Positions 1-64,000 of a DNA stretch of 64,000 nucleotides are shown piece by piece. The stretch is from Zhongshania sp. Lineage in GTDB: Bacteria > Pseudomonadota > Gammaproteobacteria > Pseudomonadales > Spongiibacteraceae. The stretch is from NCBI RefSeq assembly GCF_047636175.1, contig NZ_JBLIKC010000018.1, positions 14,481 to 78,480 on the forward strand. Reading direction: 5' to 3'. The position numbers and the translations under genes were made by a program. How positions within the stretch are numbered: the first letter of the stretch is position 1; every line of letters begins with the position of its first letter. The notes beneath the pieces are model-generated. The model saw only the letters and a list, made by a program, of their open reading frames with translations. It searched no databases and had not been told where the DNA came from.

Positions 1-80
1 ACTTTGACCGCTGGCCACCGCCACCTGCCAAGGTTGGGTATTGCAGTTTGATGGTGCCCGCTGAGCAAGCCCAAAAATAG
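1..80 (+). CDS. possible 3' end of a gene entering from the left edge
   Basis: Frame from nt 3 is open (FDRWPPPPAKVGYCSLMVPAEQAQK) to TAG at 78-80; too short to assign a family. Confidence 0.25.
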   Translation, partial: FDRWPPPPAKVGYCSLMVPAEQAQK

Positions 81-181
81 ACTCTAACTCAGACTGCGCG
101 ACGGCTTCTGGCAAGAAAGCCCGCACCGAACGCCGTTCAGTCACTAAGTCGGTAAAGACCTTTAAAACATCAGTCATTATA

Positions 182-1333
182 TTAATCCGCTTGTTTAATC
201 ACACCCCCAGCTAAGAGCTGATCTATGTGATTTTGCTCTAACCCCAGAGACGCCAAGATTGACGCGGAATTTGCGCCTTCAGCGACGGGAGCATGTTGGA
301 TTTCACCTGGCGTACGCGAAAAACGTGGTGCGGGCGCCGATTGTAAGACATTGTCGCGACGAATAAGATTTTGCCTTGCCACATTATGCGGGAAAGTCTC
401 AGCTTCTTCCAAGTCCAGTATCGGCGCAACGCAGGCATCGCTACCGTCAAATAAGACTGTCCACTCGTCACGGGTTTTCTCTAAAAACCTCGCAGCCATT
501 TGCGCTCTACGGGCCGGCCATGCAGCCTTATCCATTTGCGAAAAATAATCACTGCCGCCAAAATCTAATTCGAGAATAGCCAGCATTTGAGTATAGAACT
601 GGGGCTCTATGGCGCCCACCGACATGGAGCGGCCATCTTTACACAAATAGCTTCGGTAAAATGGCGCGCCGCCATCTAGCATATTTTGCTCGCGCTCCAA
701 CTCCCAGAATTGAATACCCCTGAGGCCGTGAATGGTGCTCAACAGCGATACCGTGCCATCGCAGATTGCGGCATCAATAACCTGACCAACACCCGATTGT
801 TTTCTTTCTAATAATGCCGACAGCACGCCCAGCAATAAGAACATGGAGCCCCCACCAAGATCACCTATCACGTTTAACGGTGTCGGTGGCGCCTCGCCAG
901 CGCTGCCAAAACCGTCTAATAAACCGGTAATTGCGATGTAGTTGAGATCATGCCCTGCCCGCTTTGCCAGTGGCCCATGCTGTCCCCACCCGGTCATGCG
1001 ACCATAAATTAATGCCGTATTACGTTTGGCGCAGTCCTCTGGCCCCAGTCCTAGCTTTTCCATCACGCCGGGCCGGAAGCATTCTATTAATACATCGGCG
1101 GTTTCTACTAGCTGTAGAACCACCTCAACACCGGCGGGATTTTTAAGATCTACCGCAATCGACTTTCGGCCGCGCGCAGTAATGTCGCCGGGATGCGCGC
1201 CCAAGCCGCCGCCAGAAGTGCGATCTATGCGAATGACTTCTGCACCAAGGTCTGACAACAACATACAGGCATACGGCGCAGGACCTATGCCAGCCATTTC
1301 AATAATACGAAAACCTGTGAGTGGCCCGGACAT
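182..1333 (-). CDS. CaiB/BaiF family III CoA-transferase, alpha-methylacyl-CoA racemase-like
   Basis: N-terminal LTGFRIIEMAGIGPAPY, GHDLNY and LDGGAPFY motifs typical of the AMACR/Mcr branch. Confidence 0.85.
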   Translation of the reverse strand: MSGPLTGFRIIEMAGIGPAPYACMLLSDLGAEVIRIDRTSGGGLGAHPGDITARGRKSIAVDLKNPAGVEVVLQLVETADVLIECFRPGVMEKLGLGPEDCAKRNTALIYGRMTGWGQHGPLAKRAGHDLNYIAITGLLDGFGSAGEAPPTPLNVIGDLGGGSMFLLLGVLSALLERKQSGVGQVIDAAICDGTVSLLSTIHGLRGIQFWELEREQNMLDGGAPFYRSYLCKDGRSMSVGAIEPQFYTQMLAILELDFGGSDYFSQMDKAAWPARRAQMAARFLEKTRDEWTVLFDGSDACVAPILDLEEAETFPHNVARQNLIRRDNVLQSAPAPRFSRTPGEIQHAPVAEGANSASILASLGLEQNHIDQLLAGGVIKQAD

Positions 1334-1431
1334 TCATTTTCTCGCTATGTAAAAGGGTGTAACTGGAAGGGAACAGCACACAGCGCAGCGGCAATTCAAG
1401 ACATGGAATCGTCGCCGCACTGTAAAAAAGC

Positions 1432-2253
1432 TTAGCTGCCGGTAAAGACTGCAGGACGTTTTTCTTTAAAGGCGCGCATACCTTCTTTGGCGTCTTTAGA
1501 GCCAAAGACCGGACCAGCTAATTCATCAGATTTCTGCATGGCGTCGTCTTCAGCTAAATGTTCGGTGTGCTCACGCAGTGAACGCACCACCGCTTTAATC
1601 GCCAGCGGACCATTGGCACATATTTTTTCTGCCAGCTTCTTCGCTTCGTTCAAGGTTTCGCCCTTGGGAACAATACGGTTAATCAAGCCAAAATCTAGGG
1701 CCTGTTGGGCGGTGATATGTTCGCCTAACAGCAAAATTTCAGCGGCCAAACAGTAGGGAATTTGCTTGCGCAAGCGAATGGTCGAACCCGACATTGGGTA
1801 CAAGCCGCGCGCCACTTCGGTTACACCGAAAATAGCATCTTCGGCAGCAACACGAATATCGGTGCCCTGCAGCATCTCGGTGCCACCGGCAAGTGCATAG
1901 CCCTCTACAGCAAGCAGTAAAGGCTTGCAGGGACGGTTTTCCCGCAGTAGTGCCTGCCAATGGATATTGGGGACGGTGGCCATTAAATCCATAAATTCTT
2001 GGGTGCTGCCTTGGTCGCCATCGGGGCCGACTTTTAAGTCCATCCCGACGCAAAACGTATCGCCATTGGCGGTAAGGATGGCGCAATATAAACTGTCATC
2101 TTCGTCTAATAGACGCCACGCTTTATACAAACCCAGCAGCATTTCTGGATTAAATGCATTCTTAGCCTCGGGTCGATTTAGGGTGACAATTAAAACATTG
2201 CCTTCCTGTTCGATAAGGCAGGTTTTAGTACTGATGGCTAATTCAGTGGGCAT
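1432..2253 (-). CDS. echA19: enoyl-CoA hydratase (crotonase), EchA19-like
   Basis: Crotonase motifs FCVGMDLK, AGGTEMLQGTDIRVA, LYPMSGS; resembles recalled mycobacterial EchA19; follows the fadD19-like gene. Confidence 0.8.
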   Translation of the reverse strand: MPTELAISTKTCLIEQEGNVLIVTLNRPEAKNAFNPEMLLGLYKAWRLLDEDDSLYCAILTANGDTFCVGMDLKVGPDGDQGSTQEFMDLMATVPNIHWQALLRENRPCKPLLLAVEGYALAGGTEMLQGTDIRVAAEDAIFGVTEVARGLYPMSGSTIRLRKQIPYCLAAEILLLGEHITAQQALDFGLINRIVPKGETLNEAKKLAEKICANGPLAIKAVVRSLREHTEHLAEDDAMQKSDELAGPVFGSKDAKEGMRAFKEKRPAVFTGS

Positions 2254-2355
2254 TTTTGGGCTCCGTAAAATGTATTATTACTGCGTAGCAATAAGGGTAG
2301 CGACGCGGCACACAGCTCGGTTGCCATGATGCCCTGCCCCGCTACCATAATGTCT

Positions 2356-3987
2356 TTAGGCCGCAGCGCCTTTACCACTGTCGGCGTATGCCTTGGCGGT
2401 TTTATAATCTGGTTTACCACTTGGCGCACGGGGCAGCTCGTCTATCAAGTGAATTTCTCTAGGCACTTTGTAGCCAGCAATATGCTTGCGGCAGTGCTCT
2501 TGAATATTTTCTAGGCTTAATTGGGTTCCCTCGCGGGCCTGAATAACAGCGCTCACTCGACTGCCCCAGCGCTCATCATCAACGCCGACAACGAGGGCAT
2601 CAAATATTCCCTTGTGGGCTTTGAGTGCGTCTTCTACTTCTTCTGGGAAGATTTTTTCGCCGCCACTATTGATGCAATTAGAACCCCGTCCAAAAACGGT
2701 GATTGAGCCGTCATCTTCGAGCTTGGCGGCATCACCGGTTAGTAGCCACGTTTTATCTTCAACTTGAATAAAGGTTTTTGCGGTTTTTACAGGGTCGTTG
2801 TAATAACCATTGGGGATATACCCAGCGCGAGCAAAGATACCGGTTTCGCCTAGCTCTGCATGACGCCACGTGTCGCCCTCAAGGTTTATAAGCACATCCA
2901 TAAAATCTGTGCGGCTGACATTACCAAGGCCAGATGCGGTCTTTTTACTGCCATTATCCATACCCATTTGACCACCTTCGGACGAGCCGAAGCTGTTGGT
3001 GATAAAGACATTGGGGAAATGCATTTTAAAGGCTTCTTGCTTAGCTTCAGAGAAGATCGCACCGCCGGAACCAACATTAAATACCGCGCTTAAATCCCAG
3101 CGATCAATATTCGCGTCTAGGGCATCCAGCAGCGGAATAGCCATGGCGTCGCCAACAATTTGCACCGCGTTCACTTTCTCGTCTTGAACAACCTGCCAAA
3201 TCGCTTCGCCATTAAAAGAGCGCTGATGATTAAGGATTAAGGCATTGCCCGCCAATAGCTGAATACAGGCATACCACCATGACGCGCCGTGCATCAGTGG
3301 CGCCAGCGCAATACCGCGCAAGGCGTGTTCAGTAACGCGGCTGGCCATGTCTTCAGGCTTCTCACAGGCGCCTAGGGGTGAAAAGTGTCCACCGCCGCCC
3401 ATGGCTGCAAAAAATACATTCTTCTGTGGCCACATCACGCCTTTGGGCATGCCAGTGGTGCCACCGGTGTAGAGAATGAAATAATCATCCCCTGAGCGCT
3501 CACCGAAGTTGCGCTCTTTAGATTGGGCTTCTCGCACGGTGTGGTAATCCACTGCATCAATCGTCGCCAGCGGCTCTTCACTATGGTCGGCAACGGCAAC
3601 ACATAATTTCAGGGTCTTGGCGGCGCTGCGAACCTCAGCGATGGCCGGAATAAATTCGCGGTGATGGATACAGGCAACCATGTCCGCATTATCAAAAATA
3701 TATAACAACTCGTCTTTTACATAGCGATAGTTGACGTTGATTGGCACAGCCCGAATTTTAAAACAGGCGAGCATCGCTTCCAGATACTCATTGCAGTTAT
3801 ACATATACAGGCCGACGTGATCGCCAGCATTAACACCCTTAGACACCAGGTAATGGGCCATTTGATTGGCGCCGGCATCTAATTCCGCAAAGCTACAACG
3901 GCTCGCTCCGCAAACTAGCGCCTCGCGCTCTGGCACTTTGTCAGCAACAGCTTCAAATAAATCTGCGAGGTTAAATTGCATAGTCAT
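2356..3987 (-). CDS. fadD19: acyl-CoA synthetase, FadD19 (steroid-CoA ligase) family
   Basis: AMP-binding loop YTGGTTGMPKGVMW, NVNYRY, INSGGEKIFPEEVE; N-terminus (NLADLFEAVAD) resembles FadD19. Confidence 0.85.
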   Translation of the reverse strand: MTMQFNLADLFEAVADKVPEREALVCGASRCSFAELDAGANQMAHYLVSKGVNAGDHVGLYMYNCNEYLEAMLACFKIRAVPINVNYRYVKDELLYIFDNADMVACIHHREFIPAIAEVRSAAKTLKLCVAVADHSEEPLATIDAVDYHTVREAQSKERNFGERSGDDYFILYTGGTTGMPKGVMWPQKNVFFAAMGGGGHFSPLGACEKPEDMASRVTEHALRGIALAPLMHGASWWYACIQLLAGNALILNHQRSFNGEAIWQVVQDEKVNAVQIVGDAMAIPLLDALDANIDRWDLSAVFNVGSGGAIFSEAKQEAFKMHFPNVFITNSFGSSEGGQMGMDNGSKKTASGLGNVSRTDFMDVLINLEGDTWRHAELGETGIFARAGYIPNGYYNDPVKTAKTFIQVEDKTWLLTGDAAKLEDDGSITVFGRGSNCINSGGEKIFPEEVEDALKAHKGIFDALVVGVDDERWGSRVSAVIQAREGTQLSLENIQEHCRKHIAGYKVPREIHLIDELPRAPSGKPDYKTAKAYADSGKGAAA

Positions 3988-4175
3988 ATTCTCAATCCCT
4001 TATTATTTTCTGTGCGATATTCGTAAACTATTCTGTAAAAATTCCACACCGCTCGCAACGCTTGTATTGTTCAGCGCAGTACAAAGTATTCACAAATATA
4101 ACAACCGCCACCTAGCACCACCATCCCCCCAAGAGACGAGCCTAGGAGAAGAGCGCTAGATGGCGGCTTAGCGAA

Positions 4176-5339
4176 TTACGGCTTCTCTGAACTCACTACC
4201 CACATTGAGAAGAACTGCGCGCCACCGCCATAGGCATGTCCTAGCGCTGTTTTGGCGCCGTCTACCTGATGACCACCGGCTTCGCCACGGACCTGCTGCG
4301 CGGCTTCCGCAAAGCGAATCATACCTGATGCGCCAATGGGGTTAGAACATAGCACGCCACCGGAGCAATTCCAGGGAATGTCGCCGCCGTCGATCAAGGA
4401 GGTCGCACCCGCCATGGTCAATTCCCAGCCCTTACCGGGATCGGCAAAGCCAAGGTTTTCAAGCCACATTGGCTCGTACCAAGAAAACGGCACATAGACT
4501 TCAGCACAGTCAAAATCTTTACGTGGATTATGAATGCCAGCCTGCGCGTAAACATCTTTGGCGCAATCGATACCTGCCTGCGGATTTACTTGATTACGAC
4601 CTGCATACATCGTGGGTTCTGAGCGCATTGCCGCGCCGCGAATCCACGCCGGTTTACGAGGTGACTTAGCCGCCAGCTCTTCGTTGGCGATAACCATGGC
4701 ACAGGCACCATCAGACGAGGGACAGGCTTCTAAGAATCTCAGGGGCTCCCACAGCATTGGGCTGTCTTCAACTTCCTTGAGGGTAATATTTGGCAGCTGC
4801 AAATGCGCCAATGGGTTTCTAGAACCGTGCAAACGATCCTTAACTGCCACCTTGATACCCGCGTCGTAGGGTGCATCTGACCGACGCATATACTCGCGAA
4901 TAATCGGCGCGAAATAACCGCCCGCACCGGCATTTAAATGCGGTGAGAAAGGCTGGGGATTAGATAGCGCCCACATGGCATTCGACTCTGACTGTTTCTC
5001 ATAAGACACAGTCAAAATACGTTTAAACACCCCGCTTTGCACATACGATGCGGCAACGATGGCGGTAGAACCACCCACCGAACCCGCGGTGTGTACGCGC
5101 AACATCGGCTTGCCATTACAGCCCAGCGCGTCGGTTAAATACAATTCAGGCATAATCACGCCTTCAAACATATCCGGCGCCTTGCCAATAATGACCGCGT
5201 CGATGTCATCCCAACTTAAACCGGCGTCTTCAAGGGCATTAACCGCGGCTTCGCGCACCATGCCAGCAATGGAAACATCTTTGCGTTTGGTTTTATATTT
5301 TGTTTGGCCTACGCCAACAACAGCAGCTAACTGAGCCAT
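4176..5339 (-). CDS. ltp3: thiolase-fold protein, Ltp3-like (aldolase subunit)
   Basis: GKAPDMFEG, HTAGSVGGST (no thiolase catalytic Cys), EKQSESNAMWALS, GHAYGGG. Start moved to ATG 5339, which overlaps the upstream gene's TAA. Confidence 0.85.
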   Translation of the reverse strand: MAQLAAVVGVGQTKYKTKRKDVSIAGMVREAAVNALEDAGLSWDDIDAVIIGKAPDMFEGVIMPELYLTDALGCNGKPMLRVHTAGSVGGSTAIVAASYVQSGVFKRILTVSYEKQSESNAMWALSNPQPFSPHLNAGAGGYFAPIIREYMRRSDAPYDAGIKVAVKDRLHGSRNPLAHLQLPNITLKEVEDSPMLWEPLRFLEACPSSDGACAMVIANEELAAKSPRKPAWIRGAAMRSEPTMYAGRNQVNPQAGIDCAKDVYAQAGIHNPRKDFDCAEVYVPFSWYEPMWLENLGFADPGKGWELTMAGATSLIDGGDIPWNCSGGVLCSNPIGASGMIRFAEAAQQVRGEAGGHQVDGAKTALGHAYGGGAQFFSMWVVSSEKP

Positions 5340-6400
5340 TATTTTGCCTCCAGTACGGTAATCAGGTTTTGTTGCAAGCACGGACCTGATGTCGCGTGGG
5401 CAACACCGCGTTTTGCTTCGCCACGAATAATGCGCATGGCAACTTCACCAATACGCGACAAACCTGATGCCATCATCACGTTACCCGCCAACACACCACC
5501 GGATGGATTAATCACGGTGTTGTCATCCAAGCCCAAGGCCTTTTTAAGAATAATTTCTTGATGACTAAAGGGCGCATACAGCTCGGCAACATCAACCGGA
5601 CCATTTGCCACCCCCGCTGCCTTCGCGGCGATTTCTGTTGATACCGACCGGCTTAGATCACGCGAGCCAATGTGGTGGGTTTCAATACGGTGATCAATGC
5701 CCTTTATCACTGCATAGGGCTTGCCCCATTCCTTTGCTTTCTCGATGGTGCAGATAATCATGGCGCAGGCGCCATCTGAAATTGGGCAGCAATCATGACG
5801 ACGCAGTGGCGAAACATAGGTCGCTTCTTTCAATAAGTCAGCAGCGGTCTGATCGCCTTTTAACTGCGCGTAGGGATTATTCGCCAAGGCGTTATTTCTT
5901 GAGCGCGCCACGACCTCAGCCATATCGGTCTCGGTAATTTCGCCTGAGTCCAACATCGTTCTCGCCTGCATAGCAGCAAAGGCAATACTGTCTACCCACA
6001 GCGGTGCGAGGTAATACGGATCGAGTTGTTGAGACAGCACGATGGGGAGTTCACCCGGAGAAGATTTGCCAAAGCCGTATAATAACGCTGACTCAGCTTG
6101 CCCCATCTGGATTTTCAGCCAAGCTTCATAAAGCGCCCACGCTGCATCCATTTCCACATGTGATTCTTTAATCGGTGGCACTGCGCCCAAGGCGTCAACA
6201 CCGGCAACAAAGGCAAAGGCTGCGCCCTGCTGATAATCACAGCTACCAGAGCAAGTGAAGTCGACGTCTTGCGCGCTGCTAATTCCCGCTTGCTTAAATA
6301 CTTCACTGAGCACTGGCATGATCAGTTCTACTTCGTTTTGCGCGCCGGCATCTCGCTGGCAATTCGATTGCGCAAAGGCAACTATTGCAACATCACGCAT
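5339..6400 (-). CDS. ltp4: thiolase-fold protein, Ltp4-like (aldolase subunit)
   Basis: ESHVEMDAAWALYEA, YGFGKSS, AHATSGPCLQQNL match recalled Ltp4. Start moved to ATG 6400, just after the upstream stop. Confidence 0.85.
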   Translation of the reverse strand: MRDVAIVAFAQSNCQRDAGAQNEVELIMPVLSEVFKQAGISSAQDVDFTCSGSCDYQQGAAFAFVAGVDALGAVPPIKESHVEMDAAWALYEAWLKIQMGQAESALLYGFGKSSPGELPIVLSQQLDPYYLAPLWVDSIAFAAMQARTMLDSGEITETDMAEVVARSRNNALANNPYAQLKGDQTAADLLKEATYVSPLRRHDCCPISDGACAMIICTIEKAKEWGKPYAVIKGIDHRIETHHIGSRDLSRSVSTEIAAKAAGVANGPVDVAELYAPFSHQEIILKKALGLDDNTVINPSGGVLAGNVMMASGLSRIGEVAMRIIRGEAKRGVAHATSGPCLQQNLITVLEAK

Positions 6401-6401
6401 T

Positions 6402-7379
6402 TTATCGGCCCTCATCAATTAATTTACCAATCAGATCCACCGCCATATCCGGCTCGTCTATTGGCTTAAAGTACTGGATGTTTTCCATGGCAAAGCCCCA
6501 CTCTTCCTCAGGGCGCCAAAGCGCTTCTACTCGCATACCAATCCGCACGTCTTCGTTTTTACATTCGCTAAGCAAATGCAAGAAACTCAAGTTCGCGCCG
6601 TCTAAAACCAAATTGGCAATAACGTAGGGCGGCTTGATCGGGTTACCTGGAATGGGAATGTAAACAATAGTAAAGGACTCAACTGTGGCCTTGTTGCCTA
6701 AGGTCACTTGCTCTTCGGTCGGTACGCCACACGCCGCGCACGAACCACGGGGTGGGATATAAACATTGCGGCATTTTGGACAGCGCTGACCGACCAATTT
6801 GCCTTCTTTCATTGAACGCAAATAGAGTGAGGTCGCTTTACCTGCGGTGAAGTTATAGGTTAGGTAGCTTGGCGATTCGACACCGATAATAGGCTCATCA
6901 GAAGCCGCCGGTTTCAGCTCAGTCAGGAGCGCAACGGACTCGGGAACAAAGCCGTTAAGATCATCCATGACGCCCTTAGTCTCTGCGGCCCAACGCGCTT
7001 TGACACGCATACCAGTAGTCACCGCCGCTTCGTCACCTGCGTCTAGCCAATGCAGCATTGGGGTATCGGCGCCGTCCAGCAAAATCATTGCCCAGGCGAA
7101 TGGCTTATCACTGGGATGGGCTTTGCGGGGCTCTTTAACCCAGCACCAAGTCTTGACCACACCGCTGTCAGCAACATCGACAAATTCGGTTAATGCGGCA
7201 GCGCTCACCGGATCAAATTCCACCGGCGGCATTAGCACTTTGCCATCGCTGGCTTTAATGCCAACCATTTTGCGTGCGCGCAAGGAGGTCAAAAACTGAC
7301 CCACAATAGGTCCAGTGGACCGTGTATAGGTATAGCCCAGCGTAAAGGCTTGGCTAAGAGTTTCAGCCGATGACGACAT
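6402..7379 (-). CDS. tandem DUF35 Zn-ribbon/OB-fold protein (Rv3521-like)
   Basis: Two OB-fold repeats (PFAWAMILLDGAD; PYVIANLVLDGAN); second repeat has CPKC..CAAC; first gene of the ltp4-ltp3 operon. Confidence 0.85.
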   Translation of the reverse strand: MSSSAETLSQAFTLGYTYTRSTGPIVGQFLTSLRARKMVGIKASDGKVLMPPVEFDPVSAAALTEFVDVADSGVVKTWCWVKEPRKAHPSDKPFAWAMILLDGADTPMLHWLDAGDEAAVTTGMRVKARWAAETKGVMDDLNGFVPESVALLTELKPAASDEPIIGVESPSYLTYNFTAGKATSLYLRSMKEGKLVGQRCPKCRNVYIPPRGSCAACGVPTEEQVTLGNKATVESFTIVYIPIPGNPIKPPYVIANLVLDGANLSFLHLLSECKNEDVRIGMRVEALWRPEEEWGFAMENIQYFKPIDEPDMAVDLIGKLIDEGR

Positions 7380-7488
7380 TAGGTCTCTCCTTCGTATTTA
7401 AAATCGGTCAGCGCTGCACTTAGGTGTGTCGCCAACCAGCCTGATGCGAAGTATCTCTGTGGCCCCGAAATCAGACAATGTCGCAGCT

Positions 7489-7519
7489 GATCAAGTACAT
7501 GACAAAAACGATCAAGTAC
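7489..7519. promoter_or_regulatory. direct repeat GATCAAGTAC x2 with 21-bp period, upstream of the steroid operon; candidate operator
   Basis: Exact 10-mer at 7489-7498 and 7510-7519; palindrome GACAATGTC nearby at about 7474-7482. Confidence 0.35.
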
Positions 7520-7749
7520 TGTCGGTATTAAGCGATGAAGGAGACAGGTCTGTTATGAACTGAAGTAACGATGGGATGATGTAAATAGTGAGCCGCGAGG
7601 GCAAGGTAAATACGGTCGGTGCGCAATCACTCAAGAGAGCCATTGCGCTAGTGATAAAGCATACTCATCCATGACTTAGCGCCGGCGGGTCACGCTGAGA
7701 ACGCATACCACAAGCATACACACCGCCGCCTACTTAAGACTTAACAATG

Positions 7750-8901
7750 TTAAGGCTGAATCTGATCTACCGGGCAACTATCTGCGGGGATATTGGGATC
7801 AACGATACACTCAAAATAAGGTACGGTTTCGTTGTAGCTGCCATCGAGCATTTTGCGCATATTTTCAAACGCGACCCGCATAACCGGATGGTAGGCCTGC
7901 GCTTCTGAGGCGTGGCCGGCCAGATTAAGGTAGGGGTCAGCATCACCCGCACCCGCTGTGCCGGTCCCCGTTGTACCGGGATCCTGCTCGGCAGGAATAC
8001 CAACAATGGTGAAGAACTGCGTGGGTATACCAGAGGTGGTTAAGGTAGATGCCATTACTCGGGCCTGATTGTGGGGAACCAAACCATCATTTACTGCATG
8101 TATTACCGTGGCTGCACGCACACCGGCGAGTTTCATTTCGGCGGCATGATAAGCGGGCGAGCGTCGCGCAAACGCCAGCGGACAGGTAACCGGATTGCCA
8201 CCGGTGTCGCGCTCAATACCGGCCTGGGCTTGTGCCGCGGTTTCCGATATTGATGCAGCAGCGGTCGCCTCTGCGTAGGTTTCAGCTAACTGACTGACAC
8301 CCTCTACATCGAGCCAATAGTCATACAGCGAAGAGCCGTCTTCGGTAACAGCAGTAGATTCTATAATCGCGGTACCCGAGACAGCGCCACCCATAGATAC
8401 GCCGAACATATAGACAGTAGCGATGCTGGGGAATTTCTCCATGGCATAACGTGTTGCTGTAATCGTGTCATGGGCGCCGCGCAGGGTGGGGAAACCGAGG
8501 TTGTCCCGGTAGTCGGTGCTCACAAATGCCACGTCGCTGGGCTGGTTCTCAAATGACTTTGCTAAACGGATTTCGCGGGTCATATGGGGCAGCCAACTGT
8601 CGCGGACGTTATTGCCTATGCCATGGGCAAATACCACCAGCCGGGTAGGCGCCTCACCTTCTTTATAAACCAATATGCCTTCTGGTAATGGCAGATTTGA
8701 GTCGGTATCGGGAATGCAGCCGGGATTAACATCCTGAGGTCCGGCAATATTATAGCTGGCTAAGTCCGTGGCGGAGTCGGTAGTAAAGGTCTCGGTCACA
8801 TAAGTGGCACTACCCGGGCCAGAAACACTGGAACTGCTGCTTCCGCCACAGGCAGTAACTGTTACGGCCATAATGGCACCAAGAATAAGGGGTTTTTTCA
8901 T
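7750..8901 (-). CDS. lipoprotein with alpha/beta-hydrolase fold
   Basis: Lipobox VTAC then Gly/Ser linker; nucleophile elbow GVSMGG; candidate Asp (VNDGLVP) and His (GHAS). Confidence 0.7.
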   Translation of the reverse strand: MKKPLILGAIMAVTVTACGGSSSSSVSGPGSATYVTETFTTDSATDLASYNIAGPQDVNPGCIPDTDSNLPLPEGILVYKEGEAPTRLVVFAHGIGNNVRDSWLPHMTREIRLAKSFENQPSDVAFVSTDYRDNLGFPTLRGAHDTITATRYAMEKFPSIATVYMFGVSMGGAVSGTAIIESTAVTEDGSSLYDYWLDVEGVSQLAETYAEATAAASISETAAQAQAGIERDTGGNPVTCPLAFARRSPAYHAAEMKLAGVRAATVIHAVNDGLVPHNQARVMASTLTTSGIPTQFFTIVGIPAEQDPGTTGTGTAGAGDADPYLNLAGHASEAQAYHPVMRVAFENMRKMLDGSYNETVPYFECIVDPNIPADSCPVDQIQP

Positions 8902-9114
8902 ATTATTACCACTGCAAATAGGGAATTAGCGAGCTATGAAGCAATCTCGGAGGCAGACACTGATACACAAAATTTATTGTTTATGCTGTATCGTCACCCA
9001 GAATAGCCATGACCGTCAAATATTCAATCGCCCTAGACTGCGGTATTATTGCCGTCAAGCCACAATAGACACCGCGAAGATGTCGACAGCAACGTCTCTT
9101 TAGAACGAGTAATA

Positions 9115-9618
9115 ATGAAAGCACCCTACCAGCATCGCAATCCAGTCATACGCTACATATTATTTACTATTGGGTGGATCTCCTTCGTTTTGGGCATTAT
9201 CGGCATACTATTGCCGGTACTCCCGACAACCCCTTTCTTACTCCTTAGCGCCGCCTGCTTTTTACGCAGCTCGCCACGTTTCTATATTTGGCTGACAGAG
9301 CACCGCTGGTGGGGAAAATATATTCGCTACTATTTAAACGGCGAAGGCATACCACGGCGCATCAAAATCTTAATTATTGTCATGCTGTGGATTACCATTC
9401 TTACCAGCGCACTGCTCATTGTGAAAATACACTGGCTGAGCGTGATGATGATTTCGGTCGCCACCGTAATAAGCATTTATATTTTTAGACAGCCCGAGCC
9501 TATCCCCGAAGACATGCCCAAAGCCACTGAAACTAGAAATATTAGAGAACCTATAGAAACCACCGAGGCCGTAAAAATTAGAGATGTTCGAGAAACGCCG
9601 AAAGATCAGCATACATAG
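9115..9618 (+). CDS. ybaN: YbaN/DUF454 family membrane protein
   Basis: GIIGILLPVLPTTPFLLL..ACF.RSS motif; ATG 9115 preferred; charged C-terminal tail. Confidence 0.85.
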   Translation: MKAPYQHRNPVIRYILFTIGWISFVLGIIGILLPVLPTTPFLLLSAACFLRSSPRFYIWLTEHRWWGKYIRYYLNGEGIPRRIKILIIVMLWITILTSALLIVKIHWLSVMMISVATVISIYIFRQPEPIPEDMPKATETRNIREPIETTEAVKIRDVRETPKDQHT

Positions 9619-9780
9619 CCATATCCTCACAGCTCACGTTACCTAGACTTACAAAACAATCCCCTGTCGCACACATCGCCGACACTTAGTTCATATATCT
9701 CACTCTCAATAGCGAATCTAAGAAACGCCATTTCGAGAACTAATCGACATCATCTGAATGAAATTAACTTGACGAAACAC

Positions 9781-9828
9781 CAAAGCTCACTCAATATTAA
9801 ACACCTGTTTAATATTGAGTGAGCTTTG
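9781..9828. promoter_or_regulatory. 48-bp perfect palindrome over the TetR promoter and start codon; likely operator
   Basis: CAAAGCTCACTCAATATTAAACA-CC-TGTTTAATATTGAGTGAGCTTTG (23-bp arms); TTGACG at 9769-9774 just upstream; GTG start at 9819 lies in the right arm. Confidence 0.7.
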
Positions 9829-10484
9829 CAGTGAATCCCAGTACAGCACCCAGACGCCGGGGCCGACCAAAGAAGAGCGAAGCGCCCGCCCGGTCTATCG
9901 AGCAATTACTCGAAGCCTCAGCGGATATCTTCGCCCGCGACGGCTATGACGGTGTTTCCCTGCGCAAACTGCAAGATGAACTAAACGTCAGCTACACCTT
10001 TTTCCACCACTACTTCAGCTCTAAAGAGCAGCTGTGGCAGGCTATTGTAGACCGGCTCTGCGGCCACACCACCGCCAAGATTTTAGAAGCCCTGCAAAAC
10101 ATTGATGAAGGCCAGAACGAGTTAGATGCACTTAAAGAAGGTATTGCCGTATATATTCGCAGCGCCTTTGAGTACCCCGCGCTCTACCATATCTGTCAGC
10201 AAGAATCCCTGCGTGAAGGGCCGCGCCTGAGCTACCTTCACACACACTATTTTGAACCTGCGTGGCAGCTCATCAGCGATATGGTCGCCAAGGTAGAAGA
10301 CTTGGGCCTTATTAAGGACATCCCCATTGTGACTCTATTCTTCATGGTTCAGTCCGCGACGGCCCCCGTTGTGCAGCTACCCTTTTATCAAAGACTCACC
10401 GACAAACCAGAGTTAGCCCCTGAATTTATAGAAACCCATATTCAACAATCTATAGACCTGCTGTTTCACGGCTGGCGCAGATAA
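9819..10484 (+). CDS. TetR/AcrR family transcriptional regulator
   Basis: RRGRPK leader and HTH (FARDGYDGVSLRKLQDELNVSYTFFHHYFSSKEQLW). Confidence 0.9.
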   Translation: MSFAVNPSTAPRRRGRPKKSEAPARSIEQLLEASADIFARDGYDGVSLRKLQDELNVSYTFFHHYFSSKEQLWQAIVDRLCGHTTAKILEALQNIDEGQNELDALKEGIAVYIRSAFEYPALYHICQQESLREGPRLSYLHTHYFEPAWQLISDMVAKVEDLGLIKDIPIVTLFFMVQSATAPVVQLPFYQRLTDKPELAPEFIETHIQQSIDLLFHGWRR

Positions 10485-10501
10485 TAAAACGGAGCCCCCA
10501 A

Positions 10502-11863
10502 ATGAAAACACCAACTGATTACTTAGCCTTACCCCGCAAGTCGACCGACGATATTATGCACGTGCCGGGTGACAAAGGCGCACTGCCAATCCTCGGGGAT
10601 ACAGTCGAATTCTTGACTGATTATTTAGGCTTAGTAACACGCAAGCACAAGCTTTATGGACCGATCTTCCGCAACAACGCGCTACTGCAGCGCTCGGTTG
10701 CTTTGCTAGGGCCAGAGGCGAATGAACTGGTCCTTAAAGATAGCGGCAAAATTTTTTCCAGCAAAAAAGCTTGGGACCCTATTCTGGATAGATTATTCCC
10801 TGACGGTCTGATGCTGCGCGATTTTGATGAACACCGCTTCCATCGCCGCATTCTGCAAGCGGCATTTAAAAAGGATGCACTGCAGGGCTATCTCGACGAG
10901 ATGAACCCGCGCATGCGTGAAGGCGTTGCCGCCTTCCCTAAGCAAGTCGAGTTCGGATTTAAAGACAGCATTAAATCAGTATTGCTAGACGTCGCCGCGC
11001 AAGTGTTTATGGGCGTAAAAATGGGCAGCGACGCCGATGCCATTAACAAAGGCTTTTTGCATGCGATGGAAGCATCAATGGCGGTCGTGAAACTGCCGAT
11101 ACCGGGCACTACATGGCAGAAGGGTTTGAATGGTCGCAAAACGCTCAAAAACTTTATTGAAAAACATATCGAAGCAAAACGCGCCACCGAGAGCAGTGAT
11201 TTCTTCTCACAGTTTTGTCACGCCAAAGACGAAGATGGCAACACCCTTAGCAATGAGGCCGTGCGCGACCACACTATTTTCTTGCTGTTTGCCGCTCATG
11301 ACACCACCACTAGCACGCTGTGCTCGATCATTTACGCACTAGCTAAAAACCCAGAGTGGCAAGATATTCTGTACCAAGAATGCCAGCAAATTGAAGGCGA
11401 CAATCTAGGGTACGACGACCTGCCAAAACTAGAAAAAGCCGCGCTGGTAATGAAGGAAGCTTTGCGGATGTACCCCCCAGTCCCCGCTATTCCGCGTCGC
11501 TTAATTAAAGAAACAGAGATTATGGGTTATACCCTACCGGCAAACACTGGCGTCGGTATTTCACCGCTCTTCACCCACTATATGGAAGAGTGGTGGACTG
11601 AGCCCAAGAAGTTTGACCCCGAGCGTTTTTCTGCTGAGCGTGCCGAACACAAGCGCCACCTTTATCAGTGGATTCCCTTCGGTGGCGGCGGCCACAAGTG
11701 TATCGGTCTTAACTTTGCTGAAATGCAGGTGAAATTATTTATGTTCCATTTACTGCGCAGCTACACCATTAGCGTTAAGCCCGGCTACGAAATGAAGTAT
11801 AACGCCGTGCCTATTTCCTTCCCGACTGATGGCTTGCCAGTCACCCTGACCGCCAGAAAATAG
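10502..11863 (+). CDS. cytochrome P450, CYP136-like
   Basis: I-helix AAHDTT, ExxR (EALR), PERF, heme loop FGGGGHKCIG. Confidence 0.9.
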   Translation: MKTPTDYLALPRKSTDDIMHVPGDKGALPILGDTVEFLTDYLGLVTRKHKLYGPIFRNNALLQRSVALLGPEANELVLKDSGKIFSSKKAWDPILDRLFPDGLMLRDFDEHRFHRRILQAAFKKDALQGYLDEMNPRMREGVAAFPKQVEFGFKDSIKSVLLDVAAQVFMGVKMGSDADAINKGFLHAMEASMAVVKLPIPGTTWQKGLNGRKTLKNFIEKHIEAKRATESSDFFSQFCHAKDEDGNTLSNEAVRDHTIFLLFAAHDTTTSTLCSIIYALAKNPEWQDILYQECQQIEGDNLGYDDLPKLEKAALVMKEALRMYPPVPAIPRRLIKETEIMGYTLPANTGVGISPLFTHYMEEWWTEPKKFDPERFSAERAEHKRHLYQWIPFGGGGHKCIGLNFAEMQVKLFMFHLLRSYTISVKPGYEMKYNAVPISFPTDGLPVTLTARK

Positions 11864-11869
11864 TCCTGC

Positions 11870-11907
11870 CTCTACACCAGTAAATTCATTAATTTACTGG
11901 TGTAGAG
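11870..11907. terminator. perfect 17-bp-stem hairpin after the P450; probable terminator
   Basis: CTCTACACCAGTAAATT-CATT-AATTTACTGGTGTAGAG; no clear U-tract. Confidence 0.6.
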
Positions 11908-12030
11908 CTCTGACTCTAATCTACGTCTATTCCCATTTTCAATACAGCGCCTGCCCTCAGGCATCAGCTTAATACCCACACCTAGCTTAAACTCGGCCCA
12001 CTCAGTCTAATCAACACACGCCTCAATCAT

Positions 12031-12060
12031 GTTGACGTTAACGTCAACTGCGGATAAAGT
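12031..12060 (+). promoter_or_regulatory. LiuR operator overlapping a sigma70-like promoter
   Basis: Perfect palindrome GTTGACGTTAACGTCAAC (12031-12048) resembling known LiuR boxes; TTGACG-17 bp-TAAAGT. Confidence 0.8.
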
Positions 12061-12098
12061 ATGGCGCTACTCAGCAATCTAACCATTGGCAGTGAGCT

Positions 12099-12503
12099 AT
12101 GGCCGACAGAACTTACGGTATTTCAGATCTGGCATCGGAATTTGACGTCACCACGCGCACGATCCGTTTTTATGAGGAAAAGGGCCTGCTTAATCCCCTG
12201 CGCGACGGGCAAACTCGAATTTACAGCGCCGCCGATCGCATTAAACTTAAATTAATTTTGCGCGGTAAACGCTTGGGCTTATCCCTGGAAGATAGTAAAA
12301 GCATCATTGAGATGTATCATCCCGAGCACGACAACAGCCCACAGCTTATTAAACTTATCGACAAGATACGTGAGCGCCGCCGACTATTAAAAGAACAACT
12401 CAAGCAGCAGCTACAAGACTTGCAAGATATGATCTATGAATTAGACCAAGCCGAAAATCGCTGCCAAGACGCCTTGAATGAAATAAATAAAACGAACCAC
12501 TAA
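12099..12503 (+). CDS. liuR: MerR family regulator LiuR
   Basis: MerR HTH ([24 protein letters not shown]); [11 protein letters not shown]; first gene before liuA. Confidence 0.9.
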
Positions 12504-12538
12504 ATATAGTAATCACGGATTATCCAGAGGAAAATACT

Positions 12539-13708
12539 ATGAGCACTTCCTACCCTACTTTGAACTTTGGCCTCGGTGAAGAAGTTGAGATGTTGCGCGA
12601 TGCCGCCCAGCAATTTGCCCAGAAAGAAATTGCCCCCCGCGCGGAGAGCATCGACAAAGACAATGAGTTTCCCATGGACCTCTGGCGCAAAATGGGCGAC
12701 ATGGGCTTGCTCGGCATCACTGTCTCAGAAGAGTATGGCGGCAGCAATATGGGCTATCTGGCCCATGTTATTGCCATGGAAGAAATCAGCCGCGCTTCCG
12801 CGTCGGTGGGCCTTTCTTACGGCGCTCACTCCAATTTGTGCGTAAACCAACTCTTCAAGAATGGCACTGACGCCCAGCGCGAAAAATATCTGCCCAAACT
12901 CTGTTCAGGCGAACATATTGGCGCACTGGCCATGTCAGAACCCAATGCCGGCTCGGATGTTGTCAGCATGAAACTTAAAGCCGAAAAAGACGGTGACCAC
13001 TATGTGCTTAACGGCAATAAAATGTGGATCACCAATGGCCCCGATGCCCACACCTATATCATCTACGCAAAAACTGATATCCACGGCGGCTCACGCGGCA
13101 TTACCGCATTTATTGTCGAACGCGACTACCCCGGCTTTAGCCGCTCACCTAAATTAGACAAGCTCGGCATGCGTGGCTCCAACACCTGCGAGCTGGTGTT
13201 TGAAAACTGTAAAGTGCCAGCGGCAAATATTTTGGGCGCGGAAGGCGGCGGCGTAAATGTATTAATGAGCGGCTTAGATTTTGAACGCACGGTGCTATCT
13301 GGCGGGCCAACAGGCATTATGCAAGCCTGCCTCGACGTGGTGATCCCCTATCTTCACGACCGCAAACAATTCGGACAGAGCATTGGCGAGTTTCAATTGA
13401 TGCAAGGCAAATTGGCAGACATGTACACCGAATTGAATGCCAGTCGCGCCTATCTTTATACCGTCGCCAAAGCCTGTGATCGCGGTGAGGCCAGTCGTAA
13501 AGATGCGGCCGCTGTCATTTTGTATACTGCCGAGCGCGCCACCCAAATGGCACTACAAGCGATTCAAGCTCTGGGCGGTAATGGCTACACCAATGAATAT
13601 CCAACGGGCCGCTTACTGCGCGACGCCAAGCTTTATGAGATCGGCGCTGGCACCTCAGAAATTAGACGCATGTTGATTGGTCGTGAGCTCTTTAAAGAAA
13701 CGATGTAA
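12539..13708 (+). CDS. liuA: isovaleryl-CoA dehydrogenase
   Basis: [41 protein letters not shown]. Confidence 0.95.
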
Positions 13709-13759
13709 CACACTCGCTTATAAAAATTAATCCTAAGAAATACCATAGGCACCGCGACA

Positions 13760-15367
13760 ATGACTGTACTGACATCGACTATTAATCCACGCGACCCAAG
13801 CTTTATTGAAAACGCCGAACACATGCAAGCGCAAGTCGACGACTTAAAGCAGCTAGTCGCTAACATTAATCAAGGCGGTGGCGAAAAGTCACAGCGGCGT
13901 CATCAAGACAAGGGCAAGCTACTGCCCCGCGAGCGAATCAGCGCGCTAGTAGATGTGGGTGCCCCCTTTTTAGAGCTATCGCAACTGGCCGCCTATAAAG
14001 TCTATGACGAAGAAATCGCCGCTGCGGGCTTAATCACCGGCATCGGACGGGTCTGCGGTCAAGAGTGCATGATCATTGTTAATGACGCCACGGTGAAAGG
14101 CGGAAGTTACTTTCCGCTAACGGTAAAGAAACATTTACGCGCGCAAAATATCGCCCAAGAAAATCATTTGCCCTGTATTTACTTAGTCGATTCCGGCGGC
14201 GCCAATCTGCCCCGTCAAGACGAAGTGTTTCCAGATCGCGAGCACTTTGGTCGAATATTCTTCAATCAGGCAAATATGTCTGCAATGGGTATTCCGCAAA
14301 TCGCAGTGGTCATGGGTAGCTGCACCGCAGGCGGCGCTTACGTCCCGGCTATGGCGGACGAATCTATTATTGTCAAAGAGCAAGGCACGATTTTTCTGGC
14401 CGGCCCGCCATTGGTTAAGGCCGCCACCGGTGAAGTGGTTAGCGCGGAAGCCCTGGGCGGTGCAGATGTGCATTGCAAAGTGTCTGGCGTTGCCGACCAC
14501 TACGCCCAAAATGATCATCATGCTTTGCAAATAGCGCGCAATGCGGTAAAACGCTTGAATCGTTGCAAACCGATATCTATGGATATTAGCCCCAGCGTCG
14601 AGCCGGCTTTTTCACCCCAAGAAATTTACGGCGTGGTTCCCAAAGACAGCCGCAAACCCTACGATGTGAGAGAAGTGATTGCGCGGATTGTCGATGGCTC
14701 CGACTTCGACGAATTCAAAGCCCTATTTGGCACGAGCTTGGTATGTGGCTTTGCCCGCATCTTTGGCTATCCGGTGGGCATTGTGGCCAACAACGGTATT
14801 CTGTTTTCAGAGTCGGCACAAAAAGGCGCGCACTTTATTGAGCTGTGTGCGCAACGCAAAATTCCGCTGATCTTTTTACAAAATATCACCGGGTTTATGG
14901 TTGGCCAGCAATACGAATCTGGCGGCATTGCCAAGCACGGCGCCAAAATGGTGACTGCCGTTGCCTGCGCACAAGTACCTAAACTCACAGTATTGATTGG
15001 TGGCTCGTTCGGCGCAGGGAACTACGGGATGTGCGGCCGCGCTTACGACCCGCGCTTTATGTTTATGTGGCCTAATGCCCGCATCTCGGTTATGGGTGGC
15101 GAGCAAGCCGCTGGCGTGATGGCGCAAATCAAACGCGACCAGTATGAGCGCGAAAATAAAGATTGGCCAAGTGACGAAGAGCAGGCCTTTAAGCAACCTA
15201 TTCTCGACACCTACGAGGAACAGGGTCACCCCTACTTTGCATCAGCCAGACTGTGGGACGACGGTGTTATCGATCCTGCCGATACGCGCATGGTGCTGGG
15301 CTTAAGCCTGTCAGCCAGTTTGAACAAGCCCATAGCAGACACTAAATTTGGTGTCTTTAGAATGTAA
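13760..15367 (+). CDS. liuB: 3-methylcrotonyl-CoA carboxylase, carboxyltransferase subunit
   Basis: [40 protein letters not shown]; operon context. Confidence 0.95.
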
Positions 15368-15446
15368 GCCAAGCCCTAATTAATACACTAAATGCCGCCG
15401 TGATCGCTACGCCAAACGCGGGTAATAATATCCAGGAAATAAAATA

Positions 15447-17456
15447 ATGTTCGACAAAATTTTAATCGCAAACCGTGGTGAAATTGCCTGCCGAGTTATT
15501 AAGACGGCGCGTGAACTGGATATTCTAACCGTTGCTGTTTACAGTGACGCCGACCGCAGTGCGCTGCACGTCAGTATGGCTGACGAAGCCGTCTATATTG
15601 GCGCGTCGCCGGCTAGAGAATCCTATTTAGATGTTAATAAAATTATCGACGCAGCAAAAATAAGCGGCGCCCAAGCTATTCATCCCGGTTACGGTTTCCT
15701 ATCTGAAAACGCCGAGTTTTGTCGCCGCTGCGCAGCCGAGAATATCGTTTTTATTGGTCCGCCAACCAGCGCAATAGTGGCGATGGGATCGAAATCTGCC
15801 GCCAAAGACATTATGGGAAAAGCCGGCGTACCCCTGGTTCCCGGTTATCATGGCGCCGACCAGAATCCAGAAATCATTCGCCAGGCGGCTAATGATATGG
15901 GCTACCCGGTATTGCTAAAAGCCACCGCCGGGGGCGGCGGTAAGGGTATGCGACAAGTGTGGAGCGCCGAAGAGTTCGACAGCGCCCTGCAGGCCGCAAA
16001 GCGCGAAGCCCTTAATGGCTTCGGCGACGATACGATGTTGGTAGAAAAGTATCTTACCCAGCCACGCCACATCGAAATTCAAGTTTTCTGCGACAGCCAC
16101 GGCAACGCTGTTTATCTGTTTGAGCGCGACTGCTCTATTCAGCGCCGCCATCAAAAGGTCATTGAAGAAGCGCCCGCGCCGGGCTTAAGTTCGGCACTGC
16201 GTAGTGAAATGGGTAATGCCGCGGTATGCGCCGCGCAAGCCATAGACTACGTTGGCGCCGGCACCGTTGAATTTTTATTAGATAGCGACGGTAGTTTCTA
16301 TTTTATGGAAATGAATACCCGCTTACAGGTTGAGCACCCGGTCACTGAAATGATCACTGGCCTCGATCTAGTCGACTGGCAGCTCCGCGTTGCCGCGGGC
16401 GGTGTATTGCCACTGAAGCAAGATGAACTGCAAATTCGCGGTCATGCCATAGAAGCGCGAATCTATGCAGAAGATCCCGACAATGAGTTTTTGCCGCAAA
16501 CAGGCACCCTCCACTTTTTAGAAACCCCGTCTGAATCCGCCCACGTTCGCATTGATACCGGTGTGCGTGAAACCGATGAGGTAAGTGTGTTTTACGACCC
16601 GATGATTGCCAAGCTCATCGTCTGGGATGAAGACCGCGACGCCGCGCTGCGTCGCCTAAGTAGCGCACTTAAACAATACCGTATCAGCGGCGTGATCAAT
16701 AATATTGATTTTCTGCACACCCTCAGTCGTCATCCGGCCTTTGTTGCTGCCGATTTCGACACCGGTTTTATCGGCAAGCACGAAGCCAGTTTAATCGGCA
16801 TCGCCCAGCCCCAAAATCCCAGTAGCATAGCCCTCGCCGCCTTGTATTTAGTGCTGGCACAAAAGCAGCGCATCCAAGAATTTGCGCAAGCCAGTGGCGA
16901 AGCAAATTCGCCCTGGAACAATCCCCACAACTGGCGCCCCAACCAAGCCGCAGAACATCGCTTTACACTCAAAAGTGGCGACGATCTGCATACGGTAGCA
17001 GTGACCGCCCAGTCGAGCGCCATGGATTCTGCCTTTTTGATTCACTGCAATGACACCGCCTACACCGCAAGTGGCGAGCTAGCCGGCCGAGTAATGAAAG
17101 CAGATATAAATGGCCGCAAACTCACCGCCACCATTTCTGCTCATGGCGGCAGTTATAGCCTATTCAGTGCAGAGCCAACCCTGCACTTCGCTATTCACGG
17201 ACCGGACTTGGGTGACAACAGCAATGACGCCGGTGAAGATCAATTAGTCGCTCCCATGAACGGCACCGTGGTGAGCCACTTAGTAGAGACCAGCAGCAGC
17301 GTTGTCAAGGGCACTCCGCTGATGATTATGGAGGCCATGAAAATGGAGCACACCATTCGCGCACCCGCAGATGGCATCGTCAAGGCCTTCTATTTTCAGG
17401 CCGGCGAGCTAGTCAGCGGCGGTGCTGAGTTAATTCAATTTGAGCGAGCTGAATAA
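15447..17456 (+). CDS. liuD: 3-methylcrotonyl-CoA carboxylase, biotin carboxylase/biotin carrier subunit
   Basis: ILIANRGEIA, HPGYGFLSEN, MNTRLQVEH, C-terminal EAMKM biotinylation site. Confidence 0.92.
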   Translation: MFDKILIANRGEIACRVIKTARELDILTVAVYSDADRSALHVSMADEAVYIGASPARESYLDVNKIIDAAKISGAQAIHPGYGFLSENAEFCRRCAAENIVFIGPPTSAIVAMGSKSAAKDIMGKAGVPLVPGYHGADQNPEIIRQAANDMGYPVLLKATAGGGGKGMRQVWSAEEFDSALQAAKREALNGFGDDTMLVEKYLTQPRHIEIQVFCDSHGNAVYLFERDCSIQRRHQKVIEEAPAPGLSSALRSEMGNAAVCAAQAIDYVGAGTVEFLLDSDGSFYFMEMNTRLQVEHPVTEMITGLDLVDWQLRVAAGGVLPLKQDELQIRGHAIEARIYAEDPDNEFLPQTGTLHFLETPSESAHVRIDTGVRETDEVSVFYDPMIAKLIVWDEDRDAALRRLSSALKQYRISGVINNIDFLHTLSRHPAFVAADFDTGFIGKHEASLIGIAQPQNPSSIALAALYLVLAQKQRIQEFAQASGEANSPWNNPHNWRPNQAAEHRFTLKSGDDLHTVAVTAQSSAMDSAFLIHCNDTAYTASGELAGRVMKADINGRKLTATISAHGGSYSLFSAEPTLHFAIHGPDLGDNSNDAGEDQLVAPMNGTVVSHLVETSSSVVKGTPLMIMEAMKMEHTIRAPADGIVKAFYFQAGELVSGGAELIQFERAE

Positions 17457-17458
17457 TC

Positions 17459-18325
17459 ATGGCAAAGATATTCCCAAACAGAGCACGCATCGTCGAGGTA
17501 GGCCCACGAGATGGCCTCCAAAATGAAAAGCAGCCTATCGATATCGACACCCGTGTGCAGCTCATCAATAAACTTGCCGACGCCGGTCTTAGCTATATCG
17601 AAGTAGGCAGTTTTGTCAGCCCGAAGTGGGTGCCGCAAATGGCCGGTAGCGACCAAGTGTTTGCCGGTATAGAGCGCAAGCAAGATGTTCACTATATTGC
17701 CCTGACTCCCAATCTGCGCGGTTATGAGCAAGCGGTTCTTGCCGGTGCTAGCGAAGTGGCGATTTTCACCACCGCCTCTGAGGCCTTTGCCCAGAAAAAT
17801 ACCAATTGCTCCATCGCAGAAAACCTTGAACGGTTCACGCCGATTATTGCAAAAGCCAAAGCACAGGGAATGCCGGTACGCGGCTATATTTCCTGTATTG
17901 CGGGCTGCCCATACGAGGGTGATATTCCACCAGAAGCAGTTGCGCAGCTCGCCGTTAAATTAATTGAGATGGGCTGCTACGAAATTTCACTGGGCGACAC
18001 CATCGGCAGCGGTACCCCAGAGCAAATCACCGCTATCTTAAAGGTGGTATTGCAACACGTCCCAGCCGACAAACTTGCGGTGCACTTTCACGACACCAAT
18101 GGCCGCGCATTAGAAAATATTCGCGTGGCACTGCAGTCAGGCATTACCGTGATTGATAGCGCGATAGGCGGATTGGGTGGCTGCCCCTACGCCGAAGGCG
18201 CCTCAGGTAATGTGGCAACCGAGTCAGTCATCGGCTTATTGGATGAACTCAATATTGCCCACGGCATTAATCTTCCCAAGCTTTTACAAGCAAGTGCATT
18301 TATTACTCAGGCACTAAAGAGCTAA
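17459..18325 (+). CDS. liuE: hydroxymethylglutaryl-CoA lyase
   Basis: EVGPRDGLQNE, HFHDT, GLGGCPYAEGASGNVATE. Confidence 0.92.
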   Translation: MAKIFPNRARIVEVGPRDGLQNEKQPIDIDTRVQLINKLADAGLSYIEVGSFVSPKWVPQMAGSDQVFAGIERKQDVHYIALTPNLRGYEQAVLAGASEVAIFTTASEAFAQKNTNCSIAENLERFTPIIAKAKAQGMPVRGYISCIAGCPYEGDIPPEAVAQLAVKLIEMGCYEISLGDTIGSGTPEQITAILKVVLQHVPADKLAVHFHDTNGRALENIRVALQSGITVIDSAIGGLGGCPYAEGASGNVATESVIGLLDELNIAHGINLPKLLQASAFITQALKS

Positions 18326-18391
18326 GAAAGGAACAACAACCAGTGTGTAACGCTGGACACATTATCAGGTCTTAGCGCTAGGAAAAAAATA

Positions 18392-20344
<1,953 letters not shown>

Positions 20345-20419
20345 AGCGGAGCAGCCTGATGTCGAGTAGCGCTGGTATTAGCCAGTGCTAGGCCATATAG
20401 AATCAGCAGGCATCTAAAT

Positions 20420-21613
20420 TTAGTCAACAAAACGCTTTCGGTATTCCGCAAATTGTTGCTTTAAGCCTTCTTCGGTTAAACCAAACTGCTCGAGGGTATA
20501 TTCATGGCCGGGACGACTGTCACGGCGGTTATCTTCCTGATGTTTTTCCATGGCGGCACGAGCGGTATCGGTAAGGTCCATGCCAATAAAATCATAGACT
20601 TTCTTTACCGACGACAGCGGGTCGACCACGGTGTCTTTATACCACACGTCCAAAAATGCCTGCGGCTGTTGATCACGAATTTTTAGCGTGTGTAATGTGC
20701 CGCGCGCATATTTTGCAGCCCACTGCTCGCCAACTACTTTTCCATCTACCTTATCGCTGCACATAATCCATAGGTTGTAATTCATACTCGCAGCAGAGGG
20801 AATGGTCTGCAGCGGGTCGCGGTGAGTCTGAACAATTTTAGCGTCTGGAAATATCTTTAACAAAGTCGCGATATGGTGGATATGATGTGGCGTTTTTAAC
20901 AGCCAGCGCTCGGCCACTTGGCTTGTTTGTTTTTTCTGCCACTGCAAAAATTGTAATAGGCGTTTCAGGTATTGATAAGCCGGTGTATTGTCGTGTTCAT
21001 CGTTCCATTTGCCATAGGTTGGCACATTGCAAAAAGCATCGGGTACGGTGCTATAAAAACTGTGCTCCAGTAGCAGTATATCTTCATCAGCAGCCACCGG
21101 GTCCATGGGATGAATAGCTGCAATTTCTGGGTTTGCCGCTAACATGGCGGCCACTTCAGCCTCAGCAGAAGTAATGCGTGCATCCTTACCTTTAAAGTCC
21201 CACTCTAATTCCGGTGCGGGGTTGCGCACTTCATACCACAGCGGTGCGTAAAAGCGTTTATCCGCAGCGAGTATTCGATGAAAGAACGTCGAACCCGTTC
21301 GCTGCAATCCAATAATCACGACCGGAGCAGTAATTTCTTCGTCAAGAATCTCTGGGTGTTTATCAATCCACCCCTCTACTCGCAGACGATTAATTAGAAT
21401 ATTGAGAATACGCTGGTACTGACCAAAACGGCCGCCGGGATTTAAATTGGCCTCTTCGTTTAATGACTTGATCAAGATGTCCAGGGGCTCACGAAAAGAT
21501 TCATCACCAAAATCAGTTAGGCCGGTGGCATCCATGGCCGCTGCCAATAAGGTGGTCGCTGTTAAATCAACCTCGGGAATAGCAAAGTCTGTGCTCTGTT
21601 GTTCTGTGCTCAA
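20420..21613 (-). CDS. sulfotransferase family protein
   Basis: PAPS-binding-like GLQRTGSTF, WLLKTPHH, HRDP; TTG start with AAGGAG upstream. Confidence 0.85.
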   Translation of the reverse strand: MSTEQQSTDFAIPEVDLTATTLLAAAMDATGLTDFGDESFREPLDILIKSLNEEANLNPGGRFGQYQRILNILINRLRVEGWIDKHPEILDEEITAPVVIIGLQRTGSTFFHRILAADKRFYAPLWYEVRNPAPELEWDFKGKDARITSAEAEVAAMLAANPEIAAIHPMDPVAADEDILLLEHSFYSTVPDAFCNVPTYGKWNDEHDNTPAYQYLKRLLQFLQWQKKQTSQVAERWLLKTPHHIHHIATLLKIFPDAKIVQTHRDPLQTIPSAASMNYNLWIMCSDKVDGKVVGEQWAAKYARGTLHTLKIRDQQPQAFLDVWYKDTVVDPLSSVKKVYDFIGMDLTDTARAAMEKHQEDNRRDSRPGHEYTLEQFGLTEEGLKQQFAEYRKRFVD

Positions 21614-21626
21614 GATCGTCTCTCCT

Positions 21627-22754
21627 TTATTGGGCCAATAGCTGCGCTAGGTCTGCCAGTTTCACCACTTTGCAGCGGGGGTGCACAATACGGTCTGCAC
21701 CAATCCACCGAAAAGCCATGGTGCCCTCGCGATGGCCAGTAGTGTCTAGCCAGTTTTCGCAGCCCGGGTCTTTAGCAGACACCACAATACGCACACCACC
21801 ATCACCGCGATATTTCGCGGTGTGCTTGTTAACATGAATCTGCACGTAGCGGTATTCAAGCGATTCCATCCAGTAATTATTCAACTGAAAATTCCAGTTG
21901 TCGCACTGCGGTATATCATCAGCTTCAATCAGCAGCGCTTCATCATCTGCCAAGTTAAAATAGCCGTGGTAATAATAAATATTGGGATCGCCACCAAGCT
22001 TTTGACAGTATTCCTGATCCGCCGCTGGCAAGGTATTGGGGTGTTCCTTAAAGCCCTGCGCCCAGTCGGCAAACAAGGTTGCGGTGCCTTTCACAAAGGC
22101 GGCGGTGTTGGCTAAATCTGCTTTTAATTTTGGCCCGGCAAGCGCTGCGGGTTTACTATCTCCCATATCGAGACGGCTAATAGTAAGGTCGGCGAAGATC
22201 TCGGTAGATCGATCCAAATAGGTTTCACGCACTAACACCGCCACGGTGTCATCGGTTATTTTCAGCCAATTACCGGTCTGCGGGGTTTGCGACAGAATCA
22301 CATCAATGCTGCCGTCGGCGTTTACCTCTAAGCCGCTGTGGGTATCAATGGCACTGACCGAGCGCATATTGCCGTCGGCCTCCTCGTAGCCACCGGCAAT
22401 GGCAATAAAGCCAAGATAGGCAACGGTACCCCGCGTACCGCTAATGCGATAATCATGTCTGCCATTGATCTCGGCGCGCAGATAATAGTTGTCGGGGTTG
22501 TCGGCACCAATTTTCGCGGTTTCATGAGAGGGTCGGTAAAAGCTGGGGAAATCGCGGTCACTGCACTCCATAAACATATCAAGGGCAATGCGAGTTAGTC
22601 GGGTGAGATAGCGCCAACCCTCGGCGCGGTTCAATTCATCAGCGGGCGCTTCTGGACGGATGATCTGCTGGCCAGCGGCCTTGAGCTCATCGCAAAACGC
22701 CTCCCATGCATCAATGTCGACGAGGGGATTTGGGGTTTCTGCTGCCATTGTCAT
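21627..22754 (-). CDS. DUF1214-domain protein (Rv3531c-like)
   Basis: KIGADNPDNYY, WNFQLNNYWMESLEY, DPGCENWLDTTGH; 13 nt upstream of the sulfotransferase. Confidence 0.75.
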   Translation of the reverse strand: MTMAAETPNPLVDIDAWEAFCDELKAAGQQIIRPEAPADELNRAEGWRYLTRLTRIALDMFMECSDRDFPSFYRPSHETAKIGADNPDNYYLRAEINGRHDYRISGTRGTVAYLGFIAIAGGYEEADGNMRSVSAIDTHSGLEVNADGSIDVILSQTPQTGNWLKITDDTVAVLVRETYLDRSTEIFADLTISRLDMGDSKPAALAGPKLKADLANTAAFVKGTATLFADWAQGFKEHPNTLPAADQEYCQKLGGDPNIYYYHGYFNLADDEALLIEADDIPQCDNWNFQLNNYWMESLEYRYVQIHVNKHTAKYRGDGGVRIVVSAKDPGCENWLDTTGHREGTMAFRWIGADRIVHPRCKVVKLADLAQLLAQ

Positions 22755-22851
22755 ACTCCTATTATTATCGTCAGTATTCTGACTTAACAGCAGTATCGAC
22801 GCATCACCCAGACAGATGACGCGGGTTTGGCCTTAAAATCGAGGGGGAAAT

Positions 22852-23574
22852 TTAACCGTTGAATCTGGGCGCCTTACCGTCGCGCACCGCGTTTTGCCAG
22901 ACTAGACCATCGACTAATTCGCCGTCTTCAGCCAGTGGCGGATAGGCCAAGCCGTGGTCACGACAATATTCGCTGACTTTGGGCTGCGCCCATTCAAATA
23001 GAATTCTATTATAAGTTTCATCGTCAAGTCGACGCTGCGAATACAAACCGGCAATTTGCCGCTGACGCTCAGCCTCTGCCAAGATAATCCCCGCCGCCAC
23101 CGACACATTGTAAGACTGCACCATACCCCGCATGGGAATAGTGATATGGATGTCAGCCATTTTGCACCCAGCGTCACTGACACCTAATTTTTCGGCACCT
23201 AATAACACCACCGTGGGGCGGGTGTAATCGACTTCCCGGTAATCAACTGAATCAGTGGCCAAATGCGCAGCCAAGACCTGATAGCCCTGCGCTTTTAAAG
23301 GTCCTAAAGCAGCGCTAACATCAGCGCGCCGCTGCACCGACACCCAGCTATGAGAGCCCATGGCAGTGCCATTAAAGGCTTTATAATCTTTATCTGCCAT
23401 GGCGCAATACATCGTCGCGATACCTGCGGCATCTGCCGTACGCACAATCGCTGACAGATTGCGGCTTTTATGAACATTGTCGGTCACAATGGTAAGGTCT
23501 GGCTGGCGGAACTCAAGTACCTGACGCAGGCGTTGCAAGCGTGCGGCTGTCATTGGCATAGTCTCTATAAACAA
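22852..23574 (-). CDS. trmH: tRNA (guanosine-18-2'-O)-methyltransferase; true start may be 23559 or 23553
   Basis: SPOUT motifs NLSAIVRTADA, GAEKLG, IPMRGMVQSYNVSVA. Confidence 0.9.
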   Translation of the reverse strand: MFIETMPMTAARLQRLRQVLEFRQPDLTIVTDNVHKSRNLSAIVRTADAAGIATMYCAMADKDYKAFNGTAMGSHSWVSVQRRADVSAALGPLKAQGYQVLAAHLATDSVDYREVDYTRPTVVLLGAEKLGVSDAGCKMADIHITIPMRGMVQSYNVSVAAGIILAEAERQRQIAGLYSQRRLDDETYNRILFEWAQPKVSEYCRDHGLAYPPLAEDGELVDGLVWQNAVRDGKAPRFNG

Positions 23575-23666
23575 AAACGCCGCCTAGTTTACTGCAGCGA
23601 ACCGAGAGCGCAAATAATTCTTACTCCGGTTATTAATATCCCTCAACTAGGCAAGCATCACCGCGT

Positions 23667-24089
23667 TTAAACCGTATCGATTACCGCCATCGTCAAACGC
23701 GACAGACACACCAATTTATCCGCCTCATCGGTGATGTGAATTTCCCATACATGGGTGCGACGGCCAATATGTACGGGCCGCGCAATGCCGGTTACCAAGC
23801 CCGAGCGTACCGAGCGAATATGGTTAGCATTAATATCTAAACCCACACAGGCCATATTCTCACCGGTGGCCATATGCGCTGCAAAACTGCCCAAGCTCTC
23901 TGCCAATACTACCGAGGCGCCTCCATGCAAAATGCCCATAGGCTGGTGGGTGCGCTTATCAACCGGCATGGTACCCATCACATAGTCGGCACCAATCTCA
24001 GTGAATAGCAGCCCGAGGGGCTCGGCAATCGTATTTTTGTTAAAAGCATTTGCTTCGACGATATCGTAAGTCTGTTTCCAAATTGTCAT
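23667..24089 (-). CDS. hotdog-fold thioesterase (PaaI/MenI family)
   Basis: QPMGILHGGASVVLAES, GLDINANH. Confidence 0.9.
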   Translation of the reverse strand: MTIWKQTYDIVEANAFNKNTIAEPLGLLFTEIGADYVMGTMPVDKRTHQPMGILHGGASVVLAESLGSFAAHMATGENMACVGLDINANHIRSVRSGLVTGIARPVHIGRRTHVWEIHITDEADKLVCLSRLTMAVIDTV

Positions 24090-24240
24090 TTCTAATAATC
24101 CCGCTTATTTGATTTATAAATTCGCCTACGAATAAGACCCAAAAGCCTAATTAACGAGGTAAAAAGTCCCACTGGCAATTAAAGTTTACTCTGATAACAT
24201 GACTGCCATAATAGCATTCATATCCCCAAAGGAAATCACC

Positions 24241-25389
24241 ATGTCAGCAATCCCTAGAACCGTGTACGAAGAAGAACATGAATTATTTCGCAGTTCGGTA
24301 AGAAAATTCTTAGAAGTCGAAGCAGCGCCCTACCACGCTCAGTGGGAAAAAGATGGGCAAGTCGATCGCGCTCTGTGGATAAAAGCGGGCGAGCAAGGCT
24401 TTCTGTCACCCAGCGTGACCGAAGAATACGGCGGCGTGGGCGTGGATTTCCGCTATAACGCCATTGTTGACGAAGAGTGCGGCCGCTCAGGCTTTACCGG
24501 TATTGGCTGGGGCTTACACTCTGACATCGCGGTACCGTATATAGAGCGCTACGGCAGCGAAGAGCAAAAGCAAAGATACCTGCAAAAGTGTGTCACCGGT
24601 GAAATAGTAATGGCAATTGCCATGACCGAGCCCGGTGCCGGTTCCGATTTACAAGGCATTAAAACCAACGCAGTAAAAGACGGTGACGATTATATTATTA
24701 ATGGCTCAAAAACCTTCATCACCAATGGTCAGCACGCCGACCTAGTGATTGTGGTTGTCAAAACTGACCCATCGGCTGGCGCCAAAGGCACAAGCTTGTT
24801 TTTGATGGAAGCAGGCACACCCGGTTTCAGCAAAGGTCAGAACCTTGAGAAGATCGGCTTAAAGGCCCAAGACACCTCAGAACTATTCTTCCAGGATGTG
24901 CGTCTTTCAAAAGACCAACTCCTTGGCGAAGAGGGCATGGGCTTCATCTATTTGATGCAAGACCTTCCACAAGAGCGTTTGAACGTCGCGATTATTGCAA
25001 TAGCCAACGCCGAAGCCATTCTTGAGCAAACCATTGCATATGTAAAAGAGCGCAAAGCCTTTGGTAAAACTGTCGCCACCTTCCAAAACACCCAGTTTAA
25101 ACTGGCGGAAATGGAAACCGAGGTGAGTGTTGCCAGAGTATTCCTTGATCGCTGCTTAGAGCTGCACTTAGAAGAAAAGTTTGATGCTGTTATGGCGGCA
25201 AAAGCCAAGCTAATGACAACCGACCTACAGTGCAAAGTGATAGACGAATGCCTGCAGCTACACGGTGGGTATGGCTACATGTGGGAATACCCTGTCGCTC
25301 GGGCATTTGCAGATTCACGCGTGCAGCGCATTTATGCCGGCACCAACGAAGTGATGAAATTAATTATTGGTCGCGACTTACTTAAGTAA
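24241..25389 (+). CDS. acyl-CoA dehydrogenase, long-chain (LCAD-like) type
   Basis: AMTEPGAGSDLQGI, LPQERL, RIYAGTNEVMK; ATG 24241 with AAGGA upstream. Confidence 0.9.
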   Translation: MSAIPRTVYEEEHELFRSSVRKFLEVEAAPYHAQWEKDGQVDRALWIKAGEQGFLSPSVTEEYGGVGVDFRYNAIVDEECGRSGFTGIGWGLHSDIAVPYIERYGSEEQKQRYLQKCVTGEIVMAIAMTEPGAGSDLQGIKTNAVKDGDDYIINGSKTFITNGQHADLVIVVVKTDPSAGAKGTSLFLMEAGTPGFSKGQNLEKIGLKAQDTSELFFQDVRLSKDQLLGEEGMGFIYLMQDLPQERLNVAIIAIANAEAILEQTIAYVKERKAFGKTVATFQNTQFKLAEMETEVSVARVFLDRCLELHLEEKFDAVMAAKAKLMTTDLQCKVIDECLQLHGGYGYMWEYPVARAFADSRVQRIYAGTNEVMKLIIGRDLLK

Positions 25390-25416
25390 ACATGCTTTAG
25401 ACGTCATATGACAATT

Positions 25417-25498
25417 AAGGGGCCGCATATATTCTAAGTGCCCCTATTAAATAGAAAAAATAAGCATTTCTGTGCATGCCTCAGAGGTGCTTTTTTTT
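25417..25498 (+). terminator. two tandem hairpins after the acyl-CoA dehydrogenase, the second with a U-tract
   Basis: AGGGGC...GCCCCT, then AAGCATTTCTG...CAGAGGTGCTT followed by a T run. Confidence 0.65.
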
Positions 25499-26858
25499 GA
25501 CTAAAATCTAGTTACGACAAGCTAATAGCCAAGCCCTAGGATCTAACTAAAAGATATCTGACGCTGCGATTGATGATCTAATCTTATTAATCGATTCTTG
25601 AATTTGTTTTTAAATGAACACCTGAAGACTAATATGAGAATGAATCACCATATTTAGCTGTCAATTGCGCAGATTTTATAAGCAATTTTTGTTCGGCTAA
25701 TGCCGACTCATTTGAGGGTAAATCTGAATACTATTTTTCAAAGATACTTTCTCGATGTCTTAAGCTTAGATGTCACTATCAGTTGCTTCGCAGAAATATC
25801 TATTGCTGACATCGGCTGGCAACATCCCTTACAAGCTCAAAACACTCTATAGCAATGACATGAGCTATGTCATATTCAAATACTTAACGTCATCCAGAAA
25901 TCGCCCTCATTGGCGACCAAACCAACGATTAATCTTTCACACTCACACGAAGTGTTCGTCAGCATGCCTCCGCCCCCAAAACAGTAACTATCGAATTTTA
26001 ATCACACAGGCAAAGCGGGTTAAGGGCGAACAAAAGGTTCATGCTCAAGACAAAACATCATGTGAGTGGCACGCTGCAATAACTCAGACACACCAAAAGT
26101 AGGCCCCACTAGGGGACGATTAACAAAGCGATTCCTTATTGATATTGAAGCCAGTAATTATTAAGGGGATTTCGTAAAGATGGTTATTTACGATGAAAAT
26201 CAACAAGTTATTAAAAAGTCACGCCACATCTTAGGAAGACGGATGGCCTGCCATCACTTCCTGATACTCTGCAAGAAATCACAGCGCTATCTTGAACTCG
26301 CTGGATTGGCTAAACACCGAGAGACCTCGATGACTTGACTAGCTGATACCAATAGGCGCAGGGTGTGTCTATGCCCGACAATTGTCTTTACTGTCAGTTA
26401 AGAAAAATTCCAAAGAAATATTTAAACTTGCCGGCATCTAGACAGTAAGATCATAATCTATTAAGCATTAGGGATGATTTAGAAATTCGACATCAACTAG
26501 TCGCAATTATGTGCTTCCTATACTTTGCATATCCGCGCCAAACTCAGACAGGACAAAGTCATCGAATTTACTAAAGAAATTGAACCGGGCTTTAAACATC
26601 AAAATCATGCAATCCTTATAAGTGCAGGGGATAGGGAGCGTCAAAAACCAATAAGAAAATGCTCAACAACATATTAGCTAAAGATCAAATGTCTAAATAC
26701 GTTCAACCGGTGATCTGATAAATCATCGTTCGCGTAAGGAATCTAATTATCTTTACCTATGTAAATGTGTAGGGTAATTGTGATGGGTGTGTCTCGTGTT
26801 TATACTCCAGTAAAGATGCAGATGCTAAATAAGAGAAAAGTTCTATTAGGGGATACAC

Positions 26859-27566
26859 ATGACTAAAATGTTACCAGTAAACGATTATGTAGGTATGTCT
26901 TTTTGGCTAATATCTATGGCTCTCGTTGCTGCCACAGCGTTTTTCTTTATTGAGCGTGATCGCGTCTCAAGCAAATGGAAAACATCTTTGACAGTTTCAG
27001 GTCTTGTTACGCTAATTGCGGCAGTTCACTATTTCTATATGCGAGAGGTCTGGGTCTCTACCGGCGAATCACCGACGGCATTCCGTTACATTGATTGGCT
27101 ATTAACAGTACCATTATTGATGATCGAGTTTTACTTGATTCTATCTGCAGTATCTCCAAAGAAAGTCCCAACTGGGATTTTTTGGCGTTTACTTATCGGC
27201 TCCATTGTTATGCTTGGATTCGGTTACGCTGGTGAAACTGGGATAATGGACGCTAAAATTGCATTCGTTCCATCAATGGCAGCTTGGGCATTCATAATCT
27301 GGGAAATCTTTCGAGGTGAAGCAAGTAAAGTTAATGCTGGACTTGACAATCCTAACGTCCAGAAAGCCTATAAAACGATGCTTCTGCTAGTAACATTTGG
27401 TTGGGCAATTTACCCACTAGGTTACTTCTTAGGTTACTTCGTTGATGGCTCGAACAGCGGCACTATGAATCTTATCTACAACATAGCTGACTTCTGGAAC
27501 AAGATCGCTTTTGGTCTGGTTATCTGGGCAGCGGCTGTAGCGGATACAGAATCCAAAACAAGCTAG
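26859..27566 (+). CDS. proteorhodopsin (DTE proton pump, Leu105 green type)
   Basis: Helix C RYIDWLLTVPLLMIEFY, His75-equivalent AVHYFYMR, retinal Lys in DFWNKIAFG; followed by retinal synthesis genes. Confidence 0.95.
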   Translation: MTKMLPVNDYVGMSFWLISMALVAATAFFFIERDRVSSKWKTSLTVSGLVTLIAAVHYFYMREVWVSTGESPTAFRYIDWLLTVPLLMIEFYLILSAVSPKKVPTGIFWRLLIGSIVMLGFGYAGETGIMDAKIAFVPSMAAWAFIIWEIFRGEASKVNAGLDNPNVQKAYKTMLLLVTFGWAIYPLGYFLGYFVDGSNSGTMNLIYNIADFWNKIAFGLVIWAAAVADTESKTS

Positions 27567-27574
27567 TTCGTTTG

Positions 27575-27600
27575 AAAGGGTCAGCTTTGCTGGCCCTTTT
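27575..27600 (+). terminator. intrinsic terminator-like hairpin between the rhodopsin gene and crtE
   Basis: AAAGGGTCAGC-TTT-GCTGGCCCTTT, then T and an AT-rich run. Confidence 0.65.
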
Positions 27601-27665
27601 AATATTGAAAATAAAAATCAGAACATTAGGGAAAACATAACTTACGTCTTATAAGGGTACTAAAA

Positions 27666-28643
27666 ATGTTCCCAGCCATGTTAAGTCAAAAGCGAGCATT
27701 GACATCGTTGAGCGCACTGTATCAACGAGAAATATTTGATATGGACAGTATTCTGGCTCAGGCTGCTAGCTATCATTTTAACACTCCAGGTAAATCTTTT
27801 AGAGCGCAACTCGCGCTGTCTAGTGGCGAAGCCCTAGGCTTAAATGAGTATGACAATTTACATTGGGCAGCCGCTTGCGAGCTGTTGCACAATGCATCAC
27901 TTATACATGATGATATTAGTGATGCGAGCACCCACAGGCGCGGAAAAGAAAGCATTCATGAGCACTTTGGTTCTGACATGGCTCTCTGTCTTGGTGACTG
28001 GATGGTAGCCAAAGCCTTCGAACTTGCCACCAGGAATAAACAATATGGCGGAGCGCTTGCTGCGCTTTTAGCTCGAGCAATGCAAGATACCTGTCGTGGC
28101 CAAATTTCTGACATTAGCCAACGCCAATGCATTGAATTAGATGAGTGGCAGAACATTGTTAAAGGCAAGACCACGCCTCTTTTACTCGCCCCTATTAAAG
28201 GTGCTGCATTAGCAGCGGGACTTAGCCAACATTCGGATAGCTTAGAGCCCTTGGGCACTCTGGAAACACTGGTCGGTTTATGCGGATTAGCCTACCAAGG
28301 TCTTAATGATATTGAAGATATTATTCCTTCGAGTCACCGTTCATGTGATATGGAGGGCCGAAAACCGAATTTAGTTGTTAGCCTTTTCTTTAAACAAGGT
28401 ATTGGCAAAGTTGAATTCAACACGTGGTATCAAGCTGCGGATAATAGTCATCTATTTCATTGGCAGCGACGTATTGCTTGCAGTGATATAGTTTTAAAAG
28501 CTTACCAAACGGTGGATTTTTGGTTGCTACAGGCAGCTGAACAAATCAGCGACCTACCAATGGAACTCCAACCAGTTGCTTATAGTTTAGTTGAGTCTGT
28601 TAGACCAAAAACAACCGTTAACATTGAAGGATGGATAGCTTGA
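27666..28643 (+). CDS. crtE: geranylgeranyl diphosphate synthase
   Basis: GKSFR, first Asp-rich motif LLHNASLIHDDISD, GKT; second motif reads NDIED. Confidence 0.85.
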   Translation: MFPAMLSQKRALTSLSALYQREIFDMDSILAQAASYHFNTPGKSFRAQLALSSGEALGLNEYDNLHWAAACELLHNASLIHDDISDASTHRRGKESIHEHFGSDMALCLGDWMVAKAFELATRNKQYGGALAALLARAMQDTCRGQISDISQRQCIELDEWQNIVKGKTTPLLLAPIKGAALAAGLSQHSDSLEPLGTLETLVGLCGLAYQGLNDIEDIIPSSHRSCDMEGRKPNLVVSLFFKQGIGKVEFNTWYQAADNSHLFHWQRRIACSDIVLKAYQTVDFWLLQAAEQISDLPMELQPVAYSLVESVRPKTTVNIEGWIA

Positions 28644-30139
28644 CCTCCAAAGAGTTCGGAGCAGGTAAAACAGCTGTAGTAATCGGAGCAGGCTTCGCTG
28701 GTATGGCCACAGCACTAAGATTAAGGGCCCTGGGTTACCAAGTAACTTTGCTTGAGCGTCTTGGTAATTTGGGTGGCAGAGCACAAGTATTTGAGCGCGG
28801 TGGTTACCGTCATGATGCCGGGCCAACGGTTATTACAGCACCTTTTTTATTCGATGAGCTTTTTGAATTATTTGATGAGAAATTATCTGATCATCTAGAA
28901 TTTGTACCTTTGGATCCATTCTATCGATTTCACTTTGCTGACGGTAGTCAGTTTGATTATTGCGCTAGTATTGACGATACCCTGACTGAGATTCGACGCT
29001 TTAGTAATGATGATGCAGATGGCTACCTTAAGTTATTAAAACAGTCCAAAAAGGTTTATGACGTTGCCTTTAAAAAACTTGTCCATCGGCCTTTTACTCG
29101 AATATGGGATATGATCAAACAGATTCCAGCTCTCATTATTCTCAAATGTTATAGAACTGTTTCACAAATGGTGAACAGTCACTTGAAGCACCCACTAATT
29201 CGCCAAGCTTTTTCTATTCACCCCTTGTTAGTCGGTGGAAATCCTTTTAAAACCACCGCTATTTACTCCTTGATTCATTACCTTGAACGCCGCTGGGGGG
29301 TATTTTTTTGTATGGGTGGAACGGGCAAGCTGGTTGAAGAATTAGGCGCTCTTATGGCGCGCCAGGGAGTTAATGTTGTTCTTAACGCTGATGTCGATGA
29401 GATAGTCGTTGTCAATAAAAAAGCAACTGGAATTAGACTCAATAATAATCAATCCATCCAAGCTGATTTAGTTGTGTTTGGTGGTGACCCAGAAACCTGC
29501 TATCAACACTTATTGCCTAAAACAAAATTCAGCCTACCTTCTGCTAAAAAGCGATACAGCATGGGATTGTATGTGTTGTATTTTGGCACAAAAAAACTTT
29601 ACCCTGATGTCGCTCACCACAGTATTTGGATGGGGCCTCGATTTAAAGAGTTACTATCTGAAATTTTTAACGAAAAAAAAATGAGTGATGACTTTAGCCT
29701 TTATGTGCATCGCCCGACAGCAACAGACAAGAGTTTTGCTCCTGAGGGCTGTGAATCTTTTTATGTGTTGTGTCCGGTGCCAAACCTGCAGGGCAATGTA
29801 AATTGGAGCAGTGAGGGAGTACGTTTGCGTGACAGAATTATCGAAGCGCTAGAAGAAACGATACTGCCAGAGCTAACATCAGTGATTGAAGAAGTTTTTT
29901 GGATGACTCCAGAAGATTTTGCAAAGGACTATCGTTCAATGCATGGAGCAGGTTTCTCAATTGAACCGCGACTAACCCAGTCTGCTTGGTTTCGCTTTCA
30001 CAATCGTGATCGCTCAATTTCTAATCTATATTTTGTTGGCGCCGGCACTCATCCGGGCGCCGGACTGCCCGGGGTCGTCAGCTCTGCCAAAGTCGTCGAG
30101 GAATTACTGACAGGGGTCGAGGTCGGCTCAGGCGGATAA
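28631..30139 (+). CDS. crtI: phytoene desaturase
   Basis: VIGAGFAG, DAGPTVIT, YFVGAGTHPGAGLPGV. Confidence 0.95.
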   Translation: MDSLTSKEFGAGKTAVVIGAGFAGMATALRLRALGYQVTLLERLGNLGGRAQVFERGGYRHDAGPTVITAPFLFDELFELFDEKLSDHLEFVPLDPFYRFHFADGSQFDYCASIDDTLTEIRRFSNDDADGYLKLLKQSKKVYDVAFKKLVHRPFTRIWDMIKQIPALIILKCYRTVSQMVNSHLKHPLIRQAFSIHPLLVGGNPFKTTAIYSLIHYLERRWGVFFCMGGTGKLVEELGALMARQGVNVVLNADVDEIVVVNKKATGIRLNNNQSIQADLVVFGGDPETCYQHLLPKTKFSLPSAKKRYSMGLYVLYFGTKKLYPDVAHHSIWMGPRFKELLSEIFNEKKMSDDFSLYVHRPTATDKSFAPEGCESFYVLCPVPNLQGNVNWSSEGVRLRDRIIEALEETILPELTSVIEEVFWMTPEDFAKDYRSMHGAGFSIEPRLTQSAWFRFHNRDRSISNLYFVGAGTHPGAGLPGVVSSAKVVEELLTGVEVGSGG

Positions 30140-30142
30140 GTA

Positions 30143-31048
30143 ATGGAAAATTTATCTACCACTTCTCTTACACAATCGGTCCCTAAACAAATACTGGCTC
30201 GGCACGGTAAAACATTTTATTGGGCCAGCTTATTCCTAGGTTCTAAACTGGCCGACCGTGTTGCACACCTCTACCAATTTTGTCGATTTGTTGACGACTT
30301 AGCCGATGGTGATTTGCCTAATCGTGAAGGGTCTCTTGAAGATATTCGCGCCCGTTTGAATGGTAGCAATCAACTAGCAGGTCCAGAAGTAGAGGACTTT
30401 ATGCTTCTAGCGAAAGAAAACGACATTCCATTGGCAGCCGCTCGTGAGTTGCTCGATGGTATGCTTAAAGACCAACAACCAACTGTTATTAGGGATGAAG
30501 CTGAATTACTTCGTTACTGCCATGCGGTCGCAGGTACGGTGGGCTTGATGATGTGCCGCGTGCTGAAATGTGAAAATAAGCGCGCCGAGAGCTTTGCCAT
30601 TGACCTCGGTATTGCGATGCAATTGACCAATATTTCTAGAGATGTGCTGGAAGACGCAAAAATGGGTCGTCGCTATATTCCGGCAAACTGGGTCGATTTG
30701 CCCGCTACAGAGATCGCTGAGGCCGACATTAACAGTCATCATCCAATCGCCATAGCAGTTGATCGTTTAATAGATCTGGCAGAAGACTATTATCAGAGCG
30801 CCTTGTTAGGTATTCAGCTCCTGCCTTTACGCTCGCGTCTTTCCATTATTATTGCATTACGCGTCTATCGGCAGATTGGCTGGGTATTAAAACGGCGCAG
30901 CCTGCCGTGGTGGCAAGGACGAGTCTTTGTGACCAAGCCAGAAAAGGCACTTTTGAGTTTGCGTAGCCTTGGTGACTTAATACCATTGAAAGTCCCAGCG
31001 CATAAAAAAGAACTGCACCGACACTTGCAGGGTCTTGCCGGTGTCTAA
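30143..31048 (+). CDS. crtB: phytoene synthase
   Basis: FCRFVDDLAD, YCHAVAGTVGLM, QLTNISRDVLED. Confidence 0.95.
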   Translation: MENLSTTSLTQSVPKQILARHGKTFYWASLFLGSKLADRVAHLYQFCRFVDDLADGDLPNREGSLEDIRARLNGSNQLAGPEVEDFMLLAKENDIPLAAARELLDGMLKDQQPTVIRDEAELLRYCHAVAGTVGLMMCRVLKCENKRAESFAIDLGIAMQLTNISRDVLEDAKMGRRYIPANWVDLPATEIAEADINSHHPIAIAVDRLIDLAEDYYQSALLGIQLLPLRSRLSIIIALRVYRQIGWVLKRRSLPWWQGRVFVTKPEKALLSLRSLGDLIPLKVPAHKKELHRHLQGLAGV

Positions 31049-32156
31049 ATTAGGCAATAGTGCGAATGAAATTAATGAGTTTGATATTGCCATTATTGGT
31101 GGTGGCAGTGCTGGTATCACACTCGCAGCTAAGCTCCGCAATTGTTCTGCAGTCGTCGTAGAGCCCTATACTCCAGCTGAGCGCGACTGCAGCTGGGCGC
31201 TGTGGGCAAACAGTCATCAGGTAAAAAAATTTGCTTCAGCAACTAAAGGTAGCTGGAAACAGTGGCGATTAATTGATCACCAGACTGAGGTGCGCCATTG
31301 CAGTGATCAGTATCGCTACACCAGCCTCAGTTCTGCCCAATATATGAGCGAATGTGAAGGTAAACTGGCAGCGGGTGTCGACCTTGTTAGAGCGCCAGCA
31401 GAAGATTTGGTTGCCGCTGGTAACGGCGGCACATTTACCGCTGCTGGAAAGTATTATAAGGCAACCCAGCTATATGATAGTCGACCACCAAAAATGGCCA
31501 ACAATAGTTTAAGACAGCATTTTCTAGGATGGGAAATACGTACCAAGAACCCTATTCATGATTCTGATATAGCGACATTAATGGACTTTCGTGTCGATCA
31601 ATCTAGAGGCCTGCATTTCATCTATGCTTTGCCTTTTTCTGATCATAGATTATTAATCGAATCGACTATGATCTCTAATCATGTAGAAGATAAAGACTGG
31701 TATCGACAAGCTATTTCTGACTGGCTGCGTGAACAAAGCATTGAAATAGAAGAAAAATTGAGTGAAGAAATCGGCGTTATACCCATGCATACAATAGTGC
31801 CACTGGATAATGGTATCGCCAGTATTGGCGCAGCCAGTGGCGCAGTGCGCTTGTCATCCGGATATGCTTTTACAGGAATTCAAGCTCAAATCACTCAATT
31901 AGCTAAGAGAATTAGCGTCGGCCAGTACACCGTGCCCACCCCTATTTCACCCATACTGATCCGTATGGATAAAGTCTTTAATCGAGTATTAATGGCGCAA
32001 CCAGAGCTGGCTGTGTCGCTGATGATGCGCACCGCTAAGGCTTTAGACGCCAATGGATTTGCGCGTTTTATGCTGGGCTCCGCTACCATCATGGACTGGG
32101 CCAAGGTCATTATAGCAATGCCTAAAGTGCCTTTTCTGAAACAAATCTTCCAGTGA
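31035..32156 (+). CDS. crtY: lycopene beta-cyclase
   Basis: IIGGGSAG, QHFLGWEI, LMDFR, FIYALPFS, SSGYAF. Confidence 0.9.
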   Translation: MPVSKLGNSANEINEFDIAIIGGGSAGITLAAKLRNCSAVVVEPYTPAERDCSWALWANSHQVKKFASATKGSWKQWRLIDHQTEVRHCSDQYRYTSLSSAQYMSECEGKLAAGVDLVRAPAEDLVAAGNGGTFTAAGKYYKATQLYDSRPPKMANNSLRQHFLGWEIRTKNPIHDSDIATLMDFRVDQSRGLHFIYALPFSDHRLLIESTMISNHVEDKDWYRQAISDWLREQSIEIEEKLSEEIGVIPMHTIVPLDNGIASIGAASGAVRLSSGYAFTGIQAQITQLAKRISVGQYTVPTPISPILIRMDKVFNRVLMAQPELAVSLMMRTAKALDANGFARFMLGSATIMDWAKVIIAMPKVPFLKQIFQ

Positions 32157-32962
32157 TGAACTCTTGGGATATGGTCGCAATCGGCGCCACTTTATTACTA
32201 GGCGTACCGCATGGGGGTCTTGATGGTGCGGTTGCTCGGCGCATTGGCTGGCCGATAGGAATTGCACCTTGGCTGGGTTTCCATCTGGTCTATATTGCCT
32301 TGGCAGCACTAGTCGCTGGTCTTTGGTGGTTATTTCCGTTAACAAGTTTAAGCGTTTTCCTGCTGATCTCAGCATTTCATTTTGGAGCTAGTGATATTGC
32401 CGATAGTGGCTCTCACTGGTTGCCGTGGGCAGCACATGGTGGCTTGGTTTGTATTGCGATTCCGTGCTTACAACCCTCACAGGTAGAGTCAATCTTCGCA
32501 GTTCTTGTTGGTGCGGAAAACGCTAGTATATTGATGTTTGGGATAACTATTTTATTTATACCTTGGATTATTAGCTTTATTGGCTATTTTGGGTACGCTT
32601 ACTATAGGCCCCAATACCGAAAGCCATTAATCACTTTGCTAATATTTTTTGGTTTGGCCGCTACACTCCCCCCCTTGATTAGTTTTGCACTCTATTTTTG
32701 TCTCTGGCATAGCCAAGGACACATACGTCGGTTATGGAATAGTCTTGAACAACATGAGCGCAATCGAAGTATTAGTGAAGCAGCGATTTATACAATTGCA
32801 GCTTGGATTAGTGTCGGCGTTATTTTCTATTATTTACAGGGTTCGGCCGCCACTTTACTAATCCAATTAACATTTATTGGCCTGGCAGCACTGACTCTAC
32901 CTCATATGTTATTAGTCGATTATGCCCACAGAAAAATTCAGAAAAAAGAGGCATTGCTATGA
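32153..32962 (+). CDS. blh: beta-carotene 15,15'-dioxygenase (Blh/Brp)
   Basis: His motifs GVPHGGLD, FHFG, LWHS, LTLPH; hydrophobic; typical position in PR operons. Confidence 0.92.
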   Translation: MMNSWDMVAIGATLLLGVPHGGLDGAVARRIGWPIGIAPWLGFHLVYIALAALVAGLWWLFPLTSLSVFLLISAFHFGASDIADSGSHWLPWAAHGGLVCIAIPCLQPSQVESIFAVLVGAENASILMFGITILFIPWIISFIGYFGYAYYRPQYRKPLITLLIFFGLAATLPPLISFALYFCLWHSQGHIRRLWNSLEQHERNRSISEAAIYTIAAWISVGVIFYYLQGSAATLLIQLTFIGLAALTLPHMLLVDYAHRKIQKKEALL

Positions 32963-33975
32963 CTGATATTCGTAATCGCAAAGCAGATCACATAGAACTT
33001 GCATTAAAACCAATGCATCAATCTCAGCAGACTGCTGGGTTTGATCGCCTGTGCTTTGAACCTAATCCTCTCCCCCAGATAGCCTTAAATGATATCGAGC
33101 TCCAAAGTGAATTCTTAGGTCAGCTTGTTTCAGCACCATTTTTGATTGGTGCTATGACCGGTGGTTGTGAGAATGGCGAATTAATCAATCAACATCTTGC
33201 CGAGGCAGCCGAAGCCAGTCAAATTCCACTGGCTCTAGGTTCGCAGAGAGCGGCCTTAGAGCAACATAAGCAGCAAGACATTCGGCGCTGGGCGCCATCC
33301 GCTATTATATTGAGTAATTTAGGCGCAACGCAGTTACAGCAGAGTGGTCTTGATCTAGCCCGCAAGGCTGTAGAGTCGGTTCAAGCTAATGCATTGATTA
33401 TTCATCTTAATCCATTGCAAGAGCTAATACAGCCGAATGGAGACCGAGATTGGAATCTGGTTTTAGAGGCTATCGAAAACTGTGTATCTAAGCTTGGCGT
33501 GCCAATTATTGTCAAAGAAGTTGGCTCTGGCATAGGGCCTACTAGTGCTAAAAAATTAATGGATGTTGGTGTTAATTGGATTGAAGTCGCTGGCCGTGGT
33601 GGCACTAGTTGGGCCAGTATTGAACTAGAGCGTAATGGTTCTGAGCGTGAACGAGACATTGCTGCTCCCTTTATTGACTGGGGTATGGATACTGTCGAAT
33701 TGTTGCCTGCAGTGCACAGCGCCTGTCCATCTTTAGGACTGATTGGCTCAGGTGGTGTGCGTCATGGTTTAGATATTGCCCGTTGCATCCGACTAGGTGC
33801 AACAATGACGGCTTTAGCCTACCCTTTTTTAGCACCGGCTTTAAGGTCTACCGAAGCCGTTATCGATAAAATTTCGGTACTGCAGGAGCAGTTGCGATGG
33901 GCCATGTTCCTAACCGGCAGTAAATCGCTGTCAGAATTGCGCCACGCTGCCTTACAACAGAAACTAACTATTTGA
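32959..33975 (+). CDS. fni: type 2 isopentenyl-diphosphate isomerase
   Basis: RKADHI, IGAMTGG, HLNPLQE, VKEVGSG, GRGGTSW. Confidence 0.92.
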   Translation: MTDIRNRKADHIELALKPMHQSQQTAGFDRLCFEPNPLPQIALNDIELQSEFLGQLVSAPFLIGAMTGGCENGELINQHLAEAAEASQIPLALGSQRAALEQHKQQDIRRWAPSAIILSNLGATQLQQSGLDLARKAVESVQANALIIHLNPLQELIQPNGDRDWNLVLEAIENCVSKLGVPIIVKEVGSGIGPTSAKKLMDVGVNWIEVAGRGGTSWASIELERNGSERERDIAAPFIDWGMDTVELLPAVHSACPSLGLIGSGGVRHGLDIARCIRLGATMTALAYPFLAPALRSTEAVIDKISVLQEQLRWAMFLTGSKSLSELRHAALQQKLTI

Positions 33976-34172
33976 ATTCTATTAATTGAATCGGCAGAAT
34001 TGTCAGTTAATATTCGGCTGAAAAGCCCAAATCAATATTTAACTTGCTCTTAACTATGAAGCTTTTTCCCAAGAGGTTATTTGAAAAACCAGCCTTCCAT
34101 AGTGGAGTAAGCGGGCATTTAGCGACCATGCCCTGCTATAATCACCAAAAATCATACAACAGGGATTAACTC

Positions 34173-34451
34173 ATGACCGTCGCTAGCGCTCGCCATATTC
34201 TGGTAAAGACTGAACAACAAGCCCAAGATTTAAAAAACAAAATAGCTAAAGGCAGCGACTTTGGCGAATTAGCAAAGAAGTTCTCTGACTGCCCATCAGG
34301 TCAGAAAGGCGGTGATCTAGGTGAATTCCGTCCCGGCCAAATGGTTAAGCCCTTTGACGATGTGGTATTTAAAGAAGCAATTTTAGAGGTTCACGGCCCT
34401 GTTAAAACCCAGTTTGGCTATCATTTAATTGAAACTATCTACCGCAATTAA
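34173..34451 (+). CDS. ppiC: parvulin-type peptidyl-prolyl isomerase
   Basis: [30 protein letters not shown]; TGCTATAAT extended -10 at about 34135-34143. Confidence 0.92.
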
Positions 34452-34461
34452 GCTAACACTA

Positions 34462-34540
34462 AGCGCAGTCTTCTATACTCAGAAAAAGCCCGACACCCAG
34501 TATTGAATACGTGGCTGATTGAAGAGTATAAGACTGCGCT
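34462..34540. repeat. long-loop inverted repeat between the convergent ppiC and pycB genes
   Basis: 17-bp stem with a 2-nt bulge (AGCGCAGTCTT(CT)ATACTC / GAGTATAAGACTGCGCT) around a 43-nt loop. Confidence 0.55.
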
Positions 34541-34626
34541 GCACAAACAGAGGATTACATTGAAAACAAGCTCTACCCCGCAAAATTGATAACAATTATC
34601 ATTTTAGAAAACCAATACTGCCAGTA

Positions 34627-36441
34627 CTAATCTCCCGCCTCTATGTCTACTAGCACTTCGCCCGGCGTTACCCGGTCGCCTTTGGCAACAAATATCGCAG
34701 TGACTGTCCCGCTGATCGGCGCTTGTACTTCAGCTTCCATCTTCATGGCTTCGGTGACTAAGACCGCCTGACCTGCGGTGACCGTATCGCCCACGACAAC
34801 CAACACCTCAACAATATTACCCGGCATATTGGTACTAACGTGACCCGGCTTGCTGGCCGATTTACGCCCACTGCTGCCCTCGGCCTTGTATTCATTCAGG
34901 GCTTCAAATACAACCTCTTCAGGCATACCGTCCAAGGTCATGTAAATATGACGTTTACCAGACCCTTTGATGCCCACACCGGTAATGGCGACTTGGTAGC
35001 TCTCGCCATGCACATCGATGACAAACTCGGTGGGCACGCCGCCTTCACTCACCGGGCGAGTTGCTTGGCCGATAGGCTCAAGACCTTCGGGAACCAACGT
35101 CCCCGCTTCACGCTCAGTCAAAAATGCACGGCCCAAATCAGGGAACATCGCGTAAGTCAGCACGTCTTCTTCCGACTTCGCTAAGTCGCCAACCTCCTTG
35201 CGCAGTTTAACTAATTCCGGTGCCAGTAAATCTGCTGGCCGCACATCAATCACATCCTCAGCGCCAATCGCCCTAGCGCGCAGCTCCTTATTTACTTCAG
35301 CGGGTGCGGCGCCGTAATGACCTTGCAAATAGCGCTTCACCTCGTTAGTGATCGTTGTGTAACGCTTGTCAGCCAGAATATTCATCACCGCCTGAGTGCC
35401 AACAATTTGTGAAGTTGGCGTTACGAGAGGGGGATAACCCAAATCTTTACGCACAGCGGGAATTTCAGCAAAAACATCTCTAATCCGATTCAATGCGCCC
35501 TGTTCTTTAAGCTGATTGGCAAGGTTTGACATCATGCCACCGGGCACTTGGTTAATCTGCACACCGACATCTTCGCGGGTGAATTCGCTTTCAAACTGAT
35601 GGTATTTTTTGCGCACTTCCCACAGCTTTACAGAAATTTCTTGGAGCGCGGGCAGGTCCAAACCAGAATCTCGGGGCGTGCCCTTTAAGGCGGCGACCAT
35701 GGTTTCGGTTGCCGGATGACTGGTGCCATTGGCAAACGCCGACATGGCGGTATCAATAATATCGATACCCGCTTCAATCGCTTTCAACTGACACAAGCCA
35801 GCGAGGCCCGAGGTCATATGAGAATGCAGCGCCAGCGGCACATCAACCGTATCTTTTAAGGCCTTAACGAGTTCAGACGTTGCCATTGGCGTTAACAAAC
35901 CCGCCATGTCTTTAATCGCAATGGAATCCACCCCCATCGCCACCATGTCCTTGGCCTGCTGCACAAATTTTGCGGTGTTATGAACCGGGCTGGTGGTATA
36001 GCAAAGTGTGCCCTGTGCATGTTTACCCGATTTTTTTACCGCGGCAATAGCCGTCTGCAAATTGCGTACGTCATTCATGGCGTCGAATACACGGAAAATA
36101 TCCATGCCATTATCGGCGGATTTTTGAATAAACGCCTCAACCACATCGTCGGCGTAATGACGGTAGCCCAACAAGTTTTGGCCGCGCAGTAACATTTGCA
36201 ATTGCGTATTTGGCAGCGCCTCGCGCAATTTTCGCAAACGCTCCCAAGGGTCTTCTTTCAAAAAACGCACACAGGCGTCAAAGGTTGCGCCGCCCCACAC
36301 TTCCAGCGACCAAAACCCTATCGCATCCAGCTGGGCGCATAACGGCAGCATATCTTCGGTGCGCATTCGCGTTGCCAACAAGGACTGATGACCATCGCGC
36401 AGTGCAACATCAGTAATCAGTACAGCTTTATCTTGGCTCAT
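34627..36441 (-). CDS. pycB: pyruvate carboxylase subunit B (OadA-like carboxyltransferase plus biotin domain)
   Basis: LRDGHQSLLATRM, WGGATFD, VPGGMMSNL, EAMKM; adjacent to a biotin carboxylase; no oadB/oadG in the window. Confidence 0.88.
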   Translation of the reverse strand: MSQDKAVLITDVALRDGHQSLLATRMRTEDMLPLCAQLDAIGFWSLEVWGGATFDACVRFLKEDPWERLRKLREALPNTQLQMLLRGQNLLGYRHYADDVVEAFIQKSADNGMDIFRVFDAMNDVRNLQTAIAAVKKSGKHAQGTLCYTTSPVHNTAKFVQQAKDMVAMGVDSIAIKDMAGLLTPMATSELVKALKDTVDVPLALHSHMTSGLAGLCQLKAIEAGIDIIDTAMSAFANGTSHPATETMVAALKGTPRDSGLDLPALQEISVKLWEVRKKYHQFESEFTREDVGVQINQVPGGMMSNLANQLKEQGALNRIRDVFAEIPAVRKDLGYPPLVTPTSQIVGTQAVMNILADKRYTTITNEVKRYLQGHYGAAPAEVNKELRARAIGAEDVIDVRPADLLAPELVKLRKEVGDLAKSEEDVLTYAMFPDLGRAFLTEREAGTLVPEGLEPIGQATRPVSEGGVPTEFVIDVHGESYQVAITGVGIKGSGKRHIYMTLDGMPEEVVFEALNEYKAEGSSGRKSASKPGHVSTNMPGNIVEVLVVVGDTVTAGQAVLVTEAMKMEAEVQAPISGTVTAIFVAKGDRVTPGEVLVDIEAGD

Positions 36442-36459
36442 TATAATATCCTTTTTATC

Positions 36460-37875
36460 TTACAGGCCGGCGTGGGCGGCAATGGCCGCAGCCACCACCA
36501 GCGCGATGTCTTCGGGGCGACTTTTATCCGAGTACTGAGTCAGTTCAGGGTGACTTTCAACAAAGCTGGTATCGAAGTTTCCGGCGCGAAAATCAGGGTG
36601 CTTAAGAATCTGTTGGTAATAGGCCGCCGTGGTTTTCACACCCTGCAAGCGCATATCATTTAAAGCGCGCGCGCCCCGATTCAAGACCTCATCCCAAGTT
36701 AAACCCCAGACAACCAATTTGAGACACATGGAGTCGAAATACGGGGGAATGGTGTAACCGGTGTAAATCGCTGTGTCGACCCGCACACCCGGACCACCGG
36801 GTGCGTAGTAGCGACTGATTTTACCAAAGCTAGGTAAAAAATCATTTTTTGGGTCTTCGGCATTAACCCGAAACTGCATAGCGAAGCCGCGATAGGAAAT
36901 ATCCTGCTGGCGATACCCCAGCGGCAAACCGGAGGCAATGCGAATTTGTTCGCGCACAATATCCACTCCCGTAATTTGCTCGGTGATGGTGTGCTCAACC
37001 TGAACGCGGGTATTCATTTCCATGAAATAGATTTGATTGTCAGCAAGTAAAAATTCCACGGTGCCCGCGTTTTCATAGCCAACTGCTTCTGCAGCGCGCA
37101 CCGACATGTCGCCAATATAAGCCCGCTGTTCAGGGGTCAACTGGGGCGATGGCGCAATCTCAATGAGCTTTTGGTTGCGGCGTTGAATTGAGCAGTCGCG
37201 CTCAAATAAATGAATCACATTACCGTGGCTGTCACCCAGTATCTGAGCTTCGATATGACGGGGATTAACAATGCACTTTTCCATAAACACATCAGCGCGC
37301 CCAAAGGCTTTAGTGGCCTCAGACACCACCCTATCAAACTGCTGAAGGAGGTCTGCCTCACTATTGCAGCGCCGAATACCACGGCCACCACCACCCGAGG
37401 TCGCTTTCAACATAACGGGATAGCCAATAGTTTTAGCAAAACTTACCGCCTCGTTAACGTCAGCTAAATTGCCATCGGTGCCCGGCGTTACCGGCACACC
37501 CGCTGCAGTCATGGCACGGCGGGCTTCAGTTTTATCCCCCATACAGCGTATGACTTCGGCGCTAGGCCCAATAAACTTAATCCCGCGCTGCGCACAAATC
37601 TCAGCAAGCTCGGCATTCTCTGACAAAAACCCATAACCGGGATGCAAACCATCGCAGCCGGTCTCTACCGCCAGACCCACTAACTTTCGGGCATTTAAAT
37701 ACCCTTCCAAAGGATCAGCACCGAGGTTGTAGGACTCATCCGCGCGCTTAACATGCAGTGAAAATCGATCTGGCTCGGTGTAAACAGCCGCTGACCGAAT
37801 ACCCATCTCCGCGCAGGCTCGTACTATTCGCACCGCGATTTCACCACGATTAGCGATCAGGATTTTTTTTAACAT
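36460..37875 (-). CDS. pycA: pyruvate carboxylase subunit A (biotin carboxylase)
   Basis: ILIANRGEIA, HPGYGFLSEN, MNTRVQVEH, no biotin domain; 18 nt before pycB. Confidence 0.9.
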   Translation of the reverse strand: MLKKILIANRGEIAVRIVRACAEMGIRSAAVYTEPDRFSLHVKRADESYNLGADPLEGYLNARKLVGLAVETGCDGLHPGYGFLSENAELAEICAQRGIKFIGPSAEVIRCMGDKTEARRAMTAAGVPVTPGTDGNLADVNEAVSFAKTIGYPVMLKATSGGGGRGIRRCNSEADLLQQFDRVVSEATKAFGRADVFMEKCIVNPRHIEAQILGDSHGNVIHLFERDCSIQRRNQKLIEIAPSPQLTPEQRAYIGDMSVRAAEAVGYENAGTVEFLLADNQIYFMEMNTRVQVEHTITEQITGVDIVREQIRIASGLPLGYRQQDISYRGFAMQFRVNAEDPKNDFLPSFGKISRYYAPGGPGVRVDTAIYTGYTIPPYFDSMCLKLVVWGLTWDEVLNRGARALNDMRLQGVKTTAAYYQQILKHPDFRAGNFDTSFVESHPELTQYSDKSRPEDIALVVAAAIAAHAGL

Positions 37876-38031
37876 AGCTGAACTCCCTCTGGGGAAGAAT
37901 TACCCCCGCACCTAGCCTTAGCAGTAACCAAATGACTATTAAAAACCGACTTCAGAGCCGCGCAATCTAATACACACGCAAAATACATGCAGCCACCGTA
38001 CCGAAAACCCTGCAAACATAAAAATTAATAT

Positions 38032-38048
38032 TATTGGTGATATCAATA
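38032..38048. promoter_or_regulatory. LysR-type T-N11-A palindrome between pycA and the pycR remnant
   Basis: TATTG-GTGATAT-CAATA. Confidence 0.4.
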
Positions 38049-38110
38049 AATCATTGCTTATAGTTATAGCAGGAGCTCAACTAATATTAAACGATCAATA
38101 ACGTAGGGTA

Positions 38111-38850
38111 GTCAGTTACTTGCTCCGCCTAAGTCTAGGCCAAGCCGAGGCATTGCTGGCCGCTTGACCGCACTGCTGCTACTCTAAATCCATCCAGCAA
38201 GTAGATTTATAGTAGCAGCGATTAGCTCGTAAATACCCAAGCTGCACGACGTCGCTGGCCAAACCCTGCTTGATTATTTGGCTAAGCGGCTATTCTTGAC
38301 GGCTGCAGACGACCGAATACATCGCCCGAAGCAAGAAACCCAAACAACGTTTAGTGCACCTTAAATAGAATTAAGTGAACTTCATGGTCGTTTACAGGGC
38401 ATTCTCAATCTTGCTATAGATTCTAGCGCCGAACAGCGACTACCGCCTTATATCAACAAGTTTTATCAACATCAGCCTGCGCATTGTCAACCACCAGTGC
38501 CGGCCAGAACGTCTGGCAGATAATCTCGACGACCTTGCGATCATGACCCAAATGCCCAAAAGACGCGTATTAGATAATATTGTTCTTGCAAGACATTACC
38601 TATTTGTACTCGCCTCCCACAGTCACCCAGTATTAAGCTGCGACGCAAATCCCGACATCAGCCTCCTCAAACTACTAAAACATTCACTAACACAGCGAAA
38701 ACCAACTTCGGTTGCGCGGCACAAAACCATTAGGCAAAGGCAAAGCAATGAACTTTAAAATTGAATCTTGATGGATAACTACATTAATCCGAATTTAGCT
38801 TTGTGCATCCAAGAGCAAAGTAAGTCGCCCAGCGCCAGGGGAACCAGCGG
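38111..38850 (+). pseudogene. pycR: decayed LysR regulator (PycR-like), divergent from pycA
   Basis: Colinear LysR-like blocks across frames: RLSLGQAEALLAA*PHCCYSK, KLHDVAGQTLLDYLAKRLFLTAA, ELHGRLQGILNLAIDSSAE, ERLADNLDDLAIMTQMP; stops at 38165, 38210, 38213, 38362 and at least two frameshifts; 3' end approximate. Confidence 0.75.
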
Positions 38851-38992
38851 TTTGTATGTAAGCAAAAGCTCTTCATAAATCTTTTAATTAGACACACACC
38901 TAAAAACCAGCTTTGATAGTTACTAGCCAAGATATTGAGCCGCACCCTCGGCAAGATAAGCACAATGACCATAAACACCCAAGGATCACTCA

Positions 38993-39322
38993 ATGACCCA
39001 CATCCTAATCAGCAATATAGAAATTATCCCCGGCAAACGCGTAACTCAACACTTAGGCCTAGTGCTAGGAAGCACCGTACGAGCCAAACACGCGGGCAAA
39101 GACATTATGGCTGGCCTAAAAAACATCTTCGGTGGCGAACTGACCGGCTATACCGAACTACTATCTGAAGCGCGCAAGGAAGCCACTGATCGCATGACCG
39201 AGCAAGCCAAAGCCATTGGCGCCAACGCTGTTGTTAACGTGCGCTATTCCACCTCCTCTATTACCGCTGGCGCCTCAGAAATTCTTGCCTATGGCACTGC
39301 TGTTTTCCTTGAGGAAAAATAA
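38993..39322 (+). CDS. YbjQ/UPF0145 family protein
   Basis: GSTVRAKHAGKDIMAGLKNIFGGELTGYT, GANAVVNVRY, EILAYGTAV. Confidence 0.9.
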   Translation: MTHILISNIEIIPGKRVTQHLGLVLGSTVRAKHAGKDIMAGLKNIFGGELTGYTELLSEARKEATDRMTEQAKAIGANAVVNVRYSTSSITAGASEILAYGTAVFLEEK

Positions 39323-39324
39323 TC

Positions 39325-39801
39325 ATGGAAGGCCTGATTCAATTAGGCGTCTTTGCGCTGCTGCTGGGGTTAGGTTTTTTCTTTGGCCGCCGCGCCGAAG
39401 CCAAACACTATAAAAATATCTTTGCCCGCGAAGACGAGCTGCGCCACATTGTGGTGTCTACCGACCGCTTCCCACCCACGCAATTTATCGCTCACCACGG
39501 CGAACTCGTCAGTGGCAATGTGGTGATTTCAGTGGATTATTTCAAGCGGGTGTCTGCCGCATTGCGGGCCTTAGTGGGTGGCCGCATTCGCAGCTATGAG
39601 ACCTTACTTGACCGCGCCCGCCGCGAGGCGCTGTTGCGCATGCAAGAGCAAGCCCGCAGTGTCGGCGCCGAAGCCATTATTAATACCAAGTTTGAAACCA
39701 GTCGAATATCTGGCGGCAGCAGCAAAGGTATTGGCTCGATTGAAGTTTTAGCCTATGGGACGGCTTTAATACCCCAAGCTGCCCAGATAAAAAGCGAGTA
39801 A
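39325..39801 (+). CDS. second YbjQ/UPF0145 family protein with an N-terminal membrane anchor
   Basis: Hydrophobic N-terminus; DYFKR..GGRIRSYETLLDRARREA; EVLAYGTA. Confidence 0.85.
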   Translation: MEGLIQLGVFALLLGLGFFFGRRAEAKHYKNIFAREDELRHIVVSTDRFPPTQFIAHHGELVSGNVVISVDYFKRVSAALRALVGGRIRSYETLLDRARREALLRMQEQARSVGAEAIINTKFETSRISGGSSKGIGSIEVLAYGTALIPQAAQIKSE

Positions 39802-39804
39802 ACG

Positions 39805-40728
39805 GTGAGCTTTGCCAAGCAAAATCCCAAGATTCCAGAGGGCATCAACACTTCTGCAGATAATCCCCTCAAGGAATTTTTTATTCTATTGCTCGGGGTA
39901 TTTATTGTTTTTGGTACTACCTTGGGGCTACTGCTGGTATTTACACACAGCTTGGCGCCCTATATTCCGTTTCGCTACGAACAGCAGTTGATGAGCAAAT
40001 ACGGACAGTGGACTCGCTCAGAATCTGAGCATAGCAGTGCCTTTCAAGACGCCGAGACCGCAATACAAGAGCTTGGGCAAAGCTTAGCACTACAATCGGA
40101 ACTCGCAGATGGCATCAGCACCCAGTTCCACCTGCTCGACCAGCCGAATGTACCCAATGCCTTCGCTACCTTGGGCGGCCAAATATTTGTCACCACCGGC
40201 TTATTACAGGAAGTGTCTTCGGAAAATGCCCTGGCGATGGTGCTTGCCCATGAAATTGCCCATATTAAATACCGTCACCCCGCCCAATCTTTAAGCGGCG
40301 GATTGCTGGTGCAATTATTTCTAAGCATTGTTACCGGCGGACAAAACGCCAGCGCTTTACAAAGCACCGCCCAGCAAACCGGCATACTAACCATGCTAAG
40401 TTTTAGTCGAAAAATGGAAGTTACCGCCGACACGGCCGCCATGAATACCTTAGAAAATTACTATGGTCACTTGGTCGGCAGCGAAGAATTCTTCGCAAAA
40501 ATTTTAGGACAGCACCAACAGGCCAGATGGCGGGCGCTGTTTACCAGCCACCCGAATTTAAGCCAACGCATTGAGTATATTCAGGCCCGCGCTCAAAGCC
40601 TTACTCAAGTTAATGGCGACAAACCGAACACCAAGGCATTAGACCCGCGTTTAAAGAATATTCAGGAAATACTCGCTAATAATGACTATCAAAGCCAAGG
40701 CTCTAGCGAGCACCAAGATATAAATTAA
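39805..40728 (+). CDS. M48 family zinc metallopeptidase
   Basis: N-terminal TM helix, NAFATLGG, HEIAH, FSRKMEVTAD, SHP. Confidence 0.88.
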   Translation: MSFAKQNPKIPEGINTSADNPLKEFFILLLGVFIVFGTTLGLLLVFTHSLAPYIPFRYEQQLMSKYGQWTRSESEHSSAFQDAETAIQELGQSLALQSELADGISTQFHLLDQPNVPNAFATLGGQIFVTTGLLQEVSSENALAMVLAHEIAHIKYRHPAQSLSGGLLVQLFLSIVTGGQNASALQSTAQQTGILTMLSFSRKMEVTADTAAMNTLENYYGHLVGSEEFFAKILGQHQQARWRALFTSHPNLSQRIEYIQARAQSLTQVNGDKPNTKALDPRLKNIQEILANNDYQSQGSSEHQDIN

Positions 40729-41380
40729 CCTTGGAAAACTCCTCAGACTCAGCCAAATCCGGCACGGTGGTAGCGCGCTGATACGCCAACCAATGATAGC
40801 TATCGACCTGAAAATCTTTCACCCTTGAATCAGCCACTAACACCTGTGGAGCACGCTTTAAGAAAGCCTCTAACAAGGGTAAATTTGCGCGATCGTATAG
40901 TACATCGGCGACCAGAATGACATCGTAGCGCTCGTCACTCGCGAAGAAATCATCACTGTAGCTAAGCTCGGCCTTATTTAACGCAGCATTGGCACGACTC
41001 GCCAAAATAGCATCGGCGTCGAGGTCACAGGCAATCACCTCCTTGGCACCTGCGAGCTTTGCAGCAATGGCTACCACCCCCGAACCACAGCCAAAATCCA
41101 GCACTTTTTTACCGCGCACGAGGTCTGGATTATCAAAAAGATAGCGCGCCATGACCTGGCCACTGGCCCAGCAAAAACACCAATACGCGGGATAATTCAT
41201 GATCCGTCGGGTCTGATCAGGGCTTAGATCATGCTGGGGATAATCTGCGCTTAACAGCAGCAGGGCGATTTCTGGCACTAGGGGTAGCGGCGTATTCACT
41301 ACTTTCGCCTGTGGTAAAAAATCCTGTAACAACGTCGCAAGAATTTGTCTCCCTTCACTAACTGAAAGCGCTTGTAGCAA
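40703..41380 (-). CDS. class I SAM-dependent protein methyltransferase, METTL20/ETFbeta-KMT-like
   Basis: PAYWCFCWASG, VLDFGCGSG, ILVADVLY. Confidence 0.8.
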   Translation of the reverse strand: MLQALSVSEGRQILATLLQDFLPQAKVVNTPLPLVPEIALLLLSADYPQHDLSPDQTRRIMNYPAYWCFCWASGQVMARYLFDNPDLVRGKKVLDFGCGSGVVAIAAKLAGAKEVIACDLDADAILASRANAALNKAELSYSDDFFASDERYDVILVADVLYDRANLPLLEAFLKRAPQVLVADSRVKDFQVDSYHWLAYQRATTVPDLAESEEFSKVNLYLGAR

Positions 41381-41484
41381 AGCCCCAACCCCTATATGTT
41401 AAAACATGAAAGTAAGCATATTACCGGATTAAAACGGTTTTTCGGAGAGCGCCATAATGGCAACTAACTCAATCGGAGAACGCT

Positions 41485-41862
41485 ATGAGTAATTTGCCCA
41501 TAAAGCAACTCGTTCACGATGCATTATTTCAGGTTCAAGGCAGCGAACCCTCTGAACTTATCTCTTGTCTAAACTGCCACCAGGCGATTACCGCCACCAG
41601 TTATCGTATCTGTATCCAAGACCAACATCACCACCGCTTTATCAATCCCGGCGGCGTTATTTACGATGTGTGCTGCTTCCACTCGGCACCTGGAACTATT
41701 ATCAGCGGCGAACCCACGTCGCAGTATTGTTGGTTTCAAGGCTACCGCTGGCAGTATGCCCACTGTGAACACTGCACAGAGCAACTTGGCTGGTACTATG
41801 AAAATCACCACCTCGAGTCCTTCTTTGCACTGATTCCCAGTTCTCTACGCAGCAAAAATTAA
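41485..41862 (+). CDS. bacterial cereblon-like (CULT domain) protein
   Basis: CLNC..CEHC zinc ligands, NPGG, YCWFQGYRW and QLGWYY, i.e. the aromatic cage of the thalidomide-binding domain. Confidence 0.88.
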   Translation: MSNLPIKQLVHDALFQVQGSEPSELISCLNCHQAITATSYRICIQDQHHHRFINPGGVIYDVCCFHSAPGTIISGEPTSQYCWFQGYRWQYAHCEHCTEQLGWYYENHHLESFFALIPSSLRSKN

Positions 41863-41916
41863 GACGCCAATATCCGGTATACTTGGGTCAACTCTAGGCT
41901 GCGACCAAAAACCCTT

Positions 41917-42627
41917 ATGTCAGATAGCTCACATACCCAAAAGCAGCCAACGACCGGCGTCGATTTCATTGTGCCCCATTGCGCCGAGGCCATTCGCTAT
42001 CTACACCGCGATGACGACTTGCTTGTTGTCAGCAAACCCGCAGGATTGCTATCTGTACCCGGCCGTCACCCTGACAATAAAGACTGCCTTATTAGCCGCA
42101 TAAACCAAGATTACCCCAATGCAAGCATTGTTCATCGCCTTGATATGTCCACCTCTGGACTGATGATTGTCGCCTGTCACCCAGACAGCCACCGGGCGCT
42201 GAGCCGACTATTTCAAGACCGCAAAATTTATAAAGAATATCAGGCCGTCGTTTACGGCAAGGTCAGCAGCGTAGAGGGGTTTATCGATCTTCCCCTCGCC
42301 TGCGACTGGCCCAACCGCCCCCGACAGGAACTTAATTTCGACTACGGCAAATCCGCCCAAACCCACTATGAAAATTGCGGCACAACGGCCGAAGACCACA
42401 GCAAATTACGTTTGATACCGATCACTGGACGCTCCCACCAACTTAGAGTTCACACCGCCAGTATTGGCCACCCCATTTTAGGCTGCGAGTTTTATGCTCA
42501 CCCCAAGGCAAAAGCCGCCGCTGAGCGCTTACTGCTACACGCCTCACGACTAAAATTTATCCACCCAGGCAGTAAAGATGAACTAGATATAAACTTAGGC
42601 GCCACATTTTGGTCTGAACCAGCCTAA
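41917..42627 (+). CDS. rluA: RluA family pseudouridine synthase
   Basis: KPAGLLSVPG, HRLDMSTSG, ITGRSHQLRVH, GHPILG. Confidence 0.88.
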   Translation: MSDSSHTQKQPTTGVDFIVPHCAEAIRYLHRDDDLLVVSKPAGLLSVPGRHPDNKDCLISRINQDYPNASIVHRLDMSTSGLMIVACHPDSHRALSRLFQDRKIYKEYQAVVYGKVSSVEGFIDLPLACDWPNRPRQELNFDYGKSAQTHYENCGTTAEDHSKLRLIPITGRSHQLRVHTASIGHPILGCEFYAHPKAKAAAERLLLHASRLKFIHPGSKDELDINLGATFWSEPA

Positions 42628-42752
42628 GCAGAGACCCCTCGCTTTATTGGCAGTTAATATTCGCATTTGTCACAATGACAGTGAATTCATGATATACATC
42701 TGTGGCAACGCCAAACTTATATCACCTTGTTTCATTCAATAGGAGCAGACGC

Positions 42753-43556
42753 ATGTGGTTAAAAACGAGTTGCGATTTATCCTTCGATATTGAAGTGCCC
42801 ACACCGTTTGTATTGATGCTTAGAGCACGCAGTGGCGCCCAGCAATGGATTGCCAGCGAACAGTACAAACTGGCACCCAGTGTTCCTGCATTTGAATTCA
42901 CCGATGTCTATGGCAATCTCTGTCAGCGCTTAGTCGCTCAGCCGGGGTATTTTTCTATACACACTCGCGCCGAGGCAAAGACCGCCGATTTTTTAGACCA
43001 AGCACCCGGCGCGCCGTTCGTTGAAGTTCAAAGACTGCCGGACTCGGTACTCAACTATCTTCTGCCCAGCCGCTATTGCGAATCTGATCGCTTTGGACAA
43101 ATGGCGATGGAGATTACCGCCGGCCAACTTCTCGGCTACAACCAAGTCGCTGCCATTGAGAGCTGGCTGCGCAACAATGTTACTTTCACTCCGGGCAACA
43201 GCGACGTTCAAGTTACTGCAATTGAAATAAACGCGCGAAAGTACGGCGTGTGTCGCGATATGGCCCACCTAGGTATTGCGCTATGTAGAAGCTTAAGCAT
43301 TCCGGCAAGAATGGTAGTAGGCTATTTATATGGCCTGCAACCGATGGATCTACATGCTTGGTTTGAAGCTTATGTGGGCGACCGCTGGTACACCTTCGAT
43401 GCAACCCAGCCCTCTTTAAAAGGCGGCTATGTCGCCATTGGTTACGGCCGCGATGCTGCTGATGTCGCTGTTTACAATCAATTTGGACCAGGGGTCTACC
43501 CTTCCAGCCAAGTGGTTAGCGTAGAGCTTATCAATGAAAGCTCCATCATCGACTAG
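42753..43556 (+). CDS. transglutaminase-like protein
   Basis: Cys-His-Asp triad in GVCRD, HAWFE, FDAT; AGGAG RBS before ATG 42753. Confidence 0.88.
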
Positions 43557-43598
43557 TCGAGATTCAATGCGGTAAATCGGCTAAATACTGGACACACA

Positions 43599-44450
43599 AT
43601 GCAGCGCTATAACATTATCCACAGAACCTACTACAACTTTTCCGAAGAAGTGCAGCTTGGGCCACACCACTTACGCCTGCGGCCAAGAGAAGATTATGAG
43701 CTTCGCATCGAGTCGTTCTCCCTAAAAATTTCGCCCAATGCTAATTTGCTATGGCACCGCGACGCCGAGGGAAACTCCGTGGCCACCGCCACCTTCGATC
43801 TCCCCGCCCAGCAACTGGTATTTGAAAGCGAGCTCATCATTCAGCAATACAATGAGTCACCGCTTAATTTTATGGTTGCCGATTACGCCATCAATTATCC
43901 CTTTAGTTATTTGCCGGACGATCAAGTTTTGCTGAGTCCGTATATGCAGCTACCCGATCAAGAAACACAGCAAATGATCTCTCTATGGGCGCAAACACTT
44001 TGGCAGGGCGACGAAAAGATTCAGACCTATACTTTGCTACAGCGAATCGCCAGTCATATTTATCAAACCCAAACCTATAAATTAAGAGAAGAACCGGGCG
44101 TGCAAACCGCCAAGGACACCTTGGTATGTGGCACGGGTTCCTGCCGAGATTTTGCCCAACTCTTTATGGATGCCACAAAGTGCATGGGCCTAGCAGCGCG
44201 CTTTGTCAGTGGCTACCTACACGCCCCCGGCAGTGACGCCGCCGGTGCTACCCATGCGTGGGCAGAGGTCTACTTACCAGGCGCTGGCTGGAAGGGCTTT
44301 GACCCCACTATTGGCGAAATGGCCGGCACAGATCATATTCCAGTCGCGGTTGCGCGGCTCTCTAAATCCGTGCCGCCAATAGAAGGATCGTTTAGAGGCG
44401 CGCCAGACTCAAGCTTGGATGTGGGTGTATGGGTGAGTAAATTACCCTAA
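43599..44450 (+). CDS. transglutaminase-like protein with a bacterial N-terminal domain
   Basis: IIHRTYYNF..LRLRPR N-terminus; triad in GSCRD, HAWAE, FDPT. Confidence 0.88.
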   Translation: MQRYNIIHRTYYNFSEEVQLGPHHLRLRPREDYELRIESFSLKISPNANLLWHRDAEGNSVATATFDLPAQQLVFESELIIQQYNESPLNFMVADYAINYPFSYLPDDQVLLSPYMQLPDQETQQMISLWAQTLWQGDEKIQTYTLLQRIASHIYQTQTYKLREEPGVQTAKDTLVCGTGSCRDFAQLFMDATKCMGLAARFVSGYLHAPGSDAAGATHAWAEVYLPGAGWKGFDPTIGEMAGTDHIPVAVARLSKSVPPIEGSFRGAPDSSLDVGVWVSKLP

Positions 44451-45044
44451 TCATCCACAATTTAAAGGCTACTCTGGCATGCAGAATTAACAGTATTGAT
44501 GTGTTTAAACGTAGCTTGGCTCAATGAGCCTGTTGATGATTCGAAGCAATCACTGCGCTCACCATGATATAAATTCCGGTTTAACAGTCTCAATAAGGCA
44601 AAAGAAATAATATAACGCAGGAGTAAAGCCGGCTACTGCATATCGAACACTTTGCTTTCACACCCCCTCCTGAAGCTTGGCACTACTATCTAGGAAGAAT
44701 ACGGATCTATGCTAACTGATGGTGCCGCCGCTCCAAATATATCAATCAAAGCCTTATACGGTGAGGCTTAAATATTAGAGTAAATAGTATTTGGCGGATG
44801 TTCGCCTTGATAATCTTGCACAGCAAATTATTAGCGTGTGCAAAAGCAGATTTGAACTTTGGGCCTATTCAAGCCTTGTTATACGCAATATTTACGCAGC
44901 TAGTGAACTGCGCCAATATTGAAGGAGATAAAAGCACAGTCACCGCACTAAAAGCAGCGGTAAGCTGGCAAAATTAAGTATACTGTTCATCGTGATAACA
45001 GCATTAAATTAAAAATAAAAATTGAATATCGGGGTTATACAACG

Positions 45045-47243
45045 TTGACTAATACACATTCCGCGATATGCCGTGTATGTCCGGCCTATTGCCAAATCAT
45101 TGCCCATGTAGACGCTGGAAAATTAACAAAAGTTACCGGCGACAAAAACGATCCCTATTTCAAAGGCTACACCTGCCCCAAGGGACGAGCGCTTCCTGAA
45201 CAGCACAACAACCCCAATCGCTTACTGCATTGTAAAAAAAGGTCGTCTATCAAGACCTTTAATAACATTGGCAGCGAATCGGCGATGGACGAGATCGCCG
45301 AGAAAATATCAGCCATTATTGAAAAGCACGGCCCGCGCTCAGTCGCCGTTTATGGCGGCACCGGTCAGGTATCTACACCGGTTGCACCCTCAGTAGCCGT
45401 CTCGTTCTTAATGGGCATTGGCTCACCCATGCACTTCACCTCCAGCACCATTGACCAGCCGGGCAAACACATTGCCATGGCAGCTCACGGCCTTTGGGCC
45501 GCGGGTGAACTGGATTTCAATACTGCCAATAGCTGGATTATTGTTGGTGCAAACCCGGTTATATCTAAGGCCAGTGGCGCGCCGGGGAATAACCCAGCTC
45601 AGCGCCTAAAAGCCGCCCAGGAGCGCGGCACCAAGCTCATTGTTATAGACCCTAGAGTCACGGAAACCGCTAAACGCGCCCATATTCACTTGCAGGCGAA
45701 GCCCGGCGAAGACCCCACTATTTTAGCGGGACTACTCAATATTATTATTAATGAAAAGTTATATGACCACGCTTTTATTGAAGAAGATGTAGAAGGCTTT
45801 GAAGCACTTACAAAAAGTGTTGCGATGTTTATACCAGAGTATGTAGCAAGCCGCGCAGAGATAAGTTCGGATCAGCTAATAGCTGCCGCTAGAACATACG
45901 CCTCAGCGGTTGGCCAGAGTGGTCGGGGCGGCGCCGTGACGCTGGGCACAGGCCCAAACATGTCGCTACACGGTAGCTTGAGTGAATATCTCGGCTATTG
46001 CCTGATGTCGGTATGTGGTTACTGGTCTAGAGCAGGCGATAAAGTGACCAAACCCAATGTGCTCACCCCCGCATATATTGCAAAAGCGCAGGCAAGACCG
46101 CCTTATAAGGGCTGGGATTACCCAGAAAAAATGCGGGTTCGCAATCTCAGCAAAACGGCAAGCGGTATGCCGACAGCGGCATTGGCCGACGAAATGCTGT
46201 TAGAGGGTGAGGGCCAAGTAAAAGTATTGATCTGCTTGGCAGGCAATCCAATGATGGCCTGGCCAGACCAGAATAAAACCTATAAGGCCCTGAAGAATCT
46301 AGAATTGCTGGTTGTACTTGATTACCACATGACCGCGACCGCTGAGCTCGCGCATTATGTGATACCACCCAAGCTGTCACTTGAAACCCCGGCTACAACG
46401 CAGTTGTGCGAAGGTAATAAACACTATGGTTATGGTTTAGGTTTTGATGAGCCCTATGCTAGCTATGCCCCCGCGGTGGTAGAGCCACCAGAAGGCGCCG
46501 ATGTTGTAGAGGAGTGGGCCTTTTTCTATGGCTTGGGTCAGCGCATGGGACTGAACTTATTTGTGGCCTCGCAAACCGGTTGGGACAAGTTTCAAGAGAG
46601 CTCCCCTGCCTTCGCCTTTCTCGACATGAAAAACAAACCAACAACAGACGAGCTACATGAACATTTAACGGCGAATGCCAGAGTCCCACTGGAAGAAGTT
46701 AAAAAACACCGTGGTGGTAAAATATACGAAGTGAACGAAGTCGTTCAGGCTAAGGACCTCGCATTTGAAGGCAAGCTGTGTGTTGGCAATGCCATGATGA
46801 TGCAAGAGCTGGCCGACGTCTTTGCAGAACCACCTGCAAGTCAAGAAGCCGCAAATGAATTCCCCTTCAGACTGGTGTGCAGACGCCTAAACTCGGTAAT
46901 TAACTCAGCCGGTAGAGAGCTTAAGAAATCATCGGGCAAACAATATAACCCAGCTTATATGCACCCCGACGACCTAGAGTGCCTTGGTTTACAAAGCGGC
47001 GACACGGTATTACTGTCCTCCCCTCATAGTGCTATTCGCGGTATTGTTGAACCAGATGGCACCTTATTAAAGGGGATTATTTCCATGACACATGCCTTTG
47101 GCGGCAACCCCGGCGAAGACGATGACAAGGTCAGTGAAATAGGAAGTAACACCGGCCGCTTAGTGTCGGTGGAAAATAACTACGACCCCATTACAGGCAT
47201 ACCACTCATGTCGAATATTCCGGTGCGTGTGGAGTGCATATGA
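45045..47243 (+). CDS. molybdopterin-dependent oxidoreductase (DMSO reductase superfamily), single subunit
   Basis: N-terminal CRVCPAYC..CPKG Fe-S motif, VIDPR, GNPMM, MHPDD; no Tat signal visible. Confidence 0.85.
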   Translation: MTNTHSAICRVCPAYCQIIAHVDAGKLTKVTGDKNDPYFKGYTCPKGRALPEQHNNPNRLLHCKKRSSIKTFNNIGSESAMDEIAEKISAIIEKHGPRSVAVYGGTGQVSTPVAPSVAVSFLMGIGSPMHFTSSTIDQPGKHIAMAAHGLWAAGELDFNTANSWIIVGANPVISKASGAPGNNPAQRLKAAQERGTKLIVIDPRVTETAKRAHIHLQAKPGEDPTILAGLLNIIINEKLYDHAFIEEDVEGFEALTKSVAMFIPEYVASRAEISSDQLIAAARTYASAVGQSGRGGAVTLGTGPNMSLHGSLSEYLGYCLMSVCGYWSRAGDKVTKPNVLTPAYIAKAQARPPYKGWDYPEKMRVRNLSKTASGMPTAALADEMLLEGEGQVKVLICLAGNPMMAWPDQNKTYKALKNLELLVVLDYHMTATAELAHYVIPPKLSLETPATTQLCEGNKHYGYGLGFDEPYASYAPAVVEPPEGADVVEEWAFFYGLGQRMGLNLFVASQTGWDKFQESSPAFAFLDMKNKPTTDELHEHLTANARVPLEEVKKHRGGKIYEVNEVVQAKDLAFEGKLCVGNAMMMQELADVFAEPPASQEAANEFPFRLVCRRLNSVINSAGRELKKSSGKQYNPAYMHPDDLECLGLQSGDTVLLSSPHSAIRGIVEPDGTLLKGIISMTHAFGGNPGEDDDKVSEIGSNTGRLVSVENNYDPITGIPLMSNIPVRVECI

Positions 47244-47249
47244 AACTGA

Positions 47250-47303
47250 ATTTTTCTATGTCACCAGCCATTGGGTAAACGGCTTATCGTGACATAAAAA
47301 AAT
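47250..47303. terminator. inverted repeat after the molybdoenzyme gene, terminator-like
   Basis: ATTTTTCTATGTCAC / GTGACATAAAAAAAT, 15 bp with one mismatch. Confidence 0.5.
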
Positions 47304-47543
47304 CGGTATAAATAAAAACACCAGATAAACTTATTGCCTTAAGCAAGCCTAAGCTTTGGCATCACCTGAATAGTAGTCCCACGCAAAACCAGAAACTGAT
47401 TATTTGACCGCCGGTTTACGCAAAACCCTACGGTCATTCCCTCCCCCCGCCAGACGTTCACTTCGCCTAATTTATACCGTTGTTATTTTTCCTTAACAGT
47501 AGCGAGATTTCATTTTCATTCAATAAAACAGCAAGTGAAATAA

Positions 47544-50096
47544 CTACTTTTTGAGAATCTTTATGACCCCGCCAGAGATGAGCCTAGCACTGTCAAATAG
47601 GGCGATGGGCAGCCGAAGTACGCCGTCCTGGCATGCGATATAACGCGGCGTCCATTCAGGATCAAACTTCTCTTTATACTGACGCAAGCCCTCAAAATTA
47701 TAAAATGCCTCGCCATGGGAAAAAATGAGATGCCCAATTTTGTGCCAAATTGGCGCCAGCGCACGTTTCTCCAGGCCTGATAATGGAGCCATGCCAAGGC
47801 TAAACCACTGATATCTCTGCGCGCTGCCCCAAAGCATCAGTTCGACGAATAAGTAATCCATGATGCCTTTGGGAGCGGCAGATGAATATCGCATTAGGTC
47901 AATCGACAGCGATTTACTCGCAGACGCCGGCCAAAGATTTGCAAATACAACAATGTCGCCATTGACCCGCACCACCGCACAATCAAATCGACAAATATAA
48001 GCCTCGGTAAATGCGCCAATCGAAAATGATTTTTCAGCTGCCGACTTCTCAGTTAACCAGGCATCAGAAATACGCAGCAGTTCGGGGTAAATATTCGGCA
48101 CAGTCTCTTTTGAAAGCACCTCAAATACCGCACCGAGCTTCTTACCTTTATTATAAGCTTGGCGCAAATCGGCGCGTTGACTCCCTTGCAGAGAAAAGTC
48201 AGCAAGGCCAACTTGTGCATTCTCGCCAATTTTAGCCAGCGTCATACCCATATCAATATAGTGAGAAAGGTTTACCCCAGATACCTGATAGAACACTGGC
48301 CTACCACCGTTCTGGTCTACCAACTCGCGGAATTGCCAGAGTAATTCTTGATGTGTAGACGTCGGGCCAACGGGATCACCCATCGTTATCCAGCTATCGC
48401 CACTAATTTGATACATGATAAATGCACTTTGATCCGCCGACCAAAATATACGTTTATCCCCTAGCAGTGCGACATTAGCCTCTGGGTCGGTAATATTGTT
48501 GAGAACCGCGCCCAGCTTGTCGAAATCGAGGTCCAAACTTGACGGCATATTGGTCACACCGCCTTTTAAGATCTTCCAAAAAGCAAAACCTGCTAGTGCT
48601 AGGGCGACCACAAAGGAGGCGCGCAACATGCGTGGTGCATCAGCACTCGTCGCAAACTGCCACCACAGTTGATTAGAATATACGATGTGGCGATTACTAA
48701 GCAGACCCACCCAAGCAGTCACTATAAAAACCAGAACTATTGGTAGTAGCCAATCTATGCTTAAACGCTGGGCGATTAGGGCGCCTTTACGATAAAACGC
48801 TTCTCGGCATAGATACAAAGTAAAACTAACCACAGCAAGGATCATGGCTTCTTCGTAATCGAAGCCTTTTGCCAATGACACGGCAATACCCATCAAAAGC
48901 ATAACTAAAGCTGCGATGTAAGCACTATGGAGGCGGCGGAACAATCCGTGCGCCATAATCAGCAAGCCTGCACCAAGCGCGCTACCAAGCAAGTGAGACA
49001 ACTCGAGCGCGGGCAATGGAATTATATTTAAAACAATATGCAACCTAGATTCAACAGCGGGCATGGAGCCCGAAATTAGCAATACGGTACCGGCAAGAAA
49101 AACCGTCATACCAAGAATCTGCGGTACAAGTCCTGTAAGCCAGCTCAAGATATAGGCTGCGGGACGTTTTATTTTATCTCGGTGTGCCTTCAGTTCACTC
49201 ACTAACACCAAGATCAAAGCGATCAAGAACGGCACCAAATAATAAACCAGTCGATAGATCAGCAGCGTACTTAGCAAGATATTGCGATCTATTTCCGGAA
49301 GCGCCGCAACAACAACCGCCTCAAAAACCCCAATGCCTCCGGGGATAGTACTAAGTAAACCCGCAGAGATGGCCAGCAAGTATATGCCGAGAAATTGCAA
49401 AAATCCGATACTCAGATGCGAGCCAAGCAATACATACAGTGTCGCTGCGGCCAACAATATATCCGCTATCGATAGCCCAAGCTGGCGCGCACACAATCTT
49501 GGCGTGGGCATTGCAAACTGCCAGCCGCGAAATGTTATCGGCTTGGGAACTAGCGCAGCAATAGCGCCATAAGCTAGCGGCGCGGCCAGCAGCAAGATAG
49601 CAACAATGTGCACAACTGACTCGGAGATCTGCAAAATCGCCACCTGATCAGCTGGCATAGCCCATAGAGCGACACCGAGCAGAAATGACATACCAAGGGT
49701 AAAAGTTAGGCCAACAAATACAATTACAGATGCAATTTGGGCTCCGCTCAAACCCAGCAAGGTATAGGCTCGGTAGCGGATTGCGCCACCCGACAAGGTC
49801 GCCAAACCGACATTATGACCGACCGCAAAAGCAGTGAATGCGGGTATTGCGATACGTCGATAGGGTATTGATTTATTAATATATTGAAAGGCCGCAGCGT
49901 CGTAGCCGGTAAGAACAATATAGCCACAGATCGCGCACAGGGCTGAGGCCAGCAATGCCGGCAGAGGAATAACGCCAAGCTGGGAATACACTGTGGCCCC
50001 GCTAATTCCACCTAACTCGCGGTGTAAAAACCATAGCGCAATCGATAAAAAACTAATACTAAAGACGGGTCCGATAAGATAGCGCGGATTTTTCAA
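47544..50096 (-). CDS. mprF: bifunctional aminoacyl-phosphatidylglycerol flippase/synthetase
   Basis: Multi-TM N-terminus with PGGIGVFE and YRLVYY; C-terminal synthase with IDLMR, FSLGMAPLSG, FYNFEGLRQYKEKFDPEW. Confidence 0.92.
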   Translation of the reverse strand: MKNPRYLIGPVFSISFLSIALWFLHRELGGISGATVYSQLGVIPLPALLASALCAICGYIVLTGYDAAAFQYINKSIPYRRIAIPAFTAFAVGHNVGLATLSGGAIRYRAYTLLGLSGAQIASVIVFVGLTFTLGMSFLLGVALWAMPADQVAILQISESVVHIVAILLLAAPLAYGAIAALVPKPITFRGWQFAMPTPRLCARQLGLSIADILLAAATLYVLLGSHLSIGFLQFLGIYLLAISAGLLSTIPGGIGVFEAVVVAALPEIDRNILLSTLLIYRLVYYLVPFLIALILVLVSELKAHRDKIKRPAAYILSWLTGLVPQILGMTVFLAGTVLLISGSMPAVESRLHIVLNIIPLPALELSHLLGSALGAGLLIMAHGLFRRLHSAYIAALVMLLMGIAVSLAKGFDYEEAMILAVVSFTLYLCREAFYRKGALIAQRLSIDWLLPIVLVFIVTAWVGLLSNRHIVYSNQLWWQFATSADAPRMLRASFVVALALAGFAFWKILKGGVTNMPSSLDLDFDKLGAVLNNITDPEANVALLGDKRIFWSADQSAFIMYQISGDSWITMGDPVGPTSTHQELLWQFRELVDQNGGRPVFYQVSGVNLSHYIDMGMTLAKIGENAQVGLADFSLQGSQRADLRQAYNKGKKLGAVFEVLSKETVPNIYPELLRISDAWLTEKSAAEKSFSIGAFTEAYICRFDCAVVRVNGDIVVFANLWPASASKSLSIDLMRYSSAAPKGIMDYLFVELMLWGSAQRYQWFSLGMAPLSGLEKRALAPIWHKIGHLIFSHGEAFYNFEGLRQYKEKFDPEWTPRYIACQDGVLRLPIALFDSARLISGGVIKILKK

Positions 50097-50379
50097 GTTA
50101 TAGGATCACCTGCTGCAGACCAATTGTGCCGGCGGCCATATAGGAGAATAGGGCCATAAATTTTTAACGATTTAAGCAAGTCAAAGAGGGAAGGCTCAAA
50201 GTCGATAACAATAGCACGGACACATAGTCAAAACGTCAATTCACGCCGCTCGCTATATCCACTCCAAAGAGAAATATCAATGACGTCAAAATAACGCCCT
50301 AATACCCTTAGGGGTAAATTATCAACCGGGCTTTGAGACAAGGTGTCTGTTTAGTGACGCTGCTTTTGGTGCTGCACAA

Positions 50380-51500
50380 ATTATCACCGCCTTCAAACGA
50401 TCCGCTATGGCTTCGACCTTCGTTACGCCTTGTCTTGGGGACATGACAACGTGCTAACCGCCGGCACAATCGCTTATCTAGGCGACAACCCGCGCACCCG
50501 TCATATCAGCAATGACATTCGCTCCAGCGCACAGAACTCAGCGGATATAGCCTTCAAGCAGGACCGCGTCATCAGCTATAACGTTGTTTTTGTCGAGAAC
50601 CTATTCCGCTTCGGCAAACTTAGCGTGGTGCCCACCATGCGCTTCGAGCGGGTCAATTACGATTTAGCGGAAGTGGTGAAAAATCCGAATCTCAATCGGG
50701 AGGCCATCGACCTAGATCGCACTTTTAATGAAACCCTGTTCGGCTTGGGCCTGATGTACCAGACTAGTGAGCGGTCAGAAATATACGCCAACTTCTCAGA
50801 ATCTTATCGCCCGCAGCGCTTCGACGATCTGATCAACCCGGCATCGGAATTAGCGGGTAGCAACAACCCCAGCGTATCGCGCGCGGTCAACTACGAGATC
50901 GGTTATCGCAGCCAAGCGATTGATAATCTGGTTCTCGATATCAGTCTGTTTCGCATCGATTTCGAAGACAAAGTCGAGCAGATCCAAGTGACTGTCACCG
51001 ACGTTGAAAGGATAAATAGTGGCGACTCGCGCCATCAGGGTTTGGAGTTTAGCGTAGAGTACGACCTGCTACCGAGCATCTAGCGCTCACTGAAGTTGTT
51101 CGCCAACGGCTCTCTGCTGGATGCCGAAATAAGCAATAGCTTGAACACCAGCCTGATTGGCAACAGCACTGCATTCTCGCCCGAACATTTGCTGCGTACT
51201 TGCTTGCTGTTCGACAGCGAAAAGCGGAACGCCGCTCTTACCGCTACCATCGTAGGTGAACAGTATTGGCAGGACTCCAACCTAGCCCGTGGCAGCGGCG
51301 CCAATGAAGTCGCTGCCAAGATTTCAGGCTATGAGGTGCTGGACTTCAGCCTCGAATATGAATACAGAGAACAGTGGAGCTTGTACGGCGGCATCAACAA
51401 TATGTTAAACCAAGACTACTACAGCCGCGTGCGGGCCGACGGTATTGAGCCAGCTCAGGAGCGGACCTTTTATATGGGGTTCCGCTTCCAGATTCGCTAG
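50380..51500 (+). pseudogene. C-terminal half of a TonB-dependent receptor (FecA-like) with a premature stop
   Basis: Barrel strands (IYANFSESYRP, NYEIGYR, LYGGINNMLNQDYY, terminal FYMGFRFQIR); the two ORF-track pieces share one frame and are separated only by TAG 51081-51083; no signal peptide or plug upstream. Confidence 0.85.
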
Positions 51501-51533
51501 CGTCTCAGCTACACGCTATCCAATGACAGGGCC

Positions 51534-53948
51534 TTACCAAGCAAACGACAGCGATGCAAAAATCTTGCGGCCAGACTTTTGACGGGCGTTGTAGGAGCCG
51601 GGGAAAAATACGGTATCTAAGACCTGATTCAGTACTTTTTCTTCGGTTAAATTACTACCGCCCAAGGTTACAGCCCAACGTTGATCAGTGGAGCCCAGAC
51701 TAATCCTAGCCGACACTTGCGAGAAACCTTTGAGATAGCTATTGGGGTCTAAGTCCCCGTCGGTGTACTGATTACCCTGGTACAAATAATCTACACTGGC
51801 GCGCATGGCAAGGCCAAATAGCGGTAGGGTCAAGGTCGGAGTAATACTGGCGCTTTGCTCTGGCGCGAACGCAATACGCTTACCGCTGAGATCCTGCTTG
51901 GCATGAACACCCTGAGTAATCGGCGCTGGCGCATTGGGATAGCTGTCATATTTGGCATCTAGCAGTCCTAGCGATCCGGAAATACTAAGCGGCTCAAACG
52001 GCGTCAACCACATAAAGTCCATTTCCAAGCCACGGGATATTGCTGAAGCGGCATTAGTCACATCAAAGAACGCGCCGTTAAATGCCAATACCTGCAAATT
52101 ATCAAACTCGGTTTGGTACACCGCTGCATTCAAGCGCAGGGTGTTTTCAAAAAACTCGCCTTTAAATCCCGCCTCTATTGTCGCGGCTTCTTCCGGCTCA
52201 AAGGACAGATCTTCGCCGCCAAAAGACGAGGCATTAAAACCGCCGCTTTTATAGCCACGGGCATAGGTTAAAAATACATTAGTGTCGCGATTTAAATAAT
52301 ATTGAAACGCTAATTTAGGTGAAACATCGCTTTCCTTGCGACTTAAGCCTCGCTCATCGTAGTCTTCTGCGCTTAATGCCGACTCCATTATACAAGGCGT
52401 GCCCAGTGCGGCGGTGCGACAAACACCTTCTCCACTCGCATCCGCGACCTTTTGTTCGCGGCTATAACGAATACCCGGGGTGACAATAAACTGATCGGTC
52501 AAGGCCCAGCTCATTTGTGCAAAAACCGCTTGGGCATCCACATTCAAAAGGTAATCTAAACGAAAGAAATCTTCGCCACTGAGTGCGCCCGTTGAATTAC
52601 TGATCAAACCAATGCCGGCAAGGTTAAGCCCACCTAGCAAGCCTCCACTTGAAACACTGGTCTGTCCGGAGACCAGTTGCAAGGCGTCATCGGTGAGTAA
52701 ATAAGCGCCAAAGTCATCGCCAGTATTTATTTTCACACCCTGACTAAATCGCGAATCAAAGACATAAGCTCCCATTACAAATTCAACCCCCGAGCCGAGC
52801 CCAAATAGGCTGTCCGCCGTGCCGGTAAATCGTAGCTCGGCTGATTGCTGCTCGTAATCTGAGACCACCTCTAGCACCGCAAGGTTAGCCGGCGAGGTAT
52901 CCAGGTCGACCAAGCTGTCGATAGTTAATGCGGTATCAGCTAACACTAATACCATATTAAGATTATCTAGTGCGCCAACAGGAGCAATATCCCAGTCGGT
53001 TTTCAAGCCGAGGGTGTCAGAGGTCTTATCTAAGAAACCATCCTGATCATACGAACTGGTAAAATTATATGGATCGCCTTCAATATCGGGATCATAGTTT
53101 TTAAGGAAATCACTGCTGCCCTCATCTAGGCTCATTAACTGGAGGCCCCAGTAATTTGCCGATGTTTCTGAAGCCACACCCATCAATTCGAATGACACCT
53201 TTTCGGTGGGTAGAAATAATAATTTTATACGTTGGGCATTCTGTTCATGCTTATCATCTTGGCGATTCAAAAACTGATTGTGCAGCTGACCATCCCGGCT
53301 AATATCTTGTGCGGCGATACGAACACCAAACCAATCGGTAACCATGCCGCCAATACCCGCCTCTAAACTCACTTCCTCAGGATCGGTTTTATTCATCCGC
53401 AAATCCGCAGACAGCTGTTCAGTCGGACCTTTAGTGGTCACATTGAACACCCCAGCAATAGTGTTCTTGCCAAATAGAGTTCCCTGCGGACCCCGCAGCA
53501 CTTCAACTCGGGCAATATCGAACATCGCTTCGTTATAGTAAGAGGGGCGATTGAAGAATATTTCGTCTTGCACAAAGCCGACTGAACTATCAAAGGCCGA
53601 GTTAAGGGGATTAGAACCAAAACCACGGATATTAATTTGCGCCAGAGCAGGGTCAGTATCCGAAGAAAAACGCACATTCGGAATATAAGGGGCAATATCT
53701 TGCAAGCCGGTTGCGCCCACCTCGCGCATAAAGTCGCCGCTAACTGCTGTTAATGATATTGGTACGTCCTGAGATGATTGATTGACCTTTTGCGCGCTCA
53801 CCACCACTTCTTCCAACATGCGGCGACTAGACGAATCTGTGCTTTGCATTGACGTGGCATCTGACGACGTATCTGCCGCGATGACAGCTTGCGCCACACA
53901 GGCGACTATTCCCGCCGCCCACCAGCGCGTGTTTGAACCAATTAACAT
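51534..53948 (-). CDS. TonB-dependent receptor; start may be 53987
   Basis: Signal peptide, TonB box LEEVVVSAQK, plug EVLRGPQGTLFGKN, ARGYKSGGFN, terminal aromatic residue (SLSFAW). Confidence 0.93.
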   Translation of the reverse strand: MLIGSNTRWWAAGIVACVAQAVIAADTSSDATSMQSTDSSSRRMLEEVVVSAQKVNQSSQDVPISLTAVSGDFMREVGATGLQDIAPYIPNVRFSSDTDPALAQINIRGFGSNPLNSAFDSSVGFVQDEIFFNRPSYYNEAMFDIARVEVLRGPQGTLFGKNTIAGVFNVTTKGPTEQLSADLRMNKTDPEEVSLEAGIGGMVTDWFGVRIAAQDISRDGQLHNQFLNRQDDKHEQNAQRIKLLFLPTEKVSFELMGVASETSANYWGLQLMSLDEGSSDFLKNYDPDIEGDPYNFTSSYDQDGFLDKTSDTLGLKTDWDIAPVGALDNLNMVLVLADTALTIDSLVDLDTSPANLAVLEVVSDYEQQSAELRFTGTADSLFGLGSGVEFVMGAYVFDSRFSQGVKINTGDDFGAYLLTDDALQLVSGQTSVSSGGLLGGLNLAGIGLISNSTGALSGEDFFRLDYLLNVDAQAVFAQMSWALTDQFIVTPGIRYSREQKVADASGEGVCRTAALGTPCIMESALSAEDYDERGLSRKESDVSPKLAFQYYLNRDTNVFLTYARGYKSGGFNASSFGGEDLSFEPEEAATIEAGFKGEFFENTLRLNAAVYQTEFDNLQVLAFNGAFFDVTNAASAISRGLEMDFMWLTPFEPLSISGSLGLLDAKYDSYPNAPAPITQGVHAKQDLSGKRIAFAPEQSASITPTLTLPLFGLAMRASVDYLYQGNQYTDGDLDPNSYLKGFSQVSARISLGSTDQRWAVTLGGSNLTEEKVLNQVLDTVFFPGSYNARQKSGRKIFASLSFAW

Positions 53949-54139
53949 GATGACCCTACCTTTATTATTATTATTTGGCGCCGACATTGAGCATCGACTT
54001 GTTCAGATAGTCGCAAAAAACGGGGCGACTCTGAACATTTATATTGTCAACTATGTTTACATTATTAACGCGTCCACAAGCTGCCGTCAAGTGCCCTATT
54101 CCACACTTGAGGAAAGCCCAGATCGAAGAAATTCCACTG

Positions 54140-54177
54140 GACATTGACCCGCCCACAATGTCAATATAATTGACAAT
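54140..54177. promoter_or_regulatory. nested palindromes and a consensus -10 in the TonB receptor/GST divergent region
   Basis: GACATTG-N9-CAATGTC (54140-54162), GTCAAT-ATA-ATTGAC (54160-54174), TATAAT at 54165-54170. Confidence 0.5.
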
Positions 54178-54197
54178 TAAATAAGGAGAGTCGCATT

Positions 54198-54917
54198 GTG
54201 ATCGACCTGCATACCGTTCCTACGCCCAACGGCCATAAAATTTCAATCGCCCTGGAAGAACTGGGCCTAGAATACAATGTCATCCCCTACGACATCAGCG
54301 TAGGTGACCAATTTAAGCCGGAATTACTGGCGCTCAACCCCAACAATAAATTACCGGTGCTAGTAGACCACGACCCTATTTCAGGCAGTAGCGAGCCAAT
54401 GGTGATTTTTGAGACCGGCGCTATCCTCCTCTATCTCGCCGAGAAAACCGGCAAACTGATGGCGCAAGATCCCGCGACTCGCTTTCAGCAACTGCAGTGG
54501 CTGATGTTCCAAGTATCAAGTGTTGGTCCTTTACAGGGACAAGCCCATCACTTTATTCGCTATGCGCGAGTTCCGCAGGATTACGCCCGGGAACGCTATG
54601 TTAACGAAAGCCTACGTCAATGCCGCGTGCTAGAAGCTCAGCTCCAACAGCAAGACTATTTGGCTGGCGACTACTCTATCGCCGATATTGCCTGCTGGCC
54701 TTGGCTGCGCTGCTTGTCCTTAATTGATATTCATCTCGACAAAGACTTCCCCCGTTTGCACCACTGGTTTAAACGCATTGAAGAACGACCCGCAGTACAA
54801 AAAGGCAAGGATGTCATTCATGGCTGGGTCTATCAGCTGCCGCCAAATTTTAAAATGGAATTAGACGAGAAAACGTGGTCATATTCCTTCGGTGAAGAAC
54901 AATATCGCCAACGCTAA
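54198..54917 (+). CDS. glutathione S-transferase, Nu class (YfcG/YghU-like)
   Basis: TPNGHKI motif, FETGAILLYLAEK, YSIADIACWPW. Confidence 0.88.
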   Translation: MIDLHTVPTPNGHKISIALEELGLEYNVIPYDISVGDQFKPELLALNPNNKLPVLVDHDPISGSSEPMVIFETGAILLYLAEKTGKLMAQDPATRFQQLQWLMFQVSSVGPLQGQAHHFIRYARVPQDYARERYVNESLRQCRVLEAQLQQQDYLAGDYSIADIACWPWLRCLSLIDIHLDKDFPRLHHWFKRIEERPAVQKGKDVIHGWVYQLPPNFKMELDEKTWSYSFGEEQYRQR

Positions 54918-54941
54918 TAAATAGGCTTAATAGGAGTTTTT

Positions 54942-55712
54942 ATGCAGGACTTATTTTCGATTGCAGGCAAAACCGCTCTGGTCACCGGTGGCTCGCGTGG
55001 TATTGGTGCCATGATCGCTGAGGGCTTTGTGCGCGCCGGTGCCAAGGTCTATATCACCTCACGCAAGGCCAAAGAACTTAACGAGACCTGCGTTCGGCTG
55101 TCTGAGCTGGGCGAGTGTATTGCTATTCCCTCAGACTTATCTCAATTAGATGGTATTAAACAGTTAGCTGATGAGCTAATAAGCAGAGAGAGTAAACTGG
55201 ATATTCTGATTAACAACGCAGGCGCAACCTGGGGCGCTCCTATCGATGAGTTTCCGGAAAGCGGCTGGGATAAGGTCATGGATCTCAATGTAAAATCGGT
55301 GTTCTTTCTCACCCAAAAATTACTGCCCTTGCTGCGCAGCGCGGCGACCAAAGATGAACCTGCACGGGTTGTAAATCTGGCATCCATCTACGCATTGCGC
55401 TACTCACATCAGAATACTTTTTCCTACTCCGCTAGCAAGGCAGCCGTGCTGCAACTCACCCAGCAATTAGGTGCTAGCTTGATTAAAGACCACATCAATG
55501 TGAATGCCATTGCACCCGGCTTATTCCCCAGTAATATGACCGCCTTCTTAATGGAAGACGAAGAAGCCCTGAATAACAGTATTCCCATGAACCGCACTGG
55601 TAAGTTGGAAGACGCTGCGGGTACCGCCATTTATTTATGTTCACGCGCATCGTCGTATATGACTGGCGGACTGCTAGTTATTGACGGCGGATCAGTCGTC
55701 AGCGCCGGATAA
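54942..55712 (+). CDS. short-chain dehydrogenase/reductase
   Basis: TGGSRGIG, NNAG, YSASK. Confidence 0.9.
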   Translation: MQDLFSIAGKTALVTGGSRGIGAMIAEGFVRAGAKVYITSRKAKELNETCVRLSELGECIAIPSDLSQLDGIKQLADELISRESKLDILINNAGATWGAPIDEFPESGWDKVMDLNVKSVFFLTQKLLPLLRSAATKDEPARVVNLASIYALRYSHQNTFSYSASKAAVLQLTQQLGASLIKDHINVNAIAPGLFPSNMTAFLMEDEEALNNSIPMNRTGKLEDAAGTAIYLCSRASSYMTGGLLVIDGGSVVSAG

Positions 55713-55741
55713 AGCATAAACTCAAAAGACCTGAGCTAGCT

Positions 55742-56941
55742 ATGAATAAACCCCTCAAGGGCCTGCGCATTTTGGATTTAACCCATATGCTGTCGGGCCC
55801 ATTTTGCACTATGACACTAGCTGACCTCGGCGCTGATCTCGTCAAAGTGGAACCGATCAGCGGCGAAGGCACCCGCAAATTACTGGCCAACGACCCCCGG
55901 CATTCCATAGACGGCATGGGTGCGTATTTCATCACTCTAAATCGTAATAAACGCAGTATCGCTATCGATTTAAAAAGCGCTGAAGGTTTAGATATTTTTT
56001 ACGATTTAGTTAAAACCGCCGATATAGTGATTAATAATTTTGCCGCTGGCGTCCCCGCCAAACTCAAAATTGATTACCCACATTTGGCAAAGATAAATTC
56101 ACGCATTATTAGCTGCTCAATTACCGGATTTGGCGAAGACGGCCCCGGTGCAAATCGACCTGCCTTCGACCAAGTAGCTCAAGCCTATGGTGGCGGTATG
56201 TCCATTACCGGCACAGATGCCAGCCAGCCCATGCGAGCAGGTATACCTATCGGCGATTTGGGCGGTGGTATGTTTGGCATTATGGGAATACTTAGCGCAG
56301 TGATAGAACGTCATACTTCCGGTGTTGGCCAGCACGTTGATATCTCTATGCTCGATGTGCAGATTTCATTACTAAATTACATGGCCACCATGTATCACCT
56401 GTCGGGTGAGAACCCCCACCCTATCGGCAATAGTCATTTTGTGCACGTGCCTTACAACAGCTATCCAACCGCCGACGGCCATCTTGTTATTTGTGTGCTC
56501 ACCGATAACTTCTGGCACAAGCTAAAAGACTTGGTGAACTGCCCAGCCCTTGATAGCTCCAAATACGACAGCCAGCCAGGACGCTTGGCAGCCAAAGCAA
56601 TAATTGACCAAACCTTAGCCGATATTTTCCGCCTCGACAGCACCGCAAACTGGCTAACAAAATTAAATGACGCACGGATTCCAGTCGCACCGGTTAATAA
56701 TTTTGAGCAGGCATTAAATGACCCACAGGTGCAGCATCGCAATATGGTCGTTGAGCTAAAGCACCCCTCAGGTGCGAGCACCAAGGGTCCAGGCAACCCC
56801 ATTAAACTGTCACGCAGCAATGAAGAATCCTTCTCTGCGGCACCGCTACTGGGCCAAAATACTGATGAACTGATGGCGGAATTAAGCAACTACTCAGCAG
56901 CGGATACCGCGAGACTAAAAGCCGCGGGTATCATTGCCTAA
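55742..56941 (+). CDS. CaiB/BaiF family III CoA-transferase
   Basis: LDLTHMLSGP, LNRNKRSIAIDLK, PAFDQVAQA (catalytic Asp region). Confidence 0.9.
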   Translation: MNKPLKGLRILDLTHMLSGPFCTMTLADLGADLVKVEPISGEGTRKLLANDPRHSIDGMGAYFITLNRNKRSIAIDLKSAEGLDIFYDLVKTADIVINNFAAGVPAKLKIDYPHLAKINSRIISCSITGFGEDGPGANRPAFDQVAQAYGGGMSITGTDASQPMRAGIPIGDLGGGMFGIMGILSAVIERHTSGVGQHVDISMLDVQISLLNYMATMYHLSGENPHPIGNSHFVHVPYNSYPTADGHLVICVLTDNFWHKLKDLVNCPALDSSKYDSQPGRLAAKAIIDQTLADIFRLDSTANWLTKLNDARIPVAPVNNFEQALNDPQVQHRNMVVELKHPSGASTKGPGNPIKLSRSNEESFSAAPLLGQNTDELMAELSNYSAADTARLKAAGIIA

Positions 56942-56963
56942 GAACACACCAAAAGAATACCGG

Positions 56964-57887
56964 ATGACGAATTACGCCATGGCTGAAAAAATTATAATTA
57001 ACGATGTTGGTCCCCGCGATGGCTTGCAAAATCAAGCGGTAACACTTGAACCACAACAGCGCGTGGCCTTAATTCAAGCATTGCTCAAAGCCGGTGTAAC
57101 ACATATTGAAGTAGGCTCATTTGTATCTCCTGCCGCTGTGCCAGCAATGCGTGGCACTGCTGAGGTCATCGTCGCGCTACCTAAAGGCGATTTTCACTTC
57201 TCTGCGCTCATCCCTAACCTCAAAGGGTATGAATTAGCCAAAGCCTCTGGCATCGACACGGTTAGCCTTGTTATTGCCGCCAGTAACGCCATGAATGAAA
57301 AAAATATTCGCATGAACAATGCCCAAGTCTTAAGCTTTGCCAAAGACGTATTGGGCAGAGGTCAAGCGGATAACTTTCGCACTCTCGCCTGCATTGCTAC
57401 CGCCTGGGAGTGTCCTTTTGAAGGTTTGATACCGGAGAAAACGGTGATCGACTTATGCAGCGAATTATTCGCCGCCGGCGCCCCCGAAGTGGTATTAGCC
57501 GATACCATTGGTGCGGCCTCACCAGCGCAGGTGAAGTCACTTATGAGTAAGCTAGTCGCGGAGTTTGGTGCACAGCGCCTGTCATGCCATTTTCACGACA
57601 CCCGCGCAATGGGCGTCGCCAATGTTTTCGCGGCAATAGAATGCGGTATACGTAAATTCGATTCTTCGATTGGCGGCTTGGGCGGCTGCCCCTTTGCACC
57701 CGGTGCATCGGGTAATGTCGCCACCGAAGACGTGGTGCTCATGCTAAATCAAATGGGCTTTGATACTGGTATCGACTTAGCCAAGCTTGTACTGGCTGCC
57801 GATTTAGTAGCCGAGCAAACCGGCGCACATGCGACTGCAAATTCTGCAAAATGGATTAAGCGACAAATTGAAAAAGGTCTGCTTTAA
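56964..57887 (+). CDS. second HMG-CoA lyase family enzyme; start uncertain
   Basis: DVGPRDGLQN, HFHDT, GLGGCPFAPGASGNVATED. Confidence 0.88.
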   Translation: MTNYAMAEKIIINDVGPRDGLQNQAVTLEPQQRVALIQALLKAGVTHIEVGSFVSPAAVPAMRGTAEVIVALPKGDFHFSALIPNLKGYELAKASGIDTVSLVIAASNAMNEKNIRMNNAQVLSFAKDVLGRGQADNFRTLACIATAWECPFEGLIPEKTVIDLCSELFAAGAPEVVLADTIGAASPAQVKSLMSKLVAEFGAQRLSCHFHDTRAMGVANVFAAIECGIRKFDSSIGGLGGCPFAPGASGNVATEDVVLMLNQMGFDTGIDLAKLVLAADLVAEQTGAHATANSAKWIKRQIEKGLL

Positions 57888-58113
57888 CTCAGTTAAATCG
57901 ACAGATCAAAGTGATCGAATACTAATCATAGATTAGCAAACTAACACCTCTAGTACTGCGAAAATATATCACTCTAAATTCTTAGCGGATCCCCAAGAAA
58001 TCAATACTATTCAGTGCAGCGGTCCATTGACCTAAGTAGTAATAACGAACGCCCCTTAGCGAATGCCTCAGGGCTTTTTCCGTTCAGAACATCCGCTCAG
58101 CACCAATACATTT

Positions 58114-58767
58114 TCACTCAGAATGGCTCTCTTCAGGAAGATAGGGGCCAGGCAGTAAACCTAGATTCGGGGCATTAATGGCTACCGTATTAGCGGCAGA
58201 TGAAAGCGCTGGTGTGCGATCAACAATGGAACCGGCAATCTGATCTACAATTGCGCCAATTATGGCGCCAGCTAAGCCACCACCACCGTCGCCGGATGAC
58301 TGTTGGGCAAACGCACGCGTCGTCCACAATAACTCTCCAGACCTCGCATCAATGAGCTTAAGTTCAGAATCCACAATAGTCGCCGAGTTAACCAATTGAA
58401 ACTTCTGTCCCCATTGATTAATGGTGGTATATAAAACCGCATCAGCACCGATAATCTCACGTAGCTTTTGCAGTGGCACGCCATTCATTTCACCGGGCGA
58501 AGGCAAGCCATTCTCTTTCAAAAATTGATCGATAACAGCTACTGGAAAAACGTAATACCCCTTCTCTGCAAGCGGCTTAGACACAGTAGAAATAAAGGTG
58601 TAGGGAGCATTTACGGCCACTGATTCATTGAGTGGCGGAATAACAAGGATGGAGCGAGGCTTATTCGCTTCAAGTGCAGAGTAGTCATATGGTGCGACCT
58701 GGCAAGCGGCAAGCGAAAAAGCCAGCAGCACAAAAAAACCTGCTTTACTGATTATCGACCTGTTCAT
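58114..58767 (-). CDS. DUF799/GNA1162 family lipoprotein
   Basis: Lipobox LAAC, PRSILVIPPLNES, LAEKGYYVFPV, GADAVLY. Confidence 0.85.
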   Translation of the reverse strand: MNRSIISKAGFFVLLAFSLAACQVAPYDYSALEANKPRSILVIPPLNESVAVNAPYTFISTVSKPLAEKGYYVFPVAVIDQFLKENGLPSPGEMNGVPLQKLREIIGADAVLYTTINQWGQKFQLVNSATIVDSELKLIDARSGELLWTTRAFAQQSSGDGGGGLAGAIIGAIVDQIAGSIVDRTPALSSAANTVAINAPNLGLLPGPYLPEESHSE

Positions 58768-59126
58768 TATCGCGCTCCTTGCTGCTGTAAGCGTGATAAA
58801 AACCCATCGATCATCACTGCAGATTCTGGGTACAGCGCTTTCTCCTGGAGAAAAGCCGTCGTCGCCTGTGGCAGATTACCCACGGCGCTATACATATAAG
58901 CTAAATGGCCATACACACCCGGAGGAACGGCTTGGCCATTATCCTGAGCGCGCTGGATATCTTGCGTTAATTTTTGAATTTGCAGGTCCGGTGGTGCCTC
59001 GCCGGGTTTGACATACATCTTATAGATCAGGTCCTCATAGCTACCCCAGTAATACATGGATTTTTGGGCAGGCACGCACGCGACACACGTCAGCGCTAAC
59101 ACGCAGACTAAAATAATATTTTTCAT
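58767..59126 (-). CDS. DUF4810 family lipoprotein
   Basis: Lipobox, YYWGSY, VPPGVYGHL, EKALYPES. Confidence 0.85.
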   Translation of the reverse strand: MKNIILVCVLALTCVACVPAQKSMYYWGSYEDLIYKMYVKPGEAPPDLQIQKLTQDIQRAQDNGQAVPPGVYGHLAYMYSAVGNLPQATTAFLQEKALYPESAVMIDGFLSRLQQQGAR

Positions 59127-59141
59127 TGGAGTCCTTTCCTG

Positions 59142-59840
59142 TTAACTACCGGCCGACCAAACTCCAGCTTCCAAATCACGAACCATATTATTAACTGCTT
59201 CGGTGATGGCGAAATTGAGTACCTTGCCATTTAGTGTGGCGTCATAGCCTGCCGTACCGCCAAAACCAACAACTTCGCGGTTACTCAGCGCATATTCACC
59301 CGCACCCTGAGTGGAGTAAACAATCTCAGAAGTGGTCACATCAACTATATTAATCGACACCTTGGCATAGGCAGTTTGGGTTTTTCCCGAGCCTAGTATT
59401 CCGAATAACTGTTGATCGCCCGTCGTCTTTCTACCAAATTCAGTAACATCACCAGTGACTGCGAAACGCGCGCCACTTAGTTTCTGTTTTATACCGCTAA
59501 GCTTTGCTTCTTCAGCAATACGCGCCATATTTTCGCGATCAACGACGGTAAAGCGATTGGTTTGCTGGAGATGGGTTTTTAAGATGGTCTTTGCCTGATT
59601 ACCCAACTGATCGGAACCAGAGCTGAAAATACCCTGCAGATAATTTGAGCGATTATCAAACTGACCAACCACTAGCACCTGCTTGCGACCTGAGTAGGCT
59701 GTGCCATAACTAGCGACCGTCTGCGATTGCACTACCTGATGCGATTCGGTCGCGCAGGCAGACAGCATTAATGCTGCGCCAATCGCTGCCAAGGAACGCC
59801 CTAAATGATGAAAATATTTTAAACTCTGAATAGTCAACAT
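59142..59840 (-). CDS. CsgG/HfaB family lipoprotein
   Basis: Lipobox LSAC, FDNRS, RFTVVDRENM, GDVTEFGR. Confidence 0.85.
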   Translation of the reverse strand: MLTIQSLKYFHHLGRSLAAIGAALMLSACATESHQVVQSQTVASYGTAYSGRKQVLVVGQFDNRSNYLQGIFSSGSDQLGNQAKTILKTHLQQTNRFTVVDRENMARIAEEAKLSGIKQKLSGARFAVTGDVTEFGRKTTGDQQLFGILGSGKTQTAYAKVSINIVDVTTSEIVYSTQGAGEYALSNREVVGFGGTAGYDATLNGKVLNFAITEAVNNMVRDLEAGVWSAGS

Positions 59841-60073
59841 CTGCCAAGTCCATTTATTAAGTTATGCGCAATTATGGCCGCGAGCTGTTCCGCGCGTCAA
59901 TCTGCTTGTGATAAAAAGGAGTCGTAAATAGGAGCTATTTATGCAATTCAGCCCCGATTCTGAGCTGACCGTTATTTTTTGGCTTAAGAAAAAAAACTAA
60001 GACGCGAGCCGCTAAGTGTGATCGCGTGATGCACCAAACATAAAGCCATAACTCAGCGAGATAACATTAGCAC

Positions 60074-60979
60074 TTAGACTGCAGCGTCAGCGCCTCGGAC
60101 ATGCACCAAGATCAAACTCACTAACTCGTCTAGTAGTGCTTCGGGTAAGTCGTGGCCCATCCCTTCAATAATTTCGAGGCGGGCATTGGGGATGCGGCGC
60201 GCGGTATCTTTCGCGCCTTTAAGCGGCAACATAGGGTCTTTGTCACCGTGTATCACTAAGGTGGGGCTTTTAATTTTATGAAGTAGCTTCTGACGATTAC
60301 CGCTGGCCATTATCGCCGCCATATGACGCGCCTTACCAGCTGGGTGATGGCCACGATCATAAGCCGCTTCAATTCGCGCTCGCAGCTGTTGCTCTGGATC
60401 ACCGAGTTCTGGGCTCGATATTAATCGCCACGTTTTTAGGGAGTGGGCAATTTGCGCCTCGCGATCGGGAGCCGCTTTATTCAATATATGCCAAAGCACT
60501 TTTGGCTTCATGCCGCCAAAACTGGAACTAGACATCAGCGACACCAGCGAACTAACTCGTTCAGGATAATTAGCCGCCATCAATTGGGCAATCATACCGC
60601 CCATCGATGCGCCCACAATGTGAGCACTAGAAATATTCAGCGCGTCGAGCAGTGCAACCGTATCGGCGGTCATATCATCTAAGGTATACGCCACGTTTAA
60701 TGGCAACTTGAATTGTTGACGCAGCCGCAAGCCAATAATGCTTAGCGGCCTGTCGTCATCTACTTTAGTAGACAAACCAACGTCGCGATTATCGAAGCGA
60801 ATGACGCGATAGCCGCCGTCTGCAAGCAGATGACAAAAGGATTCTGGCCACACTATTAACTGACTGGCGTAGCCCATAATGAGCAAAATTACCGGCGCGT
60901 CGGGCTCGCCAATGTCTTCGTATGCCAGTTCAATACCATCACTTACTACAATACGGTCTCGTGTCCATTCCATGCCCAT
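60074..60979 (-). CDS. alpha/beta hydrolase
   Basis: RFDNRDVGLS, GASMGG, IHGDKDP, GMGHDLP. Confidence 0.88.
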   Translation of the reverse strand: MGMEWTRDRIVVSDGIELAYEDIGEPDAPVILLIMGYASQLIVWPESFCHLLADGGYRVIRFDNRDVGLSTKVDDDRPLSIIGLRLRQQFKLPLNVAYTLDDMTADTVALLDALNISSAHIVGASMGGMIAQLMAANYPERVSSLVSLMSSSSFGGMKPKVLWHILNKAAPDREAQIAHSLKTWRLISSPELGDPEQQLRARIEAAYDRGHHPAGKARHMAAIMASGNRQKLLHKIKSPTLVIHGDKDPMLPLKGAKDTARRIPNARLEIIEGMGHDLPEALLDELVSLILVHVRGADAAV

Positions 60980-61108
60980 GACACCTTACATTTGATATAA
61001 ATTGTGATAGCAGAAAACCCTATGGGGTCGGCCATTATTAATGGTGCAACGCCGCCAAGAACTCTCGGTGAATACACACTGCAACAATATGCGCTGAACA
61101 AGTTTACA

Positions 61109-61510
61109 TTAGTGATTATGAATTAGGTCGCTGTCATGATCTTTAAAAAAAATACGGAAGGGCCACTCTCTGCTTTTACCGATATACACATAAAATCCGT
61201 AGCGATCTTCACTATAGTCTTCTACAAACTCATAGCGGGCTGGCGGAGCGACATCTTTTGATTTTAATGCCGGCGCGGTGACCAATATTTCTTCAATTTC
61301 CATTGGCGGGGAGTCGCCTTTACGCGGCATCGATATTAATACCCGGTATTCACCCGACATTTCTCCACGCTCTATCGACTCAACGGTGACGCCGGTTTCC
61401 TCATCAACAAAACCGATCTCGCCTAGAATATTGCCGGTTTCGGTAGCGCTTGCAGCGCAGATAAAACCACTGGCAAAAAGGCATGCAACAATACTGCGTA
61501 AGTGACTCAT
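61109..61510 (-). CDS. hypothetical secreted protein
   Basis: Signal-peptide-like N-terminus; internal EIEEILVTA; no recognised domain. Confidence 0.65.
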   Translation of the reverse strand: MSHLRSIVACLFASGFICAASATETGNILGEIGFVDEETGVTVESIERGEMSGEYRVLISMPRKGDSPPMEIEEILVTAPALKSKDVAPPARYEFVEDYSEDRYGFYVYIGKSREWPFRIFFKDHDSDLIHNH

Positions 61511-61671
61511 TCTTATTGTCCCATTGTTATATTCGACTCAGAAAGTCAAATATCAACTATTACGATAATCGTCTGATGCTAACACCCATTGTCTATGGCT
61601 GTTAAGCAAATCCGGCCGAGTATTACTTAGTATACAAGCCTTTGCTGAATGCGCGACGCAATAGCACCCAC

Positions 61672-61695
61672 AAAAAAGCCGCCCGAAGGCGGCTT
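61672..61695 (-). terminator. intrinsic terminator after the fadE27-like gene
   Basis: AAGCCGCC-CGAA-GGCGGCTT with a U6 tract on the minus strand. Confidence 0.85.
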
Positions 61696-61718
61696 ATTAA
61701 TGACAACACTCACTTCTA

Positions 61719-62855
61719 CTAACTACAGAATGCCTCACCCGCCGCAATCCGCTTACCCAGCTTCGCCAAAGTTTTTGCCGAGCTACCCAAAGCAATTTCG
61801 TTATGACGCAACCAAAGACAATAGCGCCAAAGCGGGTAATCTCTATCAATACCGGCACCGCCGTGCAAATGCTGCGCCGCATAGCTAACGCGGTGGCCCA
61901 CATCACCGGCCCATATCTTAGCGATCTGCACTTCGTTGGTGGCGTCCAAACCACCATCTAAGCGGCTAATCGCCTGATAGGTATTCAAACGCAAACATTC
62001 AACGTCAATAAAACAGTTCGCAGCGCGATGCCCCACAGCCTGAAAAGTTGAGATTAATACGCCAAATTGCTTGCGCTCGGCGGTATAAGACGCCGTCATC
62101 CGCATGGCTTTATCGCTGGCGCCAAGCTGATGGGCACACAATGCGACGGTGCTACATTCGGCAATCCATTGCATCGCCGCTTGGCCATCAACGCCAACTG
62201 CCAAAATGTCGGCCGCGTCCACCCGAACATTCTCCAAAGTCAGCACAAACTGCGGCTCATAAGTAGTGACCTGCTGCGCGCTAAGGGTCACACCCTTTGC
62301 CTTCGGGTCGAGCAACACAACAGCAAGACCGTCACTGGTTTTCGCTGCGAGTAGTATTCTATTGGCGATATGTGCAAACGGCACATTGGTTTTCTCACCG
62401 CTAATCACTAGGGTGTCGCCCTCAGTCTTGGCGGTCGTCAGCCACGGCTGAGCCGGATCATCGTTATAGGCTTCGCTTAAGGCGGCGGTTAATAAGGACT
62501 CGCCGCTAGCTACACCAGGCAACCACTGTTGTTTTTGAGCATCACTGCCAAATTTTTGGATCGGTAGCGCCGCTGAAATCAAGTGCGACATTAAAGGCAA
62601 TGGCGCAATGGTGCGACCCGCTTCTTCTAGCAATAGGGCCAACTCAAAAAAACCAAAACCCATGCCACCGTATTCTTCATCTACTGCAACGCCCAGCAGG
62701 CCAGCCTGGGCGAGTTTGTTCCACAAGTCGCGATCAAAACGTTCAGCCTTGTAATCGTCATACTGACTCAATGATTGCGCGCTGACATTGTCATTCAAAA
62801 TATCTCGCGCTAAATTCTGCACGTCACGCTGCTGCTCAGAAAATCCGAAATCCAT
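61719..62855 (-). CDS. fadE27: acyl-CoA dehydrogenase, FadE27/ChsE5-like (beta subunit of an alpha2beta2 enzyme)
   Basis: FQAVGHRAA, GHRVSYAAQHLHGG, NEIALG in place of the usual catalytic motif. Confidence 0.75.
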   Translation of the reverse strand: MDFGFSEQQRDVQNLARDILNDNVSAQSLSQYDDYKAERFDRDLWNKLAQAGLLGVAVDEEYGGMGFGFFELALLLEEAGRTIAPLPLMSHLISAALPIQKFGSDAQKQQWLPGVASGESLLTAALSEAYNDDPAQPWLTTAKTEGDTLVISGEKTNVPFAHIANRILLAAKTSDGLAVVLLDPKAKGVTLSAQQVTTYEPQFVLTLENVRVDAADILAVGVDGQAAMQWIAECSTVALCAHQLGASDKAMRMTASYTAERKQFGVLISTFQAVGHRAANCFIDVECLRLNTYQAISRLDGGLDATNEVQIAKIWAGDVGHRVSYAAQHLHGGAGIDRDYPLWRYCLWLRHNEIALGSSAKTLAKLGKRIAAGEAFCS

Positions 62856-62886
62856 GATCTAATCCTCTATATCGTAGTGCGCAAAA

Positions 62887-64000
62887 TTAACGTGATGCGC
62901 GCGGCATCCATAAACCCGCCGCAGAAATAATATCGCGCTGTATTTCGTTAGTGCCGCCGCCGAAGGTAATAATTGATGCGGTTCGGTATAAACGTTCAAC
63001 TCGCGCGGCAATAGGATTTGCACCGTCGGTTTTACGACTAATCAAGGAGGCCTCCCCAATCACCTCACCCAGCAGGCGATACACTTCTATGAAAAATTCA
63101 GAGCCATAGACTTTGGCCGCAGAAGCATCTGCCATTTCCAAATTGCCCTCGGTCATTGCCCACGCCTGCTTGTAACAAACCAGTTTCAGGGCCTCAACAC
63201 CCGCCCGCACCTTGGCGAGATTAATTTGTACCCAGGGCTCATCAATTAACTTTCCGCCATCCGCCGTGTCCAGCTTCTGCGCCCAGCGAACGATGTTATT
63301 AAACATTTCTGCGGTGGGACCAAAGTTGACCAAGCTTAAACGCTCACGGTTTAGCTGACTGGTAATGAGCTTCCAACCGCCGTGGAGTTCACCCACCATG
63401 TCATCGTCGGCAACCCGAATATTGTCATAGAAGGTCGCATTCGTTCGCACTTCGCCTAGGGTAATAACCGGGCTGCAACTCCAACCGGGATCGCTAGTCG
63501 GCACCATAAACATAGAAATGCCTTTATGGGGTTTAGCGGCGTCAGGATCTGTGCGGCAGGCGAGCCAAACGTAGTCGCAAAAATGCGCCAAGCTAGTCCA
63601 CATCTTCTGGCCGTTAATCAGCCAGCCATCGCCATCTTTAACGGCGCTGGTTTTAAGACTGGCGAGGTCAGTACCCGCACTCGCTTCAGAGTAGCCGATG
63701 GCGATTAAACATTCACCGGCCAGAATTTTTGGCACAATCTCGCGCTTCTGACGCTCATTGCCATGCTCGGCCAACTGTGGCCCCACCGACTCAGTAGTAA
63801 GAAACGGGAAGGGATAGCCTGCCCGCATGACTTCCTCGACAAAAATAAATTGTTCGATGGGACTCATACCACGACCGCCCAGCTCCTTGGGCCAGCCAAC
63901 CCCAATCCATCCGTCCTTGCCCATTTTTTTCAGGGCTTCACGCCATAGCGGGCCACCGCCCTCGCCCATGGCTTCGTCGCATTCCGCTTTCAGGTCTGGG
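62887..64000 (-). CDS. fadE26: acyl-CoA dehydrogenase, FadE26/ChsE4-like; 5' end lies outside the window
   Basis: GYSEASAGTDLA, NGQKMWTSL, QLNRER, ITFGGGTNEIQRDII; frame stays open to the window edge. Confidence 0.8.
   Translation of the reverse strand, partial: PDLKAECDEAMGEGGGPLWREALKKMGKDGWIGVGWPKELGGRGMSPIEQFIFVEEVMRAGYPFPFLTTESVGPQLAEHGNERQKREIVPKILAGECLIAIGYSEASAGTDLASLKTSAVKDGDGWLINGQKMWTSLAHFCDYVWLACRTDPDAAKPHKGISMFMVPTSDPGWSCSPVITLGEVRTNATFYDNIRVADDDMVGELHGGWKLITSQLNRERLSLVNFGPTAEMFNNIVRWAQKLDTADGGKLIDEPWVQINLAKVRAGVEALKLVCYKQAWAMTEGNLEMADASAAKVYGSEFFIEVYRLLGEVIGEASLISRKTDGANPIAARVERLYRTASIITFGGGTNEIQRDIISAAGLWMPRASR

Follow-up and report, generated by a model that had tools for sequence, protein, structure and literature searches.

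What does a set of genes related to the actinobacterial cholesterol cluster do in a marine gammaproteobacterium? The genes lie at one end of a 64,000-nt stretch of DNA (the window) from Zhongshania sp. (Spongiibacteraceae), whose genome is metagenome-assembled, and the original prediction read them as an actinobacterial-type operon for branched-sterol side chains in a marine gammaproteobacterial host, which Zhongshania is. The six genes it named all lie on the minus strand of the predicted interval (182–7379), and their families agree with the profile matches. They are, in order, a tandem-DUF35 gene (6402–7379), ltp4 (5339–6400), ltp3 (4176–5339), a FadD19-type CoA ligase gene (2356–3987), an EchA19-type hydratase gene (1432–2253), and an alpha-methylacyl-CoA racemase gene (182–1333). 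With starts corrected from the sequence, ltp4 begins at the ATG at 6400, one base past the DUF35 stop codon (a 1-nt gap), and ltp3 at the ATG at 5339, sharing one base with the ltp4 stop codon (TAATG, a 1-nt overlap); this bears out the tight coupling claimed for the first three genes. The gaps following ltp3 are successively 188, 102 and 98 nt. The co-oriented row extends beyond position 182 with an NfnB-like FMN nitroreductase ORF (224 aa; C18:13983–14657), which starts 4 nt past the racemase stop codon and runs off the start of the window (first 59 codons at 1–177, minus strand), and then a second crotonase (enoyl-CoA hydratase) ORF (C18:13169–13936). A 370-nt intergenic region ahead of the DUF35 gene (7380–7749, minus strand) is the presumed promoter region; its palindromes have no clear motif in common.

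Four proteins pass curated NCBIfam cut-offs for the subfamilies of Mycobacterium tuberculosis Rv3522, Rv3523, Rv3515c and Rv3516. The Ltp4 orthologue (353 aa; PRK07937, 497 bits against a cut-off of 419) is single copy in the genome, and the best PDB matches of the Ltp3 orthologue (387 aa; PRK08313, 662 bits against 514) are SCP2-type thiolase folds. Both had been said to have lost the thiolase catalytic cysteine, and the motifs agree: the nucleophilic Cys, the HDCF Cys and also the catalytic His are all absent. The nucleophilic-Cys site reads HTAGSVGGS in Ltp3 and EMD(A/G)AW in Ltp4 (within SHVEMD(A/G)AW), the HDCF-Cys site reads YVPF and (H/Y)APF respectively, and Asn occupies the catalytic-His position (71/71 Ltp3 and 76/81 Ltp4 sequences). 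Little or no variation is seen in HTAGSVGGS, YVPFSW and SNPIGASG across the 71 Ltp3 sequences, in which HAYGGG is also strongly conserved. The invariant Tyr of YVPF aligns with the first residue of the SCP2-thiolase HDCF motif and corresponds to the catalytic Tyr in TcLtp2 (YDHF) and CtSal (YDCY) (cf. PMC12329534). Judged by these residues, Ltp3 is the probable retro-aldolase (catalytic) subunit and Ltp4 is probably a non-catalytic partner.

The tandem-DUF35 protein (325 aa, Rv3521 type) contains two DUF35 domains (Pfam: two OB_ChsH2_C plus zf-ChsH2), which are also matched twice in the genome search. The N-terminal domain is without zinc-binding cysteines and the C-terminal domain has a CxxC-x10-CxxC zinc ribbon (residues 200–218); the PDB matches, to DUF35 chains 3irb, 6esq_E and 6ok1_B, are confined to the C-terminal half. 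The pair is one fused chain in Zhongshania and Spongiibacter, whereas most other loci encode it in two separate genes (~150 and ~170 aa). The core module consists of two DUF35 domains with Ltp4 and Ltp3, a new anatomy in which Ltp3 appears to be the catalytic subunit.

The FadD19-type acyl-CoA synthetase (543 aa; PRK07798, 668 bits against 543) is 43–50% identical to ligases of actinomycete and myxobacterial loci whose genes adjoin ltp3 or echA19, and orthologues (63–82% identity) are present in 18/18 related genomes tested. The EchA19-type enoyl-CoA hydratase (273 aa), whose gene comes after fadD19 in Cellvibrionales loci, passes PRK07799 (321 bits against 316) and falls under the cut-off of the narrow EchA19 equivalog NF051848 (316 against 400 bits). 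The racemase (383 aa, family III CoA-transferase fold) matches M. tuberculosis MCR (1x74) over its full length with 377 bits and Far (2g04) with 356 bits, and keeps the catalytic His/Asp motifs AGHD and GD(F/L)GGGS; two paralogues (~48% identity) are encoded on contig C4. Its presence is not general among the clusters: Zhongshania and a few others have it, and most Halieaceae loci lack it. The conserved extras are, rather, the nitroreductase (Pfam Nitroreductase; 186 bits against NfnB of M. smegmatis, 2wzv), which 16 Cellvibrionales-type loci (two with MAG titles of other phyla) carry after echA19 or MCR, and the second crotonase, kept in 14 such loci.

The arrangement is not random, because other Zhongshania, Spongiibacter and Halieaceae genomes show the identical gene order; the isolate Z. 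aliphaticivorans BC9_2A has the same cluster with an Ltp4 that is 94% identical. The DUF35-DUF35-Ltp4-Ltp3 core is found in 75–77 of 80 loci from four phyla (DUF35 genes fused or split), and Ltp3 identity across phyla is 61–73% with invariant motifs. In trees built by a short search from the 80 loci closest to the query, the gammaproteobacterial (Cellvibrionales) sequences group in a single clade within Actinomycetota for both Ltp4 (SH-aLRT 99) and Ltp3 (SH-aLRT 95), which upholds the description as actinobacterial-type. This topology is consistent with a single ancient transfer and subsequent vertical inheritance within Cellvibrionales. Across 301 genomes of the order, KshA is encoded in 43/56 with Ltp4 and 25/245 others (odds ratio 29, kinship ignored); in one genome (G124) KshA is 11 kb from the cluster, and an HsaC-like gene adjoins the cluster in ten Halieaceae-type loci. 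The other 13 of the 56 Ltp4-bearing genomes are without any KshA domain and retain a FadD19 orthologue (63–71% identity), and the module is therefore not strictly bound to the 9,10-seco pathway; in one KshA-less genome (G022) DUF35-DUF35-ltp4-ltp3 stands alone amid housekeeping genes.

In the Zhongshania genome the cluster stands apart from the ring genes, amid general lipid genes. A ChsE5-like acyl-CoA dehydrogenase gene near the other end of the window (61719–62855, minus strand) is paired with a ChsE4-like gene (62887 to past the window end at 64000, minus strand) whose 395-aa product matches 4x28_A over its full length with 412 bits and T. curvata 6wy8_B with 369 bits; in Pseudomaricurvus, Myxococcota and Blastococcus loci a homologous pair immediately follows ltp3-fadD19. 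The genome also encodes KshA, HsaC and HsaA consecutively, two CYP125-like P450s, and a C/D-ring cluster with matches to PRK07938 (presumably the EchA20 model; 366 bits against 260), PRK07801 (which we take to be the FadA6 model; 695 against 591) and PRK07791, together with CoA-transferase-domain and FabK-like reductase genes at the places expected of ipdA/ipdB and ipdC (putative). Neither grouping with non-steroid thiolase/DUF35 clades nor a genome devoid of ring-cleavage genes, the two outcomes named as telling against the original prediction, was found. A carboxylase required by the classical sitosterol route was not identified, which counts against the sterol reading, as do the distance from the ring genes and the hydratase score under the EchA19 equivalog cut-off.

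The cluster shares with those of M. tuberculosis and Rhodococcus the NCBIfam subfamilies of Ltp4, Ltp3, FadD19 and EchA19, the DUF35, ltp4, ltp3 order, the loss of thiolase residues and the presence of steroid catabolic genes in the genome. It differs in its gammaproteobacterial host, in the three appended genes (racemase, nitroreductase and second crotonase), in a presumed promoter region (7380–7749) where no KstR-type operator was found, and in having fadD19 and echA19 after ltp3 on the same strand; the actinomycete loci compared have an M. tuberculosis-like layout (reversed fadD19, echA19, then DUF35-ltp4-ltp3) in which fadD19 and echA19 are upstream and face away from each other. Identities to actinobacterial proteins are 54–61% for Ltp4, 61–73% for Ltp3 and 43–45% for FadD19, in comparisons with the actinobacterial members of the 80 loci, which are from organisms other than M. 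tuberculosis and Rhodococcus.

Several complexes pair DUF35 with a thiolase fold. BbsAB benzoylsuccinyl-CoA thiolase and archaeal thiolase/HMG-CoA synthase/DUF35 complexes, which combine DUF35 with an SCP2-type fold and are among the best PDB matches, are true thiolases with a catalytic Cys (visible in 6esq), one DUF35 per identical subunit and non-steroid substrates. In ChsH1-ChsH2-Ltp2 (Thermomonospora curvata, PDB 6OK1) a DUF35 domain holds a thiolase-fold retro-aldolase without thiolase cysteines, and its DUF35-dimer-DUF35 architecture suggests how two DUF35 domains could hold an Ltp3/Ltp4 pair (PMC12329534). Like Ltp2, Ltp3 begins its HDCF-equivalent motif with Tyr, but overall similarity to this complex is low (86 bits for Ltp3, 27 bits for Ltp4). 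The motif of Ltp2 is YDHF, with a second catalytic Tyr (Tyr344), and that of Ltp3 is YVPF, with Asn at what our own motif alignment tentatively gives as the place of the second Tyr. Ltp2 is moreover a homodimer whose DUF35 is a hydratase tail, and it cuts C3 side chains at C17-C20 rather than at C24-C25 as proposed here. The proteobacterial bile-acid side-chain retro-aldolase Shy-Sal of Comamonas testosteroni also combines thiolase fold, DUF35 and tyrosine base (PMC12329534), but it acts on C5 side chains, belongs to a different clade, has a YDCY motif with a catalytic Cys and a Cys3His zinc site, and lacks a pairing of two different thiolase-fold subunits.

We read the locus as the actinobacterial module for sterol side chains in its Cellvibrionales form, most likely serving aerobic sterol catabolism (probability roughly 0.6); its substrates may be C24-branched marine sterols of algae or sponges, as originally predicted, or else cholesterol or further branched lipids. 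Oxidation of C26 would fall to a CYP125-like P450 whose gene lies elsewhere in the genome, the FadD19-type ligase would form the steroid-26-oyl-CoA, and the racemase would interconvert its 25R and 25S epimers. The ChsE4-ChsE5-like dehydrogenase would then introduce the 24(25) double bond, to which the EchA19-type hydratase would add water. C24-alkyl side chains would yield a tertiary alcohol, which makes oxidation and thiolysis impossible, hence a retro-aldol cut of C24-C25 releasing propionyl-CoA. The cleaving enzyme may be a complex of Ltp3, Ltp4 and the two DUF35 domains, fused here in one chain, with Ltp3 catalytic through a tyrosine base as in Ltp2 and Sal, Ltp4 a degenerate partner, and each DUF35 domain clamping one thiolase-fold subunit; any role of the nitroreductase and second crotonase is likewise conjectural.

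Thiolytic cleavage by Ltp3 and Ltp4 as ordinary SCP2-type thiolases of a beta-oxidation cycle is scarcely credible despite the Pfam thiolase N- and C-terminal domains and the SCP2-thiolase structures among the best PDB matches, since the replaced catalytic residues contradict it. A better case, though still an unlikely one, is breakdown of non-steroid lipids bearing alkyl or methyl branches, for instance isoprenoid acids (from phytol or other sources) and branched hydrocarbons, with steroids at most one substrate class; the racemase would act on 2-methyl epimers, and Ltp3/Ltp4 would cleave 3-hydroxy-3-alkyl-acyl-CoA, which is beyond the reach of ordinary beta-oxidation. Such lipids are favoured by the known use of aliphatic hydrocarbons in the genus and by the classical role of MCR with pristanic acid, and also by the window neighbours (acyl-CoA dehydrogenases, thioesterases and a leucine-type cluster), the KshA-less genomes that keep FadD19 and the lone module of G022, although KshA-less carriers could strip side chains only and leave the ring. 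Sterols are favoured by orthology to actinobacterial cholesterol-cluster genes and their CYP125-like, KshA-like and thiolase neighbours, by the strong Ltp4-KshA co-occurrence and the HsaC-like gene adjoining Halieaceae clusters, by the strong, full-length ChsE4 match, and by Rhodococcus genetics.

It is distinctly improbable that only unbranched, cholesterol-type side chains are used, with the ligase, racemase, hydratase and dehydrogenase forming the first beta-oxidation cycle and Ltp3/Ltp4 being passengers or minor, as apparently in M. tuberculosis. FadD19, EchA19 and ChsE4-ChsE5 do act on cholesterol intermediates in that species, which retains Rv3521–3523 although cholesterol is the sole sterol it meets. 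C24 alkylation is common among marine sterols, however, and no part of the locus is better conserved than the DUF35-ltp4-ltp3 core, which is also translationally coupled; both features of the core argue for a selected function. Relatives have been enriched and grown on cholesterol (PMC5790920; bioRxiv 10.1101/775916), but Rhodococcus mutants lose branched-sterol degradation alone (Wilbrink 2012, cited in PMC6593523), and C24-branched sterols require ltp3/ltp4 and fadD19 in Rhodococcus rhodochrous (Wilbrink 2011, 2012, cited in PMC6593523).

The original prediction is supported in part: the genes are of actinobacterial type and their host is a marine gammaproteobacterium, the use of algal or sponge C24-branched sterols is conjectural, and the racemase belongs to some of the clusters only. 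The surprise is less than implied because sterol degradation is already published for Zhongshania, Halieaceae and BD1-7 isolates (PMC5790920; bioRxiv 10.1101/775916). The isolates Zhongshania sp. SB11-1A, Halieaceae BC5-1 and BD1-7 strains are of the same genus or family, with growth and ring-pathway genes reported (Holert et al. 2018, 2019); a keyword search of the Holert 2018 text gives no mention of ltp or fadD19. The cluster fits the published growth of Zhongshania sp. SB11-1A and related Cellvibrionales on cholesterol (bioRxiv 10.1101/775916; PMC5790920), and the find is thus solid but largely expected.

The six minus-strand genes at 182–7379 belong to the families named in the original prediction, as judged from their open reading frames and profile searches. 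Their genome of origin is a 3.7 Mb assembly in 51 contigs (99.7% complete), in which the window corresponds to C18:14481–78480 (C18 denotes contig NZ_JBLIKC010000018.1). The genes encode a 325-residue tandem-DUF35 protein (a pair of DUF35 OB domains and a single zinc ribbon), Ltp4- and Ltp3-type proteins (NCBIfam PRK07937, 497 bits vs a cut-off of 419, and PRK08313, 662 vs 514, respectively), a FadD19-type ligase (PRK07798, 668 vs 543) whose gene adjoins echA19 and ltp3 by synteny, an EchA19-type hydratase (PRK07799, 321 vs 316) and an alpha-methylacyl-CoA racemase (MCR) with the family III CoA-transferase fold. The hydratase scores 316 bits against the EchA19 equivalog model NF051848 (cut-off 400), and because it passes only the broader PRK07799 it is treated here as EchA19-like and not as a certified equivalog. 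The racemase aligns over its full length with M. tuberculosis MCR (1x74, residues 1–351; 377 bits), scores 356 bits against Far (2g04), and retains the catalytic His and Asp motifs (AGHD and IGDLGGGS, vs AGHD and VGDFGGGS in MCR). Two more MCR paralogues (C4:104954–106081 and C4:38286–39410, on another contig) are ~48% identical to the cluster copy, and a second carboxyltransferase gene lies with crotonase genes and a dehydrogenase gene at C4:122–127 kb.

Reading of the junctions corrects two start codons: ltp4 begins at ATG 6400, one base past the DUF35 stop, and ltp3 at ATG 5339 in a TAATG overlap with the ltp4 stop. Both agree with the homologue length (352–353 aa) and with the start of the NCBIfam alignments, and the remaining intergenic gaps are 188, 102 and 98 nt. 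When the 14.5 kb before the window start is included, the row extends further, with an NfnB-like nitroreductase gene beginning 4 nt past the racemase stop, a divergent second crotonase gene 46 nt beyond it (the two together span window 1–177 and C18:13169–14657), and convergent genes thereafter. The nitroreductase is of the FMN type, with a Pfam Nitroreductase match and 186 bits to M. smegmatis NfnB (2wzv). Promoter and terminator scans gave counts no higher than shuffle expectation and were uninformative, with the sole exception of a terminator-like hairpin ~280 nt past the second crotonase gene.

Synteny and phylogeny were examined in the query's 80 best-matching genomic loci, which span four phyla. 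The order DUF35, ltp4, ltp3 is constant among them (DUF35 in 77/80, Ltp3 in 75/80), the gaps being mostly contig ends. In Cellvibrionales it continues with fadD19, echA19, sometimes MCR, then the nitroreductase and crotonase genes; 16 Cellvibrionales-type loci (two of them under MAG titles from other phyla) have the nitroreductase behind echA19 and 14 have the crotonase, and the racemase is less constant. The racemase of the original prediction keeps its identity, with its MCR motifs intact, but as a cluster component it is restricted to Zhongshania and a few others. Conservation of the nitroreductase and crotonase goes beyond those portions of the literature that the search reached, and we know of no described role for such a reductase in sterol catabolism. 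Loci of Amycolatopsis, Nocardioidaceae and Streptomyces have a reversed fadD19, then echA19, upstream of DUF35–ltp4–ltp3, which we take to be the layout of M. tuberculosis; CYP125-like and thiolase genes are nearby in three of the five actinomycete loci so arranged (Amycolatopsis, Nocardioidaceae and Saccharopolyspora). An HsaC-like dioxygenase gene is directly upstream in ten Halieaceae-type loci.

The Ltp4 family is small, with 245 representatives at E≤1e-30 among 1.8 billion. The closest named homologues are from Zhongshania (95% identity) and Spongiibacter (86%), followed by Litorivivens, Halieaceae and Oceanicoccus; among species-representative genomes the values are 100% for a Zhongshania sp. 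metagenome-assembled genome, 94% for Z. aliphaticivorans BC9_2A and 91% for Z. borealis. The host belongs to the Spongiibacteraceae (Cellvibrionales), as a marine gammaproteobacterium. Within the best 80 loci, Ltp4 identity is 56–94% in Cellvibrionales and 54–61% in Acidimicrobiia, Microthrixaceae, Amycolatopsis, Saccharopolyspora, Streptomyces, Nocardioidaceae and Blastococcus, with Myxococcota and a few Spirochaetota bins also represented. In the Ltp3-rooted Ltp4 tree the gammaproteobacterial sequences form one clade (SH-aLRT 99), nested within a diversity in which every basal branch is of Actinomycetota; in the Ltp4-rooted Ltp3 tree they again group as a single clade (95), which has an actinobacterial sister clade and is likewise nested within Actinomycetota. 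Both trees were built by a short search on these nearest 80 loci, a set exclusive of Mycobacterium and Rhodococcus sequences, and have a long outgroup branch. Together with the subfamily cut-offs passed, this nesting leaves the orthology proposed for Ltp4 and Ltp3 standing. Branching inside the gammaproteobacterial clade tracks the families Spongiibacteraceae and Halieaceae, and the G+C content of the cluster (50–52%, vs 47–52% across contigs) equals that of the genome and so gives no sign of recent transfer. The simplest reading of these sequence comparisons would be one old transfer from Actinomycetota followed by vertical descent. Two MAGs labelled Paracoccaceae (locus L020) and Cryomorphaceae (locus L028) carry Cellvibrionales-type ltp clusters with 75–80% Ltp4 identity that branch within the Spongiibacteraceae and Halieaceae clades, a placement that probably reflects mis-binning and not transfer.

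Neither Ltp3 nor Ltp4 has the residues of a true thiolase, with the nucleophilic Cys, the Cys of HDCF and the catalytic His replaced in both (motif columns counted in 71 Ltp3 and 81 Ltp4 sequences, aligned to 6esq, 4yzo and 6hsj). The 71 Ltp3 sequences share four active-site stretches that vary little or not at all: HTAGSVGGS at the nucleophilic-Cys site, E-x-YVPFSW in place of the HDCF of SCP2-thiolase, SNPIGASG with Asn replacing the catalytic His, and HAYGGG. Ltp4 has the motif SHVEMD(A/G)AW, and the first residue of its HDCF-equivalent motif is variable (His in 48/81, Tyr in 28/81, other in 5/81). Ltp3 is also the better conserved across phyla (61–73% identity, vs 54–61% for Ltp4). The Tyr of the Ltp3 YVPF motif occupies the site of the catalytic base in the DUF35-bound steroid aldolases Ltp2 and Sal, namely Tyr294 in TcLtp2 (YDHF) and Tyr302 in CtSal (YDCY), each of which pairs the catalytic Tyr with a second acid, Tyr344 or Cys304 (PMC12329534). 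In Ltp3 this Tyr is invariant, whereas the third motif residue is Pro and the second-acid position is Asn in our motif alignment. At most, Ltp3 works like Ltp2 and Sal, and it is a member of neither clade.

Zhongshania, Spongiibacter and some actinomycetes encode both DUF35 domains in one fused gene; most other loci have them as two adjacent genes, encoding ~150 and ~170 aa. The four-cysteine ribbon is never present in the upstream domain and is present in a subset of the downstream domains. Solved complexes consist of a thiolase-fold dimer with a DUF35 domain on each side, two in all (PMC12329534), from which we infer by analogy a unit that joins a single Ltp3, the predicted catalytic subunit, to a single Ltp4 and a pair of unlike DUF35 domains. 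Such a conserved core in which Ltp3 is likely catalytic goes beyond the sections of the literature covered by our search.

A ChsE4-like (alpha) and a ChsE5-like (beta) acyl-CoA dehydrogenase gene lie 31 nt apart on the minus strand at 61719–64000, and the alpha subunit, for which the structure comparison was made, aligns over its full length with M. tuberculosis ChsE4 (4x28_A; 412 bits). Adjacent alpha and beta genes with an alpha subunit close to solved ChsE4 place the pair with ChsE4–ChsE5. Related pairs (alpha 49–61%, beta 40–46% identical to the window pair) sit behind ltp3–fadD19 in Pseudomaricurvus, Myxococcota and Blastococcus. The genome has just one further DUF35 gene, whose 144-aa product carries a C4 ribbon. 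It is followed by a gene for a 395-aa thiolase-fold protein; this pair lies just past the window end at C18:78823–80466 (locus L095:2824–4467) and points away from the ChsE4-like gene. The thiolase-fold protein keeps the nucleophilic Cys (AACASG), but its HDCF-equivalent motif reads YDLS and Glu replaces the catalytic His; together with the free-standing DUF35 protein it might carry out the last side-chain cleavage, as a candidate for an Ltp2-like role.

The steroid genes detected in this genome (the KshA–HsaC–HsaA genes, a C/D-ring cluster and CYP125-like genes) are all on contigs other than C18. Ring-cleavage genes, as the original prediction calls for, are present in a row on contig C25. 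They encode KshA (236 bits to Pfam KshA_C), an HsaC-like dioxygenase with 274 bits and an HsaA-like oxygenase with 361 bits, the latter two each under a cut-off of 450 (the equivalog cut-off in the case of HsaC). A second TPR-sulfotransferase gene points away from kshA on the same contig (L013:11686–13245). Contig C8 has a plus-strand operon of the C/D-ring-degradation type, with genes for a CoA-transferase subunit, a FabK-like reductase and several paired acyl-CoA dehydrogenases, and matches to PRK07938 (366 vs 260), PRK07801 (695 vs 591) and PRK07791 (an SDR, 430 vs 373); we take the first two to be the EchA20 and FadA6 models. A FadD3-family ligase gene elsewhere on this contig (C8:108739–110274; L014:13674–15302) scores 663.5 against a cut-off of 657 and was discounted as steroid evidence because its neighbours are unrelated (Ada-like, AsmA-like and alanine dehydrogenase genes). 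The genome has about ten P450s, of which two are CYP125-like, with 391 and 340 bits to the reconstructed CYP125 ancestor and about 224–250 bits to natural CYP125s.

Cholesterol degradation by the genus, and the gene families concerned, are already known. In 2016 aerobic sterol degradation was known in no proteobacterium, and the missing Cyp125/142 was offered as a reason (PMC4810484); for Cellvibrionales isolates, aerobic degradation of sterols was demonstrated in 2018 (PMC5790920). Growth on cholesterol is described for Zhongshania sp. SB11-1A, for one strain of the Halieaceae and for strains of the BD1-7 group (bioRxiv 10.1101/775916; PMC5790920), and the side-chain genes are unnamed in those portions of the literature on these isolates that were searched.

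Some other features of the window were considered as pathway components and set aside. The TetR and P450 genes at 9819–11863, 17 nt apart with TetR first, are doubtful candidates for the regulator and the hydroxylase of C26: the P450 resembles CYP120/CYP51 (171 bits to the CYP120 of Synechocystis) and not CYP125/142, and the CYP125-like genes sit elsewhere in the genome. This block, with an alpha/beta-hydrolase gene (7750–8901), is missing at the site in Z. aliphaticivorans and Z. borealis. The KstR operator TnnAACnnGTTnnA has 0 matches in the window vs 1.0 expected. Palindromes were sought in the divergent ChsE4/DUF35 region and in front of kshA, the genes of the cluster, the CYP125-like genes and the ipdA-like gene; a TATTG...CGCAGTA-like motif before fadD19 and echA19 was rejected as a shared operator, with 24 genome matches vs ~7 expected and no clear tie to steroid genes. 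As a side observation, a sulfotransferase and DUF1214 gene pair lies at 20420–22754, and homologues 42–46% identical are right behind ltp4–ltp3–echA19 in one uncultured gammaproteobacterium (L045). G+C content falls to 41–47% between 24000 and 34000, vs 48–52% in the rest of the window.

The distribution of the module bears on whether its role is confined to sterols. The order was sampled with 301 genomes: Ltp4 (E≤1e-60) occurs in 56, representing 23 of 134 genera, and KshA_C (E≤1e-30) in 68, with both in 43 (odds ratio 29, Fisher p 5e-23, uncorrected for phylogeny). The other 13 of the 56 Ltp4 carriers lack any KshA_C match, even with the threshold relaxed to E 0.001, and all 13 keep a FadD19 orthologue (63–72% identity); ten of them reach a completeness of 90% or more. 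In one of these 13 (G022; 100% complete, 4 contigs) the module consists of DUF35, DUF35, ltp4 and ltp3 alone (C2:588475–591822; L098:8475–11822), in housekeeping surroundings with arginyl-transferase and copper-resistance genes as neighbours. The module is therefore strongly, though not strictly, tied to the 9,10-seco pathway. Lineages with Ltp4 and without KshA, which go beyond the searched portions of the literature, either strip side chains only or have enzymes that accept a non-steroid branched acyl-CoA. Mainly because of these carriers, we put the probability of a sterol-specific role for the cluster at roughly 0.6.

In the most likely scheme, for action on sterols, a CYP125-like enzyme would oxidise C26, the FadD19-type ligase would add CoA, MCR would epimerise C25 and a ChsE4–ChsE5-type enzyme would dehydrogenate the product. 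Hydration by the EchA19-type enzyme, or by the second crotonase for branched substrates, would then be followed by retro-aldol splitting of C24–C25 by the Ltp3/Ltp4/DUF35 complex and release of propionyl-CoA. Oxidation and thiolysis would be blocked because a C24 alkyl group makes the 24-hydroxyl tertiary. C24-branched sterols may be the substrates here; the only genetic evidence comes from R. rhodochrous, in which ltp3/ltp4 and fadD19 are needed for C24-branched sterols only (Wilbrink et al. 2011, 2012, as cited in PMC6593523). At a guess, the nitroreductase and second crotonase reduce or isomerise algal sterols at their 22 or 24(28) double bonds. The classical sitosterol route, as reportedly set out by Fujimoto et al. 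in 1982, also carboxylates C28, and no carboxylase dedicated to that step was identified here. The carboxylase cluster at 12539–20344 was rejected for this step, having an ordinary isovaleryl-CoA appearance and being ltp-linked in 0/80 of the best loci. It is of the leucine/isovalerate type (isovaleryl-CoA-dehydrogenase-like, carboxyltransferase, biotin carboxylase with an MCC BT domain, HMG-CoA lyase and acetoacetate-CoA ligase genes), without a methylglutaconyl-CoA hydratase gene between the carboxylase subunits.

A broader reading, which we consider unlikely, joins these elements: the module would be a distinct heteromeric retro-aldolase (a Tyr-based Ltp3, a degenerate Ltp4 and two unlike DUF35 clamps) with a natural range beyond steroid degraders, and the nitroreductase and crotonase would be undescribed pathway steps. 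Were it true, KshA-less marine gammaproteobacteria with a FadD19-type ligase would cut non-steroid 3-alkyl-branched acyl-CoA or, alternatively, harvest marine sterol side chains only.

Practical interest is modest: such aldolases serve, or are wanted, for turning phytosterols into steroid synthons. For the uncharacterised Ltp3/Ltp4 enzyme the locus yields predictions of the catalytic subunit, the base tyrosine and two DUF35 domains per heterodimer. Sterols are a large marine carbon pool, many of them with an alkyl group at C24, and the locus provides a concrete genetic candidate for marine sterol side-chain degradation, present in 56 of the 301 sampled genomes of the order.

Follow-up and report, generated by a model that had tools for sequence, protein, structure and literature searches.

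A sulfotransferase-DUF1214 gene pair of Zhongshania belongs to a cassette shared by Gammaproteobacteria and Mycobacteriales that may carry out an undescribed sulfation step in steroid breakdown

We analysed a 64,000-nucleotide stretch of Zhongshania DNA (the window), which carries two neighbouring genes on its minus strand. The upstream gene (21627-22754) is an open reading frame of 375 aa that matched the Pfam family DUF1214 (PF06742) with 41.8 bits, the cut-off being 25. The downstream gene (20420-21613) has a TTG start and encodes a 397-aa protein of the Stf1 family, which matched Sulfotransfer_3 (PF13469) with 133.7 bits (cut-off 27) over profile positions 1-216 of 216. The initial annotation had described a co-oriented pair 13 nt apart, and the list of open reading frames bore this out. 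The spacer (21614-21626, minus strand) reads AGGAGAGACGATC and contains AGGAGA, a good ribosome-binding site ahead of the sulfotransferase TTG start, which implies that the genes are co-transcribed, probably with coupled translation. For the DUF1214 gene, the spacing of an AGGAG sequence suggests that translation probably starts at the second ATG (22748); the resulting 373 aa is also the length of the closest homologues.

The stop codon of a SpoU-type methylase gene and the DUF1214 start are separated by 97 nt (22755-22851, minus strand), within which we found the palindrome GTCAG-AATA-CTGAC at 22770-22783. This region may be a candidate promoter/operator of the pair's own. A scan of 22755-22851 for the sigma-70 consensus gave no strong match, and consensus promoter and terminator scans around the pair yielded nothing informative.

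The P-loop of the sulfotransferase family, GLxRTG(S/T)T, is present in the window enzyme as G102-L-Q-R105-T-G-S-T109. When 24 sequences were aligned, including three mycobacterial Stf1 orthologues, G102, L103, R105, T106, G107 and T109 were found to be invariant, as were the 3'-phosphate motif H264-R265 with the S273 that follows it and, upstream of that motif, K240 and H244. Judging by their spacing, the latter two residues may be equivalent to K106 and H108 of cytosolic sulfotransferases. The PAPS-binding motifs that had been read from the single sequence are thus kept across the homologues, and as far as its residues tell, the window enzyme holds everything needed for PAPS binding and transfer; it is predicted to be PAPS-dependent and cytoplasmic. 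Sulfation and desulfation had both been put forward for the pair. The intact PAPS motifs, together with the linked PAPS genes described below, favour sulfation over desulfation.

Two structures, PDB 2ZQ5 and 2Z6V, which we take to be Stf1 of Mycobacterium tuberculosis and Stf9 of M. avium, matched the window sulfotransferase over its full length (E 1.2e-46 and 1e-41, respectively). They have the P-loop, Lys/His and 3'-phosphate residues in common with it, although overall identity is a mere 33%. The 2ZQ5 sequence was 86-91% identical to Mycobacterium orthologues, which fits an origin in the M. tuberculosis complex. Stf1 is the name of Rv3529c (PMC8882603).

The DUF1214 protein consists of two beta-sandwich domains and a helical bundle; by inspection it is a predicted cytoplasmic protein without a signal peptide. 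Its conserved motifs are SHETAKIGADNPDNYY, GGDPNIYYYH and WNxQxNNYWMESLxYR, and the KIGADNPDNYY noticed in the initial annotation was found at residues 81-91. An alignment of the family contained invariant columns, with the highest conservation in the polar and acidic motifs DNPD, GGDP and ESLxYR. The closest structure was PDB 6ANS (E 7e-132, about 55-60% identity). An AF2 model (pLDDT 89.8) submitted to Foldseek matched 6ANS with TM 0.83, followed by the DUF1254/DUF1214 proteins 3U07, 2P3Y and 3VB9, so that, as modelled, the protein has the two-sandwich fold of the solved DUF1214 members of the 6ANS type. 6ANS itself, from Burkholderia cenocepacia (SSGCID, 2017), belongs to the same family; it is a structural-genomics deposit of a putative uncharacterised protein for which neither function nor ligand was reported, and a literature search on it found no paper. 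No enzyme of known function was matched by the model in Foldseek, and beyond 6ANS and the DUF1254/DUF1214 structures the fold matches were weak (jelly-roll/cupin-like and SIDT, TM <0.21). Because the fold matches no enzyme of known function, a catalytic role for the DUF1214 protein would be purely conjectural. phmmer also aligned residues 133-171 with designed beta-trefoils, which we took to be a compositional artefact.

We then asked how firmly the two genes are held together. Of the 40 fetched loci, which cover about 28 genera, 37 had a sulfotransferase gene within 3 kb of the DUF1214 gene when ORFs were chosen by homology, and so did 28 of the 30 best loci. Both gene orders occurred, with the sulfotransferase first in 10 loci. 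Paralogous pairs showed the same adjacency, and some genomes held 6 to 21 copies (G204, G205 and G359). Distances in the DUF1214 and sulfotransferase trees were correlated (Mantel r 0.59, a value reached by 0/2000 permutations). The pair is a near-obligate unit. We also looked for fused sulfotransferase-DUF1214 proteins among three long ORFs (L149, L151 and L135), but these gave DUF1214 matches only and were rejected as fusions, their excess length being due to start-codon overcalls.

Near-obligate adjacency and correlated trees are what one would see if the DUF1214 protein were a non-catalytic subunit that binds the hydrophobic acceptor, as the initial annotation had suggested for the substrate, and presents it to the sulfotransferase, with the sulfate ester as the end product of the pair, and two beta-sandwiches without known catalytic relatives would suit such a role. 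However, DNPD, GGDP and ESLxYR suggest an active or ion-binding site more than a greasy pocket. Furthermore, DUF1214 proteins that are ~50% identical pair with sulfotransferases of two clades, with 31-34% identity between the groups. We regard a subunit of this kind as quite unlikely.

The two genes had been annotated as a two-protein module. The pair is indeed conserved, but it is part of a larger unit that includes an SDR resembling Rv3530c and is tied to PAPS-synthesis genes. Within the genus, the SDR profile coincided with that of the pair, being present in 24/24 genomes with the pair and absent from 4/4 without it. In congeners, the pair is flanked by conserved ACAD, 4HBT thioesterase and SpoU genes upstream and by LysR, cysC, sat and SDR genes downstream; congener G304, for example, has the order DUF-ST-LysR-cysC-sat-SDR. 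Pieces of the cassette that lie side by side in congeners and in Mycobacteriales are spread over three contigs in this genome, with the pair on C18, LysR-cysC-sat at C33:13866-16862 and the SDR, which is the best match to Rv3530c-like proteins in this genome (37% identity, E 2.5e-50), at C1:1138-1926. All 78 mycobacterial loci with enough flank had the order DUF-SDR-ST, as did 10/10 other Mycobacteriales loci, whereas in the window the DUF1214 and sulfotransferase genes abut and the SDR lies on another contig. The core of the cassette, a sulfotransferase and a DUF1214 protein, occurs repeatedly in both Gammaproteobacteria and Mycobacteriales.

The cassette usually lies beside genes for PAPS synthesis, either sat and cysC or cysD and cysNC, and APS kinase and ATP sulfurylase genes are conserved neighbours of the pair family. 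A one-strand DUF-ST-cysC string was found in two families (f265 and f256), at least 18 genomes of the genus and family had cysC at a distance of 2-3 kb from the pair, and a cysC domain was encoded 3-4 kb away at 9/10 non-Mycobacterium Mycobacteriales loci; here, physical linkage alone was counted as evidence. The idea that sat and cysC form a dedicated PAPS supply was rejected. Since cysC is single-copy and kept in congeners without the pair, and cysD is missing from the genome, sat and cysC are probably housekeeping genes.

Clusters for sulfated metabolites are typically linked to PAPS genes, and the cassette might accordingly make a stable sulfated lipid for the envelope or for signalling, in which case its link with steroid degraders would be indirect, through lifestyle or precursors. 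The characterised bacterial sulfotransferases of this kind, Stf0 and Stf3, are biosynthetic. In M. tuberculosis, Stf3 (Rv2267c) acts with Cyp128, an oxygenase encoded next door, to produce sulfomenaquinone (S881). Compared by description only, this system would resemble the window enzyme in using a eukaryote-like bacterial sulfotransferase on a hydroxylated isoprenoid lipid; it is biosynthetic and, unlike the window pair, has no DUF1214 partner. The genes stf0-stf3 are listed in PMC3141025. Against a biosynthetic role, no transporter, acyltransferase or lipid-biosynthesis gene was found among the conserved neighbours. Besides SRPBCC genes, the frequent neighbours of the family are SnoaL_4, SDR, KshA-like, KstD-like, ACAD and TonB-receptor genes, which are catabolic in type. 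We therefore consider the making of a stable sulfated lipid rather unlikely, and the mycobacterial data given below also speak against it.

By the initial annotation's own test, a pair just as frequent where steroid genes are missing would speak against its reading. We found instead that the presence of the pair follows kshA, which encodes the oxygenase that opens the steroid ring, in two phyla. In the window's gammaproteobacterial order, 44 genomes had the pair and KshA, 18 the pair only and 14 KshA only, while 225 had neither (odds ratio 39, p 4e-26; odds ratio 56 when counted by genus), and in Mycobacteriales 38 had the pair and KshA, 2 the pair only, 13 KshA only and 148 neither (odds ratio 216, p 2e-27); these statistics were collapsed to genus at most and otherwise ignore kinship. 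The four congeners without the pair were exactly those without strong KshA.

The co-occurrence with KshA could reflect a shared lipid-degrader lifestyle. KshA was absent from 18 of the 62 pair-bearing genomes of the order (29%), including the whole of one family (f254), so the cassette is not restricted to degraders of 9,10-seco steroids. These KshA-negative genomes count in favour of the sulfated-lipid alternative, and equally of the view that the cassette handles other hydrophobic alcohols, such as alkane-derived secondary alcohols, terpenoids or hopanoids, the correlation with KshA being a by-product of oil or lipid degradation. The genomes with 6 to 21 copies likewise suggest broad substrate families, and the window pair adjoins genes for the catabolism of leucine rather than of sterols. 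Set against this are the repetition of the KshA association in an independent phylum, with the odds ratio of 216, and the mycobacterial regulation and phenotype described below. Of all the readings considered, substrates other than steroids seem to us the least probable.

The pair had been placed near homologues of ltp3, ltp4, fadD19 and fadE26-27, and these genes are in the window, but the linkage is not conserved and the neighbours in congeners differ. Genes for ltp3/ltp4, a ChsH2-like protein, fadD19 and an echA19-like protein occupy 182-7379, 13 kb from the pair; the unrelated stretch in between holds a DUF454 gene, a TetR-P450 pair and the complete liu leucine operon. The fadE26/27-like genes (61719-63969) are about 39 kb away. 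kshA is on contig C25 and not on the pair's contig, and in this genome the pair lies outside any steroid island, which weighs against a role in sterol catabolism.

An association with KshA specifically would also fit detoxification, in which the sulfotransferase would conjugate xenobiotics or toxic intermediates of phenolic or hydroxylated type, the conjugate being left to the partner and the SDR. One such substrate could be 3-HSA, the phenol produced by KstD and KshA, and phenols are common substrates of sulfotransferases. KshA-like oxygenase genes often adjoin family members (G532:C308, G611:C36, G333:C208, G335:C69, G332:C60, L148 and, in mycobacteria, kshA itself). However, no exporter is conserved beside the pair, 3-HSA is already removed by HsaAB and HsaC in these genomes, and the SDR would have no obvious role on a phenol. 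Detoxification thus appears very unlikely.

We next compared the pair with the Rv3531c-Rv3530c-Rv3529c operon, using mycobacterial loci reached through the 2ZQ5 sequence. The initial annotation held that the window pair mirrors Rv3531c/Rv3529c. This is right in so far as the proteins are true, full-length homologues, the DUF1214 protein being 31% identical (E 4e-34) to the Rv3531c orthologue of Mycobacterium szulgai and the sulfotransferase 33% identical (E 8e-57) to its Rv3529c (Stf1) orthologue. They are distant homologues, however, and not orthologues. In the DUF1214 tree, the window protein fell inside a gammaproteobacterial core clade of 39 members, with the Rv3531c-like proteins outside (SH-aLRT 96), and in the sulfotransferase tree Stf1 was nested in clade B and the window enzyme in clade A. 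Since the two pairs occupy different subclades in both trees, they are not orthologous. The operon nevertheless consists of the same three protein families as the DUF1214 protein, SDR and sulfotransferase of this genome and, like the gammaproteobacterial cassette, it co-occurs with kshA and, in Mycobacteriales other than Mycobacterium, is linked to PAPS genes.

Published data bear on the role of this operon. A KstR operator upstream of Rv3531c was bound by KstR in EMSA (PMC1995591). Rv3531c is needed on cholesterol, with a TnSeq cholesterol/glycerol ratio of 0.28 (p 1e-4), and Rv3530c and Rv3529c are absent from the list of genes needed on cholesterol (PMC3182942 supplement). That TnSeq names Rv3531c but neither of the other two argues for a role of the DUF1214 protein of its own, which counts against a non-catalytic subunit, and fits a protein whose step follows that of the sulfotransferase and acts on an intermediate that would otherwise be a dead end. 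Control by a catabolic repressor, together with a requirement specific to cholesterol, weighs both against the biosynthesis of a sulfated lipid and against non-steroid substrates. An exact search of the genome contigs for the published KstR EMSA oligonucleotide (Rv3531c/Rv3532 intergenic region) found no match. The pair had been said to have no assigned reaction, and our literature search likewise gave none; neither 6ANS/2ZQ5 nor the combination of DUF1214 and sulfotransferase led to relevant papers in it.

We propose that the cassette acts on a steroid-type intermediate by reducing it, sulfating it and acting on the ester, with the sulfate most likely a leaving group, and consider the chances of this to be about evenly balanced. 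The target would be a hydrophobic intermediate of steroid type in sterol catabolism, at one of its hydroxyl or keto groups. The SDR would set the alcohol, the sulfotransferase would spend PAPS to turn it into a sulfate ester, and the DUF1214-fold protein would then act on or with that ester. The sulfate would most likely serve as leaving group, and its elimination or substitution would remove a hydroxyl that is refractory to ordinary beta-oxidation-type chemistry. The cassette may therefore represent an undescribed sulfation step within steroid breakdown. A more specific claim, which we think unlikely, is that the DUF1214 protein is a new type of enzyme that expels sulfate by elimination or rearrangement, and that SDR, sulfotransferase and DUF1214 protein form an unrecognised "reduce, sulfate, expel" step common to Mycobacteriales (Rv3531c-Rv3529c) and marine Gammaproteobacteria. 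As a separate consideration, PAPS is a costly reagent for a bulk catabolic step, which counts against the proposed sulfation.

Sulfate is used as a leaving group in the KR-ST-TE modules of CurM and OLS, where a terminal alkene is formed, and Sterolibacterium denitrificans activates 25-hydroxysteroids with ATP and dehydrates them. By analogy, these systems might share with the cassette the logic of reducing, activating the hydroxyl and eliminating, and an SDR, a sulfotransferase and a third protein would parallel KR-ST-TE; we claim no homology. The CurM/OLS sulfotransferase is housed in a PKS with an ACP and a thioesterase, whereas no such domain was found in or next to the window pair. Neither the thioesterases of CurM/OLS nor the kinase/dehydratase of S. 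denitrificans are related to the DUF1214 fold.

If sulfation or sulfate leaving-group chemistry does belong to steroid breakdown, it would give a function to the DUF1214 fold, for which there are three deposited structures, none explained, an acceptor to Stf1, and a new reaction type to bacterial steroid metabolism. Few genes in the KstR cholesterol regulon of M. tuberculosis lack an assigned reaction, Rv3531c, Rv3530c and Rv3529c being three of them, and the presence of the same cassette in harmless marine sterol degraders that can be cultured, such as Zhongshania, makes its function testable outside a pathogen. Cholesterol supports the growth of Zhongshania isolates (bioRxiv 10.1101/775916).

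A PAPS-type sulfotransferase, a partner of DUF1214 fold and a Rv3530c-like SDR form a cassette that is linked to PAPS-synthesis genes and that, in each of two phyla, is associated with steroid degraders. In the window, open reading frames for the DUF1214 protein (375 aa; 21627-22754, minus strand; Pfam DUF1214, 41.8 bits against a cut-off of 25) and the sulfotransferase (397 aa, TTG start; 20420-21613, minus strand; Pfam Sulfotransfer_3, 133.7 bits, cut-off 27) were both found, as the initial annotation had them: co-oriented and 13 nt apart. The ribosome-binding site reads as correctly distanced across the spacer, AGGAGAGACGATC. The annotated ATG of the DUF1214 gene (22754) sits 1 nt from AGGAG. 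The second ATG (22748) is probably the true start, since it is normally spaced and gives 373 aa, as in the closest homologues. The palindrome GTCAG-AATA-CTGAC (22770-22783), just 5' of the DUF1214 ribosome-binding site, may be an operator. NCBIfam gave no model for either protein, and no signal peptide was seen in either by inspection.

Both families are large (>2000 matches each), and many of their best matches share contigs. Whole-genome searches showed that a sulfotransferase gene adjoins the DUF1214 gene in orthologous and paralogous copies. We fetched regions of 4-20 kb around 40 DUF1214 matches (about 28 genera). In 37 of them a sulfotransferase gene lay no more than 3 kb away, in almost every case on the DUF1214 strand, and 28 of the 30 best loci likewise had one. 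Gene order varied, with the sulfotransferase first in 10 loci. Distances in the two protein trees were correlated (Mantel r 0.59, reached by 0 of 2000 permutations). DUF1214 proteins of about 50% identity were partnered with sulfotransferases of either clade A or clade B, suggesting that conservation lies with the partner and variation with the sulfotransferase. Family expansion in G204 (6.2 Mb; 21 sulfotransferase and 6 DUF1214 matches), G205 (a single contig of 1.7 Mb; 6 and 6) and G359 (18 DUF1214 matches) suggests that some marine Gammaproteobacteria hold many acceptor-specific versions of the pair. The window's genome has a second, very divergent pair (contig C23, 35333-37913), in which a 389-aa sulfotransferase-like frame lies directly upstream of a 481-aa DUF1214-like one, with a NAD-dependent epimerase-like gene next and a divergent TetR gene.

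The two genes had been proposed as a two-protein module; they are indeed a conserved unit, but of a larger cassette with the SDR and linked PAPS genes. Recurrent neighbours, clustered and annotated, were APS kinase, ATP sulfurylase, two SDR groups, SRPBCC (Polyketide_cyc2) and SnoaL_4 proteins, TonB-dependent receptors, KshA-like Rieske oxygenases and Zn-dependent alcohol dehydrogenases. Two congeners (G304 and G326) carry ACAD, 4HBT, SpoU, DUF1214, sulfotransferase, LysR (opposite strand), cysC and sat genes, followed by the SDR in G304 only. In families f265 and f256 cysC directly follows the sulfotransferase on the same strand, Solimonas fluminis has the string APS kinase, TetR, DUF1214, sulfotransferase, SDR, DUF1214, and one Pseudomonas has cysD near the pair. 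Among Mycobacteriales, the DUF1214-SDR-sulfotransferase trio was present in 10/10 loci (52-61% identical to the protein of M. szulgai), with a cysC domain 3-4 kb off on the opposite strand in 9/10.

In the window's genome the cassette is split across contigs. Of the genes that flank the pair in congeners, LysR-cysC-sat are on C33 (13866-16862) and the SDR is on C1 (1138-1926; 78% identical to that of G304). The latter was by far the best match in this genome to the mycobacterial Rv3530c-like SDR (37% identity, E 2.5e-50; next 1e-25), and within the genus it is present in 24/24 genomes with the pair and absent from 4/4 without. The rearrangement is common to the closest relatives (e.g. G306), in which the acetoacetyl-CoA synthetase gene is likewise convergent with that for the sulfotransferase. 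As cysC is single-copy and kept in the four congeners lacking the pair, and the window's genome has no cysD, sat and cysC are probably housekeeping sulfate-activation genes; the PAPS-gene evidence is their linkage to the pair, not mere presence.

We aligned 24 sulfotransferases, three of them mycobacterial. G102, L103, R105, T106, G107 and T109 of the 5'-phosphosulfate loop were invariant, as were E177, K240, H244, several C-terminal residues, and H264 and R265 with S273 eight residues further. This R...S spacing is that of the 3'-phosphate motif in cytosolic sulfotransferases. The window enzyme thus looks active from its residues, and of the two activities initially offered, sulfation or desulfation, the invariant motifs together with the PAPS-gene linkage favour sulfation. 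A biosynthetic alternative is that the cassette makes a sulfolipid.

The AF2 model of the DUF1214 partner is confident (pLDDT 89.8) and has an N-terminal helical pair and two beta-sandwiches with a long helix between them. Its top Foldseek match, of the same fold, was PDB 6ANS (TM 0.83, 55% identity), itself an uncharacterised Burkholderia cenocepacia protein, followed by the DUF1254/DUF1214 proteins VPA0106 and VPA0735 of Vibrio parahaemolyticus; no Foldseek match was of known function. The Pfam DUF1214 model (112 positions) aligns to the first sandwich of some family members and to the second of others, which indicates that the ~370-aa proteins are an internal duplication of a DUF1214 unit, partly covered by Pfam. 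Invariant residues, mostly polar, were S76, T79, K81, D85, P87, D88, N89 and Y91; G254, G255 and D256; N288, Q290, N293, E297, S298, Y301 and R302; and R349 and W350. A rival view would make this partner a pure carrier.

The pair had also been likened to Rv3531c/Rv3529c. The window sulfotransferase matched PDB 2ZQ5 (384 aa; E 1.2e-46) and 2Z6V (E 1e-41) over their full length; we take these to be Stf1 and the Stf9 of M. avium, respectively. Stf1 is Rv3529c (PMC8882603). Orthologues from other Mycobacterium species stood in for the M. tuberculosis genes; the 2ZQ5 sequence found 80 Mycobacterium loci (86-91% identity). In M. szulgai, hsaG/hsaF are followed by a PPE gene, the genes for a 379-aa protein and a 260-aa SDR, and the Stf1 orthologue, with kshA next on the other strand, in agreement with the published Rv3531c-Rv3530c-Rv3529c layout. 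All 78 mycobacterial loci whose flanks were long enough retained the trio, and 76 of 80 had kshA nearby. The initial premise, that the mycobacterial pair lies in the cholesterol region with no assigned reaction, was borne out: in EMSA, KstR binds an operator between Rv3531c and Rv3532 (PMC1995591), and the operon's genes are entered as hypothetical in a cholesterol-gene review (PMC6429209).

Homology held across both families: the DUF1214 protein was 31% identical over 356 residues to the 379-aa protein of M. szulgai (E 4e-34) and the sulfotransferase 33% to the Stf1 orthologue (E 8e-57). Orthology did not. The window DUF1214 protein falls inside a 39-member gammaproteobacterial clade (SH-aLRT 96), with Rv3531c-like proteins outside on a long branch. 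Of the two large sulfotransferase clades, the window enzyme is in A and Stf1 is nested in B, beside gammaproteobacterial enzymes partnered with core-clade DUF1214 proteins. These separate positions indicate that the window pair is a distant paralogue of the mycobacterial one or a very ancient relative; the window instance is a split, paralogous member of the cassette. The SDR lies between the two genes in the mycobacterial operon, whereas in the window the pair genes abut. The mycobacterial Rv3531c orthologue gave no match at all in Pfam; that of M. szulgai matches the C23 and window copies with similar strength (E 1e-31 and 5e-29, respectively).

We used Pfam KshA_C (PF19298), for the steroid ring-opening oxygenase, as the marker of 9,10-seco steroid degradation. 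Among 301 genomes evenly drawn from the window's order, a close homologue of the DUF1214 protein was present in 62 (E <= 1e-60) and a strong KshA in 58 (E <= 1e-45): both 44, pair only 18, KshA only 14, neither 225 (odds ratio 39, Fisher p 4e-26). Kinship was handled by genus collapse alone, which gave 23, 5, 8 and 98 (odds ratio 56, p 1e-14). For the Rv3531c-like protein in 201 Mycobacteriales genomes the counts were 38, 2, 13 and 148 (odds ratio 216, p 2e-27). The pair is therefore not equally frequent without steroid genes, and the proposed steroid link stands. Within the genus Zhongshania, isolates of which grow on cholesterol (bioRxiv 10.1101/775916), the four genomes without the pair are exactly the four without strong KshA. 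The association is incomplete, one whole family (f254) having the pair without KshA; a competing reading has a non-steroid lipid alcohol as substrate. Family members adjoin KshA-like oxygenases in G532:C308, G611:C36, G333:C208, G335:C69, G332:C60 and locus L148. At the last four, DUF1214 paralogues of ~30% identity are directly beside KshA-like Rieske oxygenase genes, of which L148 (G205:C1:783701-803700) has four in a row. Detoxification of phenolic secosteroids is a further alternative.

The genes that Griffin et al. list from TnSeq as required for growth on cholesterol include Rv3531c (ratio 0.28, p 1e-4), much as for fadD19 and cyp125, but neither Rv3530c nor Rv3529c (PMC3182942 supplement; categories PMC6429209). 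On one reading, which we infer, partner loss would be harmful as the sulfotransferase product dead-ends, and sulfotransferase loss would bypass the step. The SDR would provide or remove an alcohol, the sulfotransferase would esterify it, and the DUF1214 partner would act on the sulfate ester. This last step would probably be sulfate leaving-group chemistry, by analogy, with no homology claimed, to the KR-ST-TE modules carried by CurM and OLS and to the way Sterolibacterium activates 25-hydroxysteroids with ATP. In the library searched, no paper connects DUF1214 to a sulfotransferase, and only three name DUF1214. This analysis adds a quantified association with KshA in both phyla, a phylogenetic profile for the SDR, linkage to PAPS genes across phyla, the finding that the window and mycobacterial pairs are not orthologous, and the asymmetry in the TnSeq data.

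Sterol genes are present in the window, as had been noted, but not close to the pair. Genes for a CoA-transferase III, an enoyl-CoA hydratase, an acyl-CoA ligase, one ChsH2-like protein and two thiolase-like proteins of Ltp type (182-7379) are 13 kb away, the fadE26/27-like genes ~39 kb away, and the strong kshA is on a separate contig (C25); the pair is therefore outside any steroid island in this genome. On its 5' side are SpoU-type methylase and 4HBT thioesterase genes on the same strand, then a divergent acyl-CoA dehydrogenase gene. From the left, a liu operon converges on it (12099-20344): a MerR-type regulator (liuR), liuA, liuB, liuD and liuE, for isovaleryl-CoA dehydrogenase, two methylcrotonyl-CoA carboxylase subunits and HMG-CoA lyase, then acetoacetyl-CoA synthetase. 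This leucine/isovalerate catabolic operon is complete and ordinary, and stands between the pair and the sterol side-chain genes.

Follow-up and report, generated by a model that had tools for sequence, protein, structure and literature searches.

In a stretch of 64,000 nt from a Zhongshania genome, referred to here as the window, a TonB receptor gene stands divergent from four genes for a glutathione transferase (GST), an SDR, a CoA-transferase and an acyl-CoA lyase, and the question arises which compound such an assemblage could import and degrade. From our point of view, the five genes may represent one arm of a catabolic regulon that has been conserved and is probably repressed by a MarR-type protein, and that would serve a pathway from import to retro-Claisen cleavage; we put the probability of this reading at roughly 45%. 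The substrate is best read as a lactone, a ring-cleavage product or a 4-oxo/4-hydroxy branched acid. The following genes are concerned:

51534..53987, minus strand: TonB-dependent outer-membrane receptor (TBDR), with Plug and beta-barrel Pfam domains
54198..54917, plus strand: Nu-class (YfcG-like) glutathione transferase, 239 aa (Pfam GST_N/GST_C)
54942..55712, plus strand: classical SDR, 256 aa (Pfam adh_short)
55742..56941, plus strand: family III (Frc/CaiB-type) CoA-transferase, 399 aa (full-length PF02515, 8e-119)
56934..57887, plus strand: HMG-CoA-lyase-family (DRE-TIM) acyl-CoA lyase (PF00682)

All five were recovered by Pfam/NCBIfam profile matches at the coordinates and in the families given by the initial annotation, which is thereby confirmed in its description of four tightly spaced genes and an importer on one control region, including the gaps of 24 nt (GST to SDR) and 29 nt (SDR to CoA-transferase). 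The receptor has 817 aa by its longest ORF and probably starts at 53948, which gives the 804-aa form found in most database relatives; the control region accordingly measures 210 nt if the longest ORF is taken and 249 nt if translation begins at the start of the 804-aa form. The longest lyase ORF begins with TTG and overlaps the CoA-transferase by 8 nt, and lyase homologues align from about residue 16 of it. The lyase probably starts at ATG 56964 or 56979, leaving a spacing of 22 or 37 nt. Neither a terminator-like nor a strong promoter-like site was found within the four-gene run, no Rfam family matched in the locus, and the receptor reached none of the NCBIfam equivalog cutoffs for siderophore, haem or B12 receptors.

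Twelve genomes of the genus retain the order receptor-GST-(SDR)-CoA-transferase-lyase with comparably short gaps, although CoA-transferase identity falls as low as 71% and the genes that follow the lyase differ. The arrangement therefore exceeds chance and constitutes a real, co-conserved unit, as had been proposed. Among 24 genus genomes sampled for presence or absence besides this one, the GST has an ortholog in 14, including all 13 with a CoA-transferase ortholog (G007 being the only further one), and in each of the 15 genomes with the GST a receptor ortholog is divergent from it. The SDR is missing from the operon in four of these 15 (G004, G009, G011 and G024). In G009 and G020 the receptor-GST pair is retained with no adjacent transferase/lyase; in G009 it adjoins MbnP, an MbnH-like peroxidase and FeoB, with neither SDR-CoA-transferase-lyase beside the GST nor an APH ortholog, and the transferase/lyase pair lies elsewhere, beside LeuCD-like and isochorismatase genes. 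Since the receptor side of the locus is syntenic in several genomes, some of this conservation is simply inherited. The form of the transferase/lyase locus with receptor and GST was found only in Spongiibacteraceae, and Nevskiales have receptor homologues of about 50% identity, of which one adjoins homologues of the GST and of the VOC, MarR and ABhyd genes introduced below.

The control region carries two palindromes of the type TGTCAA-N5-TTGACA:

54045..54061, no strand: distal operator-like palindrome TGTCAAC-TAT-GTTTACA, on the receptor side of the control region
54159..54175, no strand: proximal operator-like perfect palindrome TGTCAAT-ATA-ATTGACA

In 14 genomes whose intergenic regions were aligned, the distal palindrome is conserved and the proximal one nearly invariant. 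The proximal copy overlaps the hexamer TATAAT (54165-54170), which precedes the GST start codon by 28 nt. The form TGTMAA-N5-TTKACA has only three sites genome-wide, the distal palindrome among them, and the motif recurs in two other divergent promoter regions, ABhyd/MarR and VOC/ACAD, with sites in both in this genome (G000) as well as in G002, G004, G008, G011 and G015. It is also present in G038, a member of another family, and beside a lyase paralogue of Solimonas. As a loose 16-nt motif it is no commoner genome-wide than in shuffled sequence, with 10 sites in 3.7 Mb, four of which fall inside the three promoter regions. The receptor and the operon thus appear to be one arm of a larger regulon with a common palindromic operator, and the position and conservation of the palindrome suggest that it would be bound by the MarR protein.

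The second arm lies outside the window, on contig C22 (53942-59974), and comprises (a) a 390-aa alpha/beta-hydrolase (ABhyd) with the MarR gene and (b) a VOC-fold enzyme together with an ACAD11/LvaC-like acyl-CoA dehydrogenase (ACAD), an APH/LvaA-like kinase and a 123-aa DUF6285 protein. The ACAD has ACAD11 as its best solved relative (6e-74, vs about 1e-40 for ordinary ACADs), and it is the kinase domain of ACAD11 that the kinase matches. If DUF6285 is likened to LvaB by analogy, the three could form an LvaC/LvaA/LvaB-like 4-hydroxyacyl-CoA kinase/eliminase trio; the chemistry of Lva and ACAD10/11 has been described (PMC11342911, PMC12440821, PMC6692424). The VOC protein is small, has a single domain and weakly matches a FosA-type glutathione transferase model, and the search for a close characterised relative of the hydrolase found none. 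ABhyd is present in the same 14 of 24 genomes as the GST, 13 of which have an APH and 13 a CoA-transferase ortholog; in the remaining 10 no ortholog of any of the four was found. The second arm flanks the receptor in five relatives; here it lies on a different contig, and both arms have retained the operator.

The CoA-transferase falls in the dicarboxylate-type clade of family III with human SUGCT as its best PDB match (9br6, 1.8e-72), and it scores about 295 bits against the NCBIfam succinate-glutarate and succinyl-CoA:mesaconate transferase models, far below both cutoffs. The lyase exceeds the cutoff of the HMG-CoA lyase subfamily model PRK05692 (317 vs 246 bits) and in alignment keeps the counterparts of human R41, D42, E72, D204, H233, H235, C266 and N275. 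With all catalytic residues intact, it is a second paralogue distinct from liuE (17459-18325; 41% identical), as had been claimed, and the genome has no further gene of the HMG-CoA-lyase type. The proposed logic, in which the CoA-transferase feeds a retro-Claisen lyase of the HMGL type, is sound. Orthologs of the transferase (63-80% identical) occur in 80 species, and in about 74 of 80 marine gammaproteobacterial loci the lyase is directly downstream. About 70 further species carry the pair with neither GST nor SDR beside it, 15 of them next to LeuCD-like hydratases, and its usual neighbours are a HyuAB-type ATP-dependent lactamase, an isochorismatase-type amidase and the LeuCD-like hydratase; it is a widely shared terminal module. 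Together with a TonB receptor, these genes make up an uncharacterised 'cyclic amide' cluster, whose transferase and lyase are orthologous to those of the operon (63-76% and 50-72% identical) in the same order and spacing. In contrast to that cluster, this genome has neither a HyuA ortholog (best match 38%) nor a LeuCD-like paralogue, and the front end consists of GST, SDR and the MarR regulon partners. In the tree, the GST-linked transferases form one group on a short branch, sister to the LeuCD-linked copies.

The GST is the third Nu-class paralogue of the genome (the others being 46% and 44% identical). It is about 55% identical to E. coli YfcG, with an aligned Thr-Pro-Asn motif (T9-P10-N11) and a C-terminal extension of about 37 aa. 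Among NCBIfam models it matches best PRK13972, for YfcG-type GSH-dependent disulfide oxidoreductases (202 bits, below the cutoff of 332), its PDB matches are 4l8e, 5hfk and 3gx0, and it scores 200-228 bits against YfcG-type structures vs 108 bits against NaGSTNu. The SDR is closest to RhlG (PDB 2b4q, 2e-75, vs 2e-41 for the next match). Nu-class GSTs are able to strip glutathione adjacent to a carbonyl, and in beta-aryl-ether cleavage NaGSTNu, like the GST here a Nu-class Thr-Pro-Asn enzyme, is paired with a LigD-type SDR (PMC5892560); in either case an SDR could create the carbonyl required for this removal. The lignin beta-aryl-ether origin considered in the initial annotation is nevertheless not supported, as both a beta-etherase and aromatic-acid genes are absent from the locus and the GST belongs to the YfcG subtype, with close homologues (56-68% identical) in other taxa among unrelated neighbours.

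In the pathway that we propose, the compound would enter via the TonB receptor, and its ring, lactone or ester would be opened by the VOC-fold enzyme and the hydrolase. The GST might then use glutathione to act on an electrophile of the enone or maleyl type, either by cis-trans isomerisation or by reductively stripping glutathione from a position adjacent to a carbonyl, and the family III transferase would form the CoA ester, probably from succinyl-CoA. The SDR would convert the 4-oxo into the 4-hydroxy compound, a role assigned by analogy with LvaD in levulinate breakdown, and the kinase and the ACAD11-like enzyme would carry the 4-hydroxyacyl-CoA via a 4-phospho intermediate to a 2-enoyl-CoA. 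Hydration would yield a 3-hydroxy-3-alkyl acyl-CoA, a tertiary alcohol that beta-oxidation cannot process, and the HMGL-type lyase would cleave it to acetyl-CoA and an oxo compound. Against a single linear path, the transferase/lyase pair is closest to LeuCD- and lactamase-linked copies, and its substrate may therefore be a small citramalate-type hydroxy-dicarboxylate on a branch separate from the Lva-like enzymes. As to its origin, the pair may have been taken over in Spongiibacteraceae from the orphan lactamase/amidase/LeuCD pathway, displacing the paralogues found in the regulon of other lineages.

We found no published pathway that fits, in agreement with the initial annotation, whose interpretation is upheld in part. 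The closest parallel is 4-hydroxy acid catabolism by lvaABCDE of Pseudomonas putida and mammalian ACAD10/ACAD11 (PMC6692424, PMC11342911): an APH-type kinase followed directly by a small partner protein, an ACAD11-like ACAD, an SDR and a CoA-activating enzyme would provide the five functions of lvaA, lvaB, lvaC, lvaD and lvaE, with the SDR and the DUF6285 protein likened to LvaD and LvaB by role. Unlike in lva, however, CoA activation falls to a family III transferase instead of an AMP-forming ligase, the regulator is of the MarR type instead of the sigma-54 activator LvaR, the genes are spread over three divergent units, and the lyase, Nu-class GST, VOC protein, hydrolase and TonB receptor are additions that lva does not need.

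One could also imagine a simple salvage route, in which imported 3-hydroxy-3-methylglutarate or (R)-citramalate/D-malate receives its CoA from succinyl-CoA in a SUGCT-like manner and the lyase releases acetyl-CoA and acetoacetate or pyruvate, with the GST and SDR being accessory or protective and the common operator reflecting loose co-regulation only. SUGCT, the human succinate-hydroxymethylglutarate CoA-transferase, and HMG-CoA lyase likewise join a family III transferase to a metal-dependent retro-Claisen lyase of a hydroxy-dicarboxyl-CoA, and the succinyl-CoA:(R)-citramalate CoA-transferase and (R)-citramalyl-CoA lyase of Chloroflexus aurantiacus follow, by description, the same logic; the latter lyase is said, from work of Friedmann et al. 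in 2006 and 2007, to belong to the HMG-CoA-lyase family and to adjoin its transferase. The SUGCT match, the complete lyase active site and above-cutoff score, the SDR-free operons and the many pairs standing without GST or SDR all suit such a route, and the LeuCD-like neighbours would fit 2-alkylmalate (citramalate-type) substrates. We nonetheless consider it unlikely, given that an extra Nu-class GST accompanies the transferase in 13 of 13 genus genomes, that the operon has its operator in common with the hydrolase, VOC and Lva-like genes, that in other lineages this regulon works with other paralogues of the transferase and lyase, and that the transferase remains far below the glutarate and mesaconate equivalog thresholds. 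Still less probable is a route as in isoGHIJ (isoprene) or styGHIJ (styrene), where an SDR would oxidise the glutathione adduct of an epoxide or enone, the transferase would form its CoA thioester and the GST would free glutathione before lyase cleavage. By description, these clusters unite the same three enzyme kinds, IsoG being a family III (Frc-type) transferase, IsoH an SDR-type dehydrogenase and IsoJ the enzyme proposed to strip glutathione from the CoA thioester (PMC10057887); StyJ/IsoJ are Ure2p-like and homologous to YfcG/YghU (PMC8552685), and the Thr-Pro-Asn motif and the FosA-type match of the VOC protein point the same way. However, neither arm holds a monooxygenase or an IsoI-type epoxide-conjugating GST, a lyase and Lva-like genes stand in place of aldH, and the transferase is unlikely to have turned to bulky glutathionyl substrates, because it is 63-76% identical to orthologs in species with no GST nearby and the GST-linked branch is short.

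A mere juxtaposition, in which receptor and GST form a redox/metal unit beside which the transferase/lyase pair landed in the genus ancestor, is the reading that we hold for very improbable. It would account for the locus in G009, for the unrelated contexts of GST homologues and for the inherited share of the synteny, but it sits badly with gaps of 11-56 nt retained across 71-98% identity in a run with no internal signals, with the one phyletic pattern common to the genes and with an operator that persisted in both separated arms. It is further opposed by two other lineages in whose version of the regulon a family III transferase and a lyase of the HMGL type were included independently: G038 and Solimonas have VOC, MarR and ABhyd homologues of 46-71% identity and use another CoA-transferase clade (58% identical to each other, 27-31% to that of the operon) and different HMGL paralogues, so that enzymes of these two kinds were evidently recruited repeatedly.

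For the catabolic regulon that we favour, the opening steps recall ring cleavage, in which gentisate and homogentisate triads combine a dioxygenase, a glutathione-dependent maleyl isomerase and a C-C hydrolase, and extradiol dioxygenases are paired with meta-cleavage-product hydrolases. The VOC-fold protein, GST and alpha/beta-hydrolase resemble such sets, yet the VOC protein is small and one-domain, the GST belongs to the Nu instead of the zeta class, and the hydrolase has no close characterised relative. In six more distant Gammaproteobacteria the neighbours of the hydrolase are reduced to VOC and SDR genes, which speaks against the full regulon, and the VOC-hydrolase pairing is the most widely conserved part of the regulon.

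The locus between 51534 and 57887 comprises a receptor gene and a divergent four-gene run, and the ORF listing and the family scans agree with the families that the initial annotation had assigned to all five genes.

Genes and palindromes of the locus (genes from ORF listing and family scans; palindromes from the aligned receptor/GST intergenic regions of 14 genomes)
51534-53987, minus strand: TonB-dependent receptor
54045-54061: palindrome TGTCAAC-TAT-GTTTACA, strongly conserved in the 14 genomes
54159-54175: palindrome TGTCAAT-ATA-ATTGACA, overlapping a TATAAT hexamer, strongly conserved in the 14 genomes
54198-54917, plus strand: GST
54942-55712, plus strand: SDR
55742-56941, plus strand: family III CoA-transferase
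56934-57887, plus strand: HMGL-family lyase

The gaps of 24 and 29 nt described within the operon are both present, and the control region, put at roughly 250 nt, measures 210 nt, which becomes 249 nt if the receptor starts where it does in most relatives. The view that transferase and lyase nearly abut holds in part: by its longest ORF the lyase gene overlaps the transferase gene by 8 nt, whereas starts at ATG 56964 or 56979 leave the two 22 or 37 nt apart, and lyase homologues start near residue 16 of the longest ORF in the alignment. No terminator-like site was detected inside the four-gene run, and no riboswitch or sRNA match to Rfam was obtained for the control region at E <= 0.1.

None of the proteins departs from known folds and families; it is the combination and its regulation that are new. 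The lyase matches NCBIfam PRK05692 at full length (317 bits, cutoff 246) as well as PF00682 (2.8e-45), and when aligned with the human structure 2cw6 and four bacterial ones it keeps the catalytic and metal-binding residues of the human enzyme: R41, D42, E72, D204, H233, H235, C266 (in the GLGGCP loop) and N275. As proposed, it is a second paralogue distinct from liuE (41% identity to the liuE of the same window), and its gene context is unlike that of leucine catabolism. The transferase covers the full PF02515 domain (8e-119, residues 5-374), and its D172 is an invariant Asp in a Gly-rich loop across 14 orthologs; the catalytic aspartate of formyl-CoA transferase (Frc) is Asp169. Its best solved relative is human SUGCT, and it falls far short of the equivalog cutoffs for succinate-glutarate/HMG CoA-transferase (NF052585, 295 bits vs 750) and succinyl-CoA:mesaconate CoA-transferase (NF041294, 292 bits vs 700).

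Among Nu-class enzymes the GST is of the YfcG type: it shares ~55% identity with E. coli YfcG but scores below the cutoff of the YfcG equivalog PRK13972 (202 bits vs 332), with a C-terminal extension of ~37 residues and structure matches to 4l8e (1e-66) and YfcG (1e-58). Its T9-P10-N11, the Thr-Pro-Asn motif described in PMC5892560, align with YfcG, and it is the third Nu-class paralogue of the genome, besides two others. Reading its function from the context of close homologues was given up, as such homologues (56-68% identity) stand among unrelated genes in four loci. The suggested tie to beta-aryl ether breakdown finds no support: unlike the Lig pathway, the locus has a single GST of the YfcG subtype and no LigE/LigF beta-etherase match. 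The SDR is closest to RhlG (2e-75, vs 2e-41 for the next match).

Beyond the receptor, on its other side, five relatives have two further divergent units. In one, a MarR gene and the gene for a 390-aa alpha/beta-hydrolase are transcribed away from each other; in the second, a VOC-fold gene is divergent from genes for an acyl-CoA dehydrogenase (ACAD), a kinase of the APH family and a DUF6285 protein. Both divergent regions carry the same operator-like motif, TGTCAA-N5-TTGACA. In the strain under study this second arm is located on another contig, C22 (53942-59974, with the MarR gene at 55334-55786), where motif sites are still found at C22:55176 and C22:57295. A search of the whole genome with a loose form of the motif gives 10 sites, a number that shuffled sequence reaches as well, so that genome-wide enrichment gives no support and the operator argument rests on position and conservation: four of the 10 sites fall in the three regulon promoter regions and are conserved across genomes.

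Other regulatory readings were rejected. A conserved CTGGACA box does not fit sigma-54, since the -12 element is not conserved in the intergenic alignment when judged by eye. A TetR-family gene on contig C23 (16434-17139, or L120 6435-7140; considered as regulator over 16434-17090) has a third palindrome of the perfect type, TGTCAA-N5-TTTACA, ~25 nt 5' of its start; however, it is split into at least three reading frames and its region is present only in this strain and one relative (G002), and it is hence not the module's regulator and unrelated to the module's distribution. TetR_C_41 regulators precede receptor homologues in two other taxa, and this genome has no ortholog of them.

Within the genus, a transferase ortholog (at least 72% identical) is present in 13 of the 24 other genomes sampled, and the order-level sample held none above 40% identity outside the genus. 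All 13 also have the GST, one further genome (G007) has the GST without the transferase, and 10 have neither. The hydrolase ortholog occurs in exactly the same 14 genomes as the GST and the kinase ortholog in all of these except G009, which also lacks SDR, transferase and lyase beside its GST. The co-conservation that the initial annotation had made a point for neighbourhood analysis is thus found, with the order receptor-GST-(SDR)-transferase-lyase and its short gaps kept in 12 loci. G009 additionally has a separate locus with LeuDC and a transferase-lyase-isochorismatase run.

Natural variants among the genus relatives (genomes; loci)
G007; L117: transferase absent
G008; L022: lyase absent
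G004, G011, G024; L019/L023/L119: SDR absent
G009; L116 and L024: receptor-GST only, beside MbnP, an MbnH-like peroxidase and FeoB

The second arm resembles the levulinate (lva) operon of P. putida, in which LvaD reduces levulinyl-CoA, LvaA together with the 12-kDa LvaB phosphorylates 4-hydroxyvaleryl-CoA, and LvaC eliminates the phosphate to give the enoyl-CoA; kinase and ACAD functions are fused in ACAD10/11 (PMC6692424, PMC11342911, PMC12440821). The best solved relative of the ACAD is ACAD11 (8v3u, 6e-74, with ordinary ACADs at ~1e-40), and the APH-fold kinase gene (PF01636, with matches to 3dxp and the ACAD11 kinase domain) lies directly beside this ACAD11/LvaC-like gene, overlapping it by 4 nt (C22 57358-59600). 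The 123-aa DUF6285 protein that follows the kinase and the SDR of the window operon are candidate counterparts of LvaB and LvaD. Counting the SDR and transferase genes of the window operon, the regulon would cover all five lva functions. In contrast to lva, the regulon additionally has the lyase, the GST, the VOC enzyme, the hydrolase and the receptor, and it has a CoA-transferase and a MarR-family gene where LvaE-type acyl-CoA synthetase and the sigma-54 regulator LvaR are absent. A search for solved structures yielded no informative relatives of the hydrolase and the VOC protein.

Related arrangements occur in two other lineages. A genome of another family of the same order (G038) has, in this sequence, SDR'-HMGL' (43%), two motif sites, VOC (64%), MarR (53%), a third motif site, the hydrolase (71%) and CoA-transferase' (27%), with the ACAD11-like, kinase and DUF6285 genes on a separate contig. 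Solimonas (Nevskiales) has homologues of the receptor (50%), VOC (53%), MarR (46%), hydrolase (65%) and Nu-class GST (50%), an HMGL paralogue (42%) preceded by a motif site, and a transferase that is 58% identical to that of G038. In three lineages, therefore, the regulon includes a transferase of family III and a lyase of the HMGL type, though as different paralogues, and the Spongiibacteraceae seem to have replaced theirs with the pair of an orphan cluster. Across 400 evenly sampled Gammaproteobacteria, the hydrolase was found in only six (51-59% identical), and only a hydrolase-VOC(-SDR) core recurs rather than the full regulon.

This orphan cluster emerged from a scan of the genome collection, which returned 80 loci with transferase orthologs (63-80% identity) in Cellvibrionales, Alteromonadales and others. 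The lyase lies directly 3' of the transferase in ~74 of them, and the pair is a shared terminal module. In the common context that emerged from clustering the neighbouring genes, the upstream side has a TonB receptor, a VOC-like protein and either a PrpR-like sigma-54 activator or a GntR regulator, and HyuA/HyuB (closest to caprolactamase) follow downstream in 45-49 loci; an isochorismatase-type amidase is present in 42 of the 80 loci and LeuC/LeuD-like genes in 15, and Microbulbifer-type loci have nicotinate-pathway-like genes in place of the common context. Unlike this cluster, the strain under study has no HyuA/HyuB orthologs (best HyuA match 38% identical, elsewhere in the genome) and no LeuCD-like orthologs, its sole strong LeuC match (44%) being presumably the leucine-biosynthesis gene, beside two weak aconitase-family matches (31-32%). 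In a quick IQ-TREE maximum-likelihood tree, the 12 GST-linked transferases form one group (support 86) on a short branch; their sister is a group of LeuCD-linked transferases, among them the second-type copies of G009 and G020 (joint support 100). This topology suggests that one ancestral event joined the pair to receptor and GST.

As a description of a gene set the picture is well supported: the analysis shows which families the proteins belong to, that their active sites are intact, how operon and regulon are laid out, and that the genes occur together. The model as a whole, one catabolic regulon of receptor/operon and second arm with the route that follows here, we put at somewhat below even odds (about 0.45). 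In such a route, the substrate would be imported, a ring, lactone or ester would be opened by the VOC enzyme and the hydrolase, and a glutathione-dependent step would act on an electrophilic intermediate; Nu-class enzymes are able to strip off a glutathione that sits beside a carbonyl (PMC5892560). Transfer of CoA and 4-oxo reduction would follow, then phosphorylation and elimination, hydration, and finally the splitting of a tertiary 3-hydroxyacyl-CoA in a retro-Claisen reaction. Co-regulation of an Lva-type module with an HMGL-type lyase would be explained by a beta-branch in the substrate.

It may also be that transferase and lyase dispose of a branched C5-type diacid and the Lva-like enzymes take a second fragment; the LeuCD association suggests a citramalate-type diacid for the pair. 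Simple salvage of a diacid appears unlikely to us, and a glutathione-conjugate route as for isoprene (isoGHIJ) or styrene (styGHIJ) somewhat more so: GST, SDR and transferase correspond to IsoJ, IsoH and IsoG at the family level only (PMC10057887, PMC8552685), and neither regulon arm has a monooxygenase or an IsoI/StyI-type epoxide-conjugating GST. Mere juxtaposition of the genes is the most improbable of these readings, given the shared motif and the co-occurrence across the genus.

One could further speculate, at rather long odds, that bacteria use the regulon to break down methyl-substituted rings or lactones left over from algal isoprenoid lipids, by a route so far undescribed. Candidate substrates would be tocopherol or prenylquinol head groups, namely a methylated hydroquinone carrying a gamma-lactone or a 4-hydroxy-4-methyl acid side chain, and carotenoid-derived butenolides. 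If so, the TonB receptor would serve a hydrophobic substrate, the hydrolase would be a lactonase or C-C hydrolase, the VOC protein a ring-cleaving dioxygenase and the Nu-class GST an isomerase or glutathione lyase on the maleyl/enone product, while the Lva-like enzymes would take the 4-hydroxy acid side chain and transferase and HMGL-type lyase the methyl-branched diacid. Since the pair is common to both, the orphan lactamase/amidase cluster would then start from a nitrogen ring and arrive at this branched diacid as well.

In agreement with the initial annotation, which could match no described pathway, a full-text literature search, weak on subscription journals, found no paper on this gene combination. 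The regulon would unite, under a recognisable operator, three modules that recur in marine and lipid-degrading bacteria (family III transferase with HMGL-type lyase, the Lva/ACAD11-type 4-hydroxyacyl-CoA module and the hydrolase-VOC pair), and a single repressor-operator pair could be used to find the inducer and, via the inducer, the substrate. As the same pair ends the widespread lactamase/amidase pathway, the substrate here would narrow that pathway too, and a YfcG-type Nu-class GST would receive its first physiological role in a catabolic operon. We consider the interest moderate to good, because several orphan modules are linked and the repressor-operator pair offers a handle on the substrate.

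Some further observations concern the neighbourhoods of these genes. In four unrelated loci (L045, L063, L086, L100), the transferase/lyase pair has as its neighbour another kind of GST, whose N-terminal domain resembles maleylacetoacetate isomerase, which suggests that the association with glutathione enzymes arose more than once. Two ~245-aa proteins without Pfam matches are encoded directly 5' of the transferase in five HyuAB-type loci (L048, L055, L063, L090, L105), and the Microbulbifer-type islands (L025, L038-L044) hold an RCC_reductase-family gene, two Amdase-family genes and an ICL/PEP-mutase-family gene. The liu cluster of the window (12539-20344) comprises isovaleryl-CoA dehydrogenase, both methylcrotonyl-CoA carboxylase subunits, liuE and an acetoacetyl-CoA-synthetase-like gene; liuC (methylglutaconyl-CoA hydratase) is absent between the carboxylase subunits, whereas it is present there in Porticoccaceae clusters. 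Beside the receptor, the adjacent plus-strand ORFs 50430-51083 and 51096-51500 are pieces of one TonB-receptor beta-barrel and converge on the intact receptor gene; they are probably what is left of an old pseudogene, and the split is identical in the closest relative (G006). On the other flank, a CsgG-like/DUF4810/GNA1162-like lipoprotein trio (58114-59840, minus strand) lies between the lyase and an alpha/beta-hydrolase (60074-60979); it is found there only in this strain, G005 and G006 and hence looks like an insertion.
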